From: a virus | Reading direction: 5' to 3' (one strand) | Virus record (IMG/VR): IMGVR_UViG_3300043609_000044 | Coordinates: 1 to 40,541 of that record | Length of the DNA stretch: 40,541 bases | Part shown: piece after piece, positions 1 through 40,541 of the stretch | How the letters are laid out: every line of letters begins with the position of its first letter | How positions within the stretch are numbered: position 1 is the stretch's first letter | Program-made: the position numbers and the translations under genes | Notes under the pieces: model-generated | Told to the model about the DNA's origin: nothing | Seen by the model: the letters and a program-made list of their open reading frames with translations, nothing else | Database searches by the model: none

Positions 1-127
1 TGAGCGACCGGTTGCCCATCATTGAACGCGCCAAGGAGATCCGCCACCACGACGTCACCACCGGCCCCCTAAAGCCGCCGCAGTGGGGCGACGTGCGCCT
101 GGTCTATCTCGACCCGCCGTACTGGAA
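1..127. repeat. Terminal overlap, identical to 40415-40541 (circular closure)
   Basis: Compared base by eye: 127/127 identical. The methylase reading frame is continuous across the junction. Confidence 0.95.
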
Positions 128-470
128 ACAGGCGGAAGGCCAGTACAGCGACGACGCCACGGATCTGGCCAACATGCCGCTTGAACAGTTCACGGACACG
201 TTGACGACCGTCGTGACCGCCTACGGTAAGAAACTGCCAACAGGCGCGCATATCGCGCTGATCCTCCAGCCGACCCAGTGGAAGGCGCCAGAGCGACAGT
301 TCACCGACCACGTCGGCGACCTCCTGCGCCGCGTCAAGCTGCCGGTCGAGATGCGCTACTCCGTGCCGTATGAAAGCCAGCAATGCACCGCGCAAATGGT
401 GGAGTGGGCCAAGGCCGAGAAGCGGTGCCTCGTCCTGACGCGCGAAATTGTGGTGTGGAGGGTGGCGTGA
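1..470 (+). CDS. C-terminal part of the ParB-N/DNA methyltransferase fusion (continues from 39613..40541)
   Basis: Frame continuous with the window end. Contains LVYLDPPYW, the DPPY motif IV of N6-adenine/N4-cytosine MTases. Stop TGA at 468-470. Confidence 0.85.
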
Positions 471-1036
471 CCAAGCCACGGATCTATGGCGAGGACTCCC
501 CCTTTGGTAAGTGGCTCCGCTCTCACCGCCAGTTGGACTCGGTGGAGGTGAAGTTGTCGGCTACCGATCGCGACTTCACGATCCATAAGTACTGCGATAA
601 CGACGACGTGCAGGGCTCGCGGCGGGTGCAACTCCTCCTGGCGCTGGAGGTGAAAACCCGTGGCGGGATGCCTGACGACTTTCAGCGGCAGACGAAGTTT
701 TTTGAACATCAGTTGCTCAACAAGAAAACAAAGCTCCGGTGCAGCTTGCATGGCGACAAGAAATGCGTGTGGCACTTCGGCTACTACGTGCTGTCGCTGG
801 TGGGGGACGCCCCGGCGGACGACTCAATGGTGACGTGGGTGTCCTTTGACGCAACGGGCGGACTCCAGGGGCGCACCATTTCCACGACGGACCTCGTCCG
901 CGTGCTGCGGTTTGACCTGCGCCCTGACACCCTCACGGAATTGCGTTTACGGCGGCACCACTTGAACACGCGGACGATAGAACTGATCGATCGGCCGCTC
1001 TTTCCCGACGAGCGCGTGGTGACACGCCGGAGTTGA
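467..1036 (+). CDS. Hypothetical protein with PD-(D/E)XK-like motif (putative nuclease fold)
   Basis: GTG start overlaps the methylase stop (GTGA). TDRDF ... [11 protein letters not shown] gives a D...ExK arrangement. GC-rich third codon positions. Confidence 0.5.
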
Positions 1037-1037
1037 G

Positions 1038-1319
1038 ATGAGTTGCGGACTGCGCGACTGCGGACGAGGCGACGAGGCGGCGTATCAGCCGGGGATGCGC
1101 CGGATCGCCGGCCACTGGATCTGCGCCGTCTGCTACTGGGGGAAACCCGAACGGCAACCGGTTATCGAGAAGCGAGAGAAGAAGATCCGGTCGCGTACGG
1201 TGCGGGACCGGCACGAGACGATGACGACATTCACGGGGTTCGACCACGCGCGCCAGCTCACACCTGGGTCAGTGGCCACCCCCACCGGGACCAATGAGTG
1301 GACCCTGCCATACCGATGA
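1038..1319 (+). CDS. Small Cys-rich protein (possible zinc ribbon)
   Basis: ATG 2 nt after the upstream stop. CGLRDC ... CAVC cysteine pairs. Coding-like codon bias. Confidence 0.5.
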   Translation: MSCGLRDCGRGDEAAYQPGMRRIAGHWICAVCYWGKPERQPVIEKREKKIRSRTVRDRHETMTTFTGFDHARQLTPGSVATPTGTNEWTLPYR

Positions 1320-1507
1320 GGCGCAAGCCTTCAGGGTCTCAGTTCGACCGAGAGGCAAAATTTGGCGCGAATTTTTTCAGATCAAGCCTCGGATCGCGTG
1401 CGGTGACCCTGCCACTGTCGCGGTTGACCTTCGGCGGTTGAACACGGTGGACGCGGAAGATCACTGACTGTGTGGACCCAGTCAGGTACGACAAGTTCCT
1501 CCAAGAC

Positions 1508-1547
1508 ATCGGGGGGTTAGGCAGGGTGTACCTCGGGAGCGATTCAC
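1508..1547 (+). promoter_or_regulatory. Possible fourth copy of the GGGTT-GGCA leader motif
   Basis: GGGGGGTTAGGCAG about 30 nt upstream of ATG 1548 resembles the motif at 28847, 29297 and 29939. Confidence 0.3.
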
Positions 1548-1895
1548 ATGCGACAGATCTACTCTGAAAATTTCGCCGAATTTTGGTCGCACTATCCGCG
1601 CCACACCGGCAAGGGTGACGCCTGGAAAGCGTTCCAAAAACTTGCGCCGAGCGAGAGCGACGTGCAGCAAATGATCGACGCACTGGCGTGGCAGGTGGAG
1701 CAGCCGCACTGGCGGAAAGACGGCGGCCAATACATTCCGTATGCGGGACGGTGGCTGCGCGCACGTCAATGGGAGGACGAACCGTTCCATGTGGAACAGC
1801 GCGTCCGGTACACCGGCTGGGAGTGTCCGCACACGCCGCCGTGCGAACAACGGCACTGGTGCTCGCTGCGAAGCGCGAAGGAGGCCGAGTCGTGA
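1548..1895 (+). CDS. Conserved phage protein (FW-x2-YP ... W-x-D-E type), function unknown
   Basis: NFAEFWSHYPRHTGKGDAWKAF ... GGQYIPYAGRWLRARQWEDE. I recall this pattern from phage early regions but cannot name the family. Confidence 0.7.
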   Translation: MRQIYSENFAEFWSHYPRHTGKGDAWKAFQKLAPSESDVQQMIDALAWQVEQPHWRKDGGQYIPYAGRWLRARQWEDEPFHVEQRVRYTGWECPHTPPCEQRHWCSLRSAKEAES

Positions 1896-2251
1896 CGCCA
1901 GAAGACGCGGCGCTGGTCGTGCGGCGGCGCATGGCCATGATCGACGAACTCATGCAGTGCGGCGAGATCATTTGCGGCCACCGCGCCGCCGGCCTCTTGG
2001 ACTTGGCCGTCGCGAGTCCCGGCCTCGTCGTGACGTTTTATATCGCCGCGTGGGAGGCGATCGAAGCGGCTGAAGCCTGCGATCACTTGAAGGCGGACAC
2101 CAAGATCTCCGTGCAGGCGCAGGTCGTGCAACTCCTCACGATCGCGCTCGACATTGTGAAGAGCGCGGACCCGCGCGTGGCACTCCTGAATATGGGGGCC
2201 ACCCTGGCCGAGTCCTTGGCTATGGGTGACACCGACGGCGGGGTGCATTAG
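1892..2251 (+). CDS. Hypothetical protein
   Basis: GTG start in a GTGA overlap with the upstream stop. Coding-like composition. Confidence 0.6.
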   Translation: MTPEDAALVVRRRMAMIDELMQCGEIICGHRAAGLLDLAVASPGLVVTFYIAAWEAIEAAEACDHLKADTKISVQAQVVQLLTIALDIVKSADPRVALLNMGATLAESLAMGDTDGGVH

Positions 2252-2253
2252 CC

Positions 2254-2451
2254 ATGCGTCCGCGCTGGCACGAGAAGGAAGCACTCCCGCGCTGCGAGTG
2301 CCTGACGGATCGCAAGTTTCACTGTGTGCGGCCGGCGCGCGTGGCACTCACGAACGGCAAGGACGTGAAGCAGGCGTGTACCGCGCACGCGACGTTATTG
2401 GAACGCCAAGGCTGGGACACCCTGCCGCCACTGACGGGAAGCCTGCCGTGA
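2254..2451 (+). CDS. Hypothetical small protein
   Basis: ATG 2 nt after the upstream stop. Its stop overlaps the next GTG start. Confidence 0.5.
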   Translation: MRPRWHEKEALPRCECLTDRKFHCVRPARVALTNGKDVKQACTAHATLLERQGWDTLPPLTGSLP

Positions 2452-2735
2452 GACGCGCCGCGAAAATGGACACGTTCCACGCCACGGTACGGCAGCTCTT
2501 TCGCGTCCACGGCTGTCACTGGCGGGACACGCCACTCGGCGCCGGGTTTCCTGACGCGCTGGCGTGCTGGGGCGAACGGCTGGTGCTCCTCGAAATTAAG
2601 TCCGGCAAGAAGGCCGCGAAACGCAAAGGCAAAACCGCCGACGCGCAGAAAGACTTCGCGGACGAGTTCCCGGTACGCCGGGTGACGAACGAAGCGGACG
2701 CTTTGGAGACGATCGCATGGTTGAAACAGTTGTAG
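2448..2735 (+). CDS. VRR-NUC domain nuclease
   Basis: GFPDALACWGERLVLLEIKSGKK ... QKDF is the PD...ExK plus Q signature of VRR-NUC. GTGA-overlap start (alternative ATG at 2466). Confidence 0.8.
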   Translation: MRRAAKMDTFHATVRQLFRVHGCHWRDTPLGAGFPDALACWGERLVLLEIKSGKKAAKRKGKTADAQKDFADEFPVRRVTNEADALETIAWLKQL

Positions 2736-3400
2736 CCGCGCACGCCATGACGGACGGCCACGTCTTCGTCGAAGCCCTCGCACGGCGCCTCTGGCGGCCG
2801 GGTAGCGTGGACGTGGACGACCTGGTGCAAGACGGCTTGATCGGCCTCATGGACGCGGCCCGACGCTTCGACCCAGCGCGCGGGATCGCCTTCGACACCT
2901 TCGCCTACGCACGGGTCCGGGGGGCCATGATCGACAACTGGCGCCGAGCGTCCTGGCCGAGATCGATACGCCGCGCGCGCCGGGAGCTGGCCGCCGCACG
3001 CGTCCTGTTGCGCCAGGAGTTAGGAGCCGAGCCGACGGTGACGGAACTCGCCATGCGGACGGGACGGCCAGTGGTGAATGTCACGCGTCTCCTGCAGCGG
3101 ATCGGCCATATAGAGCAGCCTGATCCGCCGCCACCGGTCCCCACGCCAGACGTGCTCTACGCCGAGGACGAAACCCGCTCGCGGGTCCGGCGCGCCGTGG
3201 CGGCGCTGCCCGCCCGCGAGCGCCAAGTGGTGCAGGCGTACTATTTCACCGAAATGCGTCAGGCGCGTCTGAGCGCGGTCATGGGGATCACGCCTGGCCG
3301 CATCTCGCAGTTGCATACGCGGGCGCTCGGGCGTCTGCGCGCGGCCCTCACCGTTCCGCCGGAAGGTCTGGCGGCGGTCGTTCCTCCGAGTCTTGACTGA
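2717..3400 (+). CDS. Sigma-70 family RNA polymerase sigma factor (group 3/FliA-like architecture)
   Basis: Region 2: DLVQDGLIGLMDAARRFDPARGIAFDTFAYARVRGAMID. Region 4 HTH: LPARERQVVQAYYFTEMRQARLSAVMGITPGRISQLHTRALGRLR. Confidence 0.85.
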   Translation: MVETVVAAHAMTDGHVFVEALARRLWRPGSVDVDDLVQDGLIGLMDAARRFDPARGIAFDTFAYARVRGAMIDNWRRASWPRSIRRARRELAAARVLLRQELGAEPTVTELAMRTGRPVVNVTRLLQRIGHIEQPDPPPPVPTPDVLYAEDETRSRVRRAVAALPARERQVVQAYYFTEMRQARLSAVMGITPGRISQLHTRALGRLRAALTVPPEGLAAVVPPSLD

Positions 3401-3409
3401 GGTAGCCTT

Positions 3410-3826
3410 ATGACGTCCGTCCCCCGCCTGATCGTCACGTTGCTCGCGGCCCTGACCCTCGCCTGCGGCGACACGATCGTCAATGTCCCGACGACCCCCA
3501 CGCCGCTCCCAACCACGCCCGTCGTGACGAAGGACGTGATCGAGTATCACGTCACCGGCAACGCGATCGGGGCCAAAGTGAAGTACAGCAGTTCGGTGGA
3601 AGGACTGAACCAGACGACGACGACACTGCCGTTTCAGACGCTGATCACCACGTCCGGCACGTCCACGTTCCTGTTCCTCGAAGCCACGCCCACCGGCTAT
3701 AGCGCACTCGTGGCCAACCCCTTCGTCGCGGTGCAGATCTTCGTCAATGGCACGTTGTTCCGCGAGTCGGCGACGACGTCGGCGTTCAACGAGACGGTGT
3801 CGGTGTCGGGCACGTATCGCCGTTGA
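3410..3826 (+). CDS. Lipoprotein (signal peptide plus lipobox)
   Basis: N-terminus MTSVPRLIVTLLAALTLAC has an L-T-L-A-C lipobox, followed by a Thr/Pro-rich linker and a beta-rich domain. Confidence 0.75.
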   Translation: MTSVPRLIVTLLAALTLACGDTIVNVPTTPTPLPTTPVVTKDVIEYHVTGNAIGAKVKYSSSVEGLNQTTTTLPFQTLITTSGTSTFLFLEATPTGYSALVANPFVAVQIFVNGTLFRESATTSAFNETVSVSGTYRR

Positions 3827-3829
3827 GGG

Positions 3830-4093
3830 TCACTTGGGATCGGCCGCCGTGCGCTCCAGCAGGCCGAGAATGACATTGGCCTGCGCGGCCGTCTTGGCCG
3901 TCGCCACGACGCCGAGGCGCAGTTCCAATGTCGGGTGCGCGACGGACGTCAGGCGGTTCATGTGGGTGACGTCGCGCGGGATCTCGGCGCCGTCAGGCAC
4001 GTAGTAGATCTTGCTGACGTATTCCTGTGCCTCGGGGTTGTCTTCGAGCCAGTCGTCGAGCGTGGTTTGGACGTCAATGATCGGGTCAGACAT
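3830..4093 (-). CDS. Hypothetical protein (last gene of late operon)
   Basis: ATG preceded by AAGGAG. Acidic 87-aa product. Confidence 0.65.
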   Translation of the reverse strand: MSDPIIDVQTTLDDWLEDNPEAQEYVSKIYYVPDGAEIPRDVTHMNRLTSVAHPTLELRLGVVATAKTAAQANVILGLLERTAADPK

Positions 4094-4111
4094 GGGACGG
4101 GTCTCCTTCGT

Positions 4112-4306
4112 TTAGATCAAGGCAAAAGCACGCAGCAACCAGAGCACGATCAGTAGCACGACGACGACAGTCAAAAGCGTCTTGATCGGCGGGGCCATCG
4201 GCACGTACTGGTTGATCAAAAACAGACAGACGCCGAGCACGACAATGACGACTAACAACCTGACGATATCCGGCGTCACGAGGGCTTGGAGTGCGAGGGT
4301 GAGCAT
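4112..4306 (-). CDS. Small two-TM membrane protein (holin candidate)
   Basis: 64 aa with two hydrophobic segments. Strong AGGAGG RBS upstream. Confidence 0.7.
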   Translation of the reverse strand: MLTLALQALVTPDIVRLLVVIVVLGVCLFLINQYVPMAPPIKTLLTVVVVLLIVLWLLRAFALI

Positions 4307-4315
4307 GGCGTCCTC

Positions 4316-5629
4316 CTATTTGCCTTGCAACAACATGAGCGTCAGGGCGCGCTGAATATTCGCGGGCAAGCCGCTGCCGAGCATTTGCAATAGCTTCCCG
4401 CTTTCGTTGAGGCCGATCGCGCCACTCGCCATGACGGCGGGTTCCCGCAAGGCGCGTGCGGCCAAGGTGGCAGCGGCGACTTTCGGCGACCCTTGCGCCA
4501 ACGCCGTCGCACCCGTGAAGAGGGTGGCGATGTTCTCCAACCCGCGTGCCGGAATATCCTCCCGGCCCTTCGCCGCGAGTTGCACACCCTTCGTCACCTT
4601 GATCTTCCGGTTTTGATCGCGGTACCCCTGGTGCCTGGCTTCCAGGGTGGCGTTGCCGGCGTTCGCCAGTTCCATAGGGGCGCGTGCGTCAACGTCAATG
4701 ACTTTCCCTGTCGGCACGCCTTTCCAGGCAGCGTCCCCCACGTCGTTCCAGTCCCTGACGCCCTCGGCGACTTGGCTTGGGAGTAAGCCTTGTGGATGGG
4801 CATTGCGGAAGCGCGTAATGAGTTCGGGTTCTTGGCCACTGGGCCGCACCTGAGAAATAGGGCCACGCGCGAGACGCTTCTGGAGGGCCGCCGCCGCGTC
4901 GTCCGCGATCTGGGTCGTATTGATCGGCCCGCCCAGATCCATCTGGGCCAGGTTCGCGTCCTGTTGGGCCATGCGCGCATTCACGAACCGCTGCGCTTTG
5001 TCAGACGCCCCCGCCGTGCCAGGGACGATCCGATCTTCCAGCGCCTGGCCGGCGATCTTGAACCGCCCATACTTGCGTGCGAGTTGGGCAGGGATACGCA
5101 GCGCCCCAGCCATTGCTAGAGGTGCGGTGGCCCTAGCCGCCATCCCCGCACCACGGAGGGTGGCGGGCACCACCTCATTCGTCGCGACAGTGCCGGCGGT
5201 TTCCGCCAACCCGCCCGCGACGTTCCCGCCTCGGATCGTGTCGGCGGCATGGGCGAGTTCCGGCCCGACAAACGGCACCCAGTTCAGGGCGCTTTTGCCT
5301 TCGTTGCCGACACTGGCTAACGTGTTCAGCCGCTCGCTCTCGTTGACGAGGCCTTTCCCGATCCCCACGGCGGTATCGACGGGATGCGCGACGGCGTTGG
5401 CCACGCCACCGACGATGCCTGTTAGTGCGTCAATGGGATGGAAATTGCGCTGGAACCCCTCGCTGATCCGCGAGAGCATCGAGGGGGATTCCGCCTTTGT
5501 CACCTGTCGCGCTTTGGCGGCGAGCGCGTCGTAGTCAATCTCCTCTGACGCTGGGGACGATGCCTGTTGACGCACCTGCGCGGCCAGCGCGTCGTAGTCG
5601 ATCTCTTTGGGTTGCTGGCGGGGAGGCAT
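4316..5629 (-). CDS. Virion-associated protein, unknown (internal/ejection protein candidate)
   Basis: Position in the late operon. N-terminal duplicated EIDYDALAA motif. No enzymatic motif seen. Confidence 0.65.
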   Translation of the reverse strand: MPPRQQPKEIDYDALAAQVRQQASSPASEEIDYDALAAKARQVTKAESPSMLSRISEGFQRNFHPIDALTGIVGGVANAVAHPVDTAVGIGKGLVNESERLNTLASVGNEGKSALNWVPFVGPELAHAADTIRGGNVAGGLAETAGTVATNEVVPATLRGAGMAARATAPLAMAGALRIPAQLARKYGRFKIAGQALEDRIVPGTAGASDKAQRFVNARMAQQDANLAQMDLGGPINTTQIADDAAAALQKRLARGPISQVRPSGQEPELITRFRNAHPQGLLPSQVAEGVRDWNDVGDAAWKGVPTGKVIDVDARAPMELANAGNATLEARHQGYRDQNRKIKVTKGVQLAAKGREDIPARGLENIATLFTGATALAQGSPKVAAATLAARALREPAVMASGAIGLNESGKLLQMLGSGLPANIQRALTLMLLQGK

Positions 5630-6976
5630 CTACTTAATTCCCGCCGCCGCCTTGAACGCGTCCGCTTCGGCCTGCGTCTGGAAGGCGTGTTTCTTCCCCT
5701 TGGGATCGGTGACGAAGTAATTCCCCACCAGCGATCCGACGGCCGGGCCACCGCGCCCAGTTCCAGTGCCAGGCCCAGGCCCACCGCCACGGCCGCCCGT
5801 CACCCCGACTGTGTTCGACTGGGCGCCGCTGAGGGCGAGCGCCTTCGCCCGGATGTCACTGAGGTTCTTGATGGTGGCCTGCGCGTTCGCCAGCCACACC
5901 GCCGGTTTGTCCGTCAACTCGGGGATCTGTTCCATGATCCGCTCGGCTTCTTTATCGCCCATCGCCATGCCGGTGGTGGCCTTGATGGTGGCGTTCCGAA
6001 TGATGGCGGTCTTGGCGGCGAAGTCGGCTAAATCTTGCGGCACCTCAAACCCGGGCAGCTCAATGTGGCCTTTCGTGATCCGCCCTTGAATCGGGCCGAG
6101 CCACTCGTCTTTCTTGAGTGCCATGATCTCGTTGACGTTATTGATGACGCTATCGATGTCCCCAATTTTGGTAATCACAGCCTCGGGCAACTTGTTGCCG
6201 ATGGTCGCGCCAGTCGGTTGTCCATCGGGTCCAACTTCCTGCACCGCCCGGCCGGTGCCCGCCCGACGGTCCACGATCATCGGCCCCCCCGGGCCAGCGA
6301 TGACGAATGGCTGTGGCGGGGCCTTGTGCAGTTGCGACGTCGGCACTTCTTGCGTGCCGATATACGTGCGCCCAAACTCGTCGATCTGTACAGGTTCATC
6401 GTGCGGCCCGAGAAAACCGGTCAGCACGTTGCGGTTCGGCGGCTTGGCCTGCGCGATACGAATGGCGTTCTGCGTCTTCCGTTCCTCGTCAGCGGCCTCG
6501 CTCTTGTTCTGATCCTCCATAGACGGCGGACGAATTTTCACGCCGCTGATCATCATGGGGTTGGCCTTGGTGTTCTGGCCAATGGCATACGTCGGCGCGT
6601 TGCCAGGAATGGCTGGGTTGGGCGCCGTCGGCACGGTCTGGCCCGTGCTGTAGTCCTCGCCCAGGCTGGCCTTGATGTCGGCCTCGGGTTGGCCCTTCAG
6701 CAGGTTGAACCGGCCGATCTCATTCTGCTGGGTGCGCGTCTCTCTCGCGAGCGCATCCTGTTCGGCCTGCCGCGCCGCCGTGACCGCATCCTGTCCACGG
6801 CTGTACCGTGTCTGCTCGTCGGCGCGTTCATCCAACTTCATTTGGCGCGCGCGCTGGAACCGTTCTTCCTCGGCGCGCTGTTCCAGTTGCTGTTCCAGCA
6901 TGCGCTGCTTGACGAGGTCGAGCAGCGCGTCGTTCATGCCGCCGGCCGCGTAGCCGCCGGCCAGGTTGATCGGCAT
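5630..6976 (-). CDS. Internal virion protein candidate (coiled-coil N-terminus, Gly-rich C-terminus)
   Basis: Start MPINLAGGY chosen at the TAATG overlap with the upstream stop. The longer track ORF (to 7294) overlaps the upstream gene. Confidence 0.7.
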   Translation of the reverse strand: MPINLAGGYAAGGMNDALLDLVKQRMLEQQLEQRAEEERFQRARQMKLDERADEQTRYSRGQDAVTAARQAEQDALARETRTQQNEIGRFNLLKGQPEADIKASLGEDYSTGQTVPTAPNPAIPGNAPTYAIGQNTKANPMMISGVKIRPPSMEDQNKSEAADEERKTQNAIRIAQAKPPNRNVLTGFLGPHDEPVQIDEFGRTYIGTQEVPTSQLHKAPPQPFVIAGPGGPMIVDRRAGTGRAVQEVGPDGQPTGATIGNKLPEAVITKIGDIDSVINNVNEIMALKKDEWLGPIQGRITKGHIELPGFEVPQDLADFAAKTAIIRNATIKATTGMAMGDKEAERIMEQIPELTDKPAVWLANAQATIKNLSDIRAKALALSGAQSNTVGVTGGRGGGPGPGTGTGRGGPAVGSLVGNYFVTDPKGKKHAFQTQAEADAFKAAAGIK

Positions 6977-8046
6977 TAGCGGCCTCCTGTCGTCGGCGGC
7001 TTGTAGCCGTTGTAGGCGCCGACGATCCCGGCACCTGTGCCACCCCAGCGCGCGAGTTTGTCGATCCAGCTTTCGTTCGGCTGCGGCGTGATCGGCGGGG
7101 TCGGCACGTTCGGCTGCGGCATGAATTGTTTGTCGCTGCCTGACAGCAGCCGCTTCATGGCGTCGTCGTAGGCTTGGTTGCCGATGCCTAAATAGTCGCC
7201 GGGAATGTCGCCAGTGAAATTCCCCACGCGGCTTTTGTACGCGTCGGGTGGCCCAGCGATCGTGCGTGGCGCCGATCGCACGTATTCGCCCCACGCGGCC
7301 TGACTGCGCGCCTGGCTTTCCAAGTCCTGGCCCGTCTTCTTCTGCGCCACTTCGAGCGTGCCGCGTTCAACCGCGTTCCGGCGTAAGTCTTCAGCCTGCC
7401 GCTGACGCAGGGTGTCGGTGTTGAGGTTCAGGAGGGCTTCGTGTTCCCGGCCTTGCGCCGCGCCTTGCGAATAGCCGCTGAGCACCTGGCCGACACCGCC
7501 GAGTTTTGCGAGCGTGCCGCCTGAGAGGAGGCCGCCACCGGTCGCAGCCGTCCCGCCGGCCGCTGCGCCGCCCCCTGCGGCGGCCCCACCCGCGCCCGCC
7601 GCGCCCCCGCCGAAGGTGACGCCAGCCATCGGCGCGGTGCCGAGCGTGGAACTGGCCGCTGCGCTTCCAGCCGCCGTCCCACCCGCACCGGCCGCACTCC
7701 CCGCGCCAGCGGCTCCCCCCGCGCCCGCCGCGCCGGCACCAGTGGCGCCTGCCGCCGTGGCCCCCCCAAACGCGCCAGGGACCGCGAGCGCACCAATGCC
7801 GGTGACAGCCGCCGATCCCAGGCCCGTGGCCACAAACGCCTTCAGCCACCAGGGCCAATGTTCGACGAACGAACCGGGCACATATGAACCCTGGCCGCTC
7901 TCAAGGTCAGCGGCATGTGCCTCCTCGGCTGACGAAAAGCCACTCGCCGGGCCGAGATAGTCGAAGGTGTCGCTGTTGCGCGTGTCGGGTTGCCAGACGC
8001 GGACTTTGCCGTCTGGGCCGGTAATGGTTTCGCCTGGGTTCGGCAT
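6976..8046 (-). CDS. Gly/Ala-rich membrane-associated internal virion protein candidate
   Basis: About 100-aa Gly/Ala low-complexity core flanked by hydrophobic segments. Late-operon position. Confidence 0.65.
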   Translation of the reverse strand: MPNPGETITGPDGKVRVWQPDTRNSDTFDYLGPASGFSSAEEAHAADLESGQGSYVPGSFVEHWPWWLKAFVATGLGSAAVTGIGALAVPGAFGGATAAGATGAGAAGAGGAAGAGSAAGAGGTAAGSAAASSTLGTAPMAGVTFGGGAAGAGGAAAGGGAAAGGTAATGGGLLSGGTLAKLGGVGQVLSGYSQGAAQGREHEALLNLNTDTLRQRQAEDLRRNAVERGTLEVAQKKTGQDLESQARSQAAWGEYVRSAPRTIAGPPDAYKSRVGNFTGDIPGDYLGIGNQAYDDAMKRLLSGSDKQFMPQPNVPTPPITPQPNESWIDKLARWGGTGAGIVGAYNGYKPPTTGGR

Positions 8047-8057
8047 GTCGTCCTTCC

Positions 8058-9221
8058 TTACTTCGGCGCGTTGAGCCGGCGATCGAGTTCTTTTTGCAGT
8101 TCGTCATCCAACTGCTTCCGCCAGTCGAGGCCCAGCCGGTCGGCGTTGGTGTTCGCCGTGACGTCAATGCCGTAGCGGTTGGTCGTGTTCTGCATCTCGC
8201 CGAGATACTTCCGCAGCGCCGTATCGTCCATCCCGAGCATCTTCTGAATTTCCGTCGCGTACCGCTGGTTGGCATTCTGCTCGTGGCCCAGGGACTCTTC
8301 GATATTGAACCCTCGGTTGCGAAGCGCCTCATCCATCTTCGCGAGTTGAAGTTGTAAGGCCTGCGACTGCTCGAATTGGCCCTGCGACTGCGCGAGCGTA
8401 ATGGCCTGCATGATCTCCGCACGCCGGGCCGCCATGACCTGGTTCGCCTGGTCACCGGCATACCCGGCCGTGTTCTCGCCGGCCGCTTGCCGCAACGCCT
8501 CAACGTGACCACTCATGCCGCCGCTGTTTTGGAGGCCATTCAGGCCGCTTTGTTCGGCTTCACCGGCCTGCGCCAGATCCGCGCGGCGCATTTGCTCATT
8601 GCGGAAGGCGGCGACGGCCGGACTGTTGTTGACGTTCGCTGCCGCCTCTTCGGGCGTCTGTCCCGTCAGGAGCCGCATGAGCTGTTGCCGGTACGCCTCG
8701 TCGATCGTGGTCGGTGGGCCGTCGTCAATGACGTGCTCAATGGTGTCGCCTTTGAACGTGCCGGTGCCGGGGCCCGTCCCTGCCGGGGCGGCGATCGGCT
8801 GGCCGGTGGCCATATCAATTTCAGGACTGTTCGGGTCCGCGTCCGGGTGGTTGAACGGCACGAAGCCGCCGTTCTTGGAACGCACGAATTTCAGGTGCGG
8901 GCCTTCGGCTTCGGGCGCGGCGGGGGCGGACGGGGCCGCAGGCGTATTCAATAAGGACGTGATCGTCTCGCGGTACACGTCAGTCGGCGCGGTGGGCGCG
9001 GTGGCCGTCACAGGCGGCGCAGGCGCGGCGGTGACGGGCGTCTCGGCCGGTTTATACCCGCCTTCGGGCAGCGCATTCGGGTCCGTCTTCGGCGCGACGG
9101 CGTCGTCCATCCACTGGTTGCCGATCCACTTGCCCGGGCCCTTCGCATACGACGGCGGCGGGGGAGGCGGCGTGTTCTGGTACCCCGCCAGCCGTTCTTG
9201 TTCGGGGGACGTATACGGCAT
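8058..9221 (-). CDS. Pro/Gln-rich virion protein, unknown
   Basis: ATG start. The upstream gene's TAA stop overlaps this ATG (TAATG at 9221). The N-terminal GYQNTPPPPPPSY motif is shared with the next gene. Confidence 0.65.
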   Translation of the reverse strand: MPYTSPEQERLAGYQNTPPPPPPSYAKGPGKWIGNQWMDDAVAPKTDPNALPEGGYKPAETPVTAAPAPPVTATAPTAPTDVYRETITSLLNTPAAPSAPAAPEAEGPHLKFVRSKNGGFVPFNHPDADPNSPEIDMATGQPIAAPAGTGPGTGTFKGDTIEHVIDDGPPTTIDEAYRQQLMRLLTGQTPEEAAANVNNSPAVAAFRNEQMRRADLAQAGEAEQSGLNGLQNSGGMSGHVEALRQAAGENTAGYAGDQANQVMAARRAEIMQAITLAQSQGQFEQSQALQLQLAKMDEALRNRGFNIEESLGHEQNANQRYATEIQKMLGMDDTALRKYLGEMQNTTNRYGIDVTANTNADRLGLDWRKQLDDELQKELDRRLNAPK

Positions 9222-9670
9222 TACTTCCTCCCCAGCAGATCGAGATGCACCTGGCGGGTGCGCGGCGAGTCCCCGCCTTGCTGCTGCGCCTGGAGTTCCG
9301 CCATCACTTGCGCCAGCACGTCGGACGGCGGCGGCCCGGCCTGCGACAAGTCCGCCGACGGGTCACTCATGTTGGTCATGTACGGCGACTTCGACGCGGA
9401 CGCCTTCGGCGCGACGGGGGTATTGCTGCCCGTCCCCGGCGCGTCCCCGAGCCGCTGATCCCAATACGGCGTGTTCGCCGTCCAGTCGGGGTGCGACTGC
9501 AGATAACTGTCGAACAGTTGGCCGTTGAACCAGGGCGTGTCGGCGAAGTTTTGCAGATACGACGACCGGCCTTCCGGCGTGTTCTGGTAGCTCGGCGGCG
9601 CATTCGGCCGCGCCAGTGGGTCATTCGGATCGTTCGGATCGACAGGCGGACGGAAGGGGGAGGTCGCCAT
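9221..9670 (-). CDS. Hypothetical virion protein
   Basis: TAATG coupling at both ends. Contains the PPSYQNTP motif. Confidence 0.6.
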   Translation of the reverse strand: MATSPFRPPVDPNDPNDPLARPNAPPSYQNTPEGRSSYLQNFADTPWFNGQLFDSYLQSHPDWTANTPYWDQRLGDAPGTGSNTPVAPKASASKSPYMTNMSDPSADLSQAGPPPSDVLAQVMAELQAQQQGGDSPRTRQVHLDLLGRK

Positions 9671-10437
9671 TAGCCAGTCACCTCAAAGGTCGCTGAGACC
9701 ATGACGTGGGCGGCCGTCGTGACCGCCCACGCCGCGAACGTGAGCTTCTGGAGTTGGATCACCGTCTGCCCGGGGAAGCCAAAGACGAAGCCCGACGAGG
9801 TATACGGTCCACCCTCACTGAAAATGAACGGCAGTTGAAACCGTCGCGCGATCTGATAGCCGGCGGGGAGCGCAATGGTAAGCGTCACCGGGGCCCCGGT
9901 GATCTCCGTCCCCGCCGCCGCGACCTGATAGTGCATGGTCTGACCGATCAGCGTCCACTGCTGGTACTGCATATCCACGCTTTGCACGACCCAGGTATTC
10001 CCTGCGCCGACGGCGGCAAAGTCCGCCGCGTTGAACGGGACATCCTGCCAGTCGCCCATGGCGACGGTTCGGCCCCGCTGATACACGCCGTCGCTCACGC
10101 GGAGCCCCAAGCCGACCCCGCCCACCTGGCCGACGCGGGCCGCCTCCACGTTGTTATAGAGGACGGTGAGCCACGGGGTGGTGCCGCCAGGGGTCGGCGT
10201 GATCGCGATCTGTGTCCCTTTGGCGATCGTGCGCCGGAACGACGCGGGCGCCAAGCGTTCGTCGCGCACCGTGACCGGCCCGTCCACCAGGACGCTCGAC
10301 GCCGTGATCGCCCCATGGCCGCCCTGCGCGTTGTGCTGCTGGCCGAGATAGGCGTTCAACTTCGCGACGAGTCCGTCCAATTCCTGGGCGGTTGTCTCGC
10401 TGAGTGTGGCGGGGTTATCGAGATAGGGCATGGCCAT
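9670..10437 (-). CDS. Tail-associated beta-rich protein (fibre/spike-like)
   Basis: Start MAMPYL at a TAATG overlap. Beta-rich composition. Follows the large tail protein. Confidence 0.6.
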   Translation of the reverse strand: MAMPYLDNPATLSETTAQELDGLVAKLNAYLGQQHNAQGGHGAITASSVLVDGPVTVRDERLAPASFRRTIAKGTQIAITPTPGGTTPWLTVLYNNVEAARVGQVGGVGLGLRVSDGVYQRGRTVAMGDWQDVPFNAADFAAVGAGNTWVVQSVDMQYQQWTLIGQTMHYQVAAAGTEITGAPVTLTIALPAGYQIARRFQLPFIFSEGGPYTSSGFVFGFPGQTVIQLQKLTFAAWAVTTAAHVMVSATFEVTG

Positions 10438-12422
10438 TACCGCGCCCCCGTTTCGAGTTCGTCGGCGCCGATCCATTGATCGAGTTCAAACGTCTGGTCG
10501 AGCGGTTCGCCGTCGCCGATCGTCAGTTGCAGCGCGATGAGGTCGGCGATATCGGTCGCGTCAAAGAACCGGCGCACCCGCGACTCGGCCCCACTCGGCA
10601 CGAGCGACTGGGTGCTCGCGACCGAGGCCTGGCCGAAGTCTTTCGTGAGGGCCTGGGTAATGGTGGCGGCGCCGGCTTTCGCCACGAGATAGGCTTCCAT
10701 GAGGCGCTTGCGCCGCCGGAGCGTCCCCCCCGTGAAGTACCTCGACGCAATGGACCCACGAAACGCGGTGCCGGCGTCGGTGTTCAGCGTCCCGTCCTGA
10801 CGCAGCAGTTGTTGTGTCCCGGTCGCGACGGTGAAGTTGCCGACATACGGCACCGTCGCGATCGGCCGCACGGCGGCCAGCGTCTTGGCAAACATGAGGG
10901 CGCAATGCGCTTGGGCCAGAATGCCGTCGTACACCGACCACCCGTACCGGAGGATCGACGCCCCTTCCATGCGCCCGCGCGCCACGTCGAGCACGAGCAG
11001 GGTATTCGGCCGGCCGCTCGTGCCGGTCGCCACCCACCACAGCACGAGTTTACGCCGGCCGTCATACACGCCAAACGCGATCAAGGCCGCATCCAGGTTC
11101 ACGGTGCGCCAGATATCGGCCACGTCCTTCCCCATCCACTCCATCGTCCGGCCGACGCTGATCCGGCGCGGCCCGTCGTCCGGGTCGAGGAAATACAGGC
11201 ACGGCTGGCCGTCCTGATCCTCGCCGATCACTTGCGACCAGTGACTGACCGAGCCATAGGCCGTCGTCATGACGACACGCGCAAACGGCGCGATCGGATC
11301 CCCGGTCGGCACGAGCATGTAGATCCCTTTGCTTTGAAAGGCATACATGCGGTTGTTCAAGGGCCCCGAGAGGCCCCGGTCCACGCCGCCGCCGCCCAGC
11401 GGCGAGCAGTCGATCCAGCCCTGCTGGGTCAGCGTGTTTGACACGCGTTCGTCGTCGCCGGTCTCGGAACTCCCGAGCGCCGGGGTGAAATAGACGCGGC
11501 CAGGGACAGGTGGCATGGCGTCCCCAGCGGCGGTTTCCCACACGCCAAAGCCAAACAGGTGCAGACCGTCCGACCCCACGAATTTCACGGACGGAAACGG
11601 CGTATCCGCCCCCACGAGCGGCGAGAGCGCGCCGAGCGCGTAGTCCACCGGGTTGACGGTGTCGAAAAAGTCCGTCGGGCCGGTGTAGGGCAGATCGCCA
11701 GACAGTTGGTAGTAGGCCAAGTCGTCGGCCGAGGCGTGGTACTGCAAGTGCGTGTCGCCCTCGCCGGGGGCGCCATTCGGCTGGAGGTGGACGGACGTGC
11801 CCGTGCCAGACGGCGTGAACGTGGTCGCCGCGCTCAGGTTCGACTGACTCAGGACGACGCCGCCGACGATGCGTTTGACCTGGAGCCGGTAGTAGCGCAC
11901 GACGGCGGCATACGTGCCGACGCCACTATCGCTCGCAAGGGGCGCGTTTGGGGCCCGTATCCCCGTGCGGCGAATGGCGCCACCCCCATACACCGGGTCA
12001 TAGACATGCAGGCGGTTGACGGACGAGTTGTAGGCAATAAAGAGTTTGCCGTGATGCTGGACGAACGAGGTCAGATACGCACGGTTCGGGTCTTCGTAGG
12101 CATCCCCCAAGGCCCCTAAGGGGAGTTTGATGGCCGCCGCCACGGGGATGCGAAAGATGGACCCGGTGGTATCGACAATGAAGAGTTCTTCTTTCGTCTC
12201 GTCCTGCCCCGGCAGAAACGCCGCCATCGCGTAATAGCCGACGACGGGGTCGCCGGTGAGCGTGACGGCGACCGAGCCGTCGCGCTTCTTGCCGAGCGCG
12301 CCCGTAAAGCGCCAGTTCAGCGCCTCGACGGCCATATCCTCTGGCACGACGAGCGGGCTGTCCCAGCCGTTTCGGCCGTTGCAGACCAACCACTCTAGGG
12401 GGCGCGTCTGTTGCGTGGCCAC
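10437..12422 (-). CDS. Large tail protein (nozzle/tubular-B-like by size and position)
   Basis: 661 aa, GTG start. Sits between the adaptor-like gene and the internal-protein block. Assigned by synteny only. Confidence 0.6.
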   Translation of the reverse strand: MATQQTRPLEWLVCNGRNGWDSPLVVPEDMAVEALNWRFTGALGKKRDGSVAVTLTGDPVVGYYAMAAFLPGQDETKEELFIVDTTGSIFRIPVAAAIKLPLGALGDAYEDPNRAYLTSFVQHHGKLFIAYNSSVNRLHVYDPVYGGGAIRRTGIRAPNAPLASDSGVGTYAAVVRYYRLQVKRIVGGVVLSQSNLSAATTFTPSGTGTSVHLQPNGAPGEGDTHLQYHASADDLAYYQLSGDLPYTGPTDFFDTVNPVDYALGALSPLVGADTPFPSVKFVGSDGLHLFGFGVWETAAGDAMPPVPGRVYFTPALGSSETGDDERVSNTLTQQGWIDCSPLGGGGVDRGLSGPLNNRMYAFQSKGIYMLVPTGDPIAPFARVVMTTAYGSVSHWSQVIGEDQDGQPCLYFLDPDDGPRRISVGRTMEWMGKDVADIWRTVNLDAALIAFGVYDGRRKLVLWWVATGTSGRPNTLLVLDVARGRMEGASILRYGWSVYDGILAQAHCALMFAKTLAAVRPIATVPYVGNFTVATGTQQLLRQDGTLNTDAGTAFRGSIASRYFTGGTLRRRKRLMEAYLVAKAGAATITQALTKDFGQASVASTQSLVPSGAESRVRRFFDATDIADLIALQLTIGDGEPLDQTFELDQWIGADELETGAR

Positions 12423-12425
12423 GCC

Positions 12426-13409
12426 TCACCACCTGCCGGATGGGAACGCCACGCCGTTGTGGTCGAGGTTGTTGCTCCGGTCGTGGAGACGGCCCACGCG
12501 CGGACGATAGTCCGGGGGAAAATTGATCCGGTCGCGTAACGACTTCAACTTCTCTGTGTACCCGGCCTGCGCCATGGCGAAACGGCTATCGTCGCGGTAT
12601 TCGTACTCACGCATTCTCCCGAAGTCCGCGAGGATGTCCTGAAAGTCCTCGGGGACGAGCGGGATGGTATTAGTCGTGGACAAGTCCTGAATGGACAGCG
12701 TCCCGTCCAGTTGATAAATACGCGCGTCTGACGGCGTGGGCCAGAGCCGAATGCCGAGGTACTGCACGGTGAGGTTTGGTGCCTGAATCGACGCCAGCCG
12801 GTGTTCGGGCGTGAGCAGGGTGTTCGAGTCGTAGAGTTGCACCGACCCCACGCAGGGCGCGCTCAATTGCAGGGATTGAATCGCGTCCACGAAGACGTCA
12901 ACGAGCACGGGCGTCGTGCCCGCGAGCGTCACCGTCGCCAGGTGGGTATCGGTGTCGATGTTATCGACGTTCCGCATCGTGCGAACCGTGAGCGTTTGCG
13001 TGATATCGAGGGGACTGACGCTCGTGACGTAAATCGAACTCCGGTCGGGGTCGCGTTGCACCGGGTGCAAACCAATGGGGATGTAATGGGTGGGTGTGCC
13101 GCTGCTGTTTTCTTGCGGATCAATCGTGCGGAACTCGTCGAGTGTCATGAGCCGCAGCCGGATCGCGCTCGTCGTATCGACGAGGTGGGAAATTTGGACG
13201 ATATTCTGCGGCACGCCGTAGTTCTTGATGGCGGCGAGTGACGTGAAGGTGACGTTGGCTAGACGCAGCGGCAGCATTTCCGGCAGCGACAGGAGTTGAC
13301 GGTAGCCATCGTTCAAAAAACGGGTCAGCCGCGTCGTCACGACGGCCGAAGGAATGGCGTCGTACCCGAGGTCGCTTTGGAGCGCGGCGAGTAAGTCATT
13401 CAAGGTCAT
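12426..13409 (-). CDS. Tail adaptor/tubular-A-like structural protein
   Basis: 327 aa. Assigned by position in the late operon. No named motif. Confidence 0.55.
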   Translation of the reverse strand: MTLNDLLAALQSDLGYDAIPSAVVTTRLTRFLNDGYRQLLSLPEMLPLRLANVTFTSLAAIKNYGVPQNIVQISHLVDTTSAIRLRLMTLDEFRTIDPQENSSGTPTHYIPIGLHPVQRDPDRSSIYVTSVSPLDITQTLTVRTMRNVDNIDTDTHLATVTLAGTTPVLVDVFVDAIQSLQLSAPCVGSVQLYDSNTLLTPEHRLASIQAPNLTVQYLGIRLWPTPSDARIYQLDGTLSIQDLSTTNTIPLVPEDFQDILADFGRMREYEYRDDSRFAMAQAGYTEKLKSLRDRINFPPDYRPRVGRLHDRSNNLDHNGVAFPSGRW

Positions 13410-13414
13410 GGCAA

Positions 13415-15811
13415 TTACGCAAACGGATATGTCAGGCCCGCGCCCGCGTTGTAGAGCGTCGTGCGCTCGGCGGGCGTGAGCACCCGTCGCCAGAAGCCGA
13501 CTTCGTCCAGCAAGCCATCAAACGAGAGGCTGCCATCGCTTCTCGCGCCGAGGACGAACGGGACGGCCGAGGCGGTGGGTTGTAAGACGGTGGACGTTTG
13601 CACGGCGGCCCCGTTGTTCATTTGCATAAAGAGGACATCGGCGGCAATGTCCAATCCGCACACAAAAAAGGCCCACGTACTGACGGTGATGGCTGGAGAC
13701 GCCGCCGCCGCCACCCCGTTAATGAGGATGACTAATTGGTTGTCTTGGGTGCGGACCTCAAAGAAACTGCTGTCTTTGAAGATCACCAACGAAAAGGAGG
13801 GCAGCGTTTCCGGCCGCATCCATCCAGCGAAGGTGAAGTCCGTCGCGCTGAGATCGAACGTCGCATTATTGGCACAGGACAGGTATTGCACCGAGTCAAA
13901 TTCGAGATCGCAGGCGTTGCCAATCTTCCCAGCGACCCCCACAGGCGCATTCGTCGGGGTCAGGTGATTGGTGCCGACGGCATCCACGCGCGTACCCGAC
14001 ACCTCGTCCAATTTCCAATAACTCGTCAGGCCCGTGAGAAGACTCGACGGTGCCGTGAGCCCCGTGACGACGAGCGCGCCCTGGTCGTCCGTCCGTCCGC
14101 GCAGGTTCAGGAGCGGCGACGGGCCACTCGTCAGCGTCCCGGCGGGGCCAGACGTGACGATGAGCGCGCCGGTTTCGTCCGTGCGGCAGAGGAGGTTCCC
14201 GAGGTCGGTGAGCGGCCCGAGCACGCCCGCCGTGACCGACGCCACGCGCAGCGACCCCTGATCGTCCGTTGTCACGCGCAAATTCCCGAGCGGGGTGCGC
14301 GGCGTGCGGAGCGCGCCCGCCGTCACACTCGTCACTTGCAGCCCTGCGTCCGTCGTCTCGCCGCAGAGGTGCGGAAAGATCGTCAGCGGGCCAATGACGC
14401 CTGGCGTGCCGGGGGTCGTGGCGGGCACCACGACGACGGCGCCGTGCTCGTTCGTCTTGCCGTGCTTGTTGCCGAGTTTGGCTTTGATGTGGGTATTCGC
14501 GGGGGGGCCGGGCGGCTCCGGGGCGGCGAACACCGCGAGCGAGGCGGCATAGATGCCGGAATTGGTGATCGTCCAGGTCACGCTCTGCGTCGTCCCGCCA
14601 GGACTCGTCAGCACGCGACTGTCGCCTTCGCCATAGGCGGCGTTCGCGCCACTCAATAATTCGTGCTCCTGCATCCACGGCGGCGAGACCGACTCGACGG
14701 TGATCGACGATTGCGGGACGCCGGGCAGCGTGATGAGCACGCCGACGGCGAACGCTTGTGACGCGGCGGTCTGCAGGGCGGCAGTCGTGCCAGAGGTCGG
14801 CGTCAGTCCGCTCGCCGCCCCGTTGCCGACCACGCGGTCCACTTGGAACGCGCCAGTGAAGCCGCCGACCTCCAGCGCCCGCCCCGTGATCGAGACATTC
14901 GTGCCATTGAGCGCGGCCGTGATGGTAAACGAGCTGCCGGTTGCCGTGACGGCCAGACACGCGAAGATGGCGGCATGGAGCGCGCTCTGGGTCTGGTCTT
15001 GCACGAGCACGTAGGTGTTGCCGAAAGTATCGGTGATTTGCGCCGCCGTGAGCACCGTGCCCGTGCCATTGAGCGACAGCAACAGGATGATGGCATTGCC
15101 GAGGAGGGGTGGGGAGGCGAACGTCACCGTGGCGGTCGGGTTCAGGACCGTCGAGGTTTGCGGAGTTCCTTGTCGCCGCGCCAGGCCCGTCACCAGCACC
15201 CCCGGCCGAAACACGGCCAGCGACACGGCGTTCTCTGCGCTCGTCGTCCACGACCACGTCGGATTGATGGCCGCCGCCGTGCCTTGGACCAGATAGCCCT
15301 GCCCGCCATTCAGGGCCGTCCCCGCCGCGCCCGCGACCGTCACCGCCGTCAGTGCGGAGTTGACCGAGATCGCTTGGGGCACGGTCGCGAGCGACACGCC
15401 ACTGATAATGAGTGATCCGTTCGTGGTGGGCGTCAGGCTCCCGGTCGCCACGCTCGTGCCGGTCGATCCGGCCGCGCCATTTTGCGACTCGAAGATGGGC
15501 ACGAACGTATCGGTGAACGCGAGGACGACCATCCCGGCAAAAATTGAGGCCCCACTCACCGTAAAGGTGTGCCCTGGGCCTACCGCTGGCGCGAGCGCGT
15601 AATAGAGCCGGTGTTTCGCCGTCGATCCCGTCGTCCGTTCCGTGAGCGGCGTCCACGGATTGCCCTTGGAGTCACTCACCGTGCTGAGTGTGGCGAAGTA
15701 GGCCACACTCAGGACGATGAGATTGGCCCCCGTCGTATTAATGGCACTGGTCGTCGTCCCATTCGTGCCGGGCGGCGTACTGGTGACGGACGTCACGAGG
15801 GAAATTGCCAC
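13415..15811 (-). CDS. Tail fibre / receptor-binding protein with C-terminal LamG (concanavalin-like lectin) domain
   Basis: C-terminus: SYWKLDE..G..VD.VG ... FTFAGWM ... FDGLLDEVGFWRRVLTPAERTTLYN, a typical Laminin_G_3 pattern. Two paralogous N-terminal domains, both ending SLAVF. Confidence 0.8.
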   Translation of the reverse strand: MAISLVTSVTSTPPGTNGTTTSAINTTGANLIVLSVAYFATLSTVSDSKGNPWTPLTERTTGSTAKHRLYYALAPAVGPGHTFTVSGASIFAGMVVLAFTDTFVPIFESQNGAAGSTGTSVATGSLTPTTNGSLIISGVSLATVPQAISVNSALTAVTVAGAAGTALNGGQGYLVQGTAAAINPTWSWTTSAENAVSLAVFRPGVLVTGLARRQGTPQTSTVLNPTATVTFASPPLLGNAIILLLSLNGTGTVLTAAQITDTFGNTYVLVQDQTQSALHAAIFACLAVTATGSSFTITAALNGTNVSITGRALEVGGFTGAFQVDRVVGNGAASGLTPTSGTTAALQTAASQAFAVGVLITLPGVPQSSITVESVSPPWMQEHELLSGANAAYGEGDSRVLTSPGGTTQSVTWTITNSGIYAASLAVFAAPEPPGPPANTHIKAKLGNKHGKTNEHGAVVVVPATTPGTPGVIGPLTIFPHLCGETTDAGLQVTSVTAGALRTPRTPLGNLRVTTDDQGSLRVASVTAGVLGPLTDLGNLLCRTDETGALIVTSGPAGTLTSGPSPLLNLRGRTDDQGALVVTGLTAPSSLLTGLTSYWKLDEVSGTRVDAVGTNHLTPTNAPVGVAGKIGNACDLEFDSVQYLSCANNATFDLSATDFTFAGWMRPETLPSFSLVIFKDSSFFEVRTQDNQLVILINGVAAAASPAITVSTWAFFVCGLDIAADVLFMQMNNGAAVQTSTVLQPTASAVPFVLGARSDGSLSFDGLLDEVGFWRRVLTPAERTTLYNAGAGLTYPFA
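14042..14380 (-). repeat. Four tandem peptide repeats inside the fibre gene
   Basis: Units of the form PL.NL(R/C).(T)TD(D/E).G(A/S)L.V(T/A)S..AG.L at aa 476-590. Confidence 0.6.
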
Positions 15812-15859
15812 GCTAGGCCATTCGCTTGCTGGCTGCCATTGGCCGGGCCATCCTGCCGC

Positions 15860-16450
15860 CTAGAACTCGGCCTCGACGGGTTTGGCCGCGTCCGCCACGG
15901 CTGGACTCTGGTTCACGCGCGTGGCGAGACTCGACACCTGCTGTTTGAGCGCGCGAATTTCCTGCTCCATCTTGATCGGGTCGATCGCGTCCTCGCCGTT
16001 CAAGAGTTCCCGAATCGCGAGCGGCACGTTCTGCGGCAGCCCCATACGGTCGTCAATGGACTGGTGCGGCAGCATGATGAACCGGCGCTTCGGTGTGACT
16101 TCCGCGCCAAACTTCGGGTCGCCGCGCCACACCTTGGACGTCGTCACGCTGTTGAACGCGAGAATTTCGTCCGGCGTCAGTTGCGACTCTTCGGCGCGCG
16201 TCCCCAGCCACCAGGTGTCACGATCGAGTTTCGGTTTCGGCCGCGCCTCTTCCCCCTCGGGATAGGAAAACGGGCTAATGCCGGGGGTATAGGCGTTGCT
16301 CTGGCGCACGGTGCGCTGTTGCGCCTGGACCATGGCCATCATCGCCTCGGCGGCCGAGCCGTCGCCGGTGCTGCTGGCCTTGATCGCGTCGAGGAGTTGC
16401 GTGAATTGCTCGCCGGTCATGGTGACGGCGGGCGTCGGTTTGGTGTCCAT
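15860..16450 (-). CDS. Virion protein, unknown
   Basis: Internal ATG (MDTKPT) chosen because the longer track ORF overlaps the upstream gene and is Arg-rich nonsense. Confidence 0.6.
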   Translation of the reverse strand: MDTKPTPAVTMTGEQFTQLLDAIKASSTGDGSAAEAMMAMVQAQQRTVRQSNAYTPGISPFSYPEGEEARPKPKLDRDTWWLGTRAEESQLTPDEILAFNSVTTSKVWRGDPKFGAEVTPKRRFIMLPHQSIDDRMGLPQNVPLAIRELLNGEDAIDPIKMEQEIRALKQQVSSLATRVNQSPAVADAAKPVEAEF

Positions 16451-16469
16451 ACGTGTCCTTTGTCCGCAC

Positions 16470-16507
16470 GAGGCGGGAGGGCCAGGCGGCGTGGCCTCTC
16501 CCGCCTC
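16470..16507 (-). other. GC-rich stem-loop (14 bp, one bulge) directly after the capsid-associated gene
   Basis: GAGGCGGGAGGGCC ... GGCCTCTCCCGCCTC with no U-tract. Possible attenuator or mRNA stabiliser. Confidence 0.5.
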
Positions 16508-16524
16508 TCGCCTCGCTCGGGGGG

Positions 16525-17289
16525 TTATTCCAAGCGAATCATGACGGCCTGCACGCGACCGCCCACACCGGTCACGAGCATGGCGCCGACCACCTGGGTC
16601 GCCGCTGCCGCGCCGTCCACGACCGCCGCGCCGGCCGCCGTGCCGGGGACGACGATCGCGAGGCCGACGCCGGGCGTCCCGGCAATGAGCGCCGCGCCGA
16701 CGCCGCCGGTCTGAATCCAGTCGTAACTGCCGGCCGGGGTGGCAAACGTCGCCACGCCGACACACGCACCCGTGAGCGTCGTGATCGGGTTCTGGATGAC
16801 GCCGTTGTAGGGGTTGGCGACCAGGTCGATCTTGCTCGTGGCCACCACGATCTGGATGTCGATCGGCTGGCTGAGCGTGAGCGTGAGTTGCGCGCTGGCA
16901 TTGGCGGCTGGGTGGGAGGCGACCTGCAGCCGCTGGCCGATCCCCGGGCCGCTACTCACAATGATCCAGCCTTGCGCGTACTGGTTGGCGGTCGCCGCCG
17001 TGGCGCCGAGGACGACGGTGATCGACAGCGCGCCGACGTCGTAGGTGGTCCCGCCAATCGGGGCCATGTTCTGGTGCAGCGGCACCTCGGCCGGGGCTTG
17101 CAGCCAGTTGCCGGCGACGAGCGCCACCGGCGCGTAGGCGTAGCGGTAGATATTGCCGAACTGATCGACCGCTTTCGTGCCGAGGGCGTGTTTGCCGCCG
17201 GGGGTGACGCCACCCGAGGCGACGGGGGTGAAGGGGCTTCCGAGTCCTTGTGCAGTGGACTGCGGGTCGCCAGCAAGAGAGAGTGCCAT
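16525..17289 (-). CDS. Capsid-associated protein (decoration/cement candidate)
   Basis: Start MALSLAG preceded by AGGAG. Gly/Ala/Val-rich beta protein immediately after the major capsid gene. Confidence 0.6.
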   Translation of the reverse strand: MALSLAGDPQSTAQGLGSPFTPVASGGVTPGGKHALGTKAVDQFGNIYRYAYAPVALVAGNWLQAPAEVPLHQNMAPIGGTTYDVGALSITVVLGATAATANQYAQGWIIVSSGPGIGQRLQVASHPAANASAQLTLTLSQPIDIQIVVATSKIDLVANPYNGVIQNPITTLTGACVGVATFATPAGSYDWIQTGGVGAALIAGTPGVGLAIVVPGTAAGAAVVDGAAAATQVVGAMLVTGVGGRVQAVMIRLE

Positions 17290-17338
17290 GGTGTCTACTC
17301 CTGAAAGTGTGAAAAAAGGGAAGTTGAGCGCCGTGGAC

Positions 17339-18343
17339 TCAGCCCGCGCAGTTGTAAACAACTCCTAAATATCTCGGACCATTGAAACCGAGGTTGCCAA
17401 ACGTATACACCTTGGTCACTTCGGTCAGTTGGTTGGCCGGATCGACCGGGGGCAGCATCTTCATCCAGGCGTCACTGAGCACGGTGAATTTGATCGCCTT
17501 CGGGTTGAAGAAGCGGACTTCATTAGCCGGCGCGTCCTCGTCGTACATGAGGTCGCACTTGCCTTTGAACTGAATGGCGTCGTTCAGGAACCCAATGTCC
17601 CCGCCGGTCGCCTTGGCGCCGCGTTCGATCTTCTCCACCGCGACCAGCAAGCCTTCATACGCGGCAAACGTCGTCGCGTCGGTGATCGCGGCGGTCGGGA
17701 CCATGTCCACGCCGCCGAGCGAGCACTGGTTGAACGTCGTCGTCATGGCCGCGCGCAGGTTGTCGTAGATGACCGCCGTCTTCGCGCCACTGTTCGCGCG
17801 GTTGCGCGCGAACGGGAAGAGCGCGCGGTTGACGCCGCCGACCGTGCCGGTCGTGGGGGTGGACGAGATGAGCCGGGTGACGCCGTCGAAGTTGTTGCCG
17901 GTGCCGTCCCCCGTCCAGGCCTGCCGGTTCATGACGGCGGTGGCGGTGTCGCGCGCGTTTTCGAGTTTCGCGGCAATGACGTCAAACTTCTGATCGCCTT
18001 TGTTGCGCGCGGTTTCGAGGGTGGAGATGACGACCGTGCCGGCGCAGATCTTCTGGTTGAACTGGAAGGCGTCGAACGTGTCCACGCGCGTCGTGGGGAT
18101 GACGTCCATTTCGCCGATCATGCCGAAGTTGGTGTTCTCGGCGTATTCGATCGGGTACTCGAAGATGCGTCCGCCGGTGACGTCTTCCTTGAAGCCGGTG
18201 TAGCGCGCCTTGCCGTTGCTGTCCGGGTCGGCGAGCATGCGAATGAGCGCGCGGCTGTTGAAGACGTTGTTGGTGGGTCGGCCTTTGCCGACGATCGCCT
18301 CGAAGGTCGAGGCATACAACTGCCCGATATTGGGGTCGGCCAC
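17339..18343 (-). CDS. Major capsid protein (HK97-fold type)
   Basis: 334 aa, follows the scaffold gene. The overall pattern is typical of phage major capsid proteins. Call based on synteny plus recollection. Confidence 0.75.
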   Translation of the reverse strand: MADPNIGQLYASTFEAIVGKGRPTNNVFNSRALIRMLADPDSNGKARYTGFKEDVTGGRIFEYPIEYAENTNFGMIGEMDVIPTTRVDTFDAFQFNQKICAGTVVISTLETARNKGDQKFDVIAAKLENARDTATAVMNRQAWTGDGTGNNFDGVTRLISSTPTTGTVGGVNRALFPFARNRANSGAKTAVIYDNLRAAMTTTFNQCSLGGVDMVPTAAITDATTFAAYEGLLVAVEKIERGAKATGGDIGFLNDAIQFKGKCDLMYDEDAPANEVRFFNPKAIKFTVLSDAWMKMLPPVDPANQLTEVTKVYTFGNLGFNGPRYLGVVYNCAG

Positions 18344-18379
18344 TCGGAACCTACTCTCTGAACGAAAAGCCTGACGGAA

Positions 18380-19447
18380 TTACGGCTGAATACCGAGTTC
18401 GGCGGCTTTCTGCCGCAGGATGTCGGTGGTGGTCATGGGCGCCTGCGCGCCACTTTCAGCGGTGGTCCGTCGGGTCGGCGTGAGCGAGCTGTTGGCGGCT
18501 CGCGCCTTTTGGGTTTGTTCGTCCAGCGTCTGTTGTCGGATCTTGGTATCGCGGGTGGGCAGGTAGTGTTCGCGGTAGGCCCGGTTGTAGGCCTTATCGA
18601 GCGTGTACCGCTTATCGCTTTTCATGATGGCGGCGATCTGCGGACGCAACTGATCGAACGCTTCGTTCTGGGCGACTTCGGCAAAGTCCTGACGGGCCTG
18701 TTGGTCAATGCCGCCGAGAAACGCGCGGTACTCCTGCTGCTGTTGATACTCACGAAAGGGCTGAAGTTCCTTGCCGAGTTTGCCGTCGAGTTGGCCGAGG
18801 AACCACTGATCCCGCTTGGCTTGCTGTTCGGCGCTGTAGGTGTGGGCGATCTGCCCATTCTCCAGTTGGACCGCAATGTCGGGTTGGGGTTCGTCGGCCG
18901 GCGCCTGGCCACGCGGTGGTGTTCCACGTGGCACGCCGTTCTGTCCGTTCTGTGCAATAGGAACCAACTGCATTCCCATTTCCCGGGCGGTGTCGTGCAT
19001 GAACCGCACCGGGTCCGACGCCAGGGTCTTCAGCGTCGGCATGAGCGTCTGGAATTCTCGCGGCGTGAACTGCGACTTCAGGGTCAGCCACTCCCCATGC
19101 TCGTGCTCGAACGCCGCTTTGGTTTCTGCCGCGACCTTTTCACGGGTACGCTCCAGAATTTTCTTGTGGCGATCGGGCGGAATGGGGCCAACGACGGGCG
19201 TGGACAGGTCTGCGTCCGGGTCCGCTGCTGCCGCTGTCGGGGGCAGAGCCGAGTCAGGGGAACCTGGGGTGACGGCTGGCGGGGCCGCCGGAGTCGTGGC
19301 CTTGACGTCTGGCGTTGGGGCAGGTGTCGGCGTCGGGGGTGCCGACGCTTTCAGTGCTTCGAAGCCAGAGGACAGGGAACTGACGATCTCGCCGTGAGAG
19401 GACGGGGCGGAAGGCGCGGACGAACCAGTCGAGACGGTGTCTTCCAA
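18380..19447 (-). CDS. Scaffolding protein candidate
   Basis: Located just upstream of the capsid gene. Pro/Ala-rich N-terminus, charged helical remainder. TTG start preceded by AGGGAG. Confidence 0.55.
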   Translation of the reverse strand: MEDTVSTGSSAPSAPSSHGEIVSSLSSGFEALKASAPPTPTPAPTPDVKATTPAAPPAVTPGSPDSALPPTAAAADPDADLSTPVVGPIPPDRHKKILERTREKVAAETKAAFEHEHGEWLTLKSQFTPREFQTLMPTLKTLASDPVRFMHDTAREMGMQLVPIAQNGQNGVPRGTPPRGQAPADEPQPDIAVQLENGQIAHTYSAEQQAKRDQWFLGQLDGKLGKELQPFREYQQQQEYRAFLGGIDQQARQDFAEVAQNEAFDQLRPQIAAIMKSDKRYTLDKAYNRAYREHYLPTRDTKIRQQTLDEQTQKARAANSSLTPTRRTTAESGAQAPMTTTDILRQKAAELGIQP

Positions 19448-19519
19448 CGCACTCCCTGCCGGCGCTGTCGCGGGCCGGCCTGCGTAAGGGGGGTGTGACC
19501 TCCCCTGTCACGGGGGAGT

Positions 19520-19557
19520 GTGCGCCAGATATAGGCCAAGTGTCAAATTATTGACAC
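19520..19557 (-). promoter_or_regulatory. Late-operon head element, copy 1 (TGTCAA-N4-TTGACACTTGG-N7-CTG-N4-AC on minus strand)
   Basis: Inverted repeat GTGTCAA-atta-TTGACAC at 19540-19557. 17 of 21 core positions are identical to the copy at 25955-25992. Confidence 0.5.
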
Positions 19558-19613
19558 CAATGCGTCAGGTCTTTGGCAGTGACGGTGCTGGGAGGAGTTG
19601 GTAGGGTAGCCGT

Positions 19614-19820
19614 ATGGACGAGAAACAACGCGCGGCATTAGTTGAGGCGCAGGCGGCGCTCCAGCACGCCAACGCCGTGATCCGGGGAGTGTTGCAGGAC
19701 GCGGAGGAAGACGCGGCGGATCTGGCCATCGGACTGCAACGTCTCGACGAGATCCGCAAAGATCCGTCGTTGATCATTACCGGTGAGGCGCTGGAGAAGC
19801 GTCTGGCCGCGCTGCGGTGA
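19614..19820 (+). CDS. Putative antitoxin of the RelE/ParE-family toxin
   Basis: 68-aa acidic helical protein. Its stop overlaps the toxin GTG start (GTGA). Confidence 0.55.
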   Translation: MDEKQRAALVEAQAALQHANAVIRGVLQDAEEDAADLAIGLQRLDEIRKDPSLIITGEALEKRLAALR

Positions 19821-20071
19821 GTCGCACGCTGTCGTATGCGGCGGCGGCCGAGCGAGACTTGGCGGCCGTGGAACCCAAGAAAATTCGCCGGCAGATCCTG
19901 ACGCGCATTGAGGCGCTGTTGCACGATCCGACGCCGCCTGGCTATACCAAACTCGTGGGGCGGGACGATGTGTATCGCGTGCGGCAGGGCGACTACCGCA
20001 TCCTGTATGACTTTAGCGCCGACCACGTGATCGTGCTCGAAGTCGGCCACCGGAAAAACATCTACCGATGA
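19817..20071 (+). CDS. relE: RelE/ParE-family type II toxin
   Basis: YRVRQGDYRILYDFSADHVIVLEVGHRKNIY is the canonical RelE/StbE C-terminal signature. Confidence 0.85.
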   Translation: MSRTLSYAAAAERDLAAVEPKKIRRQILTRIEALLHDPTPPGYTKLVGRDDVYRVRQGDYRILYDFSADHVIVLEVGHRKNIYR

Positions 20072-20190
20072 GGCCGTGGCGCTGCTGGTTTCGGCATGAC
20101 TGGGGGCCGTGCGTCGTGCTGGGCTATCCGCCGGCCCGGCAGTGCCGACGGTGCGCGACCATCCGACTCCGCGCGTCGTCCCGCCGTTTA

Positions 20191-20526
20191 TCAGTCTGAC
20201 GGTTCGCGAGTCAGAAACCCGTGCGCGAGGGCGAGGGCATAGGCGTGGCCTTCGAGGGCTTCGTCCCGCGAGGCGTAGCGTTCCTGGTACTGGTCGTGCG
20301 GCCCGCCGAAGATCATGGTTTCCCAGAGAATGGGCCGACGGATCAGGGGAAACGCATGGTCGAGGCCAAGAAAGATCGTGCTCACGCGCGTGCCGTCGTC
20401 GAGTCGATCGTTGGCGAGGTGGCGATCGGCCGTCTCCATCCACTCGGCCCAGACATGCAGGTCAGGCTCAGGCACCGGTTCCCCGTCGGTGCTCAAGGTG
20501 TACCGCCCATAGGGCTGGCCGCTCAT
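20191..20526 (-). CDS. Hypothetical protein (WETMIFGG motif)
   Basis: Start MSGQPYG chosen. Divergent from brnT, separated by 42 bp. Confidence 0.6.
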   Translation of the reverse strand: MSGQPYGRYTLSTDGEPVPEPDLHVWAEWMETADRHLANDRLDDGTRVSTIFLGLDHAFPLIRRPILWETMIFGGPHDQYQERYASRDEALEGHAYALALAHGFLTREPSD

Positions 20527-20568
20527 GCGCGATAGTGTACTACGCTGTGATATGGTTCGCTCTGTTGG

Positions 20569-20850
20569 ATGCGGTTTGAATTTCACCCGGCCAAGTCAGC
20601 GGCCAACCTCGCGAAACACGGCATGGACTTCGTCGAGGCGCAACGTCTCTGGGATGGCCGGTGGGTGACTATTCCGGCACGTAGTCACGCCGAACCCCGG
20701 TGGCTGACCGTGGGCTATATCGATCAGCGGCTCTGGGCCGCTATTTGGACGTTTCGCCATGAGCACACCCGTCTTATCTGCGTCCGTCGCGCGCGGCCGA
20801 AAGAACGCGCGTACTACCAAGCGGCCTTCCCTGAGCGCGGCGGAATTTGA
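20569..20850 (+). CDS. brnT: BrnT-family (DUF497) toxin
   Basis: FEFHPAKSAANLAKHGMDFVEAQRLWDG ... RLICVRRARPKERAYY matches the BrnT pattern F.WD..K...N..KHG..F.EA ... RIISAR.A...E...Y. Confidence 0.8.
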   Translation: MRFEFHPAKSAANLAKHGMDFVEAQRLWDGRWVTIPARSHAEPRWLTVGYIDQRLWAAIWTFRHEHTRLICVRRARPKERAYYQAAFPERGGI

Positions 20851-21097
20851 CGCCAAATTCGAGGCGGGGGACGACCTGACGGCCTATCTCGACTTGGATC
20901 AGGCCGTGCGCGGCGGTGTGCGTCCGGTGGCGCTGAAAGAGCGCGAGGCGGCCACGTATATCGGGTTGTCCACGGCGTTTCTGCGCGCGGCGCGCGTGGG
21001 GCGCGGGAAAGGCCCTGTCTATGTGCGTGCGGGCCGCGCGATCCTCTATCTCATTGCGGATCTCGACGCGTTTCTCCAGACGCGCCGGCAGACGTAG
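20759..21097 (+). CDS. BrnA-like antitoxin N-terminus fused to excisionase/MerR-type HTH
   Basis: SAAEFDAKFEAGDDLTAYLDLDQA is BrnA-like. The C-terminus LKEREAATYIGLSTAFLRAARVGRGKGPVYVRAGRAILYLIADLDAFL is HTH_17-like. Start uncertain (92-nt overlap with brnT). Confidence 0.55.
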   Translation: MSTPVLSASVARGRKNARTTKRPSLSAAEFDAKFEAGDDLTAYLDLDQAVRGGVRPVALKEREAATYIGLSTAFLRAARVGRGKGPVYVRAGRAILYLIADLDAFLQTRRQT

Positions 21098-21098
21098 T

Positions 21099-21869
21099 TC
21101 ACCCTTGATAGAACCGCAGTCGGCACTGGCATAAGAGTACGATCTGATCGGGCGCCACGCTCTCGCGCACGGCCGTCAGATCCGTGAACCGGCCGCCGAA
21201 ACAGTCCGCGCAATACAGCGTATGCGCGAGGCGGTTGTCGGTGAGCAGGCGCGCGTACGCCAGGACGACGTCCACATGTTCGCGCGTGAGCAGCACCGTC
21301 TGCAGCCGGCGGGGCTGGCCGGTGTCGTCCACGACAATGCTCGTCGTGTTGTCGTTGACGTTCAACTTGCCGAATTGCACCGGCAAGTCTGTCGTCCCGG
21401 CCGGCGCCTGATATTCCCGATCGCCGCAGCGGCACGTCACGCGCACGAGGCGCGGCGTCACGATCGTTTTACAGCCGGGGTGCCGATCGGCGCGCAGGCA
21501 CCGATCGCAGTCCAGGGTTTCGATGAGGTGAAACCGCGCCAAGAACGCTGTATAGGCGTGGACGACTTCCGCCTCGCGTTTGGTGAACGGATCGGGCGCG
21601 ACGATCTGTTGACGCGCGGCGACAGCGGCGGCTTCTGTCGCGGCGAGTGCCTCGAAGTCCACTTCTGGGCCGGTGGTGCTTTCGGCCTGATCTTTCATCC
21701 TTAACCCGCGTTTGTTGAGTTCCGCGAAGTACTCGCGCTTCGTCATGTCGGACGCCGGGATCGGGACGACGTCCAAATTCGTCAACTCGCCGTTGACGAG
21801 CTTGTCCGCGTCCCAGATCCGATCAAAATGCACGGCCGGCGCGGCCGGCACAGGCGTATCGTCACTCAT
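21099..21869 (-). CDS. Protein with two paralogous CxxC...CxC zinc-ribbon modules
   Basis: aa 96-154 and 194-254 align (T.RE..VV.AY..L....L..TL.C..C ... C.C..R.YQ). ATGA overlap with the upstream stop. Confidence 0.65.
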   Translation of the reverse strand: MSDDTPVPAAPAVHFDRIWDADKLVNGELTNLDVVPIPASDMTKREYFAELNKRGLRMKDQAESTTGPEVDFEALAATEAAAVAARQQIVAPDPFTKREAEVVHAYTAFLARFHLIETLDCDRCLRADRHPGCKTIVTPRLVRVTCRCGDREYQAPAGTTDLPVQFGKLNVNDNTTSIVVDDTGQPRRLQTVLLTREHVDVVLAYARLLTDNRLAHTLYCADCFGGRFTDLTAVRESVAPDQIVLLCQCRLRFYQG

Positions 21870-22072
21870 GGCGTATCGCGTTTCCACGCGTCATAGACTT
21901 GCTTGTACTCGTGGCCTGGCGCGTCGGGGCAGCCATGCGCGTAGACGACAATGAACGTCCAGAGCGCCAGCCGCTTCGGCAGGTGCCGGGCGAACCACAG
22001 CGGGAACCCTTCCATGCGGAACCAGTACCACCACGATCGGGGCCCCCACCCGCGCGTCCAGAGTCGCCACAT
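21866..22072 (-). CDS. Small Trp-rich hypothetical protein
   Basis: 68 aa with 9 Trp. Tightly packed between neighbours. Coding status uncertain. Confidence 0.4.
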   Translation of the reverse strand: MWRLWTRGWGPRSWWYWFRMEGFPLWFARHLPKRLALWTFIVVYAHGCPDAPGHEYKQVYDAWKRDTP

Positions 22073-22075
22073 GAC

Positions 22076-22321
22076 TCACTCCACCAGCGCGTCGAGCAGC
22101 GCGTCTTTCGCCTCGTCGGTGGGGTTCACGAAGAACGCGGTGCCGCTCTGCAGCAGCACGCGGAACTGGACGACCGGGTCGCCGATCGTCGTGAAGGCCT
22201 CGACGGCCGACTTCCGCACCCAGACCGGCCGCGTACCGTCCATGAGCGTGAGGATGTGTGGGGGTGGCGGCGCGGCAGCCACTTCAGGTTCCGTGACGTC
22301 GTCGTAAGACTTTTTCGCCAT
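22076..22321 (-). CDS. Hypothetical protein
   Basis: TAATG overlap with the portal stop. 81 aa. Confidence 0.6.
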   Translation of the reverse strand: MAKKSYDDVTEPEVAAAPPPPHILTLMDGTRPVWVRKSAVEAFTTIGDPVVQFRVLLQSGTAFFVNPTDEAKDALLDALVE

Positions 22322-24327
22322 TAGCGTCCTCCTCCTATGGAATGGGAAAGTGCGTGCTGGTTGAGCGGCGGCTGTAACTGTGCGCTGCCGGGGTGGTGCG
22401 TGTCTGGCGGCTGTTGGCCGGGGATCGGCGGCGCCAACGGCTGGGTCGGCGTCTGCGCGGCGTTTAACAGCAACTCCGGGTGGCCGAGTTCGAGCGCCAA
22501 TGTCTGTTTCAGCGCATTCGGGTCGATCTGGAACCCGCTCTGTTGGAGCAGCGACACCACCATGGGGTTCGTCAGATCCTCGGCCTTGAAACTCAGCGAA
22601 ATGCGCGGCTTTTCCTGCGGCGGCGGCGGCGGATCTTGCAGGTGCCGCGTGGGATCTTCCCCGAAGGCGGCGTAGACGTCCTTCAACCCCTCTTTGCGAT
22701 CGTTGTACGGATCGTTGGCCGTGAGCTGGTAGCGGTCGAGCGCCATTTTCCGTTCAGCCTGCTGATCGAGGCGTTTGGCGCTGTCGGGTTTGACGCCGTA
22801 GACGAATTTGCCGGGGACGGACAGCTTATTCCACGCCTGCAGTTGTTTCGCGCCGTTTTGGCCGGCAATTTCGACGTAGCCCAGATCGTCCTCGAAGAGT
22901 TGAATGAGGCCGCCGAGCGCGGACACGATACTGACGAACCAGCGGAGCACCTTGTCGCGTTCCTTGTCGAGGCGAATATCCGTCGCCTGGTTCATGTAGT
23001 TCAACTCCGTCGCCGTCTTGCTGCCTTGCTCGGTAATGCCGGACTGGTTCTGGCCGAGCGCCCAGGCGCGATCGATATCGCGCATGGAAATGTCGGACGC
23101 GACGGACGTATCGCGCGGCAGCGTCGGGAGCGCGATCATTTCAATGAGTTCGTGCGGGGGGCCGTCGGTGAGGATGATCGACTGGACTTCGCCCTGTTCC
23201 AACTTCGCGATCGTCGCCGGATCAATGCGGTTCCTGTCCACGCCGCGCATGGGGAGCGCACGCCGTTTCTGCTGCATTTGGATCGTGCGCGTCTGGCTGA
23301 GTTCGTCCACGGCTGGCCGGGACATTTGGCAGTCGGACTTCGGGAAATGGCTGTCGGGGGTGTACCGGAGCGTGAGTACCTTGATCGGGAAGCCCTCGAC
23401 GCCAATGAGCGCGCCGGACTGCGGATCGACGCGCTGATACGGGGAATTCTCGTGCACGCGCGGGGTGTCTTCGTCTTCGACCAGGATCAGGTGCCGGACG
23501 AGGCGGCGATCGGTGACGGACGGATCGCAGCGATAGGCCCAGTACCAAATTTCCGTGACGGCCTTGCCGGGCCGGCCGACGTGGGTTTTGGACGTGTCGC
23601 AGAGCAGATCTTCGTCGTACCGGGAACCCTGATCCGTCGCTGGGGGGTGGACGTCGCTGAGACTGGCCAGTTCTTCGTCGCCGACGAACGAGCGAAAGCC
23701 CAGCCAGTCGGCCTGCTGATAGTTGGAGCGGATGAAGCCGCTCGGGACCAGCAGCTTGGCCGGGCTCCCGCGCTCAATATAGTAGCAACTGTGGCTGACC
23801 GTCGGCGCTTCTCCCAGCATGGCCGGCGGCGTGACGGACGCCGTGTAGCCGACCTTCACCCAGGCCACCCCGGCGGGACAGATCACGTCACTCAGGCATT
23901 CGTCCACGGCGGACAGCGCGTCGGTGTCGTCGGGGCCGAGTTTCTGGTTGAGCACGGCGTTGAAGATGGGGACGGCGGCGGCGCTTTCGGGGTTTTTGGC
24001 CGAGAGGACGACTTCCGGCACCTTATAGAAGAGCTGCGCCTTCTTCTGTTCGGTCTTCTCGTAGTCGATATTGACCTGCGTCGTCTCTTTCAACTCGAAG
24101 CCGTACGCGTGCTGATACCCACCCGTGTAGCGTTTGAGGTTTTCGCGCCAGTGGGGGAGTTCTTTCTTCAGTTCTTCGCGCGCCGAGGCAATTTCCCCGC
24201 GCCAGAACGTCAGCGACCCCACGCCGTCTTCCGGCAGCGGGAGGTGGAGCGGATCAGGCGGCGCGAGTTCGGGTGTGACCTGATCTGTCATACCGGCCGC
24301 GAGGGGATCGTCAAGGAGTTCAGGCAT
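22321..24327 (-). CDS. Portal protein
   Basis: 668 aa. Its start overlaps the terminase stop by 8 nt. Assigned by size and position between TerL and scaffold. Confidence 0.75.
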   Translation of the reverse strand: MPELLDDPLAAGMTDQVTPELAPPDPLHLPLPEDGVGSLTFWRGEIASAREELKKELPHWRENLKRYTGGYQHAYGFELKETTQVNIDYEKTEQKKAQLFYKVPEVVLSAKNPESAAAVPIFNAVLNQKLGPDDTDALSAVDECLSDVICPAGVAWVKVGYTASVTPPAMLGEAPTVSHSCYYIERGSPAKLLVPSGFIRSNYQQADWLGFRSFVGDEELASLSDVHPPATDQGSRYDEDLLCDTSKTHVGRPGKAVTEIWYWAYRCDPSVTDRRLVRHLILVEDEDTPRVHENSPYQRVDPQSGALIGVEGFPIKVLTLRYTPDSHFPKSDCQMSRPAVDELSQTRTIQMQQKRRALPMRGVDRNRIDPATIAKLEQGEVQSIILTDGPPHELIEMIALPTLPRDTSVASDISMRDIDRAWALGQNQSGITEQGSKTATELNYMNQATDIRLDKERDKVLRWFVSIVSALGGLIQLFEDDLGYVEIAGQNGAKQLQAWNKLSVPGKFVYGVKPDSAKRLDQQAERKMALDRYQLTANDPYNDRKEGLKDVYAAFGEDPTRHLQDPPPPPQEKPRISLSFKAEDLTNPMVVSLLQQSGFQIDPNALKQTLALELGHPELLLNAAQTPTQPLAPPIPGQQPPDTHHPGSAQLQPPLNQHALSHSIGGGR

Positions 24328-25981
24328 GGGCGGATCTCAGCGCGTGGTCGCGCAGTTGCTGAATGTCGTAGGCCACGGACCCCTTGACGGGACGATCGTC
24401 TCGGGTGTGACGCGTCGGAGAGGGACGACTGAGGCTCATATACCTGAGCATGTCGCTCCCGTGATCGTCGCCGTCGGTGTTCACGTCGTCGGCGTCGTGC
24501 GTGGACTGTTCCTGGATCGGCAGCGTGCGAATGAGATATTGGCAGCTCGGATCAAAGGTGAGCCACGGCGTGCCGTCAGGGGCCGCGCGCAACAGGTCAT
24601 GCACGTTCGCCCAGCCGTTTTTGCCGCGCTGGTTATCGGCCTTCCGCATGGGGAGGCCGGCGCTTCGGAAGGTTTCGACAATGGCCTTGCCGTGATCCTG
24701 GCCGGTTTTGTTCCACATGGACGGATCGGCGGCGCAGTAGCGTAAGCGGCCCGTCCCGACGAGTCGGCGTGTCGTGTCCATCATCTTCGCCGCGACGACG
24801 TCCGGTGTGGTTTGGGTGCCTTTCAGTTCACGCGCCATGTGGATGTGGCCGTCAGGCAGGCACGCGAACCAGCCCACGCAGTACGGTTGGTTGAACCCCC
24901 AGTCCATGGCGGCGATCCACTCGGTACCTGGCGGCACGTACTTCTCAGCGACGTGCCACGGCTGGCCATTCTGGAACGTCTTGAATTGAAAGAACGATCC
25001 TTCAAACACGCTCCAGTCGCCTTCCAGCAACTGCGATCGGCGCGGTTCCGGCATTTGATCCAGGTTGTCGCGGTAGGTGAGATCGACGTAGGGGTTGTCG
25101 TCCACCTTCGCTTGCACAAAGGTGTGCCACTCGGGTTTGAATTTGGGGTACTTGTCTTTGTCCGGTTGCTTCGTGATGAAGAAGTCGCGCACCCAGAGCG
25201 CGCCACGCGGGCCGGGGTTACTGGCGGCCCAGACTTTCGGCCCGCCGAGTTTCGCCACGACGTCCGGGTTCGACGTGCGCGCGCGACTGAACAGTTCGAT
25301 CATGTCGCCTTCGTCGTAGGTGACGAGTTCGTCGGGGACGATGACGTCGTATTCGCGCGAGAGGTAGCCTTCTTTCGCGACTTTGTCGTCCATGTGGCCG
25401 CCGACGATGGTGCTGCCGGTTTGCGGGAAATACATGCGGCGTTCGCCGCGGTTGTATTTCGCGCCGAAGAGCGGCGCGTCCCGTTCGAGGTGGAGGAGGT
25501 GCGTTTCTTCGAGATCTTTGTAGTTGGCGCGGATGATGATCGTGGAGAGGCGCCGCACACTCAGGCAGACGCGGTACAGGCCCCAGCGGAGAACGTGGCT
25601 TTTGGCGCCGCCGGCCGCGCCGCCGTAGAGGGTGCGGACGAATTGCCGTTGTGCGCGGAAGAATTCGACCTGGCGGGGCGTCGGGAGGAACACCTGGCGC
25701 TTCGTGTCGCCGACGGTGATCGCGATCCCCCACGCATATTGCTGCGCCGCGCACGCGGGGGTCGGACATTCCCACTGGCCCGAGGGAATTTGCGTGAAGT
25801 GCCGGCCGCACCAGCAGCAAGTGGCGTGCGGGTGCGACACCAAGGGGTTCGCGACGTGCGGTTCGGGCGGCAGGTTCGGCGGCGGCACCTGCGGCGCGGG
25901 GGGAACGGGCGGTTTCCAGCCCTTTTTGTGACGACCGGACCCCGTGCCTCCCACGTCGCACAGTCTACCCCCAAGTGTCAA
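24320..25981 (-). CDS. terL: Terminase large subunit with N-terminal zinc-ribbon extension
   Basis: Walker A YGGAAGGAKSH, Walker B YDVIVPDELV, C-terminal nuclease-like acidic residues. N-terminus CCWCGRHF...CPTPAC. The TTG start is uncertain. Confidence 0.9.
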   Translation of the reverse strand: MTLGGRLCDVGGTGSGRHKKGWKPPVPPAPQVPPPNLPPEPHVANPLVSHPHATCCWCGRHFTQIPSGQWECPTPACAAQQYAWGIAITVGDTKRQVFLPTPRQVEFFRAQRQFVRTLYGGAAGGAKSHVLRWGLYRVCLSVRRLSTIIIRANYKDLEETHLLHLERDAPLFGAKYNRGERRMYFPQTGSTIVGGHMDDKVAKEGYLSREYDVIVPDELVTYDEGDMIELFSRARTSNPDVVAKLGGPKVWAASNPGPRGALWVRDFFITKQPDKDKYPKFKPEWHTFVQAKVDDNPYVDLTYRDNLDQMPEPRRSQLLEGDWSVFEGSFFQFKTFQNGQPWHVAEKYVPPGTEWIAAMDWGFNQPYCVGWFACLPDGHIHMARELKGTQTTPDVVAAKMMDTTRRLVGTGRLRYCAADPSMWNKTGQDHGKAIVETFRSAGLPMRKADNQRGKNGWANVHDLLRAAPDGTPWLTFDPSCQYLIRTLPIQEQSTHDADDVNTDGDDHGSDMLRYMSLSRPSPTRHTRDDRPVKGSVAYDIQQLRDHALRSAHA

Positions 25982-25992
25982 GACTTTGACAG
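25955..25992 (-). promoter_or_regulatory. Late-operon head element, copy 2
   Basis: TGTCAA-gact-TTGACA at 25976-25991. On the minus strand it reads TGTCAAAGTCTTGACACTTGG...CTG....AC and overlaps the annotated TTG start of terL. Confidence 0.5.
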
Positions 25993-26027
25993 CGACAGCC
26001 GCGCGAGACGTTCGCTATCATGCGGCC

Positions 26028-26369
26028 ATGGCCGTGATGGTGGAGGAACTCTATGAAGCCCTGCGGTTAGCGGGGGTGCAGGACGGGGCCGCGAAAACGG
26101 CGGCCCGGGCCGTGCTCGGGGCCGATGCCCGCCACGATCTAGCGACGAAGACGGACGTGGCCGACCTGCGCGCGGACGTGGCCGACCTGAAAGCGGATCT
26201 GGCCGGGTTGCGGATCGCGACGAAAGGCGATCTGGCCGAAGTGCGCGCCTTGATGAAAGCGGATCTGTTGGACATGAAGGCGGATCTCTTGAAGTGGCAC
26301 GTCGGGACGCTCTTGGCGATCACGGCGATCTATGGTGGCCTCGTGTCGCTGCTGAAGCTGTTTGGCTGA
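26028..26369 (+). CDS. DUF1640-like coiled-coil protein with C-terminal TM
   Basis: Repeated DLATKTDVADLRADVADLKADLAGL heptads, then a hydrophobic tail LLAITAIYGGLVSLLKLF. Confidence 0.65.
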   Translation: MAVMVEELYEALRLAGVQDGAAKTAARAVLGADARHDLATKTDVADLRADVADLKADLAGLRIATKGDLAEVRALMKADLLDMKADLLKWHVGTLLAITAIYGGLVSLLKLFG

Positions 26370-26622
26370 AATGATGCTCGAACGGCGTCTCACGGTGCTG
26401 ACGTGGATGATGGGCGTCCTCCTGGTGCTCACCGCCACGACGCTGTGGCTCACGATCACGATCGCGGATCGTCTGCCTCACGTGGACGAGATGCGTGACG
26501 GCAGTGCGCTGTTTGTGATGTACGGCCCCGCGCTGATCTGGTGGCTGATCTTTCTCAAGCTCATGCGGGACGACAAACGACGCGCGGAGGCGCGACGACG
26601 TGACGAACAACGACGCGCTTGA
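26362..26622 (+). CDS. Two-TM membrane protein with basic C-terminus
   Basis: Two hydrophobic helices, then DDKRRAEARRRDEQRRA. Overlaps both neighbours. Confidence 0.6.
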   Translation: MAEMMLERRLTVLTWMMGVLLVLTATTLWLTITIADRLPHVDEMRDGSALFVMYGPALIWWLIFLKLMRDDKRRAEARRRDEQRRA

Positions 26623-26782
26623 ACGCCGTCTCGCCAAACACGCCGATCAACTCGCCGACCTCGAAGCCGAGATCGCGCGTCTCAAACAGCGCCATGACGC
26701 GGATCGGCAGACGTTCGTGGACGCGATCGGCACGACCGGCGGGAAAGCCACCGTGGCGACCACGAAGAAGAAGACGCCATGA
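26600..26782 (+). CDS. Small coiled-coil protein
   Basis: GTG start. LADLEAEIARLKQRH. Confidence 0.5.
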   Translation: MTNNDALERRLAKHADQLADLEAEIARLKQRHDADRQTFVDAIGTTGGKATVATTKKKTP

Positions 26783-27120
26783 CGGACGTGCCCGCGCAGG
26801 CGTTTCGGGAGGCGGCAGCGAAGGCGCAGTTAGCAGCGGCCAGATGTCGAGAGAGCAAGCGGTACTACGAAGAAACCTTGTGGAATGAACAGGCTGTGTT
26901 GCTCCTCGCCGCCGCCGAGCAGCGCGAGCAGCTCGACGCCGTGATGTACAGCGACGACCAGGTGATCACGGCGCTCCGCGCCGAGCGCGACCAGGCGCGC
27001 ACCGAGATCGCGCAGGCCGTGGCCACGATCCACGCCACCCCCCTCTACTGGTCGCAGGACGCGCTCATGGACGTCCTCGACATTCTCGCCCCCAACGACG
27101 CCCACCCGTCAACCCTTTGA
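26779..27120 (+). CDS. Hypothetical helical protein
   Basis: ATGA overlap with the upstream stop. Confidence 0.55.
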   Translation: MTDVPAQAFREAAAKAQLAAARCRESKRYYEETLWNEQAVLLLAAAEQREQLDAVMYSDDQVITALRAERDQARTEIAQAVATIHATPLYWSQDALMDVLDILAPNDAHPSTL

Positions 27121-27230
27121 CAGGTTCGCCAAAATAGGCTAGCCTGAAGCCAAGCGACAGCCACCCACCCTCCTGAAGTACAAGATCAAGATCTTCCGGC
27201 ACCTAGACGACGCGAACACCCGGTAGGGTT

Positions 27231-27372
27231 GAGCGTCGGCACGACCCTCCCCCGGGCATTGCTGCGGAGCAGCAAACTTCAGCGCGCACGGCTGCGCGGG
27301 GGGTAAGTGCCGCGCGTGGCGCGGCACGGGTAAAGCCCCCGCCGCGCCGGCCCAGCGCGTCGTCCGACGCTC
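27231..27372. ncRNA. Candidate structured RNA (closing helix plus three hairpins), family unknown
   Basis: 27231-27245 pairs with 27359-27372 (14 bp, one bulge). Perfect hairpins at 27259-27275, 27283-27298 and 27307-27327. No credible ORF. Confidence 0.35.
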
Positions 27373-27551
27373 TTGACCTTCGTTCCGTTCCGTTCTTCTC
27401 AGGTGTCAAAAAAAAACACCCACCCCCGTCTCGTCCCTGCCGCGTCCGCTAACGCGTCCGCCGCAGGCACCCCCCTCCGTGACTTAGGCATAGAGAAACT
27501 ATGCCTTCGCTCACACGGACCAGACGGCGCTCCTAAGAGCGTCGGCTGGCG

Positions 27552-27593
27552 CACACCCTGACCTGAATATCCAAACCCGGCACACACCCTGAC
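27552..27593. repeat. Two direct repeats CACACCCTGAC spaced 31 bp (iteron-like)
   Basis: Copies at 27552-27562 and 27583-27593. The second lies in a GGCAC...GTGCC hairpin. Confidence 0.5.
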
Positions 27594-27679
27594 GTGCCAA
27601 GGCCGGGGCCCGTGGGGCCCTGGCCGGGGGCCGTCCGCCGGGACGGCGGCCGGCGTGCGCACGAGCACGCGCGCTGCGC

Positions 27680-27720
27680 GTCAGAGTAGAAGAGAGTGCC
27701 TACTCTCTTCCTACTCTGAC
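27680..27720. terminator. Long hairpin (18 bp, one bulge, GCCT loop) at a convergent junction
   Basis: GTCAGAGTAGAAGAGAGT-gcct-ACTCTCTTC(C)TACTCTGAC. No U-tract, so its role as a bidirectional terminator is inferred. Confidence 0.45.
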
Positions 27721-27775
27721 TCCGTCTGATAATGGTCGTTATGCTTACACTGTCGAACCCTCGGAAACCCTTGCT

Positions 27776-28282
27776 CTATATGGGTTCGTGAGGGATGGCA
27801 GGTAGTAACGCGGGGTTATGTGTGCTGTCGGGGAGGGTATTCACGTCGATACTCTGCGTGCTATGCGTCTGGCGCATGGCTACCACGTCGCCAGAACCCA
27901 CAATGACCGTCACCCCTTGGTTCTGGGGGTCGGGTGCAACGACACCAACGGCGATGAGTGCATCCCGCATCGGACGGTGTTCGCCGCGCTTGGCCGCTTT
28001 GTCGAAGCTGCGAACCCAGTGTTCCGCGGCAAGGTGAGCATTCGCTTTCAGGACACCAAGGGCCGTGGTCGTCGTGGGTTCGCTGCGTCGAAGGATATCG
28101 ACGACGCGTTGATGGCTAAGTTTGACGATACGCGCGATTTCCGACGTGGACACGCCTTGGAGCTGGAGGCGGAGGACATGGATGACTTCGAGGCTAGAGA
28201 TACGCGTGTAGGGTTTGCGGGACGGCGGACGCTTGGTGCCGTATTTACCGCGATCTTCGCGTGTCTCGCTTGCCGCTTCCAC
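27776..28282 (-). CDS. HTH DNA-binding protein (regulator; small-terminase-like possibility not excluded)
   Basis: LQGVSTSEIARIVKLSHQRVVDILRR is a helix-turn-helix. GTG start. Confidence 0.65.
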   Translation of the reverse strand: MEAASETREDRGKYGTKRPPSRKPYTRISSLEVIHVLRLQLQGVSTSEIARIVKLSHQRVVDILRRSEPTTTTALGVLKANAHLAAEHWVRSFDKAAKRGEHRPMRDALIAVGVVAPDPQNQGVTVIVGSGDVVAMRQTHSTQSIDVNTLPDSTHNPALLPAIPHEPI

Positions 28283-28334
28283 GCGTGCATTGTCGCACGG
28301 GTCAAGTTTTTTTTCGTCTCGTCGTCTAAACCCC

Positions 28335-28371
28335 TTGACATCCTATAGACGCTGTCTGTAAGATGTCTGTA
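28335..28371 (+). promoter_or_regulatory. Sigma-70-like promoter with tandem TGTCTGTA repeats (early small-gene operon)
   Basis: TTGACA (28335-28340), 18-nt spacer, TAAGAT (28359-28364). TGTCTGTA at 28353 and 28364 overlaps the -10. A candidate divergent promoter lies on the opposite strand. Confidence 0.4.
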
Positions 28372-28423
28372 TTGGATGCATGGTGCATTCAGTGAACGCC
28401 TGATGACGGGCAAGGGGTTTGAG

Positions 28424-28771
28424 ATGACGAAGACGACGACGAAGCTGCAGTGCTGGAATTGCATTGGGGATGGCTGTTCCGCGTGCGGGTATCAGACGCC
28501 ACGGGTCGAGGCTATGACGCGGTTGACCATGAAGGACGACGGCGTGAACGCGATCGACTTGGGCGTTATTGGGCCGTGGCAATACGCCGTGGACTTCATG
28601 GGGACGACGGCGGCGAACGTTTGGCGCCGGACAGCGGCAGAGGCGGGGACGTATGGCGGTTGGCGGTTTGAATGTGGTTCACATGTGCCGGGACAGTATC
28701 GGCAGCTCCCGGAGTTCGTGGCGCTCGCGTGTCGGTTGGACGACGCGATCGGCTGGATACGTCAGCAGTAG
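28424..28771 (+). CDS. Small Cys-rich hypothetical protein
   Basis: CWNCIGDGCSACGY zinc-ribbon-like motif. Start uncertain (28376, 28403 or 28424). Confidence 0.55.
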   Translation: MTKTTTKLQCWNCIGDGCSACGYQTPRVEAMTRLTMKDDGVNAIDLGVIGPWQYAVDFMGTTAANVWRRTAAEAGTYGGWRFECGSHVPGQYRQLPEFVALACRLDDAIGWIRQQ

Positions 28772-28846
28772 GACGCGTGAAAGGGCGACGGCAGGCCGGA
28801 AGGCCTGTAACCCCCGAGGCTGGTCCGAACGCCAGCCACAGTGAAA

Positions 28847-28884
28847 CGCCTAACGGGTTGGGCATACCGAAAGAGAGAGACAAC
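28847..28884 (+). promoter_or_regulatory. Leader stem-loop motif, copy A
   Basis: GCCT-aacGGGTT-GGGC then CATA and a purine-rich RBS before ATG 28885. Confidence 0.45.
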
Positions 28885-29244
28885 ATGACGACACCTGCGA
28901 GTCAAGCACGCGCGAAACGGTTTTTGGATACGTTCGTGCGCTCGGAATTTGTCGCGAATTGGACTGCTGAACACACCAACGACGGCGGATACGCGCGGCC
29001 GGGCAGCGACGATCGCGACCGATACGACCGGTGCGATGAGGCGGCCGAGAACGGATCGGACGGCATGACCCATGCCGAACACATCTCGGACTGGCGGAAG
29101 GCATTGCCCGCGTATGTGCGGACGTATTCACGGCGGAACCGCTGGTCGGAACTGGAGCGGTTCCTGGCAGCGGTGGAGGCGGAAATTGACGCCGTTGAGG
29201 CGTGGCACGAAGCGAATGGTTCGCTCTTTCAGGAAATTGGGTAA
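28885..29244 (+). CDS. Hypothetical protein
   Basis: ATG after GAAAGAGAGAGA. 119 aa. Confidence 0.65.
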   Translation: MTTPASQARAKRFLDTFVRSEFVANWTAEHTNDGGYARPGSDDRDRYDRCDEAAENGSDGMTHAEHISDWRKALPAYVRTYSRRNRWSELERFLAAVEAEIDAVEAWHEANGSLFQEIG

Positions 29245-29251
29245 CCGTTCG

Positions 29252-29286
29252 CGCGTTGCGGCCTGAGTCACTCAGGCCAGAACGCG
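29252..29286 (+). terminator. Two-tier hairpin after gene 28885..29244
   Basis: CGCGTT-gc-GGCCTGAG-tca-CTCAGGCC-ag-AACGCG. No U-tract. Confidence 0.4.
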
Positions 29287-29296
29287 ACGAGCGGAT

Positions 29297-29341
29297 CTCC
29301 CTCGCCGCTGGGGTTCAGCGGCATAACCGAAGGACAGAGAC
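29297..29341 (+). promoter_or_regulatory. Leader stem-loop motif, copy B
   Basis: TCCCTCGCC then CCGCTG-GGGTT-CAGCGG then CATAA and GAAGGACAGAGA before ATG 29342. Confidence 0.45.
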
Positions 29342-29524
29342 ATGGCATTCACCTTGACACTGAAGACGGAGAACGCGGCATTCGAGGGGGACAACCTTGA
29401 ACACGAGATCGCGCGCATCTTGCGCGTCATTGCCGACAAGTTAGAGAACGGATATCGCCACGGGACGGCGCGCGATCTCAACGGCAACATGGTCGCCCAG
29501 TTCCGGGTAAAGGGGGCGAAGTGA
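29342..29524 (+). CDS. Small hypothetical protein
   Basis: 60 aa. IARILRVIADKLENG ... DLNGNMVAQF is a pattern I recall from many phage early genes, function unknown. Confidence 0.6.
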   Translation: MAFTLTLKTENAAFEGDNLEHEIARILRVIADKLENGYRHGTARDLNGNMVAQFRVKGAK

Positions 29525-29605
29525 TGGCCGCTGAACAGCTCCAAGACTTGATCGCCGGGGTCACCGTGACGAGCACGGAAGGCGCCAGTCTCGCATGGGT
29601 ATCGC

Positions 29606-29887
29606 GTGACGATCCGGTATCAGCGCCGTGCGATGTCGTTCGACTACTGGCACGGGAGCGCGATCGCGCATACGCCACAGGATCGGCCAGCGGAAACCCT
29701 CGATAGCATTCTGTCGGACGCGCAAGCCGGCGAGGAGTCCTTCGAGGACTTCTGCGGAAACTTCGGATACGACACCGACTCGCGCAAGGCTGAGCGGCTG
29801 TATCGCGCCTGCCAGCGGACGAACAAGGCCGTACGGCGCGTGTTCGGGGACGACTTCGAGCGGTTCATTGCAGCGGAACGTGACTGA
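29606..29887 (+). CDS. Hypothetical protein (FCGNFGYDTDSRKAERLY motif); N-terminus possibly continued in another frame from 29521
   Basis: GTG 29606 or ATG 29633. The upstream frame 29521..29706 begins with a GTGA overlap. See finding. Confidence 0.55.
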   Translation: MTIRYQRRAMSFDYWHGSAIAHTPQDRPAETLDSILSDAQAGEESFEDFCGNFGYDTDSRKAERLYRACQRTNKAVRRVFGDDFERFIAAERD

Positions 29888-29938
29888 CGGTCTAGCGTTT
29901 CGGTCGGCCCGCCTGGGGCCGTCCGAAGGGCTATCGAC

Positions 29939-29979
29939 CTTCCCTCGCCTGGGGTTCCGGGCATCAAAGGATAGACGCA
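29939..29979 (+). promoter_or_regulatory. Leader stem-loop motif, copy C
   Basis: TTCCCTCGCC with GCCTGG-GGTT-CCGGGC then CAT and AAAGGATAGA before ATG 29980. Confidence 0.45.
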
Positions 29980-30297
29980 ATGAGCACGTATACGCCCGAA
30001 TGGGCACGAGAGCACAACCCGACGGCCAGCATGACCCACGCGGAGATGACGGCCTATTACAAAGCGAACAGTTTGCGCGGCGATGCGATGTTCGCGCTGC
30101 GGCCGGGTGTCGAGACCCCGGCCGTCATTCTCGACGGCTGGCAGGCCGTCTTGACGGCGTTGGACGCGCGCAAAGGGAAGGCCTCGCCGGCATTGAAGGC
30201 CGAGGGGAAGCGCCTCCGCACCTTGACGCGTGAATGGCTGGCCGACCAGCCGAGGGATACGCGGTTCGAGGCGATCGACGAAAGCGAGGCGGCATAA
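29980..30297 (+). CDS. Hypothetical protein
   Basis: 105 aa. Its stop overlaps the next ATG (TAATG). Confidence 0.65.
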   Translation: MSTYTPEWAREHNPTASMTHAEMTAYYKANSLRGDAMFALRPGVETPAVILDGWQAVLTALDARKGKASPALKAEGKRLRTLTREWLADQPRDTRFEAIDESEAA

Positions 30298-30494
30298 TGG
30301 CGACGAATATCAAGCGCCTGTTTGGGGTGGCGTGCGTGGTGGCCGGCGTGGGGGCCCTGTTTCTGGGGGGATCGTTGCTCTCGAATGCGACCTCGGGCGT
30401 CGGGGTCATTGGGGCCGCGTGTTTTTTGGGTATCGTGGCCCGGCTGGCGCAGGCCAGCGCACACCATGACGAGCGGATGAAAGGGGGCCAGTAA
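30297..30494 (+). CDS. Small two-TM membrane protein
   Basis: LFGVACVVAGVGALFLGG and VIGAACFLGIVARL hydrophobic segments. Confidence 0.6.
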   Translation: MATNIKRLFGVACVVAGVGALFLGGSLLSNATSGVGVIGAACFLGIVARLAQASAHHDERMKGGQ

Positions 30495-30733
30495 TGGCCC
30501 CCCTCTCTCGCGTCACGATCTTCCGGGGGCCGGGCTCATGGATGATCGACATGAGAGACGATCCCTCTGGGCCGGAAACCGCTGAGTTGTTCGGCGGCAC
30601 GATCCTCCCGCTTCCCTACACGTTGGCCGCCAGTCTCGATCGCGTGGTGCTCGGGCTGCGAAGACAGCACCCGGCCATCGTGATCACGTTCGCGGACTAC
30701 AGCACCGTGGTGCGACAGGCGGTGTCGGCATGA
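30494..30733 (+). CDS. Hypothetical protein
   Basis: TAATG coupling upstream, ATGA coupling downstream. Confidence 0.55.
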   Translation: MAPLSRVTIFRGPGSWMIDMRDDPSGPETAELFGGTILPLPYTLAASLDRVVLGLRRQHPAIVITFADYSTVVRQAVSA

Positions 30734-30981
30734 GGCGCAAAAAGTATCAGGAACTCGCGCGCCTGGCGCAACTGGAAGCACGCACGCGCGGCCACGACCT
30801 GGGCGCCTGGACGTGGGGGGGCATGTGGACACCGGGCCGGTCGGTGTCCGGCCGGGTGACAGGTTCGGCCAAGTGTATGGACTGCAAAGCGGAAGCGCAG
30901 ATCGTCTCGTGGCCGGACCCGGACGAAACCGAGATCGGCGGGCCGGCGACGGACACGGCCTGCCAGAAGGGACAGCCGTGA
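30730..30981 (+). CDS. Hypothetical protein
   Basis: ATGA overlap start. 83 aa. Confidence 0.5.
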   Translation: MRRKKYQELARLAQLEARTRGHDLGAWTWGGMWTPGRSVSGRVTGSAKCMDCKAEAQIVSWPDPDETEIGGPATDTACQKGQP

Positions 30982-31178
30982 CGAACCACCCGAAGGACGC
31001 GCCGCCCATCACGGGACTGGAGCTGGTGGCTATTGCGGCATTAGACGCCATCCCACCCGGCGACAACGAAACCGCCCATGTGGACGCCGAGGCGGTGCTC
31101 TTGGCGCTCGTGCATCCCGAGGTGCAGAAGGCGTGGGAACGAGCGAAGCAGCGCGTCGGAGGGTTTTGGTATGCGTAG
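30978..31178 (+). CDS. Hypothetical protein
   Basis: GTGA overlap start. Its first 16 nt after the start base (TGACGAACCACCCGAA) are identical to those of the next gene. Confidence 0.5.
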   Translation: MTNHPKDAPPITGLELVAIAALDAIPPGDNETAHVDAEAVLLALVHPEVQKAWERAKQRVGGFWYA

Positions 31179-31196
31179 CCCAGAGGGAGTCAGCCA

Positions 31197-31490
31197 ATGA
31201 CGAACCACCCGAACCGAGGGAAGAACCCGAACACCCCCGGCCGCACCCCCCGGCCGCACGAAGTGAAGGAAGCGCGGATCGCGCGCGGGTTGACACAGCA
31301 GGCCGCCGCGCGCCTCGTGCATTGCAGCCTGAATAGCTGGCAAAAGTGGGAGGCCGGCGAACGGCGCTGCCACCCGGCGATGTGGGAGCTGTTCCTACGG
31401 AAAACCAAGGCGCTGCCGGTGGCACCGGAGACGGCGGTGGAGGCCGTAGACGGCGAACCGGCGGTAGAGCCGGGGGACGACCAGACGTAG
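31197..31490 (+). CDS. XRE-family HTH protein
   Basis: ARIARGLTQQAAARLVHCSLNSWQKWEAGERR. Confidence 0.7.
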   Translation: MTNHPNRGKNPNTPGRTPRPHEVKEARIARGLTQQAAARLVHCSLNSWQKWEAGERRCHPAMWELFLRKTKALPVAPETAVEAVDGEPAVEPGDDQT

Positions 31491-31536
31491 CGCCACAGCG
31501 GCGCGGAGAGGCACGGACGGCCCGTCCTGGGGACAC

Positions 31537-31788
31537 TCAGGCGGGCCGTTTCTGTTTTCGCGCACGACACGCGCGCACGTTACAACGTCGGCTGCAGTAC
31601 TGGGCCTGCGCGTTCTTGTGCAGAAACGCCGCGCCACACTGCGTGCAGCGTCTCAGTGACCGGAACATCGGCCCGATCACGGCGTCGATCCGTTCCAGGG
31701 ACACGGCGATCTGCGTGAGCAGCACTAGTTGACGCGCGTGGATGTCCGTCATGGCGGCCAGCAGCGCGGCGATCTGTTCGTCACTCAT
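31537..31788 (-). CDS. Small protein with C-terminal CxxC...CSxxC zinc ribbon
   Basis: RRCTQCGAAFLHKNAQAQYCSRRCNVRACRARK. Confidence 0.6.
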   Translation of the reverse strand: MSDEQIAALLAAMTDIHARQLVLLTQIAVSLERIDAVIGPMFRSLRRCTQCGAAFLHKNAQAQYCSRRCNVRACRARKQKRPA

Positions 31789-31836
31789 GGTCGGGAGGGT
31801 AGCAGTACGTCGCGTGTACGGCTAGGATGTCGCGCT

Positions 31837-32097
31837 ATGGCGATCGTCCTGCACGTTCTTGAGGAAGACGAGACAGCCCCGGCGACCTACGTCGTGGCCT
31901 GCGACGTGGACGCGTATGAGGGGATCGGCGCGGTGACGGTGGGGAGCCTCCCGCACGCGAAACGGTTCGCGCATGCCGCCGAGGCGTGGGAATTCTGGAA
32001 GCGCCAGAGCACCGTCAGACCCCTGCGCGCGGACGGGAAACCAAATAGGCCATTAAGCGCCTTGACGGTGGAGTTCGTGACGGTGCCGGAGGGGTGA
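31837..32097 (+). CDS. Hypothetical protein
   Basis: Internal ATG (MAIVLHVL) chosen. Followed by the hairpin GCCGTC-N9-GACGGC. Confidence 0.55.
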   Translation: MAIVLHVLEEDETAPATYVVACDVDAYEGIGAVTVGSLPHAKRFAHAAEAWEFWKRQSTVRPLRADGKPNRPLSALTVEFVTVPEG

Positions 32098-32189
32098 CGC
32101 GCCGTCAAACGTTACGACGGCGCTACAACCAGAAAACAAATTGACGTGGGCGTGGAACCCTGTACTAGTGTGCCGGGGGCTATTTACCT

Positions 32190-32618
32190 ATGGCAAAAGG
32201 GAAACCTGCGGCCGTCACGCCGTCTCAAGTTCGGTTGCTCAATAATTTGCGCGCGTTGATGGCCGCCGCCAAAAACGCCGACCAAACTCAAGGCACTATC
32301 GCGCGGGCCGCAGGCCTGTCTCCACCGTACTTGAGCCTGATCCTCCGTGGCCGACGGAGTCTCTCCCTAGACGTGATCGAGGCGCTCGCGCCAGTGCTCG
32401 GGACCACCGCCGACGCCATCTTGCGACAAGACAATCCTGCTAGCGCCTCACGTGTCCCACTCAGCGCCTCACGTGACCCACTTATTGACCTGTTCGCGGC
32501 AGTGCTGAGGCTGCAGGAAATAGTCATGGAACAGGGACGGGCGATCACCGCGCTGGGAAAAGTTGCCACAAGGCCAGAGAAAGTTGCCACGCCTCAAAAC
32601 ATTGAGCAATCTGAGTGA
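32190..32618 (+). CDS. XRE-family HTH regulator
   Basis: QGTIARAAGLSPPYLSLILRGRRSLSLDVIEALAPVL. Candidate promoter upstream: TTGACG-16-TACTAG. Confidence 0.7.
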   Translation: MAKGKPAAVTPSQVRLLNNLRALMAAAKNADQTQGTIARAAGLSPPYLSLILRGRRSLSLDVIEALAPVLGTTADAILRQDNPASASRVPLSASRDPLIDLFAAVLRLQEIVMEQGRAITALGKVATRPEKVATPQNIEQSE

Positions 32619-32622
32619 AAAT

Positions 32623-32672
32623 TCGCCTTCACACGGCGAGGGTCGCAGGTTCGAGTCCTGCAGCGCCCACCA
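32623..32672 (+). tRNA. 3' half of a tRNA-Val(CAC) (anticodon arm to CCA); attP core, not a functional tRNA gene
   Basis: Anticodon stem TCGCC/GGCGA with loop TTCACAC, variable loop GGGTC, T-arm GCAGG-TTCGAGT-CCTGC, then AGCGCCC-A-CCA. No D-arm or 5' acceptor strand upstream. Confidence 0.75.
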
Positions 32673-32760
32673 CTTAAAACCTCAGCAAATCGTGCAAAAC
32701 CCTCGGCAATTCAGCGAAATGTATCAAATCACCCAGTTGCGCCGCCTTTGCCTAAACGAA

Positions 32761-32784
32761 CCCTAATAACCCTAAATACCCTGA
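32761..32784. repeat. Three 9-bp-phased CCCT(A/G)A repeats (candidate integrase arm-type sites)
   Basis: CCCTAA at 32761 and 32770, CCCTGA at 32779. They lie between the attP core and the int operon. Confidence 0.4.
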
Positions 32785-32816
32785 AAAGTTGCGAAAGAGG
32801 CCGTTTCGCAACTTTT
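32784..32816 (-). terminator. Perfect 13-bp hairpin terminator after the int-RHH operon
   Basis: AAAAGTTGCGAAA-gaggccg-TTTCGCAACTTTT, 3 nt after the RHH gene stop, with T/A runs at both ends. Confidence 0.7.
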
Positions 32817-32819
32817 CCC

Positions 32820-33056
32820 TCAGTGACGGGTCTTGGAGGGGCGCTTCTGCGGCAGCGTCGGGAGCCGCAGACGTGGGACGTAGGCCACTGGCTCCCGCGC
32901 GTCAATAGCCGCTTGGATATCAATCCCAAAGACCTGCGCGACACACAGCGCGATGATGTAGGACTGGCTGAAGTCGCGGCACAATGCCTCTTCCTCGACC
33001 GCCTCACGAATGGCGCGCAACACCGACGCGGGGAGATAGGGACGGGGACGCGACAT
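32820..33056 (-). CDS. Ribbon-helix-helix-like small protein (excisionase/RDF candidate)
   Basis: ATG 1 nt after the integrase stop. PYLPASVLRAIREAVEEEAL...SQSYIIALCVAQVF fits a beta-strand plus two helices. Strong GC3 bias. Confidence 0.5.
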   Translation of the reverse strand: MSRPRPYLPASVLRAIREAVEEEALCRDFSQSYIIALCVAQVFGIDIQAAIDAREPVAYVPRLRLPTLPQKRPSKTRH

Positions 33057-33057
33057 C

Positions 33058-34128
33058 TCAGGCCCCCTTCTTGATCGGCGTCTTAACGAGGCGCATAGTG
33101 GGCGTCGGTGCGGGAGGCGTGACAGCCGGCGGAAACGCCGCATCCAGCGCCGACTTGGCCCGTGTGCTGGCCGCCGCCCGACTGTACCGCCATGTCTGCT
33201 GCGGCGAGGTGTGGAGGGCCAGTTCGGCCGCCCCCCGTTCATCGGCCGAGTTCTCAACGACGGTCGTGATGAACCGGTGGCGCAAATCGTACACGCGAAA
33301 CCGACGCACGCCAGCCTTGTCGCAGGCGCGGTGCAGGAGGCTGTGGAGCGCGGAGCCGCTAAACGCGCCCCAGGCGTTCACGTCCCGAAACATCTCCAAG
33401 GCGGTCACGGCCGCCGGACTCACCGGGACCGTGCGCGGCCTCGTGCCGCCGCCTTTCTTCCGTCCCGGCGTGGTCACCGTGGAGGTGCGCCAGTGAATAT
33501 CCTGGGGCCGCAGGCGCTTGAGCACCGCACTCGGCCAGCCGGTGGTGAACAACACGTGGAGACGCGCCTGGCTCTTGCTCGGCCCCTTCTTCAACTGCCG
33601 CAGCGCACCAAAGGCGGCCCGCACCACCTCCGGTTCGGGTAAATCAAGCGGGAGTTCTTCCTCGTGATACTTCGGCACGCCTCGTGCGGGGTTCAGGCCC
33701 TCACGGCCGTTAAACACCGTGTAGAAATCCATCAATGCCGTGCGATAGACATTCAGGGTGCCGGGTTTCTTGCCGGACTTGCGGAGAGCTTCCAAGTGCT
33801 GACGGACTTCTACACTCGTCACGCTGTCGAGGGTCCGCTGCCGCCCAAGCCGATCTCGCCACCATTCAATCCGATGCATCCGGTCGATCAGCGTCGGCAT
33901 CCCGGCTTTGGCTTTCTCATACGCTTTCACTTTCCCGCCAAACGTCAACGCCTTCTCAACTTCCGAGACAATGCCGACTTGCGCATTCGCGCGGAGGGTC
34001 TTTAACTCCTCGCGGAGCACCTGGATCGAGGTGTCGCCGGAGAAATTCTTGGAGACGAACTCGCCTTTGACGCGGGCATAAATTTGATACCCCGTCCCTT
34101 GACGGCGAATGCCTTTAGCAATCTTCAT
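33058..34128 (-). CDS. int: Tyrosine recombinase / phage integrase
   Basis: YDLRHRFITT and LALHTSPQQTWRYS (box II H-x-x-R and catalytic Y). N-terminal SAM-like domain. Start MKIAKG preceded by AGGAG. Confidence 0.9.
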   Translation of the reverse strand: MKIAKGIRRQGTGYQIYARVKGEFVSKNFSGDTSIQVLREELKTLRANAQVGIVSEVEKALTFGGKVKAYEKAKAGMPTLIDRMHRIEWWRDRLGRQRTLDSVTSVEVRQHLEALRKSGKKPGTLNVYRTALMDFYTVFNGREGLNPARGVPKYHEEELPLDLPEPEVVRAAFGALRQLKKGPSKSQARLHVLFTTGWPSAVLKRLRPQDIHWRTSTVTTPGRKKGGGTRPRTVPVSPAAVTALEMFRDVNAWGAFSGSALHSLLHRACDKAGVRRFRVYDLRHRFITTVVENSADERGAAELALHTSPQQTWRYSRAAASTRAKSALDAAFPPAVTPPAPTPTMRLVKTPIKKGA

Positions 34129-34257
34129 TGGTGTACACACTCCTGGCAGTTGCTTTCCGCTACTGTCTGTTGTCGAAGGGAAAAGGGTTATCCAGTCTTC
34201 TTGGCAGTCTTGAGGGACCACCGCATCAGGGCCGCCAGGGCGGCGGCTTGGGTCGTC

Positions 34258-34722
34258 TTAGGCCGTTTTCGTACTTTGCGGGTGTGCAAACTTTGAATCT
34301 GGAGATCGATGAATTTTGCGTCGCTTGGACTGACTGCGCGAATCTCGTTCAATTGCTGTATTGAAACTATTGAACACTTCAGCGCGCGCCGCCGGCTCAA
34401 GGTGTTCAGTGGCGAGGAGAGCGACATCGATAAACGCTTGATGGAGCGCTTTGAAGAGCGAGCTACGAGCGAGAGCTGAGCCATGTCGCCGGCCTTTCTC
34501 TAGAGGCAGCACCTGATCTGGGAGCAGAAACAGTTCTGCGACCGAGAGACCGAGCACCACTGCGATGGCGTCCAATTTATCGAGATGGGGTGTGGCGTCC
34601 CCACTCACCCAGGCGCTGACCGTTGACGGGTCCACCCCGGCCTCACGCGCGAGCGCAGCGGACGCCCCACGGCGCGCTCGAAGTTCCAAAAACCTAAGCT
34701 GCAACACGTCCTGTGCGGTCAT
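34258..34722 (-). CDS. CI-like XRE-family repressor (no S24 peptidase domain seen)
   Basis: ALAREAGVDPSTVSAWVSGDATPHLDKLDAIAVVLG. Divergent from the Cro-like gene. Confidence 0.7.
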   Translation of the reverse strand: MTAQDVLQLRFLELRARRGASAALAREAGVDPSTVSAWVSGDATPHLDKLDAIAVVLGLSVAELFLLPDQVLPLEKGRRHGSALARSSLFKALHQAFIDVALLATEHLEPAARAEVFNSFNTAIERDSRSQSKRRKIHRSPDSKFAHPQSTKTA

Positions 34723-34785
34723 TCACTTCATCTCATATCACATAAGAATCTTTGGTGTCACCCGCATTTCCCCTATCACTAAAGT

Positions 34786-34827
34786 TTGACATTGACAACC
34801 TTGTGGTATAGCGGCCAATATTTGGCC
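34786..34827 (+). promoter_or_regulatory. Early rightward promoter plus operator
   Basis: Tandem TTGACA TTGACA (34786-34797), TG-n-TATAGC (34804-34812), and inverted repeat GGCCAA-tat-TTGGCC (34813-34827) abutting GTG 34828. Confidence 0.5.
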
Positions 34828-35046
34828 GTGTCAAAGAGACGGCGCACTCACGTCAAACAGCGCGTGCGGCTTTATCTGGCCGAACACGACATGACCCAGG
34901 ACCGGCTGGCGGCCCACGTGGGAATTACAGCGGGCCACTTGTCCAGCATCCTGTCTCGGAAGGAAACCCCCTCGCTGCGGGTGGCCGTCGCGCTCGAAGT
35001 CCTCACCGGAATTCCGGCGCGTGAGTTTGTAGGGGTGGGGCGATGA
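34828..35046 (+). CDS. Cro-like XRE-family HTH protein
   Basis: MTQDRLAAHVGITAGHLSSILSRKETPSL. Start uncertain (TTG 34786, GTG 34828 or GTG 34864). Confidence 0.65.
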   Translation: MSKRRRTHVKQRVRLYLAEHDMTQDRLAAHVGITAGHLSSILSRKETPSLRVAVALEVLTGIPAREFVGVGR

Positions 35047-35318
35047 GTCTCCTCTCACGGGCCGCCGAGACGTGCGTGCCGCTCACGCAGGCCTGCACCA
35101 ACATTGGGTACCCCACCACAGCGACCGGCCAACGAAACCTGCGGCGACAGCTACGACGCAAAGGCTTCGAGGTCCAGCGCGTCGGCAATGTCTTTGTTGT
35201 CCAGGTGAATGTCTGGACGGCCTATCTCAAACGTTGTGCCCAGGACAACGCCAGGCACCGGGCGACCATCTCGGCACAATCCAAAGCCCGCTGGGCCGCC
35301 AAACACGCCGAAGGCTGA
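35043..35318 (+). CDS. Hypothetical basic protein
   Basis: ATGA overlap start. 91 aa. Confidence 0.55.
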   Translation: MSLLSRAAETCVPLTQACTNIGYPTTATGQRNLRRQLRRKGFEVQRVGNVFVVQVNVWTAYLKRCAQDNARHRATISAQSKARWAAKHAEG

Positions 35319-35326
35319 AGGTGGAA

Positions 35327-35431
35327 ATGGGCGCGCTCGTGGTGGTCGCCGTCGTCATGCTGCTGCTGTTTGTGATCGGCGCCGATCCCCGCGTGGAAGC
35401 GGACCCCCGCGACTGGGACGACGAGGACTAG
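35327..35431 (+). CDS. Possible 34-aa single-TM peptide
   Basis: GAAGGTGG RBS. MGALVVVAVVMLLLFVIG followed by an acidic tail. Confidence 0.35.
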   Translation: MGALVVVAVVMLLLFVIGADPRVEADPRDWDDED

Positions 35432-35525
35432 ACGTGTCCGCTCGGCTCGACGTCGGCCGTCGCGGGTTGCTTCGCTTGCGGCGACCGTGGGACCGGCGAG
35501 TCGGGCGGCACAAACCGAGGAACTT

Positions 35526-37016
35526 ATGCGACTGACGCTGATAGACCTATCGAGTTTGGCTTATCCCATCTGGCACATGGCCGGGAACGACCCGAACGAA
35601 AACGCCGTGTCCGACCAGCTCGTGGCGCGCGTCCGTGCGCTCGGCGACGGCCACACGGCGATCTGCTGTGACGCCGGCCGTTCGTTTCGCTGCGATATTT
35701 CCGCCGACTACAAAGCCAACCGGAAAGTCGAGGAACGCGCCGTCCTGTACCACCAGATCGACCTGGCGCTCGACCGGCTGCGTGGGGACGGCTTTCCCAT
35801 TTGGTTCGCCAAAGGGTTCGAGGCTGACGACGTGATCGCGTCCGCGTGCAACAAAGCGGCGGAAGACGGCCACGACGTCCTGATCGTGAGTGCCGACAAA
35901 GACCTGCTGCAGCTCATTGTCAATGGCGAACCCGGCGCCGGCAGCGTCTGGGCCAAGTCGCTGAAAACCGGCGACCTGATCGACGAGGCCGCCGTCGAGG
36001 CGCGGTTCGGCGTCACCCCGGCGCAAATGCGCGACTACCTGACGATCGTCGGCGACCAGAGTGACAACGTCAAAGGCGTGGCCGGCATTGGCGAGAAAGG
36101 CGCGGCGGCGCTCCTGCGGCTGTATGGCTCGCTCGACACGATCTACCGGGACTTGGACACCCTGCCGCTGAAGCCGTCCCAGGTGCTCGCCCTCAAGGCC
36201 TTCGAGTCGCGCTTCCACGAAGTCCGCAGCCTGATCACCCTCCGCACCGACGCCCCGGTGCCGTTCGAGGAAATTCTGGAACCCCGCACGCCGAAGGACG
36301 TGCCGCCTATGGTGGACGAACCCGTTGACGAACCACTGGACGATATCGACGAGGCCTTGCCGACCGTGCCACCGCCACCCCCGGCGCCTGTCCCAGACCC
36401 GCCTGGTGCCGCTGTGGCGAGCGCAGAACCTGACAAGCCACCGACCCAAGCCCCAGGTGTCAAAAACCCGACAGGCGGCGTCCTGACCGTCCTGCCGCGC
36501 AACGGCCACGAGGACACCGACTGGAAAGGCCGGCTGGAACCCACGTCCATGGACGAGGCCATGCGGCTGGCGAAATTGGCCTTTGACTCGAAGCAGTTTT
36601 CCGCCTACGGCACGCCGCAGGCGGTGCTCATGACGCTCATGGCCGGACGGGAACTCGGCCTAACGGCCATGGCGAGTTTGAGAGCGCTTCATATCGTAGA
36701 AGGCAAGCCGACGATGAGTGCGGATCTCATGCGCTCCCTCGTGCTGAAGTCCGGGGCGGTGAAGTATTTCCGCTGCGTCGAACGCACGAACGAACAGAGC
36801 ACCTGGGAAGCACAGCGCGGCGACGACCCGCCCCTGTCGCTGACGTTCACGATGGAGGACGCCAAGATGGCCGGCGTCATCAAGCCCGGCAGCGGCTGGG
36901 TGAAGTTCCCGGCCGACATGTGTTCCGCTCGCGCCTCCTCGAAACTGGCCCGCCTCGTCGCGCCTGACGTCCTGGCCGGTATCTACCTGCCGGAAGAAAT
37001 TCGAGAGAACCAATGA
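35526..37016 (+). CDS. Fusion: FEN/Pol I-type 5'-3' exonuclease (N) + Red-beta/RecT-like single-strand annealing domain (C)
   Basis: N-terminal part: FRCDISADYKANR, GFEADDVIAS, IVSADKDLLQL, DNVKGVAGIGEKGAAALL. Pro-rich linker. C-terminal part: GRELGLTAMASLRALHIVEGKPTMSADLM ... GWVKFPADMCSARASSKLARLVAPDVLAGIYLPEE, similar to the Red-beta C-terminal signature. Confidence 0.8.
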   Translation: MRLTLIDLSSLAYPIWHMAGNDPNENAVSDQLVARVRALGDGHTAICCDAGRSFRCDISADYKANRKVEERAVLYHQIDLALDRLRGDGFPIWFAKGFEADDVIASACNKAAEDGHDVLIVSADKDLLQLIVNGEPGAGSVWAKSLKTGDLIDEAAVEARFGVTPAQMRDYLTIVGDQSDNVKGVAGIGEKGAAALLRLYGSLDTIYRDLDTLPLKPSQVLALKAFESRFHEVRSLITLRTDAPVPFEEILEPRTPKDVPPMVDEPVDEPLDDIDEALPTVPPPPPAPVPDPPGAAVASAEPDKPPTQAPGVKNPTGGVLTVLPRNGHEDTDWKGRLEPTSMDEAMRLAKLAFDSKQFSAYGTPQAVLMTLMAGRELGLTAMASLRALHIVEGKPTMSADLMRSLVLKSGAVKYFRCVERTNEQSTWEAQRGDDPPLSLTFTMEDAKMAGVIKPGSGWVKFPADMCSARASSKLARLVAPDVLAGIYLPEEIRENQ

Positions 37017-37834
37017 GTCCGCGACTGCGCGTCCTCTCGCTCGGCGCCGGGGTGCAGAGCACCACGCTCGCGCTCATGGCGGCGGCGGGGGAGATCGGCC
37101 CCATGCCGGACGCGGCGATCTTTGCCGATACCGGCTGGGAACCGACAGCCGTCTACGCGCACCTCGCGTGGCTGCAGTCCGGCGTGCTGCCGTTCCCGAT
37201 CCAGGTCGTCACGGCGGGGAATATCAAAGACGGCATTCTCGCGCGCCGACGCACCGACGGGGGCCGCTATGCGGCCGTCCCCTGGTACAACCTCGGACCC
37301 GACGGCACGACCGGGATCGGCCGGCGGCAATGTAGTAGTGAATACAAGCTCGACCCGATCATGCACGAGACGCGGCGGCTCCTCGGCACCACACGACGCG
37401 GCCGTCTGCCGAAAGGGGCCGCAGAAGTGTGGATCGGGATCTCGGTGGACGAAGCGGCGCGCATGAAACCCGCGCGCCAGCAATGGATGACCAACCGCTG
37501 GCCGCTCATTGAACAGAATATCTCGCGCACCGGCTGCCTCACCTGGATGCGCGACCACGGCTACCCAGAACCGCCGAAGTCCTCCTGTATCGGGTGCCCG
37601 TTTCACAGCGATCGCATGTGGCTGGCGATGCGGCAGGACGCGCCCCAGGAGTTTGCGGACGCGGTGGCCATGGATGCGGCCCTTCGCCTCGGGGACGCGC
37701 CGGGGATGCAGGCCACCGAGTTTATGCACGACGCGCGCATCCCGCTCGCAGACGCCGTCGAACAGGCCGCCCAGAAGAAGCGCGAACAGCCAGACCTATT
37801 TCAGAACGAATGTGAGGGTATTTGTGGCGTCTAA
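37013..37834 (+). CDS. PAPS-reductase-family (PP-loop ATP pyrophosphatase-like) protein
   Basis: VLSLGAGVQSTTLALM PP-loop variant, CIGCPF cysteine pair. ATGA overlap start. Confidence 0.75.
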   Translation: MSPRLRVLSLGAGVQSTTLALMAAAGEIGPMPDAAIFADTGWEPTAVYAHLAWLQSGVLPFPIQVVTAGNIKDGILARRRTDGGRYAAVPWYNLGPDGTTGIGRRQCSSEYKLDPIMHETRRLLGTTRRGRLPKGAAEVWIGISVDEAARMKPARQQWMTNRWPLIEQNISRTGCLTWMRDHGYPEPPKSSCIGCPFHSDRMWLAMRQDAPQEFADAVAMDAALRLGDAPGMQATEFMHDARIPLADAVEQAAQKKREQPDLFQNECEGICGV

Positions 37835-38306
37835 CGCTGAAGTCCTGCTCACCGAAATTCGAGACGCGCTGGTCGAACTCGTCTCGCTGTCGAAGGTGAA
37901 ACCCAATATCCTGCCGCCCGGCGTCAAACCCACCGTCGCCTGGTCGGCGCACGAGAAAACGATCGCCAGCGACCACGAACTCGATCACCCGACGTATGGC
38001 GACCCGGTCGTGAAAAGTGCGCCCCGTGACTGGAATGGCCCCTTCGTCCCCGGCGCCAAAATGAGCGAGCACCCAGCCGAATTCCTCGACCTGCTGGCCG
38101 ACCGCTACGACTACTTCGCCACGAAGAACGATCGGGAAAAGGCCGTCACCGAGAAGGGGTACCCCAAGTCGAAATTCGATCGGGCTGCTGCCGCCAAGGC
38201 GCGCGGCTGGGCCGCCCGCATTCGCAAAGGCTACAAACCGCCGGCCCCGCCGCCCATGGATGACGAGACGCCGGACTGGGGTATGGCAAATGAGCCGCCG
38301 TTCTGA
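37824..38306 (+). CDS. Hypothetical protein
   Basis: GTG 37824 (or 37812), overlapping the upstream stop. 160 aa. Confidence 0.55.
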   Translation: MASNAEVLLTEIRDALVELVSLSKVKPNILPPGVKPTVAWSAHEKTIASDHELDHPTYGDPVVKSAPRDWNGPFVPGAKMSEHPAEFLDLLADRYDYFATKNDREKAVTEKGYPKSKFDRAAAAKARGWAARIRKGYKPPAPPPMDDETPDWGMANEPPF

Positions 38307-39063
38307 TCGCGCTTACTACAACGAGTTTGATCCGCACGCCGCCGCGTGGCTGCGCGCACTGATCGACGCCGACGCGATCATGGCGGGAGACGTGGACGAA
38401 AGGTCGATCGAGGATGTCCGAGCAGTTGACCTTCTGGGATACGTCCGCTGCCACTTCTTCGCCGGTATTGGCGGGTGGGACTACGCCTTGCGCCTCGCGG
38501 GATGGCCTGGCGATCAACCCGTGTGGACCGGCAGTGCCCCTTGTCAGCCCTTTAGTGACGCCGGCGAGCAGCAGGGCGCGGACGACGTGCGTCACCTCTG
38601 GCCGGTATGGTTCGGGCTCATTCGCGAGTGTCGCCCTCACGTCGTCTTTGGCGAACAGGTTGCGGCAGCAATGCGGTACGGCTGGCTCGACGCTCTTTCG
38701 ACAGACCTGGAAGCGGCAGGGTACGCCGTGGGGGCGGTGGTGCTGGGCGCACACAGCGTGGGGGCGCCCCACCTCCGACAGCGGCTCTATTTTGTGGCAG
38801 ACCATTCCCGGCCCCACACCGACCGCCGTGAAGCCCACGGGGGGGATCTCGGTGTGCCGGTTCGGCGGCTCGGGCGCGAGACGGACCATGAAGCACTTCC
38901 TGACGCACCGGGAACTCTATGGGCCGATCAACCCCGCCCTCCTGTCGTACTTGATGGGGTTTCCGCCAGTGTGGGAGAAGTCTGCGGCTACGGCAACGCG
39001 ATCATGCCGCACGTCGCGGCGGAAGTAATTCGCGCTTATATGGCCGTGGAGGCCACCCCATGA
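38290..39063 (+). CDS. DNA (cytosine-5) methyltransferase, short phage type
   Basis: HFFAGIGGW (motif I), SAPCQPFS (IV), FGEQV (VI variant), GAPHLRQRLYFVA (VIII), GYGNAI (X). Confidence 0.85.
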   Translation: MSRRSDRAYYNEFDPHAAAWLRALIDADAIMAGDVDERSIEDVRAVDLLGYVRCHFFAGIGGWDYALRLAGWPGDQPVWTGSAPCQPFSDAGEQQGADDVRHLWPVWFGLIRECRPHVVFGEQVAAAMRYGWLDALSTDLEAAGYAVGAVVLGAHSVGAPHLRQRLYFVADHSRPHTDRREAHGGDLGVPVRRLGRETDHEALPDAPGTLWADQPRPPVVLDGVSASVGEVCGYGNAIMPHVAAEVIRAYMAVEATP

Positions 39064-39413
39064 CGAACCAGTCCCACACGCACCGCTGCCGCCGCTGCGG
39101 CACGACCTACGACTGCGACGGCGAATGGGTGCCGGCCGAGCAGGCCGACGGCTACCTCAAAGCCGCCTGCTACTTCTACGACCTGCACCAGATCAACCTG
39201 TGCGAGACGTGCGCCAAGCCCGTCCTGCCTGACGCCGACGACCTGGCGCGCATGCTGGCGCACCCGCAGTTCGGCGCCTTACGCCGCTTCAAGGACGACG
39301 ACTGGCTGGTGGTGTTCGACGAAGCGACCCACGGCCGCTCCTGGCGCGGCAACAGCCTGGCGGAAGTCGTCGAGAAATGGCGCGAACAGTACAGCCGGCG
39401 CGAGGTGGCCTAA
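39060..39413 (+). CDS. Zinc-ribbon hypothetical protein
   Basis: CRRCG ... CETC. ATGA overlap start. Confidence 0.6.
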   Translation: MTNQSHTHRCRRCGTTYDCDGEWVPAEQADGYLKAACYFYDLHQINLCETCAKPVLPDADDLARMLAHPQFGALRRFKDDDWLVVFDEATHGRSWRGNSLAEVVEKWREQYSRREVA

Positions 39414-39616
39414 TGTCACTCCTCACCAAGATCATGCACTGGCTCGGCGTGGACGACACGCCTGATCCGGCGTGGCGCAGCACCGGCTATCGCTACACGG
39501 CCACCGGCCACGACGAGGCGCGCGCCGCCGACACCGCCGAACGCCGCGACGAACTCGCCGCGCACCGACGCAAACTCGAAGCGCTGCGATCGAAACCGAC
39601 AAAGGGGACACGGTGA
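39413..39616 (+). CDS. Hypothetical small protein
   Basis: TAATG overlap start. Confidence 0.5.
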   Translation: MSLLTKIMHWLGVDDTPDPAWRSTGYRYTATGHDEARAADTAERRDELAAHRRKLEALRSKPTKGTR

Positions 39617-40541
39617 CGGACACACGCGCCGTTGAGAGCATTGTCTTTCGTGCCGATCTCTATCCTCGGATGGAGACGAGCGCCACGACGGTGCAGAAAT
39701 ATGCCGAGGATCTGGCTGTTCTCCCGCCGATCGAGATCAATCAACATGACGAACTGATCGACGGCTGGCACCGCTGGACGGCGCACCGGAAAACTAAAGC
39801 CGCGACGATCCCTGTGGTCGTCACGACAACCAGCGGCGAGGCGGAATTTCTCGAACTCGCCATTACGCGCAATGCGGCGCACGGCATGCAACTGTCCCAG
39901 GACGACAAGCGCGACATGGCCAGGCGCATCTACGGCGCAACCCCAGAACGCGAACGAGACGCCAAGAAGAAGGCGCTGGCGACCATTCTGAGCGTCAGCG
40001 ACCGCACAGTCCGCGAGTGGTTGAGCCGAGTGGATAAGGATGCTAAGGAAGCCAGGGACCAGAAAATCTTTGACCTCTGGTTGGCGTGCTCGACCCAGCA
40101 GGAAATTGCATCAGCAACGGGTATTGATCAAGGTGATCTGAGCCGCTTGGTTGCGACTTTTATGGAAATCGGCAACCTTGCCAAAAACCATAAAGCTACA
40201 GCCGAGCACGCGACGGACTTCGACCCCCCGCTCTACAACGTCTGGAAACAGCAGACCCGCACCGTCGGCAGCGCGCACTTTGGCAACTCCGAGGCGCGAT
40301 GGCTCGACAACCTGCTCTATCTCTACACCACGCCATTTGACGTGGTGATCGACCCCTTCGCTGGAGGCGGGTCCACCATTGACCTCTGCCAAAAGCGGTT
40401 CCGCCGGTATTTGGTGAGCGACCGGTTGCCCATCATTGAACGCGCCAAGGAGATCCGCCACCACGACGTCACCACCGGCCCCCTAAAGCCGCCGCAGTGG
40501 GGCGACGTGCGCCTGGTCTATCTCGACCCGCCGTACTGGAA
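39613..40541 (+). CDS. ParB-N (nuclease-like) domain fused to N6/N4 DNA methyltransferase, N-terminal part; continues at 1..470
   Basis: My own translation from GTG 39613 (GTGA overlap): IEINQHDELIDGWHRWTAH (ParB-like), an HTH-like middle, then VIDPFAGGGST (motif I). The ORF track omits it because the window ends before a stop. Confidence 0.85.
   Translation, partial: MTDTRAVESIVFRADLYPRMETSATTVQKYAEDLAVLPPIEINQHDELIDGWHRWTAHRKTKAATIPVVVTTTSGEAEFLELAITRNAAHGMQLSQDDKRDMARRIYGATPERERDAKKKALATILSVSDRTVREWLSRVDKDAKEARDQKIFDLWLACSTQQEIASATGIDQGDLSRLVATFMEIGNLAKNHKATAEHATDFDPPLYNVWKQQTRTVGSAHFGNSEARWLDNLLYLYTTPFDVVIDPFAGGGSTIDLCQKRFRRYLVSDRLPIIERAKEIRHHDVTTGPLKPPQWGDVRLVYLDPPYW
40415..40541. repeat. 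Terminal overlap, identical to 1-127
   Basis: Same as above. Confidence 0.95.

Follow-up and report, generated by a model that had tools for sequence, protein, structure and literature searches.

A 655-base gap (27121–27775) in the genome of an uncultured soil phage is non-coding and carries two kinds of conserved sequence: on its left, a promoter-like site followed by covarying hairpins, and on its right, motifs of fixed order and spacing whose GC-rich core recurs in a small satellite-like element. We tentatively interpret the gap as two conserved units that are independent of each other: module A (about 27401–27775, ~375 nt), which adjoins the gene for an HTH protein and makes up the right 60% of the gap, and module B (27117–27400) to its left. 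Comparison of the related sequences suggests that module A is a DNA site used together with the HTH protein, most likely a packaging (pac or cos) signal, an assignment that we rate as somewhat short of an even chance. Module B is a candidate gene for a small RNA. The window in which we place these features is the whole stretch of DNA analyzed, 40,541 nt of IMG/VR record IMGVR_UViG_3300043609_000044.

A first-pass annotation of the window had described the gap as gene-free, exceptionally large and densely structured, and had offered a non-coding RNA locus and/or a replication origin as its function. The descriptive part holds up well. The gap is bounded exactly by the stop codon of the plus-strand gene 26779–27120 and by that of the next gene, codon-position GC periodicity collapses over 27270–27660, and none of the four ORFs inside it, earlier set aside as nonsense, is conserved as protein in relatives. 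On a crude gene map it is the largest gap of the window. It is also the hairpin-density maximum in a scan of the whole window, which served as the comparison, with 11 perfect stem-loops (stem of at least 7) where an average 655-nt stretch of the window has 1.2 (sd 1.7), and its folding energy relative to dinucleotide shuffles reaches z = −5.7 (minus strand) and z = −6.6 (plus strand). The palindromes AGGCTAGCCT (27136–27145) and AAGATCTT (27188–27195), the A9 run (27408–27416) and the long hairpin (27683–27717) that had been singled out were all recovered in place. The right neighbor is the minus-strand ORF 27776–28282 (tblastn against relatives, E = 4e-55), which makes the gap an intergenic region between convergent genes; a plus-strand ORF at 27818–28348 was considered in its stead and rejected on its weaker conservation (E = 7e-26). 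Two observations had been named in advance as fatal to the locus, a conserved coding frame across it and a lack of conservation in related phages. We looked for such a frame across the relatives and found none, and the motifs proved to be kept in them, which together indicate that the locus is real.

The same ordered motifs follow the HTH gene, upstream of the large terminase (TerL) gene, in 11 distinct relatives, which represent a family of uncultured soil phages. The element lies between the HTH gene and TerL in all 11 of them and in a further, minimal relative (L160), whatever the content and orientation of the intervening genes, and this synteny of HTH gene, element and TerL holds throughout L002–L012 and L160. 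Motif order and spacings are kept although the TerL proteins of the relatives are only 73–78% identical and the flanking genes differ. In L160, L010 and L011, the HTH gene, the element, small genes and TerL follow one another on a single strand, and L160 retains only the HTH gene, the motif TTATCAGAC and the core before its small genes and TerL. HNH genes of about 500 nt have been inserted at two different internal places of the element in relatives, and the insertions in L012, L006 and L002 lie just beyond a homopolymer described below. Outside this family, neither the gap nor the core matched any of 50,697 phage records by BLASTN, a search of 185,579 GTDB species genomes with the HTH protein and its alignment revealed no prophage, the left neighbor protein (26779–27120) had no relative in IMG/VR, and the pattern GGCGGAC-N22-27-CCGGCCnTGGC, run over IMG/VR, returned only chance or coding matches beyond the known relatives.

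The window has a 127-nt terminal repeat produced by circular assembly, giving a phage unit of 40.4 kb, and all long contigs are likewise circular assemblies with arbitrary breakpoints. Contig ends of the relatives were considered as a proxy for virion ends and rejected; a 39,225-bp contig lacks about 2 kb, and its ends are assembly breaks. We also rejected a programmed inversion of the cassette between two palindromes: no invertase is present, and in L024 the gene adjoining the gap is a homolog of 26779–27120 that faces the opposite way, an arrangement that a flip of the whole cassette would not give.

Module A comprises the TTATCAGAC motif, GAGTAG copies that are phased and lie at a fixed distance, and a GC-rich core whose internal spacing is constant. 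At its edge, hairpin A (27764–27787) straddles the stop codon of the HTH gene and is a consensus hairpin in 13 sequences, its stems being swapped in relatives (GAACCCTT/AAGGGTTC, GAAGCCTT/AAGGCTTC and AAGCCTTAC/GTAAGGCTT). Next comes TTATCAGAC itself (27724–27732, minus strand), preceded by GTAAAC-type A-rich bases and nearly invariant in 13 versions and in L160; it may resemble an IHF site (WATCAR). The promoter-like match that overlaps it, lying just after the HTH stop, is weak and unconserved. The GAGTAG/CTACTC inverted repeat at 27683–27717, earlier noted as an 18-bp hairpin, corresponds in relatives to two to four GAGTAG-like copies, mostly direct and often about 11 nt apart.

The core (27581–27640, minus strand) consists of GGCGGAC, 25 nt containing a GGGnCCC dyad, CCCGGCCTTGGC, and then CAGGGTGTGTG. 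It is about 80% GC, has 22 invariant columns across eight phage versions and the satellite-like element, and is retained in the minimal relative. Its GGCGGAC lies 100–117 nt from TTATCAGAC in 11 versions and 24–25 nt from CCCGGCCnTGGC in the versions that have both motifs. Further on, a second and a third GCGGAC(G) copy (27441–27463, minus strand) form a direct repeat family (D7) in which CGCGTCCGC is repeated 12 nt apart, and nearly all relatives, like the satellite-like element, have a second GGCGGAC beyond the core. We took the A9 run, T9 on the minus strand and there preceded by a G-rich run (27417–27427), as the boundary between modules B and A. The relatives that reach this far have a homopolymer at the same place, of T on the HTH strand in the clade of the window and of A9–A16 in L010 and L011.

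No conserved RNA fold was found in module A, where the alifold energy is about 0 on both strands. Motifs held at fixed distances with no conserved fold are the signature of a protein–DNA assembly rather than of an RNA, and these features, together with a core common to the satellite-like element, point to a protein-bound DNA site, a reading of the right 60% of the gap that the first-pass annotation had not considered. Neither a sigma-54 reading of the conserved motifs, judged by inspection, nor a DnaA-box reading fits.

The element sharing the core is a 4,963-bp PICI-like circle (L032, L033 and L034), known from metagenome contigs alone. It encodes a P4-type integrase, an HTH_31 protein, a weakly matched AlpA-like protein (E = 0.002), a DUF3987 protein and a homolog of the phage HTH protein, and thus shows the layout of such elements: integrase, AlpA-type regulator and replication protein, and no structural genes. 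Its HTH homolog is 52–65% identical to the phage proteins and lies next to the same core, which is 57–71% identical to the phage core and precedes the HTH gene. Where the phage has its GAGTAG copies, the element carries three iteron-like 11-mers, CACGAGGGCCG, and a TGT-N10-ACA palindrome stands upstream of its HTH gene. It co-occurs with relatives of the phage in samples 3300043358 and 3300043612, and eight copies of it amount to 39.7 kb, against the phage unit of 40.4 kb. It is known that satellites can copy or retarget the packaging signal of their helper (PMC11417361) and that satellites of about 6 kb can be packaged as 8-mers (PMC10803314).

The partner gene of module A (27776–28282, minus strand) encodes a protein of 168 amino acids that is 46–63% identical among relatives. 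AlphaFold predicts a confident HTH at residues 30–67 and a long helix at 71–99; the C-terminal part is modeled with pLDDT below 50 yet is the most conserved part of the protein, and the residues that never vary lie mostly at 85–133. As modeled, an HTH near the N-terminus, the long helix behind it and the strongly conserved C-terminal part may correspond to the general layout of small terminases, and the G20c and P74-26 small terminases are among the top fold matches of a Foldseek search, though not significantly so (the best, G20c, has E = 0.3). Sequence searches of Pfam, PHROGs and PDB returned generic HTH families and no small-terminase match, and a profile search over 1.84 billion proteins widened the family to 444 representatives, none of them functionally labeled. 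That the protein has no significant small-terminase match by sequence or by fold counts against a role in packaging.

Two properties expected of a packaging signal can nevertheless be found at the site. It lies beside the terminase genes in the 11 distinct relatives and L160, and its core is carried by a satellite, the 4,963-bp circle, whose dependence on the phage is putative. The site and the HTH gene are constant neighbors in both phages and satellite. If module A is a packaging signal, the HTH protein would be the DNA-recognition, small-terminase-like subunit and would bind the phased GAGTAG copies and/or TTATCAGAC, and the GC-rich, partly dyad-symmetric core with its fixed spacing would be the place where the terminase acts. 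Since the satellite has an HTH homologue of its own and the same core, it could be packaged by the motor of the phage. Several observations weigh against this reading in addition to the missing small-terminase match. In length, module A exceeds most of the pac and cos sites described; the window has an opposite-strand cassette of 1.1 kb between the gap and TerL (24320–25981, minus strand; PHROG 979 match, E = 2e-30); and the GAGTAG copies are absent from both L160 and the satellite.

The main rival is that the region controls late transcription, which we consider possible but fairly unlikely. The HTH protein would then be a late-gene activator or antiterminator and module A its binding sites plus a leader, as modeled by lambda Q with pR'/qut/6S, P2 Ogr and P4 delta, or Mu Mor/C, and the satellite homolog would switch on, or be switched on by, the late genes of the helper. 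The co-linear order of HTH gene, element, small genes and TerL in L160, L010 and L011 suits this model, as do the weak promoter-like site just after the HTH stop and the database matches of the HTH protein, which are all to transcription-factor-type HTH families. So does the distribution of palindromes. Sequences of the form TGTCAA-N4-TTGACA match five times in the window against 0.85 expected; one closes the gap on its left, and the others lie at 19541, at 25976 (between TerL and a divergent gene), at 28325 and at 36458, so that the family is represented upstream of TerL, at 19541, upstream of the HTH gene and, in the satellite, upstream of its HTH gene. Because TGT-N10-ACA palindromes sit at these places, namely the TerL promoter region, 19541, the HTH gene's own promoter region and the region upstream of the satellite HTH gene, the HTH protein could be a transcription factor instead of a packaging subunit. 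The site itself fits late control less well. The promoter-like hexamers after the HTH gene are unconserved, TTATCAGAC being the only conserved sequence there, and the core fits no promoter consensus that we tried. A conserved motif of its own stands upstream of TerL. In the window, as in most relatives, the genes adjoining the element point towards it, so that read-through would be antisense, and the need of the satellite for the core itself is left unexplained.

Module B begins at the left edge of the gap with the palindrome CGTCAACCCTTTGACA (27107–27122), which belongs to the TGTCAA-N4-TTGACA family, overlaps the stop codon of gene 26779–27120 and closes the element in nine relatives. From it extends a sigma-70-type promoter-like site, TTGACA-17 nt-TAGCCT (27117–27145, plus strand), that points into the gap and is the only zero-mismatch match in the window; its −10 hexamer lies within the AGGCTAGCCT palindrome. 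Nine of nine close relatives share both hexamers and the 17-nt spacing, with a variable spacer sequence (L009 and L036 have CTGACA), and the site is absent from the distant relatives L010 and L011. We propose that a structured RNA of about 250 nt (27152–27400), assigned to the plus strand from the promoter alone, would start 7 nt past the −10 hexamer and end at a pyrimidine-rich (GTTCC)n tail (27378–27400) that follows GC hairpins. No intrinsic terminator was called in the gap. The balance of G-U and A-C pairs did not distinguish the strands, as the well-supported helices are symmetric and the G-U-rich terminal helix is invariant.

The hairpins that follow stay paired across relatives by way of compensatory changes. 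In an RNAalifold analysis of eight related sequences, module B forms 41 pairs, 16 of which have changes on both sides, compared with 7.6 ± 1.7 in shuffled alignments, none of 500 of which reached 16; in its helices 94.6% of cells are paired, against at most 53% when the partners are slid. The outer stem of hairpin VI (27208–27238), CGACGC/GCGTCG, is replaced in relatives by CGCGTC/GACGCG, CGATGC/GCATCG, CGCCAC/GTGGCG or CCGCGC/GCGCGG, with both-side changes in four of its six pairs and pairing in 100% of cells. Hairpin V (27259–27275; TTGCTGC-GGA-GCAGCAA, a 7-bp stem with a 3-nt loop) appears in relatives as TTCGCGC/GCGCGAA or TTCGTGC/GCACGAA, with changes on both sides of five of seven pairs and 98% of cells paired. 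Between them lies the block CCCTCCCCCGGGCA (27245–27258; GCCCGGGGGG on the minus strand), whose columns are invariant in the eight sequences. Upstream of hairpin VI, AGATCAAGATCT (27183–27194) contains two AGATCT-type palindromes and two GATC sites, includes the earlier-noted AAGATCTT, and is kept in most relatives as AGATCTnGATCT. A covariance-model check against Rfam found no family at its gathering score, and the E-value mode yielded nothing beyond mir-156 (23.5 bits against 62) and RsmV (17.8 against 100); a tRNA and tmRNA scan found none.

Since L160, L010, L011 and the satellite all lack module B, the two modules are separable, and we regard module B as a separate plus-strand gene for a candidate small RNA of about 250 nt that would be transcribed towards the HTH gene. 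The earlier proposal of a non-coding RNA finds support only in the left 40% of the gap, with its conserved promoter and covarying hairpins; the right 60% has no conserved fold.

The other function first proposed, a replication origin, is poorly supported, and we think it improbable. Here the GAGTAG copies would be iterons, the HTH protein the initiator, and the flanking promoter or promoters would prime or activate replication, with the satellite sharing the origin core. We confirmed that no replicase, helicase or primase is recognizable among the window ORFs scanned, and with no initiator among them either, the phage must use host functions and a cis site; the repeated motifs, homopolymer run and many inverted repeats of the gap would suit one, and in the satellite, whose replication uses a DUF3987 protein, the core is part of the main non-coding stretch. 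The composition of the gap speaks otherwise. No AT-rich stretch is present, 100-nt windows ranging from 50 to 80% GC and the gap as a whole being 65% GC against 64% for the genome; A/T features are confined to the A9 run of the window and to AAAATTTT, which some relatives have. DnaA boxes are absent from the gap, and the whole window has a single box with one mismatch, at 40029. A GC-skew switch, suggested as a check, does not occur at this position: the cumulative skew climbs between about 8 kb and about 32 kb, and the dip at 27–28 kb is merely local. Moreover, the site stands at the border of the packaging and structural genes, beside the terminase module rather than any replication gene and far from the recombination and early genes, and the distinct 11-mer repeats of the satellite are better iteron candidates.

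Still more doubtful is that the whole 655 nt is one large structured non-coding RNA, of a new class sized like ROOL, GOLLD or OLE. The strong folding z-scores on both strands, the several covarying hairpins and the conserved promoter at one end would all follow from it, but no consensus fold emerged for module A, the region is interrupted in relatives at two internal places by HNH genes of about 500 nt, and L160, L010, L011 and the satellite retain only parts of it; the polarity of the homopolymer also flips between clades, and Rfam offers no match. A spacer between convergent genes, holding terminator hairpins (GC-rich hairpins are common terminators in GC-rich genomes) and the remains of a decayed gene such as the HNH gene that relatives carry in the same region, is disfavored by the conservation and very unlikely, for the window has no trace of an HNH protein (tblastn E ≥ 0.06), the ordered motifs and spacings persist in relatives with different flanking genes and TerL proteins 73–78% identical, the same hairpins occur in L022 and L024 where the neighboring genes do not converge, and the core recurs in an unrelated mobile element.

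Returning to module A as a packaging signal, we note a bolder model that we hold to be rather improbable, in which the phages and the 4.96-kb satellite share a swappable packaging module composed of a recognition protein and the GC-rich core. The satellite's own HTH protein and repeats would steer the helper terminase to the common core for packaging as an 8-mer, and the adjoining, previously undescribed structured RNA of about 250 nt (module B) would control the module. If module A is indeed a packaging signal, it would fix where the genomes of an uncultured soil phage family end or where their packaging starts, and the core would become a sequence handle for the satellites exploiting them, among which the 4,963-bp candidate is one of the smallest integrative ones so far. 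A conserved core with differing repeats flanking it in phage and satellite would then exemplify compactly how packaging specificity is redirected. Module B, for its part, would add to the phage small RNAs a new one whose promoter is well defined and whose hairpins can be tested. Current ideas are not overturned by these findings; their value lies in a locus that is clear and open to testing, in phages without a cultured relative.

Both modules can be compared with known systems. Lambda OOP RNA and P22 sar are phage small RNAs convergent to a regulatory gene, and module B is similarly intergenic, short and structured, with its own promoter towards the 3' end of the neighboring gene; its RNA, at about 250 nt, would be much longer, it shows no overlap with the HTH coding sequence, and it has neither a called terminator nor an Rfam match. 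The lambda region of Q, pR', 6S RNA and tR' offers another parallel in that a structured gene-free stretch directly follows a regulator-like gene and precedes late genes, an order seen in the co-linear relatives. Unlike the Q region, however, no conserved promoter follows the HTH gene, the HTH protein has no similarity to Q, and the next genes mostly face the element.

For module A, the models are the lambda-type cos region, which runs cosQ-cosN-cosB with R sites for gpNu1 and an IHF site, and pac regions of the SPP1 and P1 type. As in these, a non-coding array adjoins a gene that encodes a small HTH protein, with the large terminase nearby; the array combines repeated short sites, a possible bend (the A/T run, AAAATTTT) and a partly dyad-symmetric core. 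It differs in that the gap has no sequence similarity to any cultured phage, the phage site is downstream of the HTH gene and the HTH protein is no recognizable TerS. The satellite order of core and then HTH gene is that of lambda cos and Nu1. Among satellites, those with SaPI TerS and the cos-type PICIs redirect the packaging of their helpers. The 4,963-bp circle may be compared with these and with the pac mimicry of PLE (PMC11417361): it is a very small integrative element that combines a homolog of a phage protein with the phage core. As in the concatemer packaging of PICMIs (PMC10803314), eight of its copies come to about one phage genome length, and unlike PICMIs, which are without a terS-like gene (PMC10803314), it has an HTH homolog of its own.

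The window is a temperate tailed-phage genome with a GC content of 64%. An exact 127-nt direct repeat at its ends (1-127 and 40415-40541) identifies it as a circular assembly with a unit of 40,414 bp and an arbitrary start. The minus strand carries the large terminase (TerL, 24320-25981; PHROG 979, E = 2e-30), and the window further encodes a sigma-70-family protein (2717-3400), a tyrosine integrase (33058-34221), a CI-type repressor (34258-34722), a PAPS-reductase-like protein, a C5 methylase and an exonuclease-RecT fusion (35487-37016). The fusion is one 509-aa ORF in which a 5'-3' exonuclease (FEN-type N-terminal and SAM-fold domains) is joined to a RecT-like annealing domain, an unusual union of two recombination partners in one protein. 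We found no nucleotide match to the window in 50,697 phage records and at most 32% TerL identity to cultured phages, and by these comparisons the phage appears to be without a cultured relative. Its uncultured relatives comprise 12 IMG/VR loci with TerL proteins 73-91% identical, four JGI metagenome contigs and several short contigs found through the helix-turn-helix (HTH) protein described below; there were none among 185,579 GTDB species genomes.

The gap at 27121-27775 begins one base past the stop of the plus-strand gene 26779-27120, and all features quoted from it in the first-pass annotation are present where it had placed them. Its view of the gap as non-coding and densely structured also held: codon-position GC periodicity vanishes at 27270-27660 (19200-19605 is the other long stretch of low periodicity in the window), none of the four ORFs inside is conserved as a protein in relatives, and hairpins are denser than anywhere else in the window (11 perfect stem-loop matches per 655 nt; window mean 1.2, sd 1.7). 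Folding beats dinucleotide shuffles on both strands (z = -5.7 and -6.6). We corrected the right-hand neighbor to the minus-strand ORF 27776-28282, which encodes the HTH protein and is found in relatives with E = 4e-55 and 53-63% identity, placing the gap between convergent genes. The overlapping plus-strand ORF 27818-28348, weaker in relatives (E = 7e-26), is a shadow of this gene despite being longer.

After clustering, the region following the HTH gene is represented by 11 distinct versions, plus partial ones. Identity is low and BLAST aligns only short pieces, yet the relatives share a common set of motifs in a constant order. Read on the minus strand of the window, these are a hairpin spanning the HTH-gene stop codon; GTAAAC...TTATCAGAC; two to four GAGTAG-type copies; a GC-rich core (27581-27640) made up of GGCGGAC, about 25 nt with a GGGnCCC dyad, CCCGGCCnTGGC and CAGGGTGTG; variable hairpins, a second GGCGGAC, a G-rich run and a homopolymer; (CGGAA)n and GC hairpins; GCCCGGGGGG followed by a hairpin; AGATCTnGATCT and then GCGCTGGGCGCCAGGCTAGC; and finally the palindrome TGTCAA-N4-TTGACA. 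Past this palindrome gene content and orientation vary, and TerL lies further on in every contig long enough to reach it. The cassette between gap and TerL is mosaic and bounded by two palindromes; the homolog of 26779-27120 in L024 (~873-1260), for instance, has the opposite orientation, on the same strand as the HTH gene.

Within the part of the gap nearer the HTH gene (module A, 27401-27775), distances are kept even where sequence is not. In 11 versions, 100-117 nt separate TTATCAGAC from the first GGCGGAC (~222 nt in L010 and L011), and CCCGGCCnTGGC lies 24-25 nt from GGCGGAC. Most GAGTAG copies are in direct orientation, often spaced by one helical turn, and several relatives have AAAATTTT in the intervals. 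With RNAalifold, neither strand of the GAGTAG segment gave a consensus fold (energy ~0), and the core gave only a weak one, equal on both strands. Homopolymer polarity depends on clade: the HTH strand has T in most clades but A9-A16 in L010 and L011. Fixed spacing, lack of a consensus fold and flipping polarity together suggest that the properties of module A are those of a protein-bound DNA site rather than of an RNA.

A minimal arrangement is seen in L160, a contig that encodes a distant HTH-family protein and a TerL 75% identical to that of the window. It is co-linear, with the HTH gene, TTATCAGAC, ~77 nt, the core, two small genes and TerL; here (640-1100) the element is reduced to ~200 nt containing TTATCAGAC and the core only. 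This layout indicates that TTATCAGAC and the core, lying between the HTH gene and TerL, form the invariably retained unit, making L160 useful for delimiting the minimal functional unit.

An HNH endonuclease gene of ~160-175 aa lies within or next to the conserved region in four lineages. It occupies one of three positions: past the homopolymer (L012, 6903-7427; L002, 1186-1671), past the core (L039, from ~894) or upstream of the HTH gene (L041, 1-243); a further copy lies in L006 (1081-1605). Neither such a gene nor a remnant of one was found in the window. These are probably homing endonucleases landing on conserved DNA, although they may instead have a packaging role, as HNH proteins acting with terminase. 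Because the insertions split the region and leave both sides intact, the two sides must work independently.

The other side (module B, 27117-27400) is a candidate small RNA gene. A perfect -35 hexamer makes up the right half of the boundary palindrome, and the -10 hexamer TAGCCT follows exactly 17 nt on, within the AGGCTAGCCT palindrome noted in the first-pass annotation. Both hexamers and their spacing are identical in nine of nine close relatives while the spacer sequence varies, and the pattern, whose sole exact match in the window is this site, faces into the gap on the plus strand, toward the HTH gene. In an alignment of eight sequences, 16 of 41 consensus pairs show compensatory changes. 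Of the cells, 94.6% are paired, compared with at most 53% with slid partners, and the count of 16 pairs changed on both sides is reached by none of 500 shuffles (7.6 +/- 1.7). Three helices are well supported, among them 27208-27238 and 27259-27275. The module ends in a variable pyrimidine-rich tail, (GTTCC)n or, in L002, (CTT)n. At 27378-27400 this plus-strand pentamer ranges from two to six copies among relatives, with (CTT)7 in L002, and appears to behave like a slippage-prone microsatellite. As the hairpins themselves give no strand information and we found no clear terminator, the RNA reading rests on promoter and covariation. Module B is absent from L160, L010, L011 and the satellite described below.

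The HTH protein belongs to a rare family: a set of 5.8 billion proteins contains 17 clusters of it at 90% identity, and a profile search widens it to 444 representatives, mostly of 150-200 aa and matching over the HTH and C-terminal part. AlphaFold predicts a confident HTH at residues 30-67 and a long helix at 71-99, and the most conserved part (85-133) is poorly modeled as a monomer. Searches returned generic HTH families only. Fold comparison placed the small terminases of G20c and P74-26 high in the list of matches, but at E = 0.3, and the protein may work like a small terminase though it is not classifiable as one.

The palindrome TGTCAA-N4-TTGACA has five matches in the window against 0.85 expected and recurs at promoter regions (19541-19556, 25976-25991, 27107-27122 and 28325-28340); possible roles are those of an operator bound by a phage regulator or of a site targeted by the phage sigma factor. 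A conserved CTTGG-N2-3-TAnAnT follows it upstream of TerL and, on the minus strand, at 19541. TerL and gene 25944-26369 seemingly start 7 nt past a -10-like hexamer and would thus be leaderless. Downstream of the 19541 palindrome, a GC hairpin (CACACTCCCCCGTGACAGGGGAGGTCACACCCCCC, 19475-19535, minus strand) recurs at the matching place in L009 and L008 and may be a conserved leader structure.

The most interesting by-product of the analysis is a link to a satellite. An HTH homolog (P0009) that shares 52-65% identity with the phage proteins is encoded not by a phage but by a 4,963-bp circular-looking element (113-nt terminal assembly overlap, L032 1-5076), which L033 and L034 also represent. 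Its other genes encode a P4-type integrase, a 211-aa HTH_31 protein, a 69-aa AlpA-like protein (weak match) and a 426-aa DUF3987 protein, the homolog itself having 172 aa; this set appears PICI-like and makes the element a candidate satellite of the phage family. It was assembled from samples 3300043358 and 3300043612, which also gave phage relatives (L006, L011, L012). Upstream of the HTH gene, its 615-nt main non-coding stretch holds the core in register, and 22 columns are invariant when the satellite is aligned with eight phages. The stretch also contains another GGCGGAC, a run of A and a palindrome of the TGTCAA-like type; three 11-mers, CACGAGGGCCG, stand in place of the GAGTAG copies.

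We tentatively favor a packaging signal as the simplest account of module A, because the site accompanies the HTH protein, precedes the terminase gene and has its core copied by a minimal satellite. In this scheme, recognition would fall to the HTH protein, and the motor would act at the core. The main rival, that the HTH protein is a late-gene regulator, draws on the TGT-N10-ACA palindromes in the promoter regions of TerL, of the HTH gene and at 19541 and fits the co-linear relatives, but accounts less well for a core common to phage and satellite; we consider it rather unlikely. A replication origin, which the first-pass annotation had proposed for a phage in which it recognized no replicase, helicase or primase, is improbable here. 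Initiator, helicase and primase are indeed all absent among the ORFs scanned and an origin must exist somewhere in the phage, but the gap is without the usual marks: it is no richer in AT than the genome, the core is ~80% GC, the one near-DnaA box in the entire window lies far from it and cumulative GC skew dips only locally; the satellite, moreover, has its own iteron-like repeats. The earlier proposal of a non-coding RNA is supported for module B, with its conserved promoter and covarying hairpins, and not for module A, where the consensus fold is weak or missing; that the whole gap is one long RNA is very improbable. That a gap with motifs in identical order is mere spacer is scarcely credible.

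Both modules would be of known kinds, the one as a packaging or regulatory site and the other as a small RNA of a phage, with new sequences from a group without cultured members. For the packaging signal there are precedents in satellites that mimic the pac site of their helper (PMC11417361) and in satellites of ~6 kb that fill helper capsids as 8-mers (PMC10803314); here, eight copies of 4,963 bp would come to 39.7 kb, compared with the 40.4-kb phage.

Follow-up and report, generated by a model that had tools for sequence, protein, structure and literature searches.

Small RNAs that are made from a promoter of their own and serve no open reading frame are known from phages, an example being the short transcript from PR' of lambda, called StxS in Stx phages. 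RNA-based immunity is provided by the CI RNA of P4 (seqA/seqC) and by the c4 RNA of P1, and in the Actinobacteria the 6C RNA (RF01066) and other C-rich small RNAs pair with G-rich ribosome-binding sites. We compared these and related systems with a non-coding element in a stretch of DNA of 40,541 nucleotides, positions 1 to 40,541 of the IMG/VR record IMGVR_UViG_3300043609_000044, hereafter called the window. An initial annotation had described positions 27231-27372 as a compact, multi-branched RNA fold. Our analysis places this region in the middle of a self-contained plus strand non-coding unit at approximately 27117-27470, and the comparisons presented here point to a real, conserved and structured element that is probably transcribed. 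The best reading of the unit is a phage small regulatory RNA, in which our confidence stands at about the halfway mark. Its features, in window coordinates, are as follows:

27107-27122: palindrome CGTCAA-CCCT-TTGACA, the right arm of which is the -35 hexamer
27117-27145, plus strand: promoter P(+), with -35 TTGACA at 27117-27122, a 17-nt spacer and -10 TAGCCT at 27140-27145
27161-27174, plus strand: pyrimidine-rich leader CCACCCACCCTCCT
27182-27195, plus strand: leader palindrome AAGATC-AA-GATCTT
27206-27240, plus strand: hairpin P1
27208-27213 with 27233-27238: outer helix of P1, extended by G27206-C27240 across a conserved A.G mismatch
27218-27221 with 27226-27229: inner helix of P1, ACCC with GGGT
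27241-27258, plus strand: C-rich linker ACGACCCTCCCCCGGGCA
27259-27275, plus strand: hairpin H1 (hairpin 1 of the initial annotation), TTGCTGC-gga-GCAGCAA, a 7-bp stem with a GGA loop
27280-27372, plus strand: variable GC-rich 3' domain of type A, holding hairpins 2 and 3 and the 3' strand of the closing helix
27283-27298: hairpin 2, CGCGCA-cggc-TGCGCG
27307-27327: hairpin 3, GTGCCGCGC-gtg-GCGCGGCAC
27231-27245 with 27359-27372: closing helix, GAGCGTCGGCACGAC with GTCGTCCGACGCTC, 14 bp with one bulged C
27367-27374, plus strand: ACGCTCTT box, ACGCTCT-like
27378-27397, plus strand: pentamer repeat CTTCG-TTCCG-TTCCG-TTCTT
27373-27470, plus strand: C-rich, G-poor tail, resembling a Rho-loading site
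27402-27420, plus strand: small hairpin in the tail, GGTGT-A9-ACACC
27417-27427, plus strand: CACCCACCCCC in the tail

The likeness to the lambda PR' transcript and StxS lies in a promoter of the sigma-70 type, a short, structured, non-coding transcript (here predicted), a temperate phage and a location between gene modules, but the element has no similarity to them in sequence or structure, no Q/qut context and no canonical terminator, and the late genes are on the other strand. Like 6C RNA, it combines stable hairpins with an invariant run of about six C that could pair with G-rich targets. Its C-run (27248-27253), however, is located in the linker between P1 and H1, whereas those of 6C RNA are in hairpin loops, and the RF01066 model gave no match even at E <= 10. 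The 6S RNA model gave no match, and the predicted fold of the element is branched rather than a long rod with a central bubble. Two conserved hairpins downstream of a promoter and a boxA-like CGCTCTT recall HK022 put, lambda nut and rrn boxA, but here the nearest co-oriented gene is more than 1 kb away, the motifs differ in their order and spacing and the tail is rut-like. With the immunity systems of P4 and P1 the element shares a structured RNA of which one strand recurs further downstream in the transcript; this repeat is, however, not conserved, and an ordinary CI-type repressor is encoded beside the integrase. The tail of approximately 80-100 nt, which is C-rich, G-poor, weakly structured and placed after a structured domain, is similar to a rut site, but a regular array of pentamers and an elaborate structured domain ahead of it would be atypical of one.

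Rfam 15 gave no match for the whole window at gathering thresholds and nothing for the element of three related phages (L094, L105 and L106), and a tRNA/tmRNA search was likewise negative. The search for known phage RNAs that had been proposed with the original fold yielded only chance matches over 27050-27850 at E <= 10, the best being RsmV with 17.8 bits against a threshold of 100. The element resembles phage small RNAs with orphan promoters, C-rich small RNAs such as 6C and put/nut leaders, yet by the criteria that could be tested it appears to be outside each of these groups.

The window is a JGI metagenome contig of 64% G+C from a temperate tailed phage. The same 127 nt stand at both of its ends (1-127 and 40415-40541) as an exact direct repeat, which identifies it as a complete circular assembly of a genome of approximately 40,414 bp, cut inside a gene. 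The following genes are relevant to the element:

2717-3400, plus strand: phage-encoded sigma factor of the sigma-70 family, with regions 2, 3 and 4 (Pfam E = 2e-18)
24320-25981, minus strand: large terminase, heading the structural genes
25944-27120, plus strand: cassette of four small genes, flanking the gap upstream
27776-28282, minus strand: 168-aa HTH gene, the convergent flank of the gap
33058-34722: integrase and CI-type repressor

The terminase is approximately 30% identical to those of the closest GenBank phages, and a DNA similarity search against 50,697 GenBank phages gave no match. Prophage copies, sought by DNA pattern and protein profile, were absent from 185,579 reference genomes, so that recognition of the promoter by the host is assumed. 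Some of the conserved promoter-like motifs of this genome may be read by the phage sigma factor rather than by that of the host. At its N terminus, the ORF of the terminase large subunit is extended by a segment containing a Cys-rich motif similar to a zinc ribbon (CCWCGRHF...ECPTPAC; 25800-25981, minus strand), and no separate small terminase was recognised adjoining this gene. The phage also encodes a C5 cytosine methyltransferase (38260-39063, plus strand), and the whole window contains 334 GATC sites, compared with the approximately 134 that we estimate from base composition.

The element is located in a 655-nt non-coding gap (27121-27775) that separates two convergent units. The gap is enriched in repeats, with nine exact inverted 9-mer pairs where 1.6 were expected from shuffles and four exact direct 10-mer pairs where 0.55 were expected. 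In the window, the gene directly upstream of the element encodes a 113-aa protein, which matched only itself when used as a query for more homologues. On the other side, the 168-aa HTH protein is one of a family of 17, all metagenomic, that have the invariant core KRGEHRPMRDAL...GVVAPD. Its function, examined using Pfam, PHROGs, PDB, AlphaFold and Foldseek, could be described only as that of a generic HTH protein, the structural model being poor (pLDDT 59.6). In two contigs, L090 and L091, the HTH gene adjoins an integrase and a DUF3987 primase-like gene and is found without the element.

Homologous gaps were recovered from contigs carrying proteins of the HTH family and by one DNA-pattern scan. 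Eight further distinct homologues were obtained (L002, which represents L077-L084; L086; L087; L088; L089, which represents L096/L097; L094; L105; and L106), giving nine distinct sequences with that of the window, all from one small clade of uncultivated soil phages known from metagenomes. Pattern scans of IMG/VR, using the palindrome or the linker with H1, returned only chance matches apart from the same clade. The element is always present among the homologues, in one copy per genome, while the flanking genes vary: the upstream cassette is replaced between phages with the element retained, and in two lineages (L001/L002 and L089) a gene for a 161-aa HNH endonuclease, absent from the window and the others, lies between the element and the rest of the gap (approximately 1210-1695 in L001/L002, 4320-4805 in L077 and 4217-4702 in L089). 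Given its varying neighbours and constant single copy, the element behaves as a self-contained module. The HNH gene looks like a mobile homing-type insertion. Indels within the element, including a 40-nt insert and changes in pentamer copy number, are not multiples of three, which rules out that it is coding. Two more distant relatives, L101 and L103, have a reduced version that consists of the promoter, one hairpin, the C-run and the pentamers, and then a T-run on the plus strand. We also observed that the HNH insertion point falls exactly between the pentamer repeat and the remainder of the gap. Another related phage contig, L104, has a twister ribozyme of type P5 located among small early genes (373-430, minus strand; 42.4 bits against a gathering threshold of 37.6, E = 2e-6); the window gave no such match.

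Compensatory substitutions, the mark of a structured RNA, were found in P1, which starts upstream of the region in the initial annotation, and in H1. The outer helix of P1 occurs in five haplotypes, all of them Watson-Crick paired (CGACGC/GCGTCG, CGCGTC/GACGCG, CGCCAC/GTGGCG, CCGCGC/GCGCGG and CGATGC/GCATCG), with one compensated haplotype added by L106. The stem of H1 has four fully Watson-Crick haplotypes and a fifth, in L089, with one G.G mismatch; its loop is GGA, or AGA in some homologues. Covariation was scored on an alignment of eight sequences, and the haplotype table, checked by hand, includes one further sequence. Across the outer helix of P1 and H1, 97% of the cells are paired and both sides change in 9 of the 14 pairs. 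The covariation score for the two helices was 0.454, compared with at most 0.107 for controls with slid partners, and none of 500 shuffles was as good.

Contig L001, a probable error-laden assembly, was left out of the hand-checked table. It differs from L002 by 11 substitutions in approximately 50 nt (1830-1890), of which five are A-to-C or T-to-G; the substitutions destroy H1, and the odd allele is confined to this contig. The "hypervariable patch" suggested by this pair was therefore set aside. The GC-rich hairpins of the element seem hard to sequence or assemble.

In primary sequence, no part of the element is more conserved than the C-rich linker between the two hairpins. Its CCCCCGGGC does not vary, and seven of the nine homologues have (G/A)CGACC, the near-invariant pattern being (G/A)CGACC-N-CCCCCCGGGC. 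In the leader, AGATCNAGATCT is invariant in all eight rows of alignment A4 (seven of the nine distinct homologues), with L105 and L106 retaining just TAGATCTTC. An AGATC-N-AGATCT palindrome follows the leader in the shared anatomy of the homologues.

The promoter P(+) is constant in layout. TAGCCT and YTGACA are found in all nine homologues with a spacer of always 17 nt, the 5' half of which is non-conserved, and a TGN extended -10 is present in eight of the nine; hexamers 16-18 bp apart with a diverging spacer are the arrangement of a sigma-70-type promoter. Transcription is predicted to start near 27152, and the site YTGACA-N17-TAGCCT has a single occurrence in the window. A generic promoter scan did not flag P(+) because TAGCCT matches TATAAT at three of six positions (it fits TANNNT). 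The core of the palindrome that includes the -35 hexamer, GTCAA-N4-TTGAC, is located at the same position in seven of the nine homologues when one mismatch is allowed (GTCAG in L087) and 4 nt further upstream in L086 and L105. With the -35 hexamer as its right arm, this palindrome is probably a regulator-binding site. The window contains three exact copies of the core (at 19542, 25977 and 27108), within palindromes of the form (G)TGTCAA-N4-TTGACA(C):

19541-19556: upstream of a structural gene
25976-25991: in the region from which the terminase gene and the small-gene cassette diverge, with TAGACTGTG following toward the terminase
27107-27122: at P(+)

The copy on the terminase side is conserved in the relatives whose loci cover this region (L077/L078, L086, L088 and L096), and the variable cassette is bracketed by two of the copies. 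That P(+), the terminase region and a structural gene have this palindrome in common suggests that P(+) is controlled together with the late genes.

The features of the originally proposed fold, that is, the closing helix, the three hairpins and a second copy of a 10-mer from the closing helix, are all present at the positions given for them. The 142 nt from 27231 to 27372 fold with -89.7 kcal/mol, compared with -71.8 +/- 4.0 kcal/mol for dinucleotide shuffles (z = -4.5, none of 200 as good). Folding of both strands, suggested at the time as a check, confirmed a strong fold for the plus strand but did not discriminate against the minus strand (reverse z = -4.4). Since both strands fold equally well, the signal comes from DNA-symmetric inverted repeats and energy picks no strand. 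The minimum-energy fold of the 142 nt retains hairpins 1 and 3 and the closing helix, with pair probabilities of approximately 1, but has a long-range helix in place of hairpin 2. In the window, a fold with the closing helix gains 7 kcal/mol over one with P1 and is dominant at equilibrium; the duplex of this helix beats 99% of shuffles. Whole-element folding in the relatives was not better than in shuffles (z from +0.3 to -2.9).

Our results support the view of a folded, RNA-like element, conserved in related phages, rather than a simple terminator or operator, and hairpin 1 keeps its pairing through compensatory changes. The 14-bp closing helix did not stand as a conserved architecture: its 5' strand, at 27233-27240, is the 3' arm of P1. 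A similar end-to-end helix is found only in the window and in L002, where it is built from a different, palindromic sequence, and is absent in L086, L087 and L094. The closing helix, which is trailed by TTGACCTTCG, is a lineage-specific stem that competes with P1. Hairpin 3 is a window-specific insertion without a counterpart in the closest relatives, L089 and L088, and hairpin 2 competes with another pairing, the type-A consensus fold being drawn from three sequences with an unreliable alignment. Helices without compensatory changes had been named as grounds for abandoning the fold; such changes maintain P1 and H1 and were not shown for the closing helix or for hairpins 2 and 3.

Three unrelated types of 3' domain are found among the homologues: type A in the window, L089 and L088; type B, near-identical in five phages; and type C in L002. 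All homologues have a (YTCCG)n array of 2 to 6 copies. The number of copies differs between near-identical genomes (five in L089, four in L098), and this variation looks like microsatellite slippage. An A/T homopolymer and a CACCCCCACCCC block end the shared anatomy. Measured in 60-nt windows, the tail contains 13-20% G and 35-57% C, and G drops likewise in every relative. From approximately +220 to +290 its resemblance to a rut site, which is C-rich, G-poor and weakly structured over some 70 nt or more, is one of composition only. A scan of 26500-28500 for intrinsic terminators (a hairpin with a T-run) found none within 27121-27775 on either strand.

The 10-mer GAGCGTCGGC has two occurrences in the whole window, at 27231 and 27537. 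The second, together with a neighbouring conserved unit, is located in the other half of the gap:

27537-27546, plus strand: second copy of GAGCGTCGGC, within the hairpin region 27525-27546
27596-27756, minus strand: neighbouring conserved unit, separate from the element
27601-27654: GC-rich double hairpin of this unit
27680-27720: 18-bp hairpin/palindrome AGAGAGT-N4-ACTCTCT (z = -4.9)
27756-27729, minus strand: convergent promoter-like site TCGACA-N16-CATTAT

As had been described, the second copy lies in a hairpin of its own, of 8 bp (27525-27532 with 27537-27544) with one G-T pair (27527/27542). The further proposal that it provides 27362-27372 with an alternative partner, as in a switch, was not borne out, since the identity of the 10-mers is unique to the window and is not conserved. 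The corresponding short stems in relatives (ACGCT/AGCGT in L001/L002 and CACT/AGTG in L088) do not match the arm of P1, and in two lineages the whole HNH gene separates the two sites. Given the repeat enrichment of the gap, one exact 10-mer repeat is within chance and unremarkable alone. A riboswitch or attenuator would call for a co-oriented ORF and a conserved alternative partner; there is no such ORF before 28376, and the partner is not conserved. For the other half of the gap, which also contains direct repeats of GGCRCACACCCTGAC, at 27548 and 27579, and GCGTCCGCC boxes, possible roles are those of a further non-coding unit or of a site for regulation or packaging.

A promoter that faces a conserved, co-varying fold without an ORF makes a plus strand non-coding RNA gene the best supported interpretation. 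The orientation of the promoter points to the plus strand, and two weak cues are the G-T pair in P1 of L086 and L105, which would be A-C on the other strand, and the G-poor, C-rich tail of every homologue. Watson-Crick covariation is strand-symmetric, and the same pattern could arise from single-stranded DNA hairpins or from template-switch repair of inverted repeats. Since the palindrome is also found upstream of the terminase gene, part of the region may have a regulatory role purely at the level of DNA.

Several other explanations were weighed against a regulatory RNA. The hairpins and tail could be a passive 3' end or insulator that terminates the plus strand operon of the cassette (25944-27120) and the opposite units, with no functional separate RNA. 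The location between convergent transcription units, the equal folding of both strands and the rut-like tail would suit this role, as would the start of the element a few nt past the HNH stop codon in the HNH lineages; yet we find it rather unlikely in view of the precisely conserved promoter at the 5' edge of the element and of a linker and type-B 3' domain whose sequences are conserved well beyond the needs of a terminator. It is also at odds with the lack of a hairpin-plus-T-run terminator in 27146-27400 and with the persistence of the element where the upstream cassette has been swapped between phages. A site that acts as DNA, with repeats, pentamers and homopolymer bound or extruded for packaging (cos/pac), replication or a regulator, is in our judgement unlikely. 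Such a site would be well placed in a gap with the HTH gene (plus, in some lineages, HNH) on one side and the terminase gene on the other, one that abounds in direct and inverted repeats and shares palindromes with the terminase promoter region, and three contigs, independent of one another, terminate within the element or beside it (the end of L080, the start of L098/L116 and the end of L121). However, the three ends do not coincide, the cut of another contig from the same phage lies elsewhere, and that of the window, a circular assembly, is inside a gene; the contig ends look like breaks of assembly at GC-rich hairpins, and a cos site deduced from them was rejected for the differing break points and the same-phage assemblies cut elsewhere. 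Arms that change freely with compensation and loops that differ fit a fold better than a protein-binding site, and the promoter is left unexplained.

We consider it decidedly unlikely that the RNA is the leader of a processive antitermination system, staying on the polymerase and reading antisense across the 168-aa gene into the plus strand genes from 28376. Two conserved hairpins without an ORF behind a strong promoter that is probably regulated, with long runs of plus strand genes downstream, are compatible with such a leader, and the box ACGCTCTT (27367-27374) and its type-B equivalent CGCTCTTT resemble CGCUCUUU, the core consensus of boxA. But an antisense gene and 1.2 kb (1.7 kb with HNH) separate the element from the first co-oriented ORF, the downstream plus strand block has a TTGACA-N18-TAAGAT promoter of its own, the boxA-like match extends over 7-8 nt and is degenerate in L088, L089 and L002, and a rut-like tail argues for termination. 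The original model of a closed 140-nt multi-branched RNA (27231-27372), in which 27362-27372 re-pairs with 27537-27546, appears very improbable. It draws on the dominance of the closing helix in the window (probability approximately 1, 7 kcal/mol over the P1 fold), on a duplex better than 99% of shuffles and on the exactness of the 10-mer, but this helix is missing from L086, L087 and L094 and takes its 5' strand from the conserved P1, and the second 10-mer is not conserved as a copy, is cut off by an intervening HNH gene in two lineages and, as a single exact repeat, is within chance for the gap.

In the regulatory RNA that we favor, the sigma-70-type promoter TTGACA-N17-TAGCCT would drive the unit, with its -35 hexamer inside a predicted palindromic protein-binding site. 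The RNA would be approximately 230-330 nt long and would have a core of P1, the invariant C-rich single-stranded linker and H1 with its GGA loop, followed by a GC-rich 3' domain that is exchanged between lineages. P1 would form first during transcription, and the main effect of the closing helix in the window would be a more stable 3' end. The (YUCCG)n repeat and the C-rich, G-poor tail would most likely load Rho, and the Rho stop would precede collision with the convergent gene. The stable hairpins may protect the RNA and present the C-rich linker or leader to G-rich targets or to a protein. The conservation of the unit, the geometry of its promoter, the covariation in P1 and H1 and the composition of the tail are observed; transcription itself, the 3' end of the RNA, the part played by Rho and the target of the RNA are what we infer from the sequence in this scheme. 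No targets complementary to the linker or the repeat were found above chance in the phage genome.

The element could also represent an undescribed class of phage non-coding RNA that has a fixed core, swappable 3' modules and the operator of the terminase promoter, and that acts in trans on a host factor. Such an RNA might soak up Rho or an RNA-binding protein on its (YUCCG)n tail, or mask G-rich ribosome-binding sites, while the phage sigma factor takes over transcription. We offer this combination, taken as a whole, as a tentative possibility.

New candidate RNA motifs are common, and the present family is small. If expressed, the element would be a new phage RNA family from a lineage without cultured relatives. 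Its design is modular, a conserved core being combined with 3' domains that can be exchanged and with a pentamer array that varies, and the unit is compact and clearly delimited, with promoter, operator, RNA and tail within approximately 350 nt. It may show how a temperate phage with its own sigma factor uses RNA to act on convergent transcription or on host factors.

Follow-up and report, generated by a model that had tools for sequence, protein, structure and literature searches.

Can the exonuclease and the annealing protein of a phage recombination system be carried on a single polypeptide, and if so, what would the phage use such a protein for? The question is raised by an early gene in the virus record IMGVR_UViG_3300043609_000044, of which the whole stretch analysed here (the window) comprises 40,541 nucleotides. 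The gene lies in an uninterrupted + strand ORF (35487/35526..37016 in the ORF list), which the initial annotation read as a FEN-type 5'-3' exonuclease joined to a RecT-like domain.

Translation of this gene probably begins at the ATG at 35526, because the GAGG core of a Shine-Dalgarno sequence is found 5 nt upstream and the alignments of the fusion family open at 'LIDLSS'; the extension to the GTG at 35487 is not conserved. At the other end, the stop codon overlaps the start of the following gene in an ATGA at 37013-37016. The product has three parts, a FEN domain, a disordered linker and a 160-aa RecT/Red-beta-type domain (Table 1). No large gene precedes it in the early operon, and it follows a cI/Cro-type switch with an integrase adjoining; encoding both an integrase and a repressor, the phage of the window is temperate. 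In some related loci, for example L077, the module is located upstream of replication genes (DnaA_N, helicase).

Table 1. Features of the fusion gene and the genes downstream of it (window positions)
Feature	Position	Strand	Description
Shine-Dalgarno GAGGAA of the fusion gene	35517..35522	+	Sequence reading; GAGG core 5 nt before the ATG
Fusion gene (likely start)	35526..37016	+	496-aa FEN-linker-RecT-like protein; basis: ORF list, junction sequences, homologs
FEN / 5'-3' exonuclease domain	35526..36281	+	aa 1-252; PIN-like nuclease core, helical arch, H3TH motif
Disordered acidic Pro-rich linker	36282..36530	+	aa 253-335; low-confidence stretch 261-335
RecT/Red-beta-type single-strand annealing core	36531..37013	+	aa 336-496; without C-terminal partner-binding domain
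PAPS-reductase-like gene	37013..37834	+	Between fusion and X; phrog_424, E 2.6e-39
Partner gene X	37824..38306	+	160 aa; GTG start behind GAGGG Shine-Dalgarno; orphan, ends ...ANEPPF

In Pfam, the N-terminal half matches PF02739 (80.1 bits, cut-off 34.3, aa 3-162 of the fusion) and PF01367 (74.6 bits, cut-off 40, aa 163-248). It also matches phrog_107 (E 2.5e-30) and the 5' nuclease of Taq Pol I (E 5e-22), with motifs that align with GYEADDV, TADKDL and TGDESDN of the Taq enzyme. The nine metal-binding carboxylates (D7, D49, E99, D101, D102, D124, D126, D177 and D180) are all present, making both metal sites complete, and across 65 homologs they are invariant except for D7, which is at least 90% conserved. 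The helical-arch residues Y62, K63 and R66 are invariant in the fusion family, and the H3TH motif is found at G184-G189. The AF2 model of the domain has a pLDDT above 90 and, in Foldseek, matches ExoIX (3zdb, E 4.5e-17, TM 0.86), T5 FEN (1.2e-14) and M. smegmatis FenA (1.2e-14). Among the NCBIfam models, the highest score is against those for the Pol I N-terminus (TIGR00593, 1.1e-46). Pol I, ExoIX/Xni and FenA provide the best sequence and structure matches of this half. The NCBIfam scores are nevertheless far under the equivalog cut-offs (159.7 against 600 for Pol I and 108.7 against 261 for Xni), and it can therefore be deduced that the fusion is not an ortholog of Pol I, ExoIX/Xni or FenA. 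The FEN half is predicted to have Mg-dependent 5'-3' exonuclease/flap endonuclease activity.

Among the PHROG families, the C-terminal half matches phrog_561 ('RecT-like ssDNA annealing protein') over aa 339-494 with E 2.6e-25 and, at E 4.8e-17, phrog_4171; its tblastn matches lie on phage genes annotated as RecT-like. Its model (pLDDT 87) folds as the Red-beta/RecT core, residues 1-177 in Red-beta. The best PDB match in Foldseek is the Red-beta N-terminal domain (7ujl_A, E 3.5e-4, TM 0.46/0.52), followed by LiRecT, the Listeria phage RecT (7ub2_E, E 1e-3, TM 0.53/0.51, 163 columns). The third-ranked match is already at E 0.04, leaving only Red-beta and LiRecT significant; the fold similarity is moderate (TM about 0.5) and the identity to solved RecT/Red-beta structures 15-20%. 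In BFVD, the fold matches are RecT/Bet proteins. At the sequence level, the half scores under the threshold of Pfam RecT (PF03837; 16.5 bits vs 24). Weak matches to the same model are found in 18 of 20 fusion-family members (best E 9.7e-6), some family members carry a precomputed PF03837 match, and the stand-alone relative P0479 (46% identity) passes with 32.6 bits over model positions 15-187 of 198. Because the C-terminal half in the window is under the Pfam threshold, its membership in RecT/Red-beta, a group of the Rad52-like SSAP superfamily, rests on transitive homology and fold. Searching the PDB sequences by phmmer with the C-terminal half or with the family profile returned no RecT/Red-beta protein, only spurious designed-repeat matches, and NCBIfam returned nothing for this half. 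An hhalign comparison of its profile with Che9c gp61 and E. coli RecT yielded no information, since a single sequence makes too shallow a template.

This half is also the more conserved part of the fusion (column identity 0.7-0.88). It contains eight conserved basic residues, including R375, R469 and R476, and the invariant basic and aromatic residues are typical of a DNA-binding surface. Given this homology, we predict that it anneals ssDNA and oligomerises. The Pfam RecT model has 198 positions, of which 149-189 align with the ending GWVKFPADM...YLPEE of this half, and the protein stops about 5 residues past the annealing core, with no C-terminal partner-binding domain or tail.

Between the two domains, residues 261-335 form a linker of about 75 aa with 25% Pro, a net charge of -10 and an AlphaFold pLDDT of 41-56. 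It is weakly conserved, ranging from 52 to 141 aa across 65 homologs.

The initial annotation, made from the sequence alone, was right to propose one polypeptide, given the single ORF and the homologs with the same fusion. Its FEN domain with all acidic motifs is confirmed by Pfam, by the carboxylates in 65 homologs and by Foldseek, and its Red-beta/RecT-like half by phrog_561, Foldseek and BFVD, with no unrelated fold emerging. Its linker is indeed Pro-rich, but is longer than the roughly 60 aa suggested. The parallel that it drew between the end of the protein and the Red-beta C-terminus was mistaken: the protein finishes where its annealing core does and has no C-terminal domain of the Red-beta type.

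A protein of this kind could result from an assembly or sequencing artefact, two genes having been joined through a missed stop codon or a frameshift. Two observations might be taken that way: in the related contig L007, the halves are in different frames with a 34-nt overlap, and certain database gene calls give the C-terminal part alone (P0143). However, more than 120 full-length fusion homologs were found at 45-79% identity, both halves share one ORF in about 48 independent viral contigs, and of the top 150 protein clusters (50% identity) at least 110 are demonstrably fused, despite the widely varying linker. P0143 looks short through an error in gene calling, its ORF being continuous over 643 aa. 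The FEN frame of L007 departs from the conserved sequence directly after 'LRTD', so that the conserved 'APIPF' is missing, as expected from a frameshift. Neither was accepted as a split version of the gene, nor was P0169, which is cut by a contig end. A separate RecT produced from a conserved internal start was likewise rejected; the Met close to where the domain begins falls within the conserved 'WERQLEPRSM' but is not itself conserved. In a neighbour-joining tree, a single clade holds every fused form, even the distant L066, and 18 of the 19 stand-alone forms lie outside it. The artefact is thus effectively refuted, with next to no chance of being correct, and on these sequence comparisons the fusion is a conserved, monophyletic architecture. 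The frameshift or missed stop that the initial annotation had flagged as a concern is accordingly excluded; its suggested search for fused versus split homologs gave the fused forms counted above, and the split candidates were explained away.

A search of the GenBank phage collection gave no phage covering 80% or more of the fusion protein, and in the reference genomes, relatives of the fusion were found in 7 MAG contigs and in zero isolates. The family also occurs in a prophage within a 315-kb contig. Its database labels are only '5'-3' exonuclease' or 'PIN_53EXO domain protein'. In the accessible portions of the literature, including SSAP surveys and reviews and the PIN-superfamily classification, no FEN-RecT or exonuclease-annealase fusion is described; an earlier mention is possible.

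The stand-alone relatives share the annealing core at 31-48% identity (135-140 bits for the closest representative clusters), and the nearest of them are genuine RecT-family proteins. They have the core at the N-terminus and, behind it, a tail of 60 to about 230 aa; by comparison, the fusion has evidently lost this tail. Their genes adjoin canonical nucleases. For example, gp044 of Burkholderia phage PE067 is next to a YqaJ exonuclease, and L009 and L064 are next to PD-(D/E)XK/DUF2800 nucleases. The stand-alone subfamily (PE067 gp044, L009/L064, the actinophage 'RecT-like' proteins, phrog_561) resembles the fusion in its homologous core and its location in the phage early region, but differs in having a separate canonical exonuclease gene, a C-terminal tail and no partner X (see below). 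No YqaJ or PD-(D/E)XK homolog was found in the fused loci, and neither another recombination gene nor a dedicated replication nuclease was detected in the window, as judged from tblastn and from PHROG/Pfam scans of selected ORFs. The loss of the canonical exonucleases from the fused clade suggests that the FEN domain has taken the place of the recombination exonuclease and is not an added replication function. The proposal of a non-canonical exonuclease partner thus held, the nuclease being FEN/PIN-like and not of the YqaJ, RecE or other PD-(D/E)XK type.

Two genes follow the fusion in the window. The first, a PAPS-reductase-like gene, is absent from all 50 related loci (50/50) and therefore lies outside the conserved module. 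The second, which we call X, is present in 43 of 50 fused-family loci, mostly directly downstream of the fusion and often with a start/stop overlap, and probably belongs to the recombination module. The X family has at least 1003 clusters. No Pfam, PHROG or PDB-sequence match was found for X with 24 members and their profile, and no OB-fold/SSB domain was detected. Its C-terminus is distinctive: an aromatic residue is found among the last 3 positions in 95% of 120 X homologs vs 16% of background ORFs, and the last 12 residues have a mean net charge that is acidic by 3.06, against a background that is basic by 0.47. The commonest ending is DIPF; the tail of E. coli SSB ends ...DDDIPF. X therefore has an SSB-like acidic C-terminal tail with a hydrophobic/aromatic tip. 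The SSB-tip gene found upstream of stand-alone RecTs is not related to X.

Considering homology and gene context together, we favour the view that the fusion is probably a single-chain 'SynExo' recombinase of a temperate phage. The enzymatic activities and the order of events would be as follows. At a double-strand DNA end, the FEN domain would thread the 5' strand via its helical arch and resect in the 5'-3' direction. The RecT/Red-beta-type domain, kept close by the flexible acidic linker, would load on the emerging 3' strand, oligomerise, and pair this strand with a complementary single strand at a resected end or a replication fork, all of it in a protein missing the C-terminal partner-binding domain of the annealase. 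Since FEN acts on free 5' ends or flaps only, many nuclease copies on the filament should spare the 3' strand, and these copies could trim 5' flaps after annealing. T7 gp6, a FEN homolog and duplex-specific 5'-3' exonuclease, needs an ssDNA-binding protein to escape inhibition by the 3' ssDNA that it produces (PMC4124056); coating of the 3' tail by the annealase should relieve such product inhibition here. For RecT proteins, the recognised part of SSB is its last 7 residues (10.1101/2020.04.14.041095), and X probably supplies or mimics this SSB-tail handle. As in two-component systems, an exonuclease and an annealase are co-encoded and coupled, although the coupling is covalent and not by protein-protein contact.

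Some considerations count against the recombinase. Red-beta requires its C-terminal domain even for ssDNA recombination, and by analogy an annealing core without this domain may be insufficient unless X or the FEN domain compensates. We also know of no system with an obligatory 1:1 ratio of nuclease to annealase. Moreover, the nuclease half by itself is no proof of a role in recombination, because FEN enzymes also serve replication in primer and flap removal. The protein might be a replication or repair enzyme, in which the FEN domain removes RNA primers or 5' flaps and the RecT-like domain only tethers it by binding ssDNA or annealing at the fork, similar to the coupling of a FEN domain with a polymerase in Pol I. 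The best score of the FEN domain being against Pol I models, the position upstream of DnaA_N and helicase in certain related loci, the lack of an identified dedicated replication nuclease within the window and the documented role of T7 gp6 in primer removal (PMC4124056) would all suit such an enzyme. We nonetheless regard it as unlikely, since the stand-alone relatives of the C-terminal half occur in classical exonuclease-annealase pairs, the fused clade is specifically without those exonucleases, which points to replacement, and an annealase core is not a typical processivity tether.

Other readings give the annealase-like domain a different task. It might no longer anneal and might instead render the nuclease multimeric, as a scaffold for oligomerisation or DNA binding, with recombination not the purpose. 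The divergence of this half, in its sub-threshold Pfam score and low identity to solved structures, and the missing domain that Red-beta requires in vivo are consistent with a scaffold. Against this, the half is more conserved than the rest of the protein, keeps the invariant basic and aromatic residues of a DNA-binding surface and retains the full stand-alone RecT core, as aligned to LiRecT, making the scaffold improbable. A slimmer chance still is given to a role in host takeover or anti-defence, in which the nuclease would degrade the DNA of the host or of competitors in the manner of the T5 and T7 exonucleases, with the annealase-like domain targeting it to DNA. T7 gp6 does contribute to the breakdown of host DNA (PMC4124056), and effector-domain fusions are frequent in phages. 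However, wholesale degradation of host DNA fits poorly with a temperate phage carrying an integrase and a repressor, a family member resides in the prophage of the 315-kb contig, and both the SSB-tip partner and the replaced recombination exonucleases would be left unexplained.

As a recombinase, the fusion can be compared with several known systems. Lambda Red (Exo/Red-alpha + Beta) and Rac RecE/RecT likewise combine a 5'-3' exonuclease with a RecT/Red-beta-fold annealase, in the early region of a temperate phage, and the fusion would share their logic of resecting the 5' strand, loading the annealase on the 3' tail and annealing. They differ in being two proteins with a PD-(D/E)XK nuclease (lambda Exo, RecE, YqaJ), whereas the fusion is one polypeptide with a FEN/PIN-like nuclease. 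In addition, Red-beta has a C-terminal domain that binds the exonuclease and SSB, while the annealase of the fusion ends at the core. The T7 gene 6 exonuclease with gp2.5, and T5 D15, are closer in their nuclease, a FEN-family, duplex-specific 5'-3' exonuclease used alongside an ssDNA-binding/annealing protein, but unlike the fusion these are separate proteins of lytic phages with no covalent link. Moreover, gp2.5 is an OB-fold SSB and does not have the RecT/Red-beta fold. In Pol I, as in the fusion, the FEN domain is joined C-terminally to a DNA-handling module, which is a polymerase in the one and an annealase in the other. The SPP1-type module encodes the exonuclease G34.1P, the RecT-like G35P and the SSB G36P, and its order of nuclease, annealase and SSB-tail protein resembles that of FEN-RecT followed by X; however, G36P is an SSB, while X resembles SSB in its C-terminal tip only.

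Recombineering is built on phage exonuclease-annealase pairs (lambda Red, RecET), which need a specific non-covalent contact between exonuclease and annealase and a compatible host SSB tail; for RecT-family annealases, this SSB-tail requirement limits portability between species. A further, rather doubtful extension of the recombinase reading is that the fusion and X constitute a self-contained, largely host-independent recombination machine, with X giving the SSB-tail handle in trans. If so, fusion and X would amount to a compact and portable two-gene cassette for recombineering, with flap trimming built in, and the family would represent a second evolutionary solution to exonuclease-annealase coupling.

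For the phages themselves, the finding means that a covalent, one-chain exonuclease-annealase has been repeatedly kept, with a nuclease from a different superfamily (FEN/PIN-like) and with the partner-binding domain of the annealase dropped. The family is abundant in uncultured phages, with at least 110 clusters at 50% identity, and is a candidate for a compact recombinase. X, an orphan with an SSB-like tip, may account for the way in which such systems connect to SSB-dependent machinery.

The fusion gene is an uninterrupted ORF on the + strand, running from either a GTG at 35487 or an ATG at 35526 to a stop at 37014–37016, where it overlaps the start of the next gene in an ATGA. The ATG is the likely start, giving a product of 496 aa; it is preceded, at a distance of 5 nt, by a GAGG Shine-Dalgarno core, and since family homologs can be aligned only from 'LIDLSS' onward, the 13-codon extension from the GTG is not conserved. 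In the N-terminal half, Pfam detects PF02739 at aa 3–162 (80.1 bits, cut-off 34.3) and PF01367 at aa 163–248 (74.6 bits, cut-off 40), and the PHROGs family phrog_107, 'exonuclease', also matches (2.5e-30). By sequence, its matches among solved structures are the Taq Pol I 5' nuclease (5e-22), Xni/ExoIX, M. smegmatis FenA and T5 FEN, and GFEADDV, SADKDL and VGDQSDN align with the Taq signature motifs. The initial annotation had described all the acidic motifs as present, and this holds across the family: in an alignment of 65 members, the invariant positions include eight carboxylates (D49, E99, D101, D102, D124, D126, D177 and D180), three arch residues (Y62, K63, R66) and the glycines of the H3TH motif; D7 is conserved in ≥90%. 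The AlphaFold model based on the 65-sequence alignment has pLDDT >90 in this domain, which superposes on ExoIX (E 4.5e-17, TM 0.86) as well as on T5 FEN and FenA. With every testable feature found, the protein belongs to the FEN family. Its top NCBIfam scores, to Pol I and '5'-3' exonuclease' models, are far under the equivalog cut-offs, which sets the domain apart as a separate FEN branch that is not orthologous to Pol I, Xni or YpcP.

The segment joining the two halves is predicted to behave as a disordered tether. In the AlphaFold model, residues 261–335 have pLDDT values of 41–64 in 10-residue blocks (<57 up to residue 330), and they are 25% proline with a net charge of -10. Among family members this linker is between 52 and 141 aa long, with abundant Ala, Pro and Glu, and it shows the lowest conservation of any part of the protein.

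For the C-terminal half, the Pfam RecT model matches weakly: the full protein gives E 0.14, and the isolated half 16.5 bits against a cut-off of 24. Matches were obtained for 18 of 20 family members, all around model positions 149–189 of 198; the proposal that the ending parallels the Red-beta C-terminus was therefore mistaken. The broader assignment of this half to RecT/Red-beta was borne out. The PHROGs profile phrog_561, 'RecT-like ssDNA annealing protein', covers aa 339–494 (E 2.6e-25), phrog_4171 also matches (4.8e-17), and tblastn retrieved 403 phage records, many annotated as RecT-like, from Gordonia, Mycobacterium, Propionibacterium, Arthrobacter, Rhizobium and Bacillus phages. Sequence searches of the PDB gave no RecT/Red-beta match. 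A confident structure model of this half (pLDDT 87) has exactly two significant fold matches in the PDB: 7ujl, in which the N-terminal domain of lambda Red-beta is bound to DNA (E 3.5e-4), and 7ub2, in which RecT of Listeria phage A118 sits on an annealed duplex (E 1e-3, alignment over 163 columns). The third hit is at E 0.04. The full-length model retrieves the same pair, and the predicted viral structures that match are RecT and Bet proteins. A protein with the core but no FEN domain, P0479 (46% identity to this half), exceeds the Pfam RecT threshold across nearly the whole model. The invariant or near-invariant residues R375, R386, R416, R420, R431, R469, K473 and R476 would fit a DNA-binding surface. 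We conclude that the C-terminal half is a true, though divergent, annealing core of the RecT/Red-beta type, and that the fusion protein is, by fold and PHROG profile, a divergent RecT/Red-beta member that itself stays under the Pfam threshold.

A search of 5.8 billion proteins returned >120 full-length fusion homologs of 460–550 aa, with 45–79% identity and, in all but two, 96–100% coverage. All are from metagenomes, and those with names are called only '5'-3' exonuclease'; a UniProt member is labelled only 'PIN_53EXO domain containing protein'. No isolate genome carrying the family was found among 185,579 species representatives. The loci L008–L014 are MAG contigs only, with assignments to widely differing phyla (Chloroflexota, Peribacteria, Gemmatimonas, Brocadiaceae and Phycisphaerales); most are 3–5 kb, and their binning is doubtful.

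To separate fused from split arrangements, the stop-to-stop ORFs of 62 viral and 7 MAG contigs with relatives of the C-terminal half were scored with a separate HMM for each half. Both halves were in one ORF in every close relative with sufficient upstream sequence (about 48 loci), as in the window itself, upholding the original reading of a single polypeptide; a distant member, L066 (36% identity in the C-terminal half), is also a one-ORF fusion. Apparent short forms had other explanations. In contig L005, the called gene for P0143 is only the last 165 aa of a continuous 643-aa FEN-linker-RecT ORF (2567–4498), and short versions in four further contigs (L006, L037, L047 and L048) are accounted for by contig ends. 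The gene-calling error in L005 leaves a 1.3-kb stretch 'gene-free', and similar artefacts may hide other family members. The only related contig with the halves in different frames is L007 (3147–4795), where they overlap by 34 nt. Its FEN frame lacks the conserved 'APIPF' motif directly after 'LRTD', which speaks against a designed split and suggests that a frameshift, from sequencing error or in a pseudogene, is the probable cause.

An exhaustive phmmer search of the C-terminal half against 1.84 billion cluster representatives gave 21,363 relatives at E up to 1e-3 and 250 at E up to 1e-30. Among the best 150 of the 21,363, 89 are fused to a complete FEN domain, 21 are fused and N-terminally truncated, and the remainder comprise 24 that begin in the linker, 10 stand-alone proteins and 6 short ones. 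A neighbour-joining tree of annealing domains, calculated without support values, places all 108 fused forms in a single clade and 18 of 19 stand-alone forms outside it, a pattern consistent with one old fusion event.

Nucleotides 1–127 of the window are identical to 40415–40541. The assembly is thus circular and complete at about 40.4 kb, and the early operon runs from the end of the window on into its start. The virus is a temperate phage, and the fusion gene is in the usual place of recombination modules in such phages.

Features of the early region and of stand-alone RecT loci
Feature	Locus	Coordinates	Strand	Remarks
Third HTH regulator	window	32190–32618	+	other side of integrase
Integrase	window	33058–34221	-	
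cI-like repressor	window	34258–34722	-	HTH
Cro-like regulator	window	34786–35046	+	HTH
Small ORF	window	35043–35318	+	
Fusion gene	window	35526–37016	+	
PAPS-reductase-like gene	window	37013–37834	+	phrog_424 E 2.6e-39, no Pfam match
Partner X	window	37824–38306	+	
DNA methyltransferase	window	38260–39063	+	
Sigma factor (RNA polymerase)	window	2717–3400	+	phrog_351 E 2e-30; past circular junction, distal end of early operon
Upstream SSB-tip gene	L009	1009–1506		ends ...DPDGLPF
Upstream SSB-tip gene	L064	729–1328		...DEDIPF about 18 residues before ORF end

Of the early and accessory ORFs (+ strand, 1–3826 and 26779–32097; - strand, 30536–31063, 39493–39891 and 40111–40464), most are without any PHROG or Pfam match, and none of the window ORFs scanned could be recognised as a replication gene (polymerase, primase, helicase or initiator). 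The PAPS-reductase-like gene, which sits between the fusion gene and partner X and overlaps both, was found in 0 of 50 related loci and appears to have entered the module recently by insertion. Module composition varies between loci. For example, L078 has an RNase_T/DnaQ-type 3'-5' exonuclease (3441–4019; PF00929, 5.6e-10) between the fusion and X, and L077 has an AAA_23/SMC-like ATPase (7147–8454) immediately upstream of the fusion.

Partner X, a 160-aa product of an unannotated ORF, occurs in 43 of 50 fused-family loci, usually directly 3' of the fusion and often with its start overlapping the fusion stop; the pair is also present in an NCBI MAG and in a prophage that forms part of a 315-kb contig. 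X has homologs in at least 1003 database clusters, all of 139–172 aa and all unnamed or 'hypothetical protein', and had no match in Pfam, PHROG or PDB sequences. In 120 homologs, an aromatic residue is present in the last three positions in 95%, versus a background of 16%, and the final 12 residues are highly acidic. 'DIPF', which is also the tip of E. coli SSB, is the most frequent ending; the window's X ends ...ANEPPF. RecT-family proteins have been reported to recognise SSB by its last 7 residues (10.1101/2020.04.14.041095; PMC13490951), and on this basis X is probably the third component of the module, one that either provides an SSB tail or mimics one.

In stand-alone relatives the core is N-terminal, with a tail of 60 to about 230 aa behind it, and their genes adjoin canonical recombination exonucleases: a YqaJ protein in Burkholderia phage PE067 and a PD-(D/E)XK/DUF2800 protein in contigs L009 and L064. 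An SSB-like tip is also present on a gene upstream of RecT in stand-alone RecT + PD-(D/E)XK modules; in L009 and L064 these genes are unrelated to X in sequence (hhalign probability 0.45%) and have no Pfam match. Neither YqaJ nor PD-(D/E)XK/DUF2800 nucleases were detectable in the 50 fused-family loci or the window, which argues that the FEN domain fills the recombination-exonuclease role; when scanned with PHROG and Pfam, the remaining early and accessory ORFs of the window gave no further nuclease, SSB or recombinase. The fusion has also lost the partner-binding tail.

In full-text searches with incomplete coverage of the literature, and in selective reading that took in surveys of SSAPs, a review of recombineering structures and the PIN-superfamily classification, no account of a FEN-RecT or other natural exonuclease-annealase fusion was found. 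The fusion protein is proposed to work like lambda Red/RecET, although the exonuclease there is of the PD-(D/E)XK type and the annealase has a C-terminal domain, both absent here. Judging from the family membership of its halves, the FEN domain would resect the 5' strand at a duplex end, and the tethered annealing domain would coat the 3' tail and pair it with a complementary strand, the tether standing in for the Exo-annealase contact. Because FEN enzymes depend on a free 5' end or a flap, multiple copies on a filament would be harmless to the 3' strand, and flaps could be trimmed after annealing. [quoted passage not shown] We consider it rather probable that the fusion protein is a recombinase.

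Follow-up and report, generated by a model that had tools for sequence, protein, structure and literature searches.

In vibriophages, escape from the host Dnd system is given by p0018, a fusion of a PAPS-reductase-like domain with Dam, together with the adjacent p0019; the two are transferred jointly, and the resistance was demonstrated for the pair (bioRxiv 10.1101/2021.05.05.442762). The region holding p0018 in P5a_red is swapped between related phages, and its exchange alters the host defences escaped (Piel et al., Nat Microbiol 2022). A 2026 paper (PMC13551039) refers to the published version when it credits a phage PAPS reductase with helping evasion of Dnd. Proteins of the same fold class include SspD, DndC and BrxP of DNA phosphorothioation (for DndC, both an Fe-S cluster and a Cys dyad have been described; PMC10853773), and the CysH and APS reductases (PF01507). 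Two further points of comparison are the IbrA/IbrB-type pairs of PAPS-like and ParB-like proteins, and PptA of Vibrio phage vB_VhaP_VH-5 (PDB 21fy), for which we found no publication in the literature.

The DNA analyzed here (the window, all 40,541 nucleotides of IMG/VR record IMGVR_UViG_3300043609_000044) is the whole genome of a temperate phage, assembled as a circle, with integrase and CI-like repressor genes; its host has a high GC content and is probably an alphaproteobacterium. The terminal 127 nt are identical (1-127 = 40415-40541), therefore the last gene (39613 onward) is whole and not truncated. All six genes that a sequence-only reading had grouped into a DNA-modification cluster (37013 to 40541) were found on the + strand at the coordinates below, within what appears to be an early rightward operon extending from 35487 across the circular junction to 1319:

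35487..37016, + strand: FEN-RecT, 509 aa, fusion of a 5'-3' exonuclease (FEN) with a RecT-like annealing domain (PF02739, PF01367, phrog_107, RecT-like phrog_561); assigned to the backbone
37013..37834, + strand: PAPS-reductase-like protein (SspD/DndC/CysH-like), stand-alone, 273 aa (phrog_424); assigned to accessory module 1
37824..38306, + strand: unk160, 160 aa, GTG start, no family assigned; backbone
38290..39063, + strand: C5-methyltransferase (C5-MTase), 257 aa from ATG 38290 (PF00145, phrog_363); accessory module 2
39060..39413, + strand: Zn117, 117 aa, two CxxC pairs; backbone
39413..39616, + strand: p79, 67 aa from ATG 39413 (79 aa from ATG 39377), known from its translation; backbone
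39613..40541, + strand: ParB-N + HTH + N6/N4-MTase (ParB-MTase), N-terminal 309 codons (PF01555, ParB-like PHROGs); accessory module 3
128..470, + strand: ParB-MTase, C-terminal 114 codons, joined across the 127-nt terminal identity
467..1036, + strand: g455, 189 aa, conserved partner of ParB-MTase with invariant D...ExK...Q; accessory module 3

Like P5a_red, the window ties a PAPS-reductase-like domain to DNA methylation. The p0018 protein is a fusion with Dam, whereas the window has a separate gene, with C5 and ParB-N6/N4 methyltransferases nearby; p0018 belongs to a distant subfamily and is likened to the window protein by description, a relative from oyster vibriophage 434O48-1 being only 27% identical to the latter. 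Every junction in the gene chain overlaps (ATGA, GTGA, TAATG, 11 nt or 17 nt), which fits the translational coupling proposed earlier for six genes. The chain is actually longer in both directions, starting upstream at FEN-RecT, whose stop codon overlaps the PAPS-like start, and continuing past the junction through 467-1036 and 1038-1319. On a comparison of gene content, its backbone appears to consist of cro, g35043, FEN-RecT, unk160, Zn117, p79 and a more distal sigma factor, with three accessory modules set into it. We lean towards reading the locus as a stack of independently swappable anti-restriction modules in a conserved early operon, rather than as one pathway of exotic modification.

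The PAPS-like protein matches phrog_424 (E 2.6e-39). Of the PADLOC models, SspD alone gives a match (E 3e-8, over nearly the full length), whereas the DndC and BrxP-type models give none. No Pfam or NCBIfam match was obtained at E<=0.1, except for a metallo-beta-lactamase hit (E 0.019), which was set aside as spurious. The AF2 model (pLDDT 88) retrieves CysH, LarE, APS reductase, TtuA and also phage PAPS reductases in Foldseek searches, placing the protein by fold and motifs in the group formed by PAPS/APS reductases and DndC/SspD. The earlier assignment to PP-loop, PAPS reductase/DndC-like proteins therefore holds for fold and motifs, but the PP-loop is a variant, SLGAGVQS, instead of the SGGxDS of SspD, DndC and BrxP, and the window gene differs from these in being stand-alone and mobile. 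Invariant in the family are SLGAGVQS, DTxWEP (DTGWEP in the window), RRQC, C175, SCxGCP and a C-terminal CxGxCG. The conserved cysteines suggest a probable Fe-S enzyme, and are compatible with the cluster and dyad of DndC. Sequence searches detect a single solved structure, PptA (E 0.0027; hhalign E 1.8e-6); both proteins are encoded by stand-alone phage genes and have SxG..S, C...K, GxTxEExxR, CxGC and a C-terminal ECxxxC, but their relationship is very distant (24% identity in 136 aligned columns).

The family exceeds 7000 homologs, and its distribution is that of a stand-alone mobile gene. Even relatives 79% and 71% identical to the window protein have differing neighbors, and homologs occur in phage replication/recombination regions and in loci resembling conjugative elements (ICE-like). 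In a T7-like vibriophage the gene stands alone after the RNA polymerase gene, its product being PptA. The loci contain 113 distinct neighbor clusters, mostly replication, recombination, methyltransferase and nuclease families. In 42 ICE-like loci the anti-restriction gene ArdC occupies position -1. Methyltransferase genes number 0.027 per gene within three genes on either side of PAPS-like genes versus 0.007-0.009 farther away (approximately 3-4x), an enrichment that is weak once the PAPS-like proteins are collapsed to 70% identity clusters (8/35 versus 4/32 and 6/31). Several arrangements place C5-MTases alongside the PAPS-like gene. The earlier observation that ParB-like and PAPS-like genes co-occur was borne out: in alphaproteobacterial ICE-like loci an approximately 700-aa ParB-like gene adjoins members of this same family, in both orders, as in IbrA/IbrB-type pairs. 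The window protein differs from that type in matching neither PF01507 nor DUF3440, and the window ParB-N is fused to a methyltransferase five genes downstream, in a fusion family found elsewhere without a PAPS-like gene. Given the adjacency in ICE-like loci, module 1 and the ParB-N of module 3 may be functionally linked.

Two sister phages (L170 and L171) share int, rep, cro, g35043, FEN-RecT, unk160, Zn117, a short partial match to p79, g1688, g1038, sigma and g3410 with the window, at about 44-78% amino acid identity. Neither has a PAPS-like gene, the ParB-MTase/g455 pair or a C5-MTase of the window type. The PAPS-like slot is occupied by an unrelated 184-aa gene, and a different, full-length 353-aa PF00145 gene lies at another position. 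FEN-RecT is 72-78% identical in L170-L172, and unk160 follows it in L170-L173, directly in L172 and L173 and after the 184-aa gene in L170 and L171; on gene order, unk160 is linked to FEN-RecT and not to the PAPS-like gene. The protein is helical (AF2 pLDDT 76), has a conserved homolog alignment and ends in a C-terminus resembling the acidic tail tip of SSB; searches found no PDB fold or sequence match and no enzyme-like fold. Zn117 (62% identical in L170/L171) has the cysteine pairs C10xxC13 and C48xxC51, all four kept in the single sister-phage homolog that was inspected, and is a possible Zn ribbon, with no family match in Pfam, PHROG, NCBIfam or PADLOC. The second proposed Zn-ribbon protein, p79, contains zero cysteines in either its 67-aa or 79-aa form and is therefore not a Zn ribbon; it has no family match in Pfam, PHROG or NCBIfam.

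The two methyltransferases of the cluster are indeed different. The C5-MTase (PF00145, 62 bits versus a cut-off of 22; phrog_363, E 2e-66) is also matched by PADLOC DNA cytosine methylase models, and is short but motif-complete, with FAGIGG, PCQ, EQV, RQR and GNA read from the translation. An alternative start at ATG 38260 would give 267 aa, but the alignment to the PHROG family covers the protein only from residue 11 onward. The ParB-MTase starts at a GTG overlapping the p79 stop and, once joined, forms an ORF of 423 aa ending at 470, to which homologs align end to end with 98-100% coverage. Its methyltransferase domain scores 35.7 bits against PF01555 (cut-off 26.7), and the fused ParB-N domain proposed earlier is supported by ParB-like PHROGs (E about 3e-7) and by PF02195 annotation precomputed on 70-78% identical homologs. 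Homologs number more than 2000; the 120 listed have lengths of 414-458 aa and identities of 68-78%, many with PF02195 + PF01555. The g455 start overlaps the ParB-MTase stop (GTGA). The g455 family comprises 357 representative clusters with invariant D40, E65, K67 and Q77, and a homolog lies directly downstream of ParB-MTase in L165-L169. None of the five ParB-MTase loci examined contains a PAPS-like gene, and the pair is kept in two other phage types, both without it.

The sequence-only reading had raised the possibility of an elaborate hypermodification by six coupled genes. As a single pathway, this would have a complex base or backbone modification built stepwise by the PAPS-like enzyme, unk160, the C5-MTase, the small proteins and finally the ParB-MTase. 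The overlapping co-directional chain, the PAPS-like/ParB-like adjacency in ICE-like loci, the PAPS-domain/methyltransferase fusion of vibriophages and the C5-MTases beside PAPS-like genes all agree with such a pathway, but the genes are not inherited as a set: unk160, Zn117 and p79 are present in sister phages that have no PAPS-like gene, no C5-MTase of this type and no ParB-MTase, and homologs of unk160, Zn117, p79 and ParB-MTase occur in 0/163 PAPS-like loci. Only 27 homologs of unk160, a protein without an enzyme-like fold, stand against the more than 7000 of the PAPS-like family. Domain searches of the operon proteins found no glycosyltransferase, TET/JBP, DpdA/TGT or hydroxymethylase, no DndD/SspC/BrxC ATPase, no DndE/SspB (DUF4007) and no desulfurase. 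We consider a single pathway very improbable. The anti-restriction alternative, also raised by that reading, fits the published anti-Dnd data, so that its interpretation is partly supported overall.

An auxiliary metabolic role, in which a genuine PAPS/APS reductase would raise the sulfate assimilation of infected cells or lysogens, appears improbable as well. Among solved structures, CysH PAPS reductases and APS reductase match best (E about 5e-5, TM 0.42-0.45), PHROG labels the family as auxiliary metabolic, and recent virome papers class such genes likewise (PMC13369170; bioRxiv 10.64898/2026.02.18.706556). The P-loop Gln, found where ATP-pyrophosphatases have Asp, DTG and KxxP are colinear with E. 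coli CysH in a low-probability alignment; by eye, APS reductases have a similar CxxC and a similar Cys tail at the C-terminus, and the ECxGxCG terminus is reminiscent of ECGLH, the catalytic tail in CysH. With the Gln and this tail, a true sulfonucleotide-reductase activity is conceivable. Yet the protein matches neither PF01507 nor any NCBIfam CysH model, SspD is its sole PADLOC match, and the family adds invariant C175 and a second C-terminal Cys. Its neighborhood is one of DNA metabolism and of ICE-like regions containing ArdC and ParB, with no sulfate-assimilation family in the 25 commonest of the 76 families matched among PAPS-like neighbors, and the anti-Dnd precedent exists. Rather unlikely, in turn, is a phage-borne restriction-modification-like or exclusion module formed by ParB-MTase, g455 and perhaps the C5-MTase, which would attack competing DNA. 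The phage is temperate, g455 always follows ParB-MTase in the loci examined, and its D...ExK...Q signature, judged by eye, is typical of PD-(D/E)xK nucleases. The nuclease assignment is nevertheless putative, as g455 has no match in Pfam, PHROG, PADLOC or PDB sequences, and the module lies in an early lytic operon downstream of cro rather than at a moron site expressed in lysogeny. ParB-MTase fusions are often annotated as orphan phage methyltransferases.

We infer the anti-restriction function of the swappable modules from the genes around them and from the anti-Dnd activity published for the PAPS-Dam fusion. The DNA of the phage itself would be what the three independently acquired modules act on or protect. 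The most likely role of the PAPS-like enzyme would be against host defences that rely on phosphorothioate (PT, a sulfur in the DNA backbone) or on another modification, which it might oppose either by writing a sulfur mark on DNA or by interfering with host Dnd/Ssp components; the second module is a compact orphan C5-cytosine methyltransferase, and the third the ParB-N/HTH/N6-N4 methyltransferase with its conserved downstream partner g455. Expressed together early through overlapping codons, the modules may mark or shield the phage DNA during replication and so counter several restriction systems of the host simultaneously.

The first and last 127 nt of the window are identical (1-127 = 40415-40541), indicating that the assembly is circular or terminally redundant, with 40,414 unique bases, and genes at the window end therefore continue at its start. 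The window is a complete temperate phage genome with a GC content of 64%. A megablast comparison of this region with 50,697 phage records returned no nucleotide-level relatives; the relatives of window genes are found mostly in alphaproteobacterial genomes. The genome encodes a CI-like repressor as well as a Cro-like protein, and the ORF at 33058-34221 is called integrase because its homologs in sister phages, 59-60% identical, carry PF00589.

Principal genes of the window; unk160, Zn117, p79 and names in g are working names.
minus strand: major head protein and large terminase
33058-34221, minus strand: integrase, 387-aa ORF
34786, plus strand: cro, early operon
35043, plus strand: g35043, early operon
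35487-37016, plus strand: FEN-RecT fusion, 509 aa, with PF02739, PF01367 and a RecT-like annealing domain
37013-37834, plus strand: PAPS-reductase-like protein (PAPS-like protein)
37824-38306, plus strand: unk160
38290-39063, plus strand: C5 methyltransferase (C5-MTase)
39060-39413, plus strand: Zn117
39413-39616, plus strand: p79
39613-40541 joined to 128-470, plus strand: ParB-N/HTH/MTase fusion (ParB-MTase)
467-1036, plus strand: g455, 189 aa
1038-1319, plus strand: g1038
2717-3400, plus strand: sigma-70 family factor with regions 2, 3 and 4, conserved in sister phages

Stop and start codons overlap at all junctions from FEN-RecT through g455. The gene list that a sequence-only reading had drawn up for 37013-40541 is borne out by the gene calls, and the cluster is genuine rather than a chance pattern. 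It extends beyond what that reading could show, since the contig junction divides it. Truncation of the last gene is ruled out, as the terminal redundancy completes the ParB-MTase ORF. Upstream, FEN-RecT joins a FEN 5'-3' exonuclease to a RecT-like domain through a Pro/Ala-rich linker and is kept in all three sister phage loci; it is an unusual single-protein exonuclease/annealase recombination module. The sigma factor gene closes the early operon, directly before the divergently oriented structural genes. Most large structural ORFs in 4316-16765 on the minus strand (436, 553, 386, 660 and 326 aa) remain without a PHROG at E<=1e-5, and matches in the structural region come from the head protein, terminase and a single 797-aa protein. 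Reference collections contain little of this phage lineage.

Only 27 homologs of unk160 exist in the whole protein collection, and tracing them led to the sister phages (loci L170/L171 and L172). These share with the window int, rep, cro, g35043, FEN-RecT, unk160, Zn117, p79, g1688, g1038, sigma and g3410, with gene identities of about 44-78% (the p79 match is short and partial). The position of the PAPS-like gene is filled in sister phages by an unrelated 184-aa gene, and in L172 FEN-RecT is followed directly by unk160. A different, full-length C5-MTase comes after Zn117, and neither ParB-MTase nor g455 is present in the sister phages. The ParB-MTase family has more than 2000 homologs (68-78% identity among the 120 matches listed) and is followed by a g455 homolog in five of the five other loci compared, which represent two other phage types; no PAPS-like gene lies near ParB-MTase in either type. 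Among 163 loci with PAPS-like relatives, no homologs of unk160, Zn117, p79, ParB-MTase or g455 are found. This pattern of shared and absent genes marks unk160, Zn117 and p79 as backbone genes, and the PAPS-like gene, the C5-MTase, and ParB-MTase with g455 as three separately exchangeable insertions. As unk160 follows FEN-RecT in phages without the PAPS-like gene, it is ruled out as the partner of the PAPS-like protein.

The 273-aa PAPS-like protein matches phrog_424, the phage 'PAPS reductase' family, over residues 3-273 (E 2.6e-39, 136.5 bits). A Pfam scan found no families at E<=0.1, an NCBIfam scan found no relevant families, CysH models included, and none of the more than 7000 homologs carries a precomputed Pfam domain. 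The AF2 model (pLDDT 88) has a Rossmann-like AANH (PP-loop) fold, and Foldseek retrieves 26 solved structures at E<=1e-3, with CysH PAPS reductases, LarE, GMP synthetase, TtuA and APS reductases as the top neighbours (E ~5e-5, TM ~0.42-0.45). The top viral structural neighbours are phage "PAPS reductases" (E 4.9e-10). An alignment of 32 family members displays an invariant SLGAGVQS P-loop; the canonical SGGxDS PP-loop is absent from the family, with Gln replacing Asp. Other motifs common to these members are DTxWEP (DTGWEP in the window), RRQC107 followed by KxxP, and GIS.DE..R, along with the invariant cysteine motifs C175, SC192xGC195P and a C-terminal C267xGxC271G. The window protein ends in ECEGICGV, and E266 is nearly invariant in the family. 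Judged from these motifs, the layout resembles that of Fe-S enzymes of the APS-reductase/DndC type that carry a cysteine dyad at the C-terminus.

CysH likewise has Gln at the P-loop Asp position of ATP-pyrophosphatases, and its catalytic ECG[LI]H tail is similar by eye to C267-x-G-x-C271-G but not identical; an hhalign comparison with E. coli CysH, taken as illustrative at a probability of 2.8%, aligns the motifs colinearly, with the C-terminus outside the alignment. The sole PADLOC model matching the protein at E<=1 is SspD (PDLC02782; E 3.1e-8, 31.7 bits, residues 7-247 against profile positions 3-218 of 277), a model without a curated cut-off, and DndC gives no match at that threshold. Among the window operon proteins there are no DndD/DndE partners and no SspA, SspB or SspC, and the latter three are also absent from the 25 most frequent of the 76 Pfam families matched by 113 neighbour clusters. 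IbrA is a PF01507 and DUF3440 protein, and the Pfam scan finds neither domain in the PAPS-like protein; IbrB is a small adjoining ParB-like protein, whereas the ParB-N domain of the window lies five genes away and is fused to an MTase. The only solved structure found by sequence is PDB 21fy, "PptA" (E 0.0027; hhalign E 1.8e-6), a hypothetical protein from Vibrio phage VH-5, which is T7-like; its stand-alone gene follows that of the RNA polymerase, and it has the same motif set as the PAPS-like family. A full-text literature search found no paper on the phage PptA protein, and searches on IbrA/IbrB and plasmid leading regions had no usable yield.

We compared 160 loci encoding PAPS-like relatives (80 viral and 80 genomic) plus three more, with neighbour genes called by a home-made codon-usage caller on which the neighbour counts depend. 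About 60 loci are ICE-like (resembling integrative conjugative elements), judged by ArdC, ParB-like, DUF736 and DUF6878 neighbours. Here the PAPS-like gene lies between the anti-restriction gene ArdC (at position -1 in 42 loci) and a ~700-aa ParB-like gene, and in a second ICE-like group the ParB-like gene is directly upstream. The order ArdC, PAPS-like, ParB-like is seen in L097, L123 and about 30 other alphaproteobacterial ICE-like loci, and the order ParB-like, PAPS-like in L088, L108, L110 and L116. The pair seems to have been retained through rearrangement; we found no described function for it. No other observation hints as strongly at a functional link between the two genes as their adjacency in both orders. 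The ParB-like adjacency in ICE-like relatives agrees with the IbrA/IbrB-type pairs named in the sequence-only reading; in the window, the PAPS-like protein lacks PF01507 and DUF3440 and has no adjacent ParB-like gene.

Neighbours in phage loci are highly diverse. Replication proteins, N6/N4 and C5 MTases, YqaJ, DUF5131, nucleases, and Cro and Nin-type genes are among the 25 most frequent of the 76 neighbour families. The density of MTase genes up to three genes away from the PAPS-like gene is 3-4 times that found further out, a contrast that becomes weak after collapsing to 70% identity clusters (8/35 vs 4/32 and 6/31). Even relatives that share 79% and 71% identity with the window protein differ in their neighbours: one has DUF5131, the other an N6/N4-MTase. 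DUF5131 genes with a Cx5Cx2C motif (L001/L084, L090, L147 and L176) or canonical radical-SAM (PF04055) genes (L002/L003) are found one to three genes from the PAPS-like gene; both kinds of neighbour recur across otherwise different prophage contexts and are absent from the window.

The C5-MTase (257 aa) scores 62.1 bits against PF00145 (gathering score 22) and matches phrog_363 at E 2e-66. The PF00145 alignment spans motifs IV-VI only, and the translation contains motifs I, IV, VI, VIII and X (FAGIGG, PCQ, EQV, RQR, GNA). The protein is short overall and has a very small variable (target-recognition) region. The gene has a low codon-usage score and a GC3 of 0.69 against about 0.75-0.92 in its neighbours, which is compatible with recent acquisition. 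The joined 423-aa ParB-MTase scores 35.7 bits against PF01555 (cut-off 26.7), with FAGGGS preceding DPPYW, a motif order of I then IV that is permuted relative to the PF01555 model. Its ParB N-terminal domain reaches 15.3 bits for PF02195, below the 26.3 cut-off; ParB-like PHROGs match the protein at E 2.8e-7, and many 70-78% identical homologs carry precomputed PF02195. The g455 gene is apparently translationally coupled to ParB-MTase. Pfam, PHROG, PADLOC and PDB sequences gave no match for its product, and a PDB profile search gave chance-level matches only; the family has invariant D40/E65/K67/Q77, spaced by eye like a PD-(D/E)xK nuclease.

Of the small proteins, Zn117 (117 aa) matches no family but has CxxC pairs at 10-13 and 48-51, both kept in the L170 homolog. 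The p79 product (79 aa) contains no Cys and is ruled out as a Zn ribbon. The predicted fold of unk160 is helical; a PDB profile search was empty, and Foldseek against the PDB gave no match below E=3. In alignment A2 the last residues of unk160 and its homologs are PF, SF or W, preceded by an acidic stretch (for example DDSDIPF, ADDISF, NDPPF), similar to the tip of the SSB C-terminal tail. This tail and the position after FEN-RecT in the sister phages suggest a putative recombination accessory or SSB-tail mimic.

We lean towards reading the cluster as three independent anti-restriction or self-protection modules stacked in a temperate phage's early operon. The PAPS-like subfamily is a mobile stand-alone gene, swapped like other anti-restriction genes, and ParB-MTase with g455 may form a conserved module of an MTase and a putative nuclease. 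That this last pair is instead an R-M-like module, as its nuclease-like residues might invite, we consider unlikely. The sequence-only reading had left anti-restriction open beside a single hypermodification pathway formed by the neighbouring genes. The PAPS-like loci that lack unk160, Zn117, p79 and ParB-MTase, and the sister phages that keep the backbone without the modules, speak against such a pathway, which is poorly supported and most improbable. Virome papers label genes of this kind auxiliary metabolic genes (AMGs) and point out that experimental tests are lacking (PMC13369170; bioRxiv 10.64898/2026.02.18.706556). Against such a role, the subfamily is mobile in phage DNA-metabolism regions and ICE-like loci and shows no link to sulfur assimilation: no sulfate-assimilation genes occur among the window operon proteins scanned, and no sulfur-assimilation families among the 25 most frequent of the 76 neighbour families. 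We regard an AMG as very unlikely.

An anti-restriction role of phage PAPS-reductase domains has a precedent in the literature. In a vibriophage, one gene is reported to encode a Dam MTase preceded by a PAPS-reductase domain at the N-terminus, and transfer of this fusion with one adjacent gene lets a related phage grow on a Dnd host (Piel et al. preprint, 10.1101/2021.05.05.442762). A 2026 paper refers to the published Piel et al. work for a phage PAPS reductase that promotes Dnd evasion, and mentions PAPS reductases in anti-defence operons (PMC13551039). A further possibility, in our view a rather unlikely one, is that the PAPS-like protein (PptA family) is a minimal sulfur-transfer enzyme which, alone or with a ParB-N partner and host IscS, places phosphorothioate or another sulfur mark on the DNA of phages or ICEs; in the window, recruitment of the PAPS-like enzyme to DNA would then fall to the ParB-N domain of the MTase fusion. 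Known PT systems combine a PAPS-reductase-like protein with an ATPase, a DNA-recognition/nicking component and a cysteine desulfurase (PMC12707154; PMC12839542), and none of these partners (ATPase, recognition/nicking component, desulfurase) is found among the window operon proteins. If true, this family would achieve with one or two proteins what the Dnd/Ssp machinery does with four to five.

Phage "PAPS reductases" are among the most-reported AMGs in virome studies, and ecological conclusions rest on them; the present locus and its relatives provide comparative evidence on this question. Sister phages with and without each module offer a natural comparison for which host defences each module defeats. 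The components of the cluster belong to known kinds, and the interesting point is the chemistry of the stand-alone PAPS-like family, which bears on whether a minimal way of making, or of countering, phosphorothioated DNA exists in mobile elements.
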